Virus record (IMG/VR): IMGVR_UViG_3300011871_000052
Origin: an uncultured virus (IMG/VR IMGVR_UViG_3300011871_000052)
Lineage: Duplodnaviria > Heunggongvirae > Uroviricota > Caudoviricetes
Length of the DNA stretch: 20,000 nt
Direction: 5' to 3' (one strand)
Position numbers and translations under genes: made by a program. This document shows positions 1 through 20,000 of this stretch, in pieces. How positions within the stretch are numbered: position 1 is the first letter of the stretch; each line of letters starts with the position of its first letter. The notes beneath the pieces are model-generated. The model made no database searches and had not been told where the DNA came from. It saw only the letters and a program-made list of their open reading frames with translations.

Positions 1-225
1 TTACCAATAAAGGCTCATTGGTTAAGATGTTCTTAATTTGCTCGATATCATTTTTATAAATAGCAGCAAAGAGGTTAACTAAAGTCATAGTTGTATCCTT
101 ATCTTTTAAAGTAGCTTATTCTAACATTAAAACGTGTAATTTACTAGAAATAAAATTGCTATCTGACTTTATTTTTGGTCATAATGCGTTATACTTTTTA
201 AATAAAAATAATATAGGAGAATTAA

Positions 226-1011
226 ATGAAAAATGCTTATCAAAATATATCAGATATGAATACTGCTTTTGGTAATATTAAGGGGCTTGCTTTAGAAGAA
301 ACAGCAATAAAAGATGCTAAAATCATATCCGATAAGGGTGTCAGTCGTCTTGTTGCCCAAGCAAGGAATCTTTATGATGAACTTGATGAACTAAGAGATG
401 ATGGTTTTACAGTCTTAAGAAAAGATCCTAAGAGCACATCTGGACGTAAAGAAATGTTTGATGCTATAGCAGACCTAATTGTATTTTTATATGGAGTGGG
501 TCATTTTGTTGATATTCCAATTAATAAAAAACATGATTGGTATACAAAACGTTTAGCTGAAGAATTCAAAAATTATAGTTATACTGTTTTTTATGAAAAG
601 ATATATGAAGAAATCAAATCAATGATAGATGAACTTATAGCAGCAATAGAACATAAAGATGTAGAACTTATTGACCTATTCATGCATAGATTAAACTCTA
701 AAATAACAGCTTTATGTTTATCTGAAGCAAAACCCGGATATGATCTTGATCTGCTTATAGATAGAGTTACAGAAAGCAATATGAGCAAATTATGTCGTAA
801 CGATGAAGAGCTTGAAGCAACCCTTAAGTTCTATAGAGATAAGGGTGTAGAAGTTTACAGCAAAGAGTCGCCACTTGTTCAAGAAAGTGGAAAACCATAT
901 CTTGTGGTATATTCAGCTAAAGAGCAAACTGATGCTGATGGAAAAGTATATAGAGCAGATAAGTTCCTTAAAAACATTAACTGGTTTGAACCTGATATTA
1001 CTGATTTCTAA
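226..1011 (+). CDS. MazG-like / all-alpha NTP pyrophosphohydrolase (PRA-PH-like family)
   Basis: 261 aa with SD AGGAG upstream. Acidic helical motifs LYDELDEL and EMFDAIADLIVFLYG plus the family-typical VTESNMSK motif and a C-terminal ..G/DK.LK...W.EP.. segment. Confidence 0.75.
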   Translation: MKNAYQNISDMNTAFGNIKGLALEETAIKDAKIISDKGVSRLVAQARNLYDELDELRDDGFTVLRKDPKSTSGRKEMFDAIADLIVFLYGVGHFVDIPINKKHDWYTKRLAEEFKNYSYTVFYEKIYEEIKSMIDELIAAIEHKDVELIDLFMHRLNSKITALCLSEAKPGYDLDLLIDRVTESNMSKLCRNDEELEATLKFYRDKGVEVYSKESPLVQESGKPYLVVYSAKEQTDADGKVYRADKFLKNINWFEPDITDF

Positions 1012-1030
1012 TAATAAAACCTTAAATAGT

Positions 1031-1055
1031 AAAATAGCCTCTGCGAGGCTATTTT
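1031..1055 (+). terminator. Rho-independent terminator
   Basis: AAAATAGCCTC-TGC-GAGGCTATTTT hairpin followed by a T run, just after the 226..1011 stop. Confidence 0.85.
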
Positions 1056-1108
1056 TTTTATTTAAAATATCGGTTATAATTTAAAATATAAGAAATCAGG
1101 AGTGAGAA

Positions 1109-1639
1109 ATGGAAAAGAGATATTTAGTAGAAAGAAAAGAACTTTATGAAAATCCAATATTTGATATGGAAACCGCCGATAGATATGAAGCATTGTGTAG
1201 AATAGGAAAAATATTCTCTAAATTAAATAATGATGAATCTGCTGTATTAAGTGAATTTATAGATGGAGTTCTACAAGAAGATAATACATTAAGATTCTTT
1301 AAAATGGATGGGATAAAAATAATTCACGATGAAATAAAAAAAGAAAAAAATAATGATTTAGTATTCATAGTAACTGAATCACAAAAAGATGAACCAGCAA
1401 GTATGAAAAAAATATTAGTAACAACGGATAGAGAAAAAGCATTTAATACAGCAAAAGAAGCAATGTTAAAAGATGATCCATATCATGAAGAAATGGTAGG
1501 TATACAAGTTGTAAAAAATATTGAAAATCTTGATGGTATAAATATTGCTGTTTCTAATAAGCAAGGTTTAAGTAATTTTGCCTATAAGTATGGTGTAACA
1601 TTAGATGAGCCTGTTCAAAGAGCTAAAAATAAAATGTAA
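1109..1639 (+). CDS. hypothetical protein (basic C-terminal tail ...QRAKNKM)
   Basis: 176-aa ORF, SD AGGAG, TATAAT at 1075-1080, followed by a terminator. Confidence 0.8.
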   Translation: MEKRYLVERKELYENPIFDMETADRYEALCRIGKIFSKLNNDESAVLSEFIDGVLQEDNTLRFFKMDGIKIIHDEIKKEKNNDLVFIVTESQKDEPASMKKILVTTDREKAFNTAKEAMLKDDPYHEEMVGIQVVKNIENLDGINIAVSNKQGLSNFAYKYGVTLDEPVQRAKNKM

Positions 1640-1644
1640 AAATA

Positions 1645-1670
1645 AATAAGCCACTTGTCAGTGGCTTATT
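1645..1670. terminator. bidirectional Rho-independent terminator
   Basis: AATAAGCCACT-TGTC-AGTGGCTTATT inverted repeat between convergent genes. Confidence 0.8.
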
Positions 1671-2580
1671 CTTTAATGGGGAGATCTAAAATATCTTTAT
1701 CAGATTCAAATAAAAACAATACTTCTGATTTTAATAATCCGACTTCAACGGTTTTTTTAACTATCCAAGCATTTATTTCATAATCAATAATAACCGGATA
1801 TCTAAAATTACATTCAAAACAATCAGAATCTTTATTGATAAAATAATAAGATTGAGACATTTCTCCACTATCTTTTACATCAAATAAAGCAACAGAATGA
1901 TATTTAGAAGGATCATCTTTAATATTATTAACGACATTATAATAATTAGTTAAATAATATAAATCATCTTCACTTTTAAAAATATTAGCAGGTTGTTTCT
2001 TAAAATGTTCTACATAATCTTTAGAAGAATGAAAAATGAGATCTGGAACATCCATTAAATATTTTTCACCGACCTTATAATAACGAATATTATCTAAAAC
2101 AACAGGATCTTCTAATGCTTCAATACACTCATTTTTTTCTCTATTATTTTGAAATAAATGTAGCTCACCATTTTTAAAAATAACAAGAGAACCTTTATTC
2201 TTACCCAACTGCTCATCTGTAAAAATATATTCTTTATTTAAAGTAATATCTTTTAATCCAGATATAGTTTCGTGAGGTTGAAAGCTTTCAATAGCATCTT
2301 TATCAAACAAATAAATATTAATAATTTGTTTACCTTCTTTGCTTTTTATTTGCTTATTCATATAAATAATGATGTTTTTCCAATCAGGATACATTAACAA
2401 AGCTATTTTCTTTTCAAAATCAGAAAATAAAGAAATCTGAACATCTTCATTTAAACCATAACTACGATGGTTTTTATCAGGGAAAAGCTCACTGAAAACT
2501 TGAGCTTCTCGAATAAAGTAATGAGAAGGAACTTCCACTGTTTTAAATGGTTTATGCTTTGCTGTATTTGATTTAATCAT
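1666..2580 (-). CDS. hypothetical protein
   Basis: 304-aa ORF with SD GAGGA. No recognisable motif. Confidence 0.75.
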   Translation of the reverse strand: MIKSNTAKHKPFKTVEVPSHYFIREAQVFSELFPDKNHRSYGLNEDVQISLFSDFEKKIALLMYPDWKNIIIYMNKQIKSKEGKQIINIYLFDKDAIESFQPHETISGLKDITLNKEYIFTDEQLGKNKGSLVIFKNGELHLFQNNREKNECIEALEDPVVLDNIRYYKVGEKYLMDVPDLIFHSSKDYVEHFKKQPANIFKSEDDLYYLTNYYNVVNNIKDDPSKYHSVALFDVKDSGEMSQSYYFINKDSDCFECNFRYPVIIDYEINAWIVKKTVEVGLLKSEVLFLFESDKDILDLPIKE

Positions 2581-2592
2581 ACAATCCTCTGA

Positions 2593-3273
2593 TTAATTAT
2601 AGTTTACATGACTCATGCTTTCTACATGAGATTTTTCTCTATAATATTCAATTTTTCTTATGTCCGAAATAAGAAGTTCATTATTATCGATAATACTCAT
2701 ATATTCAAACTTTAACGTAGCTGAAATATCTAAATTATTAATAGAGTCTCGTAGTTTAGCTTTTTGCGTTTCATTAAGCTTTTGATTAAGCGTTTTCTCT
2801 TTAAAAGAATATTGCTCATCAACATATTTATTAAAGAAATCTTTAGTAGATTTTTCTACAACAAAACGATCTCTATTCCTATCGACAATCCTTCCAAGAA
2901 AATGCTGAATAAAAAAGAACCCAATAAAGGTTAATAAAAATATAGACCAATATGNNNNNNNNNNCATTAAAATAAACGGAGCAATAAGTCTATAGAGGAA
3001 AGGCTGAGTATATTGAAAATAAGGAGAATTCGCCTTTTTATTAGCTAAGTAAATATTTTTTGTTAGCCATAATCCCTTTTTATTTTTGATCAGAGGAGTA
3101 TTATTGTAAGCAAGATATACTTCATCCCCAATAGAACAAGTTCCTATTTTTTCATTATCAAAAATAATAGTATGTCGTTTACCATTCTCTTCTTGAATAG
3201 TATATATTTCTTTTTTATCGTTTACTTTATCAATAGAGATAAGTTTTCCACGCAGAGTTTTTCTAAAAATCAT
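2593..3273 (-). CDS. membrane protein, probable dispersed member of the 9.1-12.7 kb paralog family (interrupted by N gap 2955-2964)
   Basis: N-terminal beta-rich segment (LRGKLISIDK...IGDEVYLAY), hydrophobic helices either side of the gap, charged C-terminus. True length is uncertain because of the gap. Confidence 0.65.
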   Translation of the reverse strand: MIFRKTLRGKLISIDKVNDKKEIYTIQEENGKRHTIIFDNEKIGTCSIGDEVYLAYNNTPLIKNKKGLWLTKNIYLANKKANSPYFQYTQPFLYRLIAPFILMXXXXYWSIFLLTFIGFFFIQHFLGRIVDRNRDRFVVEKSTKDFFNKYVDEQYSFKEKTLNQKLNETQKAKLRDSINNLDISATLKFEYMSIIDNNELLISDIRKIEYYREKSHVESMSHVNYN

Positions 3274-3345
3274 ATAAGGTGCCTTTTTAACATTAAAAAT
3301 ATAGTAGAAAAGATATCATAAATTTAATACTATAGTCAAAAATAG

Positions 3346-3366
3346 ATAGTGGGGGTTACCCACTAT
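3346..3366 (-). terminator. Rho-independent terminator
   Basis: ATAGTGGG-GGTTA-CCCACTAT hairpin right after the 3369 stop, with a T-rich tail on the minus strand. Confidence 0.7.
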
Positions 3367-3368
3367 AT

Positions 3369-4199
3369 TTAAGGATTGATTTCAATAAAACTTCTTTCAG
3401 GATTATCATCGACAGAAATATGATAGTCCTTCGGATTAGAAAATATTCTGGTTGTTCCCATATGATAATCAAAAGGGTAATGAACATGACCATGAATCCA
3501 CATCAAAATATTAGGATTTTTTATTATAAAATCATCCAGATTAGAAGTATAAAATTGTGTATATTGTGATTTAGGATCATCAACGGGATCTGTAGTAATA
3601 CTTGTTGGAGCATGGTGTGAAACAACAACAACAGGCTCTAAAGAGTTATAAACTTCATTCTTTATCCAAGTAAAATCTTCTACATGTTCTTTAACCCAAT
3701 GATTAGTTCTAAATTTACTAAAATAAGGGCCATCATTATATTTTATATACTTAAAATCGCCAGTGGTATCTTCGTAAAAATGATACAGTTTAGGCTCATG
3801 ATTAAAATCAGTCCACAATGTAGCTCCTACAAACTTAACCCCGTCAATTACAATAGATGGAGTGTATCTTGACAGGATATGAAGATTTTTAATATGAGAC
3901 AACATTTCAACAATTTTGAGAATGTAGTTTTTTCCCAGCTTATACATGTAAAATTCATGATTACCAAAAACATAAATAACATGCTTAAAACGGTTCGCCA
4001 GTTCTTCAAGATATTGAACATAACGAATATCTTTAAGGTCTTTTAGATAAATCAAATCTCCAGCAATAACCAGAGTTTGCTGTTTTTCATCTTTATAAAC
4101 AGCCATGTGGAATGGTTCTTTGAAGAACTTAGCAGGCTCTTTATTTGTTGTTTGATATTCTTGGTGTATATCAGAATATACACGAATGTTGCATGTCAT
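3369..4199 (-). CDS. calcineurin-like metallophosphoesterase
   Basis: Canonical motifs SDIH, IAGDL, GNHE, SHH and HGHVH in the correct order. Confidence 0.92.
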   Translation of the reverse strand: MTCNIRVYSDIHQEYQTTNKEPAKFFKEPFHMAVYKDEKQQTLVIAGDLIYLKDLKDIRYVQYLEELANRFKHVIYVFGNHEFYMYKLGKNYILKIVEMLSHIKNLHILSRYTPSIVIDGVKFVGATLWTDFNHEPKLYHFYEDTTGDFKYIKYNDGPYFSKFRTNHWVKEHVEDFTWIKNEVYNSLEPVVVVSHHAPTSITTDPVDDPKSQYTQFYTSNLDDFIIKNPNILMWIHGHVHYPFDYHMGTTRIFSNPKDYHISVDDNPERSFIEINP

Positions 4200-4330
4200 T
4201 GTACATAATCCTTATTAAAGTTTATAAAAAGATTATATAGAAATATTGAGTCTAAATAAAGAAAAAAGTTGTAACTCTAAGAAAAGTTTGTTATATTAAA
4301 GACCTTAACACATAAAGCCGAGGATATAAT

Positions 4331-4513
4331 ATGAGTAATTTTAAAGTAGTAACTGGGAAAGAAATGGCTTATCGTGTTTGGGATAAGTTGATGGGTGAGT
4401 ATGATAATAGCATTGTGGTAAATTCAGAAGGTTCGTTGATTAAACATAATGATGAAATGAATGGTGCTATTGTTGATAATGTTCAGCGATACGAAATTCA
4501 TAAATTTGAGTAA
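4331..4513 (+). CDS. small protein, possibly YopX-like N-terminal domain
   Basis: 60 aa with SD GAGGA, followed by a terminator. YRVWDK resembles the FRAWDK start of phage YopX proteins (weak). Confidence 0.6.
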   Translation: MSNFKVVTGKEMAYRVWDKLMGEYDNSIVVNSEGSLIKHNDEMNGAIVDNVQRYEIHKFE

Positions 4514-4519
4514 AAAAAG

Positions 4520-4541
4520 AAAAGCACCTCACGGTGCTTTT
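4520..4541. terminator. bidirectional Rho-independent terminator
   Basis: AAAAGCACC-TCAC-GGTGCTTTT with A/T runs on both sides, between convergent genes. Confidence 0.9.
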
Positions 4542-4542
4542 T

Positions 4543-4761
4543 TTATGCTTTTTCTAAATGAGATCTTTGCTCTTGAGCTTGGTTAGATTTCTTTAACTCT
4601 TTTACAACTTCATCTAACTTCTCATTTTGTATCTTGAGTTGTTTTAGAATCTCTTTCTGAACATTTTGCTCTTGTGGTGATAATGTTACTGGAGATGCTG
4701 CATAAGCAGTTGTTGATAAAAGTAAGGTACCTAATATAACGCTAACAATTGTTTTTCTCAT
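4543..4761 (-). CDS. small exported coiled-coil protein
   Basis: 72 aa. Sec signal peptide MRKTIVSVILGTLLLSTTAYA-A followed by a Q/K/E-rich heptad-like helix. SD GAGGA. Confidence 0.8.
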   Translation of the reverse strand: MRKTIVSVILGTLLLSTTAYAASPVTLSPQEQNVQKEILKQLKIQNEKLDEVVKELKKSNQAQEQRSHLEKA

Positions 4762-4837
4762 AATATATTCCTCAAATAATAATCATAAATAGAATAAATA
4801 TTATACTTAAAGGAATATAAATAATTCAATTAAATAG

Positions 4838-5441
4838 TTATCTGATTATCAAATCCCTACCATGAGTATATTTTGTATGAGGGTAAACAGGTTTAGCATT
4901 ATACCATTTATTAGTATTAAATGAGTTTTTTATCATTTCAAGATAGCTAGTTGCTGCTAAATCTCTTGTCTGATCAATAATTTTTTGTTTCTCAACATCT
5001 GAAACTTGATAAACTTGAGAAACCATTATTTTTCTATCAGCATTTAACATCTGATTAAGGAATACACATTGATAAAATGAAAGGCGTTGTTCAGAAGACT
5101 GNNNNNNNNNNNNNNNNNNNNNNNNNNNNNNNNNNNNNNNNNNNNNNNNNNNNNNNNNNNNNNNNNNNNNNNNNNNNNNNNNNNNNNNNNNNNNNNNNNN
5201 NNNNNNNNNNNNNNNNNNNNNNNNNNNNNNNNNNNNNNNNNNNNNNNNNNNNNNNNNNNNNNNNNTGTTCAGGGAATAAAGCAATATAAGCAGGGACTGC
5301 TGTATCACCAAAATGTTCTCCTGCTTTATTTATTTTTTGTTGAGATTTAACTGGAAGGTCTCCATTATTTGCAGTATTATTTCCTGCACATCCCGTAATT
5401 CCTATACTGATCAAAGCTATTGCGATAATACTTTTATTCAT
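4838..5441 (-). CDS. lipoprotein spanning the N gap (5102-5265)
   Basis: Start MNKSIIAIALISIGITG-C (lipobox) at 5441 with SD AAGGA. The reading frame resumes after the gap (QSSEQRLSF...DLIIR*) and ends at 4838. The two ORF-track pieces are probably one gene with a mis-sized gap. Confidence 0.65.
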
Positions 5442-5507
5442 AATCTTATTCCTTTTATATCGATTCATAAAGGAATATATACCTAATTTTTACGATTTTG
5501 GCAAATG

Positions 5508-5531
5508 AAAAAGGCGCTTAAGCGCCTTTTT
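5508..5531 (-). terminator. Rho-independent terminator (perfect palindrome)
   Basis: AAAAAGGCGCTTAAGCGCCTTTTT directly after the 5540 stop. Confidence 0.85.
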
Positions 5532-5539
5532 TAAGATTG

Positions 5540-6220
5540 TTACCGATATCTACGGGGTTTTAGAAGGTCTTGTTTATATTTTTCACCGATAGGCCCAAAA
5601 TAATGAGAAGCATGATCGCCGCCAGCACCATCATATCCTTCATTTTCACGATTATATTCACTATTATAGAAGAATACACCGCCCGTACCTCTGGTCCATT
5701 CTACTTTAGCAAATACCTTTTTAAAGGTTTTACCAAGAATATTAATCCAAGCCTGATCTACTGAATGGTTGTTTTCTTCAACACGCCAATTAAACTCTTT
5801 GGTATCAGGAGAAAAAGTAACGTAAGCTGCTGAATCACTGTATTCATTTTCAGATAATGATACATGCTTAAAAGATTTTTTAGTTGGTTTTACAATAGTC
5901 GTTTTTGTTTTACCATCAATAGTCTTTGTAGAAACTAAAGATTGAAAAATTTTATCGTAAGTTGTTTCATCTTCGTTTTTAAGTCTTTGCTGCAGAAAAT
6001 CATGAGCAATACAATATGCTGGGTTTCTAGAACCCTTATGAAGATCTTTATTTTTCTTAGTTTTAGCAACATATTCTTTCATAGGTTCATAAAGTGCTAC
6101 CGCTTTATTAAAACTTGTATCAAGCCAAGCATTATAAGATTCAGCAAACGCTCGACGAACACGAGAGAATTCTTTTGTAGATAGTTTGATTGTACCGTAT
6201 TCATATTCATAGCAAGACAT
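5540..6220 (-). CDS. hypothetical protein (basic C-terminal tail ...KPRRYR)
   Basis: 226 aa, SD GGAG, own terminator. Conserved-looking WRVEENNH and WTRGTGG motifs but no assignable function. Confidence 0.85.
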   Translation of the reverse strand: MSCYEYEYGTIKLSTKEFSRVRRAFAESYNAWLDTSFNKAVALYEPMKEYVAKTKKNKDLHKGSRNPAYCIAHDFLQQRLKNEDETTYDKIFQSLVSTKTIDGKTKTTIVKPTKKSFKHVSLSENEYSDSAAYVTFSPDTKEFNWRVEENNHSVDQAWINILGKTFKKVFAKVEWTRGTGGVFFYNSEYNRENEGYDGAGGDHASHYFGPIGEKYKQDLLKPRRYR

Positions 6221-6319
6221 ATCATTTCTCCAAGAAGGTAATCACATTTGATGAAAAGATTATAACATTTAGCCTTTTCTAACTCTAGCTTTTTTTGTAT
6301 TTTTATACATAAAAATAAA

Positions 6320-6348
6320 TTGACTTATAAAAAGAATAGTTATATTAT
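6320..6348 (+). promoter_or_regulatory. sigma70-like promoter
   Basis: TTGACT (6320-6325), 17-nt spacer, TATTAT (6343-6348). Confidence 0.75.
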
Positions 6349-6353
6349 ATGTG

Positions 6354-6480
6354 AGTATAACTTGCTAATCTCCGTAATAGCATAGTAATACAATATAGAC
6401 TCCTGTTTAGTAGTTGTTATAGTTATTAGTTATTTAGTTTTTGTGTAAGTTTAAAGCCTCCTTCGGGAGGCTTAGTTTTT
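6354..6480 (+). ncRNA. candidate small RNA (~125 nt)
   Basis: Bounded by the promoter above and a strong terminator, with no credible ORF. Two small hairpins present CUCC in or at the edge of their loops. Confidence 0.55.
6454..6480 (+). terminator. Rho-independent terminator with UUCG tetraloop
   Basis: AAGCCTCC-TTCG-GGAGGCTT followed by AGTTTTT. Confidence 0.9.
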
Positions 6481-6511
6481 GCATAAACAAATACAATAAT
6501 TTCAAAAAATC

Positions 6512-6540
6512 TAGACATGATAGTTCCTTATTGCTATAAT
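6512..6540 (+). promoter_or_regulatory. sigma70-like promoter (extended -10)
   Basis: TAGACA, 17-nt spacer ending in TGC, TATAAT, upstream of the 6571 start. Confidence 0.7.
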
Positions 6541-6570
6541 AAGAATATCAAATGTAAAAGAGGATTTAAC

Positions 6571-7563
6571 ATGAAATATTTAGGTTTCAAAACAGAGCAA
6601 GAGTTGCTAATTGTTAGAGGTCATCCCGGCAGTGGAAAAACAAAATTATCTAATGAATATGAATTAAACGGATATCAATCATTTGAAAATGATGCTTACT
6701 TTACAGATAGCAATGGTATATATAAGTTTGATTTAGCTAACCATCAAAAAGCAAAAGATGTATGTCTACAAAAAACTAAAAAAGCCTTAGATAAAGGGTT
6801 TAATGTCGTTGTAAGTAATACTTTTACTAAACTTTCGGAAATGGAACCTTTTATTAGTTATGCTAAAGAAAAAGGGATTCCTGTAAGAGTGATTGAAATG
6901 GAATTGAATTTTGAAAATGTTCACTCAGTTCCAGAACAAGTAGTTATAGATAAAAAGAATCAGTTTGAACCATTTGAAGGAGCAATAAGAGTCAATAATC
7001 CATGTTATAGAGTTGTTCCTGATGAAGATGTTGAAATTTTCCAATATCAATCTGATGTATCTTCTTATGATGGTACAGAAGAACTTCCAAAATATCATGT
7101 AGCAGATACATTAGGTAAGTTAAAAAAAGTTTTAAATCACATGAATGAACATATTCTTGATTTTCAAAAAACAGCGATGCATGAAGATAAGTTGCATTTA
7201 TTAGAATCAGATAAGGAAGATTACAAAAATTTAAAACAAGTATCTGATCTATTATCTGATGGTTATGTTGATGAAGCTCTAAAGAAAATAAAAAAACTTG
7301 ATACCTATGTAAAAGATGTTATTCCTTCTGATTTGGTTATCCTTTTAGGAGGTAATGTTTTTGATGAAAAACAAAACTCATCTCGTTTCAATGATATGAG
7401 TAACAAAGAGATAAAAGAAAGTTTTACAAATATATTAAAAGCGTATAAAGAAAACCCTGAGAAAGGGAAAGAATTGGATGCTGATTTTACTACTAAGTTT
7501 TTTGTCGATGCTGAGATGATGCTAAAATTTGAAGACACAAGAAAAAGAAGATTAGGTTATTAA
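6571..7563 (+). CDS. P-loop kinase (AAA_33 / polynucleotide-kinase-like) fused to an uncharacterised C-terminal domain
   Basis: Walker A GHPGSGKT, then END(AYF), VVVSNTF and the NVHSVPEQVV lid motif. Start moved to 6571 (SD GAGGA). About 190 extra C-terminal residues ending ...RKRRLGY. Confidence 0.8.
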   Translation: MKYLGFKTEQELLIVRGHPGSGKTKLSNEYELNGYQSFENDAYFTDSNGIYKFDLANHQKAKDVCLQKTKKALDKGFNVVVSNTFTKLSEMEPFISYAKEKGIPVRVIEMELNFENVHSVPEQVVIDKKNQFEPFEGAIRVNNPCYRVVPDEDVEIFQYQSDVSSYDGTEELPKYHVADTLGKLKKVLNHMNEHILDFQKTAMHEDKLHLLESDKEDYKNLKQVSDLLSDGYVDEALKKIKKLDTYVKDVIPSDLVILLGGNVFDEKQNSSRFNDMSNKEIKESFTNILKAYKENPEKGKELDADFTTKFFVDAEMMLKFEDTRKRRLGY

Positions 7564-7610
7564 ATATTTTGTAAATAAATCAAAAATATAAAATATGGAG
7601 TAATATTTTC

Positions 7611-7639
7611 TTGATTTTTTAAATTTAACAATCTATAAT
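7611..7639 (+). promoter_or_regulatory. sigma70-like promoter
   Basis: TTGATT, 17-nt spacer, TATAAT. Confidence 0.7.
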
Positions 7640-7697
7640 GAGTGTGTTGTAAAAGGTTGTCTATATTTTAATTTAATAACTAATAAGAGAGGTTTAT

Positions 7698-7811
7698 ATG
7701 TTCGGAGCATTAATAGTTGGTGGTATCGTAGGTGGTTTGGCTGTAGCATTCTTCCGTGATCATCCTACCGTTGTAAAAGTTCACGAAAAACTTAGATCAC
7801 TTGTATCTTAA
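7698..7811 (+). CDS. 37-aa single-pass membrane peptide (not in ORF track)
   Basis: MFGALIVGGIVGGLAVAFFRDHPTVVKVHEKLRSLVS*. Strong SD GAGAGG, own promoter and terminator. Confidence 0.8.
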   Translation: MFGALIVGGIVGGLAVAFFRDHPTVVKVHEKLRSLVS

Positions 7812-7827
7812 TTTTCGAAAGTTTTAA

Positions 7828-7849
7828 AAAAGCACCTTCGGGTGCTTTT
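7828..7849 (+). terminator. Rho-independent terminator with UUCG tetraloop
   Basis: AAAAGCACC-TTCG-GGTGCTTTT followed by ATTTT. Confidence 0.9.
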
Positions 7850-7901
7850 ATTTTGGCAAAAATATAGTATAAACAAAAAAGATTAAAACAAAGGATAAAA
7901 A

Positions 7902-8231
7902 ATGAAAAAAGATTTAGTGTATTTGCCAAAGAATAGTATATGTATTGAAATATCAAAAGAAGATTTGAATAAAGCGGTTGTTTTGCTAAATGGAGAGAAT
8001 ATTTTTGAAGCTCATTTTATTCATTATCTAAAAGATAGAATAGAAAATAAAATGTATAGATATAAGAGCACAAATGAGCACGAAGATTTTATTAAAGAAA
8101 TAAAAAGAGAAATACTAAATCAAGGTAAGACGTTTAACGTAATTTATTCTCAAGAAATTTTATCATTATTATATCCAGAAAAACCAAAAGAAGAAGAAAT
8201 AGATTTTGCATCTCTTGGTATGATAATGTAA
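7902..8231 (+). CDS. hypothetical protein
   Basis: 109 aa with SD AAGGA, ending at a bidirectional terminator. Confidence 0.7.
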   Translation: MKKDLVYLPKNSICIEISKEDLNKAVVLLNGENIFEAHFIHYLKDRIENKMYRYKSTNEHEDFIKEIKREILNQGKTFNVIYSQEILSLLYPEKPKEEEIDFASLGMIM

Positions 8232-8235
8232 AAAG

Positions 8236-8262
8236 AAAGGCTTAGTCAACTAAGCCTTTTTT
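8236..8262. terminator. bidirectional Rho-independent terminator
   Basis: AAAGGCTTAGT-CA-ACTAAGCCTTT inverted repeat between convergent genes. Confidence 0.85.
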
Positions 8263-8265
8263 ATT

Positions 8266-8958
8266 TTACGGTTTTACCTTGCGTCTTGGATTAGATGCCA
8301 TAAAAGCAGGTTTACATGGCTGCATAGGCTCTCCATTAGGCGTTGCTGTTTGAAGCCAATGTTTACTTTCAGGTTGAACATGTCCAGCACGAACAAACTT
8401 AGTAACAAACTTACTAAAATCTTTATATTCAAAAGCATCAGTAACACGGACAACAAAACCTTCCTCAATACTCTTATCTAGTGACTTAGATAGTTTTTTA
8501 AGGACCTCAACATCAAACTCACCACGATATAACTCTTTAGGTCTTGGAAGATCTAATGCTTCAGCATAAAAGTTTGTATCATCGACAGATAAGCAAGTAT
8601 CACCATTCCAAACTGAAAGAAGATATAGATAACCTTCTAAATATCCGTCAGGATAGTAGATTGAGTGTTTAGCATAAACGTTCTCACAACAAAGCCTATG
8701 GCCTTCGGGAATATCATGACGGATAACAGAGTGAATACGTTTAGCAACGTCTCTCGTCCAGTTATGGGCGCTATCAAGACTACGTGCATGCATTTGCTCA
8801 TCAGGATATAGTGTTGTGTTTTCGCCATCCATTTTCAAAGAAACAGAAACTTCTTTACCCATAAAACCCTCAAGGGATTCAATAAGTTTGTCATCAGATT
8901 GCAATGCTTCCGAGAAACTTAAATGATATGTTCTTGGGTACTTCTTTTTGATTTCCAT
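8266..8958 (-). CDS. ATP-dependent RNA ligase (stand-alone nucleotidyltransferase domain)
   Basis: KYPRTYHL N-terminus, motif I KMDGEN, ARS, CENVYAKHSI, motif IV EGFVVR and motif V KFVRAGHVQ..HW. Start at 8958 (SD GAGG). Confidence 0.9.
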   Translation of the reverse strand: MEIKKKYPRTYHLSFSEALQSDDKLIESLEGFMGKEVSVSLKMDGENTTLYPDEQMHARSLDSAHNWTRDVAKRIHSVIRHDIPEGHRLCCENVYAKHSIYYPDGYLEGYLYLLSVWNGDTCLSVDDTNFYAEALDLPRPKELYRGEFDVEVLKKLSKSLDKSIEEGFVVRVTDAFEYKDFSKFVTKFVRAGHVQPESKHWLQTATPNGEPMQPCKPAFMASNPRRKVKP

Positions 8959-8994
8959 AATAACCTCAATATTCAATAATGACTATATTTTAAC

Positions 8995-9038
8995 AATAAG
9001 TTAGGTTAATCACAAGAAAAATTTTAATCTAACTTATT
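8995..9038. promoter_or_regulatory. 15-bp inverted repeat between divergent promoters (candidate operator)
   Basis: AATAAGTTAGGTTAA (8995-9009) / TTAATCTAACTTATT (9024-9038), 14 of 15 complementary, 14-nt spacer. Confidence 0.45.
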
Positions 9039-9039
9039 T

Positions 9040-9068
9040 TTGATATTGAGCATCTAATATACTATTAT
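9040..9068 (+). promoter_or_regulatory. sigma70-like promoter for the membrane-protein array
   Basis: TTGATA, 17-nt spacer, TATTAT. Confidence 0.6.
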
Positions 9069-9108
9069 TTATAACAATGTCATTTTAACTATTGGAATAA
9101 GAATTTAT

Positions 9109-9678
9109 ATGAAGCTAATACATCAAAAAATTGTAAAAAAAGAAACATTTTATATAGAATCTGAAAGTGTGGATAAAAATAAAAATCACATAAAAAATCT
9201 TGAAGCATCAACAGTTTTAACACTAGAAGATGGACAGATTTTTAAAACATCAATAGATATTAAAGAAAAAGAGGGGCAAGAAATCGTTTTAATCGCTAAT
9301 AGTGATAATCAAATAGAATCATTATTAACATTAGAATTTGAAAATAAATTATTAGAAGATACAAAACCATCTGATATAGAGTTATTTCTTAAATTTTTAA
9401 TGCTTGTGATATTTTCATGTGCAACATTTTTACCTTTAGATAATGATAATCTTTCTATAATGTCTCGTATTGTGCTAATGGGAGGTATGTTTTTAGCGTT
9501 AATTTTTTGCTTTAAAATGTGGATTGAAGAGTTAGTAGATTTTAAAAAAGAGATAAAAATAAAAAAAGAACTTTTATCTTCAATAATAAGTTTTAAATCT
9601 AAACGAAAAAATATAAAAGCTCCTGATATTTGCAATATTGGCGAATCATTATCTAAAAATATTGTAGATGTTAAATAA
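9109..9678 (+). CDS. two-TM membrane protein, paralog array member 1
   Basis: Beta-rich N-domain, two hydrophobic helices, Lys-rich C-terminus. Aligns by eye with the 10277 protein. Confidence 0.8.
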   Translation: MKLIHQKIVKKETFYIESESVDKNKNHIKNLEASTVLTLEDGQIFKTSIDIKEKEGQEIVLIANSDNQIESLLTLEFENKLLEDTKPSDIELFLKFLMLVIFSCATFLPLDNDNLSIMSRIVLMGGMFLALIFCFKMWIEELVDFKKEIKIKKELLSSIISFKSKRKNIKAPDICNIGESLSKNIVDVK

Positions 9679-9687
9679 GAGGTAAAA

Positions 9688-10275
9688 ATGAAAAGACTAG
9701 TTAAAGGCGTTATCAATAATTTACTTGTTGAATACATAGAATGTATAGAAAATAGTTGTTATGATAGAAAAAAAACAGTAATAAGAAAAAAGACATCTTT
9801 TTTTATTAATAATGAAGAGTTTTTTACTTTAGATGATATTGAGATTATAGACGGGGGAATATATATATTTTATGCTGATAATGAAAATCAAATAGCATTA
9901 TTTGGCAAAGAACAGATAACAGAAGATTTAGAAATAACAAGTAAAAATAAAATAATTCAACAAAAGAAAGGAATAAAAGAGTCATATTTAATGATTTTTT
10001 TATCAGTGTTATTGTTTAGTATAATAGGTAATTTTATATATAATCACGATGAAAGTATTCCAATAGTGTTAATAATTCTAGCTTACATACCTTTAATATT
10101 ATCATTCTTATTATCTATAATAGGTTATTTAGTAATAATAGAAGAGAAAAAGAATTTAAAAGAAACAGAAGATAGTATTAAAAAACAAAAAGAAGAAATA
10201 CATAATTTTAATAATCAAACAGCAGATATTATATTACTGAAAGAAAAAGATATTTTAATTAAAAATGAGGTTTAA
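9688..10275 (+). CDS. two-TM membrane protein, paralog array member 2
   Basis: MKRLVKGVI start, two TM helices, coiled-coil C-terminus. SD GAGG. Confidence 0.8.
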   Translation: MKRLVKGVINNLLVEYIECIENSCYDRKKTVIRKKTSFFINNEEFFTLDDIEIIDGGIYIFYADNENQIALFGKEQITEDLEITSKNKIIQQKKGIKESYLMIFLSVLLFSIIGNFIYNHDESIPIVLIILAYIPLILSFLLSIIGYLVIIEEKKNLKETEDSIKKQKEEIHNFNNQTADIILLKEKDILIKNEV

Positions 10276-10276
10276 A

Positions 10277-10819
10277 ATGAAATTAGTAAAAGAAATAATA
10301 GATAAAAAAGAAATATACTTAGAAGAGATTGTTGAAAAAGACGATTATGGCAATCTGATAAAAACATTTAAACCTCAAACTAGAATAACATTGAAAAATG
10401 GAGAAATATACAATTTTGATATTGATATTCCACAAATGGAAAATCAAGAAATTGCTTTCGTAAGCAATTATGAGAATAATAAAAATTCTTTATTAACTAA
10501 CGAGTTTAAGAAAGATTTTATAAAAAAATATGAAAAAATGCCAACTATGAAAGAAATTATATTATTTTACGGTTGTCCATTTTTGGTAGTTTCAATTTTA
10601 AGTATGATATTCGGTTTAATACTGCATAATTTTGCCTTATCAGTTACTATTCCATTAGCATCCATAACAGCTAGCATTTTCTTATTATATTTTATAAAAA
10701 ATGAAGAAAAAAATATGGAACAATATAAAGAGGAAATAAAAAAGATATTGTCACTAATAAAAGAAAATAATAACGAAAAAATTACGGTAAAAGAAAAAAG
10801 TGAAGTTATAGTAAGTTAA
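10277..10819 (+). CDS. two-TM membrane protein, paralog array member 3
   Basis: Start moved to 10277 (MKLVKEII, SD GAGG). TRITLKNG..IDI..ENQEI..N..N..SLLT.EF matches member 1. Confidence 0.8.
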   Translation: MKLVKEIIDKKEIYLEEIVEKDDYGNLIKTFKPQTRITLKNGEIYNFDIDIPQMENQEIAFVSNYENNKNSLLTNEFKKDFIKKYEKMPTMKEIILFYGCPFLVVSILSMIFGLILHNFALSVTIPLASITASIFLLYFIKNEEKNMEQYKEEIKKILSLIKENNNEKITVKEKSEVIVS

Positions 10820-10898
10820 AATACGATTTGTTTTAAAATAATACATGTGTTATGATGGTTCATTATAAATACTATTTAAAAAATATAAGAGAGGCTTT

Positions 10899-11129
10899 AT
10901 GGATATGGATTTAGGTTTCGAAATAACAACTGATGATATAATAATTGTTGCTACCCAATTTGGTAAGCAGCTTACTCTTGAGCAAGCAAATAGTATATTT
11001 GATATATTAGATATTGATCATGCTATAGATATTGCCTTAAAAGAAGATACAAAGGTATTACAGAAACAAGCAGCCTATAGAGATCTGAAAGAACAAATGA
11101 TTGAAACATCTGTTTTAGATACTTTTTAA
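10899..11129 (+). CDS. small acidic hypothetical protein
   Basis: 76 aa, Asp/Glu-rich, SD GAGAGG. Unrelated to the flanking paralogs. Confidence 0.75.
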   Translation: MDMDLGFEITTDDIIIVATQFGKQLTLEQANSIFDILDIDHAIDIALKEDTKVLQKQAAYRDLKEQMIETSVLDTF

Positions 11130-11147
11130 TAAGAATAAGAGGTTATT

Positions 11148-11678
11148 ATGGAATTAGTAAAGGGTGTGGTAAAAAAAATAGATTCTGCAATAATTGAAGA
11201 AAAAGAAATAGATGAATATCTCCAACATTCTAAATCATTATTAAAAACAAGAAATACCATTACAATGGATAATGGCGATACACTCTATGCAGATTGCGAT
11301 CTTGATTTTAAGGAAGGTGATTATATAGGTTTTGTTGTCTCTGGTAATGATGAAAGGGAAGTAAAATATTTTATTAATCAAAACAATGCTGAAAAAATAA
11401 AAGAAAAGAGAAAATTTAGTTGGATGGATAAGTTTAATTTATGTGCTCAATTTTTCTTTATATATATGTCTGTAAGTAATATAAGCAAAGATTTAAATTT
11501 AGGTATATCTTATTTATTGTTATTAATGTCAGTAATCTTGATTGGTTTAAATTGTTATTTATTTTTCCGTAATAGAAAAGAAAGAAAAAACATAGATGAT
11601 TATTTAAACTCTATACCATTTGAAAAAAAAGAAAGTCATATTCACTTAGTTAAAGATTATCAGCATACAAATGTATAA
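11148..11678 (+). CDS. two-TM membrane protein, paralog array member 4
   Basis: MELVKGVVKKI...NTITMDNG...KEGDYIGFV, two TM helices. SD GAGG. Confidence 0.8.
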   Translation: MELVKGVVKKIDSAIIEEKEIDEYLQHSKSLLKTRNTITMDNGDTLYADCDLDFKEGDYIGFVVSGNDEREVKYFINQNNAEKIKEKRKFSWMDKFNLCAQFFFIYMSVSNISKDLNLGISYLLLLMSVILIGLNCYLFFRNRKERKNIDDYLNSIPFEKKESHIHLVKDYQHTNV

Positions 11679-12183
11679 TACAATAATTAGTGGTAAGATA
11701 AAAAATATTGAGACTATTTTTTCTGAGAAAGAAAATAGTTCCACTCAAGTATATTCACTAATATCGCTAAACGATAATAAAAATTATAAAATTAAAGGAA
11801 TAATCAAAGGATTCAGTAAAGGCGGCAATATATATTTAGTAAAGAGAAATAAGTATGCTAAATTTTATGATGTTATTAATAAAAAAACATTAAAAATAAT
11901 GAAATTAGAAAGATTTATGTTTGGATCTATGGGAATAACCTGTGCGATAGGTCCGATATTAGTATTATATAATCTATTGATATATAAGATGGCATATCTA
12001 TCATACCTCGTAAATGTAGGTGTTGATATGCTATTTCCTTTATTAGTTTTAACTTTTATGCCTATATTCTTTTTAGTTAACCTGCCAAGTAATAAAACTA
12101 TAAGAGAAGCTAAAAATATTATAAATAAAGATGAAAGCTATGATATTAAAATAAATAAAGTCTATGATAAGGAAAGAAGATGA
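11671..12183 (+). CDS. two-TM membrane protein, paralog array member 5
   Basis: IISGKIKNIE...YKIKG...KGGNIYLVK and NLPSNKTIR. Overlaps the previous stop by 8 nt. Confidence 0.75.
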   Translation: MYNTIISGKIKNIETIFSEKENSSTQVYSLISLNDNKNYKIKGIIKGFSKGGNIYLVKRNKYAKFYDVINKKTLKIMKLERFMFGSMGITCAIGPILVLYNLLIYKMAYLSYLVNVGVDMLFPLLVLTFMPIFFLVNLPSNKTIREAKNIINKDESYDIKINKVYDKERR

Positions 12184-12746
12184 GTAATAAAATAATATCT
12201 GGACAAATTGAAAATATTGAATCCACTATTATAGGAAAGTCTGATCCTGATGATTATAATGTTGATATACAAACTTTCATCTATTTGAAGCATAATAAAA
12301 AATATAAAGTAAAAGGAAAAGTAAAAGACTTAAAAAAAGGAGATATAATATCATTAATAAAAGAAGATGAAGTATTATTTAATTATAATAATAAAGTAGA
12401 AAACTATTTAATTATAACGCCAAAAACAATAAAAAAGATGAAGAGAAAAAGATTATATTTAATACTAGCTTCATTTTTAACGGGAATCTATCCTATTAGT
12501 TATAGTATAACCTATTTAATAGATTTATTTTTATACTCTGGAAATAGCATGTCATACTTTATAGAAACAAAAAATATAGTAATAGTTTTATATACGTTTT
12601 TTATGATGTTTGCATTCTTGATATCTAGCATTGTTATTTTATTAAATATACCATCGAAAAAAATAATAAGGCAAGTCAATGATATAATAAAAGAAGAAGA
12701 TTCATTAAAAACTATAAAAGAAAAAAACTTACAAAAAGTTAGTTAA
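12180..12746 (+). CDS. two-TM membrane protein, paralog array member 6
   Basis: IISGQIENIE...YKVKG...KGDIISLIK and NIPSKKIIR. ATGA overlap with member 5. Confidence 0.8.
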   Translation: MSNKIISGQIENIESTIIGKSDPDDYNVDIQTFIYLKHNKKYKVKGKVKDLKKGDIISLIKEDEVLFNYNNKVENYLIITPKTIKKMKRKRLYLILASFLTGIYPISYSITYLIDLFLYSGNSMSYFIETKNIVIVLYTFFMMFAFLISSIVILLNIPSKKIIRQVNDIIKEEDSLKTIKEKNLQKVS

Positions 12747-13287
12747 AAATATAAGGAAGAAGCCTAGCAATATTTCTTACATCATCAATACCACGATGAG
12801 GAACACCAATAAACTTCATTTTATTCTGACCTAACGCTTTTCTAACGCCTACCTTCTTTTGAAGCTTGTTTTTAATGACATATTCAGCACTAAGATTAAT
12901 ATGTTCAAGTTTTAAGAAGGGGAATGATGTTTCACTAAGCTTATTATTTCTAATATCTTTACGAATCTGATTTGCATCAAATCCTCCCCAAGAACCCCAC
13001 TGATTAACATTTTCATTAAATAAAAAGTCATCAAGTTCAGTAAATGCTTTTTCAAGAGAAATGCCGTTATTAACTTGTTCTTGTGTTATAGATGTCAATG
13101 AAGTGCAGAAAGGTGTAAGAGTTGGATGTATAATAGGTTTAATAAAACAGTTAAACTCATTATAAGTATTACCGTTTAAATCAGCAATAACGCAGCCAAT
13201 TTCGATAATTTCCATTTCATGTCGGGGGATTATTTTACCTGTATCATCACAAGTACATTCTAAATCTATAATAGCTATTTTATCCAT
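12739..13287 (-). CDS. DEDDh 3'-5' exonuclease (ERI-1/KapD-like)
   Basis: ExoI IDLECT, EIIEIG, FIKP..HPTLTPFCTSLTSITQEQV, SWGGFD and ExoIII HRGIDD. Start at 13287 (MDKIAII, SD AAGGA). Confidence 0.92.
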   Translation of the reverse strand: MDKIAIIDLECTCDDTGKIIPRHEMEIIEIGCVIADLNGNTYNEFNCFIKPIIHPTLTPFCTSLTSITQEQVNNGISLEKAFTELDDFLFNENVNQWGSWGGFDANQIRKDIRNNKLSETSFPFLKLEHINLSAEYVIKNKLQKKVGVRKALGQNKMKFIGVPHRGIDDVRNIARLLPYIFN

Positions 13288-13384
13288 TTTATTTATATCC
13301 TTTTTTATTGTTATTTGTTTTATATTTTTCATGGCGCGATTTTATATAATTTAAAAATGAAAATCAAAGATTAAAAAGGAATAA

Positions 13385-13408
13385 AAAAACCTGCCGGAGC
13401 AGGTTTTT
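13385..13408 (-). terminator. Rho-independent terminator
   Basis: AAAAACCTGC-CGGA-GCAGGTTTTT downstream of the 13428 stop. Confidence 0.85.
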
Positions 13409-13427
13409 GATATAAGATATATGTGTC

Positions 13428-14249
13428 TTAAAATTTAGTGCGAGGTCTTTGATATTCATAGCCTTGCTGACTGTTAACATCAAGGCCAAGTCTTTCACTT
13501 TCAACTTTTCTTTCATTACGACGAACATAAAGATCATCCATAAATCCATCAATAGAGTGAGCGATATCTTTAGCAAGAGTTTTAGGATCTTTAGGCATTT
13601 GACCTTCAGTAAATAAAGAATATTTTTTAATAGCTTTACCAAGTTTTTCGTATTTTTCTTCAGCACTTAACCCAAATGCACCAGATTTTAAACCCGTCAT
13701 GAATTTTTCTTGTTCAGCAGAAATTTCATCATGAGAAAGACCTTCTTTTTGTCCTTTTTTATTAATAAATTCCATATGTTCTGCTGCATCATTCATCAAA
13801 ATACCATTAGCATAGCTGCTGATATTGTCACGGAATGCTTTATTCATATTAGCTTGAATAAAATCTTTGTAGTTATCATTTACACCAAGTTTAATTGATT
13901 GACCTACTTCAAGATTGCCTGTTACTTCTGCGACTCTTTCATTAGCATTTTCAATTGCGTTATGACGCAAATCATAACCAACTTCAAATTCAGCTTTAGG
14001 ATGATAGATGCTATCGGTAAGGTTACTAGCAGCATCAATAATTTTATCAAGCTCTACAACATTGAAGTTTGTTGTTTGAAGAAGAGAAATGAGAGGGTTT
14101 AAATTGTTATCGTAAACACGTCTATCACATACTACTCCATGAATACAGTCTTGCTGAATATCAACAAGTTTAACAATAACACCACTGTTAAGGCTATTAA
14201 GAAGTTCTACTGCTTGATCTACTTTATATTGTGTTGGTTCAGTTGCCAT
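13428..14249 (-). CDS. hypothetical protein with relaxase-like basic C-terminal tail (...QQGYEYQRPRTKF)
   Basis: 273-aa ORF, SD AAGGGA, own terminator. No catalytic motif recognised. Confidence 0.85.
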   Translation of the reverse strand: MATEPTQYKVDQAVELLNSLNSGVIVKLVDIQQDCIHGVVCDRRVYDNNLNPLISLLQTTNFNVVELDKIIDAASNLTDSIYHPKAEFEVGYDLRHNAIENANERVAEVTGNLEVGQSIKLGVNDNYKDFIQANMNKAFRDNISSYANGILMNDAAEHMEFINKKGQKEGLSHDEISAEQEKFMTGLKSGAFGLSAEEKYEKLGKAIKKYSLFTEGQMPKDPKTLAKDIAHSIDGFMDDLYVRRNERKVESERLGLDVNSQQGYEYQRPRTKF

Positions 14250-14345
14250 AATTATATGTTCCCTTTTAGTTTTAACATTATATATCTATTATAAAAAGTA
14301 AAAGGGAATAAGACAAGCATATTTGATATAAAATATCGAAATATT

Positions 14346-14747
14346 TTAAATATAAACTTTTCGACAATGTTCAAGCATTTCTCTCGCCATATTAGCGAAA
14401 GGAACATCATCTAGTTTATCCATAGAAATAATAGAAACTTCTTCTTCTGTTAAAGATTTTGCGTCTGATAAAGTTGAGAATGGAACAATAGATGTTAAAA
14501 TAGAAACATAATAATATTCGTTATCAGAATAAGAGCCAACTTCTGCCCAAAAATCAGGGGGTATATCTAATCCTGTTTCTTCTTTGACTTCCCTACTTAC
14601 ACAAGCAGCAGCATCAATATCAAATTCTTCAAATTTTCCACCAATACCATTAAATAAGCCAGCCTGATCAGCAGGTTTTGTTTTCTTAATTAATAATACA
14701 TTTTTAAAATCATCACTAAATATAAAACCTACTGTATATTTTTTCAT
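14346..14747 (-). CDS. Nudix hydrolase
   Basis: Nudix box GGKFEEFDIDAAACVSREVKEETGL. N-terminal YTVGFIFS...VLLIKK.KP..QAG..NGIGGK. Confidence 0.92.
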   Translation of the reverse strand: MKKYTVGFIFSDDFKNVLLIKKTKPADQAGLFNGIGGKFEEFDIDAAACVSREVKEETGLDIPPDFWAEVGSYSDNEYYYVSILTSIVPFSTLSDAKSLTEEEVSIISMDKLDDVPFANMAREMLEHCRKVYI

Positions 14748-14760
14748 GTTGTTCTCCAGA

Positions 14761-15210
14761 TTACTTATTAATACTTATGATATCACAAACAGGTGAACTG
14801 CTTATATCTATCATAGGAAATTTTACTTTTTGATTACCATGTTTATAAGTGACTAATTTAATTTCATCATGTTTATCCCAATCAGAAGGAACACAATCCT
14901 CTTTTCCATTAAAAGCGATGGCATAACCTTTGTTCGTTTGAATATAAATAATATCTTTACTATCTGTTTGATTATGTGTTACATAGCCAATGTTGATTTG
15001 GCTTTTCTGAATATTTAAAGAAGGGTAAACCAGACCGAAAGTGAAAAAAATAACAGATAATACACCAATAAAAAAGGGAATCAAGAGCAATGATGAATAG
15101 ATATAATTTTTTCTTTTTGCATTTCTAAATATAGAAACAATAATAAAAATAACCATTATAATGCTGAAAGTGAGTAAGCCTATAGCAATATTATCTAAAG
15201 AAAAGTTCAT
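14761..15210 (-). CDS. membrane protein with two N-terminal TM helices and a small exported domain
   Basis: Two hydrophobic segments flanking RNAKRK, then a beta-rich C-domain with two Cys. SD CAGGA. Confidence 0.75.
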   Translation of the reverse strand: MNFSLDNIAIGLLTFSIIMVIFIIVSIFRNAKRKNYIYSSLLLIPFFIGVLSVIFFTFGLVYPSLNIQKSQINIGYVTHNQTDSKDIIYIQTNKGYAIAFNGKEDCVPSDWDKHDEIKLVTYKHGNQKVKFPMIDISSSPVCDIISINK

Positions 15211-15281
15211 ATTTTAATCCTGTTTAAACATAGTTGATTAATAATATACTATGTTTTGTTTGATTTCAAAACAAAAGCTAA

Positions 15282-15773
15282 TTAAACTGCGAAAGTATTA
15301 TAAATATATTGAAAATGCTTGATTCTATCAATAACATAAGTAATATTTTCTTCTGATAATTCTGTTTGCTTTAAAACACAATAATAAAACTCATCAGAAA
15401 ATACATCTAAATCTCTATTATTAGGTATAGATTTTGAAAGGAGATCATTGACTACATCAGGTTGAGTATCAAAAATAATTATTGCTTCATCAAGGAGTTT
15501 TGTAGTAGCAACAGAGAAGTTATCATAAGCATATTCAGTTTCAAAGAATACTTCTTCAAGTGGAGTGCTGCTCTGTAATACTTCATCAAGAGAAAGAACC
15601 ATAATCTTATTATTTTTTATGTAGTATTCAGAATCAGTTAAAGAATCCTGAAAACGTTGAAGTTTGAGAATTTCAGAAAACACAATAAAATCATTAAGAC
15701 GTTCTTTATTTTTAATGCCAGAGGTGTTTTTAATAAAATAAAGCCCTAAATCAAGTATTATGTCAGTTCTCAT
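15282..15773 (-). CDS. hypothetical protein, possibly a divergent Panacea/DUF4065 (SocA-like) domain
   Basis: Start moved to 15773 (SD GAGGA). LYFIKNTSG...RLNDFIVFSEIL.L.RF..SLTDSEY resembles the DUF4065 N-terminal pattern, but the GPV motif is absent. Confidence 0.6.
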   Translation of the reverse strand: MRTDIILDLGLYFIKNTSGIKNKERLNDFIVFSEILKLQRFQDSLTDSEYYIKNNKIMVLSLDEVLQSSTPLEEVFFETEYAYDNFSVATTKLLDEAIIIFDTQPDVVNDLLSKSIPNNRDLDVFSDEFYYCVLKQTELSEENITYVIDRIKHFQYIYNTFAV

Positions 15774-15796
15774 ATTTTTATCCTCAGTAAAATTGA

Positions 15797-15892
15797 TAAA
15801 GACCAAATAGGACGGGTCCAATTCCCGGCGCATCGGTCTTTAAAAAGAACCTCTCTTAATGAGCATTATTAAGAGGCCAGAGAGGTGTAGTT
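15797..15892 (-). promoter_or_regulatory. structured 5' leader / small RNA upstream of the 15773 gene
   Basis: Hairpin ACCTCTCT/AGAGAGGT (15849-15886) followed by TCTTTTT on the minus strand, then stem TAAAGACC/GGTCTTTA (15797-15842) enclosing CGGG-7nt-CCCG. Confidence 0.45.
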
Positions 15893-15898
15893 GCTTTG

Positions 15899-15927
15899 AT
15901 AATAACAATGAATGGTATTATTGTCAA
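15899..15927 (-). promoter_or_regulatory. near-consensus sigma70 promoter
   Basis: Minus strand TTGACA, 17-nt spacer ending TGT, TATTAT. Confidence 0.75.
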
Positions 15928-15935
15928 AATATTTA

Positions 15936-16063
15936 TGGTGGCAGGAAAACCACTTAAGGTGTCGAGCTATACTGTCCTGTCAGCATCATAAGCTCCAATC
16001 TCAACTTGAGTTCATCCTAATAAGGATTACTTTAGCGCATTAACGTCTTGCCACCACAAGACG
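15936..16063. ncRNA. candidate structured RNA (multibranch, ~120-130 nt)
   Basis: 11-bp closing stem TGGTGGCAGGA/TCTTGCCACCA enclosing 3-4 hairpins, plus a competing hairpin CGTCTTG-CCACCA-CAAGACG. Clearly richer in G+C than the flanks. Strand unresolved. Confidence 0.55.
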
Positions 16064-16113
16064 AAATAAAAGCCCACTAACATTAAATAACATTGCATGT
16101 GTCATTGTGAATG

Positions 16114-16142
16114 ATTATAATGTATTATAGACTAAAATACAA
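16114..16142 (-). promoter_or_regulatory. sigma70-like promoter pointing into the structured element
   Basis: Minus strand TTGTAT, 17-nt spacer, TATAAT. Confidence 0.55.
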
Positions 16143-16149
16143 CATAATT

Positions 16150-16386
16150 TTAAACACATTCTAACACAGCTTCCCATTTGAGGGTCTCACCTAAATAAGA
16201 TTTTTCCCTTCTAATCTGTTTAGGTGTAGGTCGAGCACTATAAGGTCTAGATTTCTTATCCAAGATCATTTCAGCAACAGGCGGCTCATATATATCTACA
16301 CGAGCATTATAAACAGTATATTCAGCCTTTACATACCAAAAACCTTTACGATAAATTACTTTAAAACCTAACTTAGGATCTGACAT
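16150..16386 (-). CDS. small basic hypothetical protein
   Basis: 78 aa with SD AAGGA, directly downstream of the methyltransferase. Confidence 0.7.
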   Translation of the reverse strand: MSDPKLGFKVIYRKGFWYVKAEYTVYNARVDIYEPPVAEMILDKKSRPYSARPTPKQIRREKSYLGETLKWEAVLECV

Positions 16387-16402
16387 TAAATTTCCTTAAT
16401 AA

Positions 16403-18022
16403 TTATTTTTCAATTCTTACAACAACAACAGAAACACCAGTTCCAGCAAATAAGTCCTTCATTGAATCTGAGTATTCATGTTTTGCCCCTTTTATAATCT
16501 GTTTGTTTTTAAATGATCCCGGAAGAATAGCAACTAATACTCCATTATTATTTAACAGGGAGAAAGCCATTTTAGTATGAAGTTCTGCACGACCATCACT
16601 AAATGGAGGATTCATAACAACTCTATCAAATCGCTCACTAGTTTTTGATGCCCATTGAACAAAATCATCATTAATAACCTGATTGAAGCCTTTGTTTTTT
16701 AAAATTTCTGTATTTAGTTTCGAAATCTCAACACATGTAGTTTGTTCAATTGGTAAAAACTTAGCAATACCTCCCTGACCAGCACTTGGCTCCAAGCACT
16801 TATGATCATCATCAATATCAGCCCAATCAACAACAAACTCTGCTAAAGGTGCCGGAGTAGGGTAATATTGGAATGTTTTAATATCTGGTAGATTGCCAGA
16901 TAAAACAATTTCTTGAATTACTTTTTTAATGTCATAATCAAATTCATACCAAACAGCCATATTGATTTGCTTACGTTCACCACCTAAGAATTCCAATATC
17001 TTATATACTTCCTTACTATCACTATCGCTCATAGTAGAAGGCACTCGTAAACTATTTTCATTATCTGTCCATCCACGATACTCTCTAAATCTATTACTTT
17101 CATTTCGGATAAGTGGAGGTTTATCAAGTGAGTTTAACCCTTTTATAATATTAAATGGTAATGTATGTAAATTTAATTCATATTTTTTGTCTTTATTTCT
17201 TATAGCTTCTTTGCGATCTCTATTTTTTTGAGGAATAGCAGTCGGATAAAGATGCGACAAAATAATATTAAGTTCTAAAGCAATATCAGGATGAACCTCA
17301 AGATGAACTGTTCCTTTTTTAAATGCTTTTATTTTAATGGCATTACCATCAAGAGAAATCCACTTACCAGAGTTATTGTAAGCATGGGCAAGTATGCTAT
17401 ATGTTGTTCCGTAGTCATATTCGCCACGTTTCATAATTCGCCCAACAACATCTCTCAAATCATCAATATAACCTTTTTGTTTATAATCAGGGGAATTATT
17501 GCCACTAAATACACCACCCATAATCATTCTTTTATAGAAACCTTCTGGACAATTAGTAACATGAACTTTAGAAAGGTTATTGAAAACGCCATCAACTTTT
17601 TCAGCGATAAAATCTGCACGAGAGTTTAGCAGAGACATAACAGTAGCTCTCACATTCTCTTGATTAAATTCAGGAGTTTGATGATTAGCTATTTGCTCAT
17701 CCCATTCTTCTCGTCGTTTTTGAGGCATTAGTTTTCTAACATCTGTTAGCGTTAAAATACTATCCCAATATTTGTCATTTAGATCTTGAATAGCACCTTC
17801 TTTTTTGAAAAGAACTTCTGGTGAAATAGAACGATAAATACTATCTTTACTAGAATTACCATTAACGAAGTAATGAAAAACGGTTGAGAGTTCTCGAATT
17901 AGATTATCTGAAACACTCACAATTTTATTTTTATCATACTCATATCGTGCAATAACGTTATCAATTAAATCAACCGAAACGGGAGAAAAAAATTGATTAA
18001 CAGTAATATCATCAATATCCAT
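16403..18022 (-). CDS. DUF4942-type protein with C-terminal SAM-dependent (amino) DNA methyltransferase domain
   Basis: FQYYPTP, motif I LEPSAGQG, CVEI, motif IV VVMNPPF and GVLVAILP. N-terminal LS..H.TN.PEGF and FKKGTVHL motifs are typical of this mobile-element family. Confidence 0.88.
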   Translation of the reverse strand: MDIDDITVNQFFSPVSVDLIDNVIARYEYDKNKIVSVSDNLIRELSTVFHYFVNGNSSKDSIYRSISPEVLFKKEGAIQDLNDKYWDSILTLTDVRKLMPQKRREEWDEQIANHQTPEFNQENVRATVMSLLNSRADFIAEKVDGVFNNLSKVHVTNCPEGFYKRMIMGGVFSGNNSPDYKQKGYIDDLRDVVGRIMKRGEYDYGTTYSILAHAYNNSGKWISLDGNAIKIKAFKKGTVHLEVHPDIALELNIILSHLYPTAIPQKNRDRKEAIRNKDKKYELNLHTLPFNIIKGLNSLDKPPLIRNESNRFREYRGWTDNENSLRVPSTMSDSDSKEVYKILEFLGGERKQINMAVWYEFDYDIKKVIQEIVLSGNLPDIKTFQYYPTPAPLAEFVVDWADIDDDHKCLEPSAGQGGIAKFLPIEQTTCVEISKLNTEILKNKGFNQVINDDFVQWASKTSERFDRVVMNPPFSDGRAELHTKMAFSLLNNNGVLVAILPGSFKNKQIIKGAKHEYSDSMKDLFAGTGVSVVVVRIEK

Positions 18023-18035
18023 ATCATTCCTTTAA

Positions 18036-18488
18036 TTAAAATTTTTCAAAAGATTTAGTTTCTACTTCCATATATTCACCATGAGTATCACGGATAACTT
18101 TTAGAGCTTTAATCTTCCAAAACTTAATATCACTCATTTTTTCAACAAGATCAGGGCGGTTTTTAAATGTTTGTTCTAGTACTTGGCTTTTTTCGCCGTT
18201 TTCAAGTAAGTTTACAATTTCAATGTAAAATTTATAAGTATCAAGTTTAGAATAAGGAGCATAAACCCAAGGAAAAGTTTCTGCTTTTTCTTGATTGAAG
18301 AGATCAACATCAGGCTGAGAGCTTCCTTCCAGATAGTCAAAGTAATTATTTTCTACCCATTGTTTAAAAATATACCAACCAATGTTCAGTAAGTCTTCAA
18401 GAGAGTTAGCTAAATAATGAGAATCAGCATATTTATCTTTTTGAATTACCAGTTGTGGAAATTTAATTCTATCATTGTATGGAATCAT
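18036..18488 (-). CDS. hypothetical protein
   Basis: Start moved to 18488 (MIPYNDR, SD AAGG). About 150 aa. Confidence 0.7.
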   Translation of the reverse strand: MIPYNDRIKFPQLVIQKDKYADSHYLANSLEDLLNIGWYIFKQWVENNYFDYLEGSSQPDVDLFNQEKAETFPWVYAPYSKLDTYKFYIEIVNLLENGEKSQVLEQTFKNRPDLVEKMSDIKFWKIKALKVIRDTHGEYMEVETKSFEKF

Positions 18489-18553
18489 TTTTTTACCTTT
18501 AATGTTTTTAAATATGACGTTATTATACATAAAATCATTATGCCATACAATAA

Positions 18554-18580
18554 AAAATCCTCTATAGGATAGAGGATTTT
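18554..18580 (-). terminator. Rho-independent terminator
   Basis: AAAATCCTCTAT-AGG-ATAGAGGATTTT right after the 18585 stop. Confidence 0.85.
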
Positions 18581-18584
18581 AGTT

Positions 18585-20000
18585 TTATTGGTTATTAGCA
18601 AATAATGTTATCTTTTCAGGGTCTTGATAACCAGAAGGCATGTTCACTACATACTCGCCTTTAACAACATCAACCTCTGGAGGCTTCCTGTATGCTTCAA
18701 AATACTTATATCCGGGTTGTAGTTGTTTCCAGAAAGCATAATGAGGAGAATTTTTATGTGAATTAAGGTTTTCATCTGTCATTCTAAAAGGGAAAATATC
18801 AATATTAATTGTTCTTTGTCCGTTTTTGAAAGAAGCTTGAACAAACTGATAAATTTCTTTAATATAATCATTTGTCATAGCATAACATCCAATAGATTGG
18901 CATCCACCATGTATCATAAGATATTTTCCAGTATAACCATGACTTCTATCAAAAGCGTTAGGGAAACCAATATTGATTGCTTTATAATAGCTACTGTTAG
19001 GCTGTAAGCTATTTAAGTTTGCTCTATAGAACCCTTCTGGACTTTTGTTATCTCCTGAATATTTTTTAGGACCTAAACCACCATTATAAGTACATATATT
19101 ATAAACGTTAGCAAGATAATATTTTTCTCCCTGTTTTAAATACATTTCAAGAGAATGATCTTCTTTAAATATACGTATATAAACATCTGATCCTAATAAT
19201 TTCTTATCTACCTTATCACCTCTAATTGCATGAGGTATGTATTGCCTTTTAGGTAAAGTTTCAGGAATAGGGATTAAAGAAATTTTATCTTTTTGTTTTT
19301 TATTTATTTCATCTTTTAATAAAACTTTAGGTTGCTGAACACTATTTATAGGAGCATCTTTTTTACTGGATTGAGTTACAGAAGGTGCTGGTAATAATTT
19401 AGTATCTTTTGCTTTCTGTTTTGCTTCTTCTTTATCAGCCTTGCTTGAACTTGTATTATATTGAGCAAAGAAATTACTAATATTGCTTTCTAAATTAGCA
19501 TCTTTATTATTATTAACTTTTAACTGATTATCATTTGTTTTATTATAATCAAAAAAATCATCTACATATTGCTCTGGTGTTTGATTATTGCTAATTTCTT
19601 TTTTAATGGGTTTAGGCTTTTCTGTTTTTTTCTGAGTTTTTAAATATTCATCATAATCAACCATTTTAGCAACTGGTGTATTATCTTCAAAAGCAGAAGG
19701 TAATCTTATTTTTTTCTTTTCTTTTGGAATAGTTTCAGGAATAGGTTCAAGGACAATCTTATTATATTTAGGATCGTCAATTGGTTTAGTATCAATTTGA
19801 ATAGATGTAGATAAAGGAGGAGTAACCGTCTTTTTTATTGGTGTTGAAACATCTATTTTAGGTGTAATTTTAGTTTCTATTTTTTGTGGAGGATTTGAAG
19901 GTGCGTCAGTCTCAAAAAGATCTTCATTATACGCATAACAATTACCCGCAAAAAAAGAAACAACAAGCGATAAGCTAATAACTGTTTTTTTAAATTTCAT
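18585..20000 (-). CDS. dpaA: exported YkuD-family (L,D-transpeptidase fold) protein, YafK/DpaA-like, with a long low-complexity N-terminal extension
   Basis: Signal peptide MKFKKTVISLSLVVSFFAGNCYA. The C-terminal ~200 aa carry YIRIFKE, GDNKSPEGFY, YYKAINIGFPNAFDR.HGY.GKYLMIHG.C.SIGCYAMT, FPFRMT and FWKQLQPGY, as recalled for enterobacterial YafK. The ATG lies at the window edge. Confidence 0.88.
   Translation of the reverse strand: MKFKKTVISLSLVVSFFAGNCYAYNEDLFETDAPSNPPQKIETKITPKIDVSTPIKKTVTPPLSTSIQIDTKPIDDPKYNKIVLEPIPETIPKEKKKIRLPSAFEDNTPVAKMVDYDEYLKTQKKTEKPKPIKKEISNNQTPEQYVDDFFDYNKTNDNQLKVNNNKDANLESNISNFFAQYNTSSSKADKEEAKQKAKDTKLLPAPSVTQSSKKDAPINSVQQPKVLLKDEINKKQKDKISLIPIPETLPKRQYIPHAIRGDKVDKKLLGSDVYIRIFKEDHSLEMYLKQGEKYYLANVYNICTYNGGLGPKKYSGDNKSPEGFYRANLNSLQPNSSYYKAINIGFPNAFDRSHGYTGKYLMIHGGCQSIGCYAMTNDYIKEIYQFVQASFKNGQRTINIDIFPFRMTDENLNSHKNSPHYAFWKQLQPGYKYFEAYRKPPEVDVVKGEYVVNMPSGYQDPEKITLFANNQ

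Follow-up and report, generated by a model that had tools for sequence, protein, structure and literature searches.

A candidate double-pseudoknot RNA on an AT-rich, megaplasmid-like stretch of DNA

What is the short GC-enriched segment that lies between AT-rich flanks in the 20,000-nt stretch of DNA analysed here (hereafter the window), and what might it do for the replicon that carries it? A sequence-only reading had described it as a GC-enriched RNA outside the known classes, and both points held. The proposed mature small RNA (the element; Table 1) has a GC content of 44.5%, against 28.1% for the window and 21% and 23% for the adjoining flanks. Rfam 15 returned no family over it at an E-value of 5 (20 kb searched) or 10 (391 nt searched), whether tRNA, tmRNA, 5S, 6S, SRP or any other. 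We found no description of this RNA in the literature searched, which lay mostly outside subscription journals. Our leading interpretation, to which we give a probability of about 0.35, is by analogy a stable, trans-acting, protein-binding decoy RNA of a pMEGA-like megaplasmid.

All nine sequence stretches quoted in the sequence-only reading were found at their coordinates. The closing stem (15936-15946 with 16046-16056) has 11 bp with one G-U on the plus strand, and the 7-bp hairpin at 16044-16063 is present, with a loop CCACCA complementary to 15936-15941. The hairpins at 15951-15961, 15964-15995, 16000-16010 and 16014-16027 are present as well, but the first and third are marginal. Comparison of the folding energy with shuffled controls, a check which that reading had proposed, gave a z-score of -3.17 on the plus strand (0 of 200 shuffles equally good) and -2.23 on the minus strand (6 of 200). 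Scores below -3.1 were reached by 10 of 304 128-nt tiles of the window (20 shuffles each), one of which overlaps the element, so the element is not exceptional on folding energy alone. Covariation provides stronger backing for its structure.

Table 1. Features of the element and its surroundings (RNA features read on the minus strand).
Feature	Coordinates	Strand	Description
Element, proposed mature small RNA	15936..16063	- (probable)	128 nt, between AT-rich flanks
H1	16044..16063	-	7-bp hairpin; its 6-nt loop (16056-16051) could pair with the final 6 nt of the RNA
Linker	16028..16043	-	Single-stranded in the fold
H2	16014..16027	-	4-5 bp hairpin with variable loop; pair probability 0.99
H3	16000..16010	-	Marginal 3-4 bp hairpin; pair probability 0.21-0.28
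H4	15964..15995	-	5-bp and 6-bp stem, 4-nt bulge, 6-nt loop 15980-15975
H5	15949..15961	-	Marginal 3-bp hairpin or linker
3' tail	15936..15946	-	11 nt, ends CCACCA; complementary to H4 and H1 loops
Sigma-70-like promoter, predicted	16114..16142	-	TTGTAT, 17 nt, TATAAT
Leader (RNA A)	16064..16106	-	Terminator-like hairpin, decayed in the window
Leaderless ORF	16105-16040	-	21 codons, begins in RNA A; equal length in L133/L134
Second promoter, predicted	15899..15927	-	TTGACA, 17 nt, TATTAT, with TG
RNA B	15849..15885	-	abiF-type hairpin, then U tract; behind promoter 15899..15927
RNA C	15798..15841	-	Stem with internal loop and 4-bp/7-nt hairpin
163-aa helical protein	15282..15773	-	13 homologs; downstream of RNA C

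Two variants, X17 and X19, were judged pair by pair from a table of their differences. X19 is a 261-nt contig from an RNA-library run that covers window positions 15819-16074 at about 92% identity, with 20 differences and two gaps; 19 of the 20 differences were covered, as were six of the seven in X17. Within the element, X19 carries 14 listed substitutions and one insertion. In the inner stem of H4, the pairs 15972/15983 and 15973/15982 change on both sides and stay Watson-Crick, and a change at 15971 turns an A-C mismatch (G-U on the minus strand, pair 15984/15971) into G-C. A third compensatory double change, from A-U to G-C, lies at 15943/15978 in the helix that we call pseudoknot 2. The covariation check suggested earlier from the letters has therefore been run and gives three compensatory double changes, all in X19. 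With the 14 substitutions placed at random, at least two compensatory pairs would be expected with a chance of 0.007 among the 38 pairs of the sequence-only scheme. For three in a 38-pair model with two pseudoknots the figure is 0.0002, one of these being recognised only after the data had been seen; for a single compensatory change in any helix of at least 5 bp it is 0.11. Every compensatory substitution in the element comes from this one assembled contig, and the adjacent double changes in H4 could be a single template-switch event. The stems of the element are real, and selection probably acts on its structure. Against this, changes are as dense in the element (15/128) as in the adjoining spacer (6/43; p = 0.79), while positions 15819-15892 show no changes over 74 nt in X19.

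Read on the minus strand, the 11-nt tail is exactly complementary to two loop stretches in succession, the 6 nt of the H1 loop and then 5 nt of the H4 loop. Positions 15941-15936 would pair with the H1 loop (pseudoknot 1) and 15946-15942 with 15975-15979 in the H4 loop (pseudoknot 2). Because the tail complements both loops exactly, a continuous helix with two loops, that is a double pseudoknot, is possible. The long-range pseudoknot of the sequence-only reading finds some support in the compensatory changes of a relative. Its pairing scheme overlooked the second loop-to-tail pairing (15975-15979/15942-15946), where one of the three compensatory changes falls; the element has just five Watson-Crick helices of at least 5 bp, this one included. 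A chance of 2e-5 for the two-loop match was set aside, since the element had been picked for that complementarity. Pseudoknot 1 is invariant across X17 (up to 16062) and X19. H1 as a whole is conserved but without covariation, having no listed difference in X19, nor in X17 up to 16062. On the letters and their variants, we lean towards both pseudoknots forming.

The remaining parts tolerate change to different degrees. The linker differs at a single position (16034), in X17 and X19 alike, and the H5 region shows no listed change in either. In X17, H2 has two changes and one deletion and keeps a 4-bp stem. In X19, closing pairs are opened by the change at 16018 in H2 and by that at 16003 in H3, where it breaks the innermost pair. 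Small ORFs inside the element carry several non-synonymous changes in X19.

Relatives of the locus give the element its edges. A search with the downstream protein returned four metagenome loci (L131-L134), two of which (L131 and L132) match the window letter for letter over the element. The other two (L133 and L134) are syntenic with the window, with proteins of 40-44% identity, and keep 16064-16106/16120 and 15798-15892, with 21 unrelated nucleotides where the element sits. The X17 contig keeps 15318-16062 and has 490 other letters in place of 16063-16412. As X17 is kept up to 16062 and L133/L134 from 16064, two independent lineages break at the outer edge of H1, and the element is a module with a sharp boundary at 16062/16064. 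The homolog search proposed in the sequence-only reading thus found near-identical and about 92% identical relatives, but the diverged L133 and L134 lack the element.

Near-identical DNA was present in 19 of the 23 runs listed, 18 of them with at least half of the words, from wastewater, gut, biofilm, soil and isolate-sized data sets. Protein clusters from both flanks occur on contigs that reach 1.34 and 1.37 Mb, and one member of each cluster comes from a Shigella flexneri assembly. Relatives of the flanking proteins, at 58-66% identity, also occur side by side on contigs of 18-175 kb. From size and GC we infer that the window is part of a replicon of about 1.3 Mb that is AT-rich and resembles the clade-2 pMEGA megaplasmids of Enterobacteriaceae, of which pMEGA2 has 1.33 Mb and 29.4% GC (10.1101/2025.09.30.679422). 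RNA peaks of pMEGAs are highest in intergenic regions (10.1101/2025.09.30.679422).

Searches outside this circle brought little. BLAST of the region hit four phage and three plasmid records, all in short pieces at chance level; 14 kb of the window had no plasmid match, and 3.7 kb had none in complete E. coli genomes. Flanking-protein searches gave no viral loci and none of the 401 genomes searched around G092. A covariance model of the element, R1, found nothing in L133/L134, in 151 genomes or in four further records; R1 was built on two identical sequences, so these misses weigh little. Several candidates were rejected: the only nhmmer match (L001) among at least 121 viral pattern loci lacks the inner stems and resembles coding sequence, eight genome pattern matches all have interiors unrelated to the element, and in four viral 17-mer matches the likeness is confined to that word (three of the alignments are identical). 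Two stricter structure patterns gave no viral match.

The rest of the window has features of its own. A metallophosphoesterase, a kinase-like AAA ATPase, an RNA ligase, a DEDDh exonuclease and a NUDIX protein are encoded at 3369-8976 and 12739-14747, and may, judging from their predicted domains, form an RNA-repair and nucleotide-cleaning set. Six predicted membrane proteins of similar size, without Pfam matches and partly duplicated in their DNA, are encoded on the plus strand at 9109-12746. On the minus strand, a DUF4942 methyltransferase (16403-18022) and a YkuD/DpaA-like peptidoglycan enzyme (18585-20000) are syntenic in L134. L131 carries at 10505-12207 an IscB gene with a HEARO RNA (123 bits), an insertion at about position 11316 of the window that the window itself lacks.

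From which strand would the element be read? In a pseudoknot-free model the plus strand gives the closing stem a probability of 0.99 and H1 one of 0.01, whereas for the minus strand these values are 0.32 and 0.68. The tail would thus be buried on the plus strand, and H1 is open for pseudoknots on the minus strand and not on the plus, which favours the minus strand. These values also weaken the two-state switch of the sequence-only reading, since on the plus strand the rival hairpin is hardly populated. Both of its promoter boxes are present, but the minus-strand -35 box matches only three of six consensus positions and is for this reason absent from the consensus-scan list. The spacing of this promoter and its position before AATGAC are equal in L133 and L134; it is replaced in X17, which still keeps the element. 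On the plus strand, the TG of the extended -10 is lost in X19.

Downstream of the minus-strand promoter, the energy of the RNA A hairpin and U tract is only -2.3 kcal/mol in the window but -11.9 in L133/L134; little follows the hairpin in L133/L134, and the element follows it in the window. The 21-codon ORF 16040-16105 keeps its length in L133/L134 although its last seven codons are unrelated. The second promoter matches 11 of 12 consensus positions, is the top of 16 sites in the scan and is retained in L133/L134. The scan found no terminator-like site in 15200-16500, and no ORF starts immediately after the element on the minus strand. In favour of the plus strand, the X19 changes at 15943 and 15997 yield G-U pairs there, and X17 is without the minus-strand promoter. 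With a conserved promoter, a decayed terminator and reachable pseudoknots, we consider the minus strand the probable one, judging from these sequence features.

That the element acts as RNA rather than as DNA is likely in our view. The diverged X19 strain is represented by two contigs in 3.7 kb, one being the 261-nt contig over the element and RNA B, whose depth is 22 as compared with 6-12 for the other three contigs. A stand-alone contig of this kind is a weak hint of a discrete transcript; contigs give no strand, ends or level. In the RNA runs X15, X17 and X18 the element lies inside longer contigs, as DNA carry-over would also yield.

The element has small-RNA neighbours. RNA B aligns with all 37 positions of the abiF RNA model RF03085 at 23.1 bits (E = 0.075), below the gathering threshold of 37, and shows the stem-bulge-stem layout and the conserved loop of that family. 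With L133/L134 it keeps 10 of 10 pairs, three of them compensatory, and 18 nt of its loop recur identically in the 59.4-bit abiF RNA of L153. RNA C keeps 15 of 15 pairs across the window, L133 and L134, two of them compensatory. Together, the two RNAs keep 25 of 25 pairs with five double-sided changes, a result equalled by 5 of 500 shuffles, a fraction that for three related sequences should not be read as a probability. Read on the plus strand, the loop of RNA C resembles a T-loop.

The abiF RNA neutralises a HEPN toxin in trans (10.1101/2025.04.15.648962; PMC12737573), and RNA B is a possible orphan antitoxin mimic. There was no Abi_2 match among the 26 Pfam-scanned ORFs of the 46 listed for the window. 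The RNA B loop motif occurs in two of the 401 genomes searched around G092, both times in abiF RNAs above the cut-off (L152:1493-1529, 56.7 bits; L153:1488-1524, 59.4 bits); one adjoins prophage tRNAs and a holin, the other a Gp49/HTH pair. Among the nine listed ORFs of at least 90 aa beside these two RNAs, five of them domain-scanned, none was AbiF-like. The loop (19 nt identical) was also seen at L150:1501-1517, right after a tRNA on a 261-kb viral contig, in a GC-rich structured stretch that ends with a U tract.

The 163-aa protein downstream of RNA C had no Pfam, PHROG or PADLOC match. SocA_Panacea occurs in only 15-17% of the members of its feature look-alikes, and its predicted fold (pLDDT 62, best Z 4.5) is uninformative. 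In relatives, a DUF4325 STAS-like gene (L134:5672-6001) lies between RNA C and the 163-aa gene.

L133 and L134 have a different RNA just upstream of the element's slot. This unnamed RNA of about 125 nt (L134:5220-5345) is common to the megaplasmid relative and a KVP40-like Vibrio phage (L159:1456-1584), where it matches an unannotated gap in a tRNA cluster; none of 2000 shuffles was as good, and Rfam had no match to it in L133/L134. Read by eye, its loop-to-downstream pairing differs between the two by two compensatory changes. It resembles the element in its neighbouring slot of the same locus, 5' hairpin, UUAA linker and loop pairing downstream. An alignment suggested homology of the two, but this was not supported (65 of 2000 shuffles as good, one of eight tests), and R2, a model of the L134/Vibrio-phage RNA, gave no minus-strand match to the element.

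How does the element compare with RNAs of known toxin-antitoxin and plasmid systems? The tandem repeats of 34-50 nt of type III antitoxins were absent from the 20 largest repeat families of the window. Where a toxin gene would follow such repeats, the downstream protein has no family match, and among the pseudoknots one compensatory pair was found for pseudoknot 2 and none for pseudoknot 1. Phage PhiTE encodes pseudo-ToxI, a phage mimic of a type III antitoxin RNA (PMC3475682). The element is like ToxI and pseudo-ToxI as a small, putatively pseudoknotted RNA on a mobile element with no cognate toxin adjoining, a likeness in the proposed way of working only. It differs as a single 128-nt unit without tandem repeats, with two candidate pseudoknots and without an Rfam match. 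The 37-nt layout and loop of the abiF RNA (RF03085; RCd22, 10.1101/2025.04.15.648962) resemble RNA B and not the element, and even RNA B differs, scoring below gathering and having no AbiF gene among the scanned ORFs of the window. The three plasmid-associated RNA motifs described in PMC5737381 have 223-349 nt and are longer than the element. A retron msr-msd RNA would have a reverse transcriptase gene beside it, but the flanking ORFs contain no RT domain.

We propose the following explanation. Transcription of the minus strand would start at the promoter at 16142-16114 and read through the RNA A terminator, decayed in the window lineage; trimming at the AU-rich flanks would leave an RNA of about 16063-15936. 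This RNA would begin with H1, and its last 11 nt would thread the H4 and H1 loops, so that no end is free for nucleases. AU-rich flanks, a 5' hairpin and a hidden 3' end fit a stable RNA that is excised from a longer transcript. The alternative folds overlap neither a terminator nor a ribosome site, unlike those of a riboswitch or attenuator; together with the non-synonymous changes in the small ORFs, this makes it most likely that the element acts in trans, by its shape. The compact fold would bind a protein as a decoy, as antitoxin-mimic RNAs do, and may blunt a host abortive-infection or anti-plasmid nuclease. The toxin-less abiF-type RNA, the phage-shared RNA in relatives and the pseudo-ToxI precedent make a decoy the best guess, though a doubtful one drawn by analogy: the role rests on the neighbourhood, and no partner protein was found. 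In pMEGA4, protein antitoxins occur without toxins (10.1101/2025.09.30.679422).

An unlikely alternative, the first to be weighed, is a tRNA-like RNA with a free CCA end, which would decoy tRNA-cutting defences or be acted on by CCA or aminoacylation enzymes, and which is comparable to T4 RNAs C and D. It could take the form of a plus-strand acceptor (15940-15946/16046-16052) with ACCA or of a minus-strand RNA with a pseudoknotted acceptor helix. Either strand indeed offers a stem with ACCA behind it; for the plus strand the sequence-only reading had pointed to an acceptor-stem mimic. On the plus strand, the 7-bp stem with NCCA has one G-U and tolerates the X19 change as a G-U; on the minus strand it has one mismatch, two in X19. 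The window also encodes an RNA ligase and a kinase-like ATPase, and pMEGAs carry up to 208 tRNAs (10.1101/2025.09.30.679422). However, the likeness to tRNA and tmRNA ends with the stem and ACCA: the element has no D, T or anticodon arm, no tRNA-like domain with a T arm and tag frame, and no match to RF00005 or the tRNA clan, the plus-strand TG is lost in X19, and ARAGORN found no tRNA or tmRNA gene in the window. Moreover, the CCA is paired in either fold unless the UGGU strand is cut away. T4 rnaC and rnaD, whose function is given as unknown (PMC9697503), resemble the element as RNAs of 119-139 nt from a mobile element, and rnaD, a stable 119-nt RNA, has a CCA-like end that the next genome A completes. 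Unlike the element they lie in a tRNA cluster, and they show no sequence or model similarity to it.

Rather improbable is a single-stranded DNA element or the remnant of a small mobile cassette, in which template switching in quasi-palindromes would have produced the compensations. The block-like presence or absence with a sharp edge, an imperfect terminal inverted repeat and the movement of IS200/IS605-type elements nearby (IscB and HEARO RNA in L131) would suit it. Against it, one copy of the element was seen in the 20 kb, where a MITE or non-autonomous IS200/IS605 element may have several, no target duplication is visible, and there is no plasmid or phage match; the G-U to G-C exchange suits RNA, and other small RNAs flank the element.

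A cis-acting switch is likewise improbable. A ribosome on the 21-codon ORF would melt H1, shift the folds and tune read-through to RNA B and the 163-aa gene. The ORF spans the whole of H1 with its length retained in L133/L134, and the two folds are near balance on the minus strand (0.68 against 0.32). Yet neither within the element nor right behind it is there a terminator or ribosome site, a separate predicted promoter (11/12) precedes the downstream unit, X17 retains the element but not the opening part of the ORF, and past codon 14 the lineages share no homology in the ORF.

Equally improbable is a self-cleaving or processing ribozyme that would free the cluster's small RNAs. Small ribozymes typically contain double pseudoknots, and the compact two-pseudoknot fold with nearly unchanged linkers would agree with this. 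The models of hammerhead, HDV-like, twister, pistol, hatchet and glmS ribozymes gave no match, even at an E-value of 10 on 391 nt, although large insertions could hide one. The strand order of the element appears unlike the HDV-like, pistol or twister layouts, and the X19 contig spans both ends of the element.

Less credible still is an antisense or base-pairing sRNA, whose loops UGGUGG and ACAGGA would seed on other RNAs with its own tail as an internal blocker. The UGGN bulge of T-boxes pairs with tRNA ends, and CCACCA is a common tRNA end; the H1 loop is complementary to CCACCA ends and is the same in X17 and X19. The H4 loop, however, varies together with the tail, which points to pairing in cis. 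A structure owed to chance is far-fetched.

The decoy reading can be extended, though we think it unlikely, to the whole locus as a cassette of interchangeable anti-defence RNAs that includes a double-pseudoknot class releasing its CCA tail. Its parts would be the orphan abiF mimic, the hairpin RNA with the T-loop-like loop and an exchangeable slot, occupied by the double-pseudoknot RNA or alternatively by the RNA also found in KVP40-like phages. The element would then be the first RNA class to lock an 11-nt CCA tail in two loops, and the tail might be freed as a tRNA-end decoy or sensor once a host defence is triggered.

The element is probably an unclassified RNA on a newly described class of megaplasmids, with a narrow distribution and thin covariation. 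The description of pMEGA megaplasmids dates from 2025; its main text mentions tRNAs as the only non-coding RNAs and has no wording on ncRNA, non-coding, tmRNA, sRNA, ribozyme or riboswitch (10.1101/2025.09.30.679422). The locus offers three short, precisely bounded RNA candidates for in vitro transcription and tests in laboratory E. coli. The capture of an 11-nt tail by two loops would be an unusual compact RNA fold, whose structure is worth determining. If these RNAs are decoys, plasmids would silence host suicide systems with arrays of RNA mimics, so far known from few phages.
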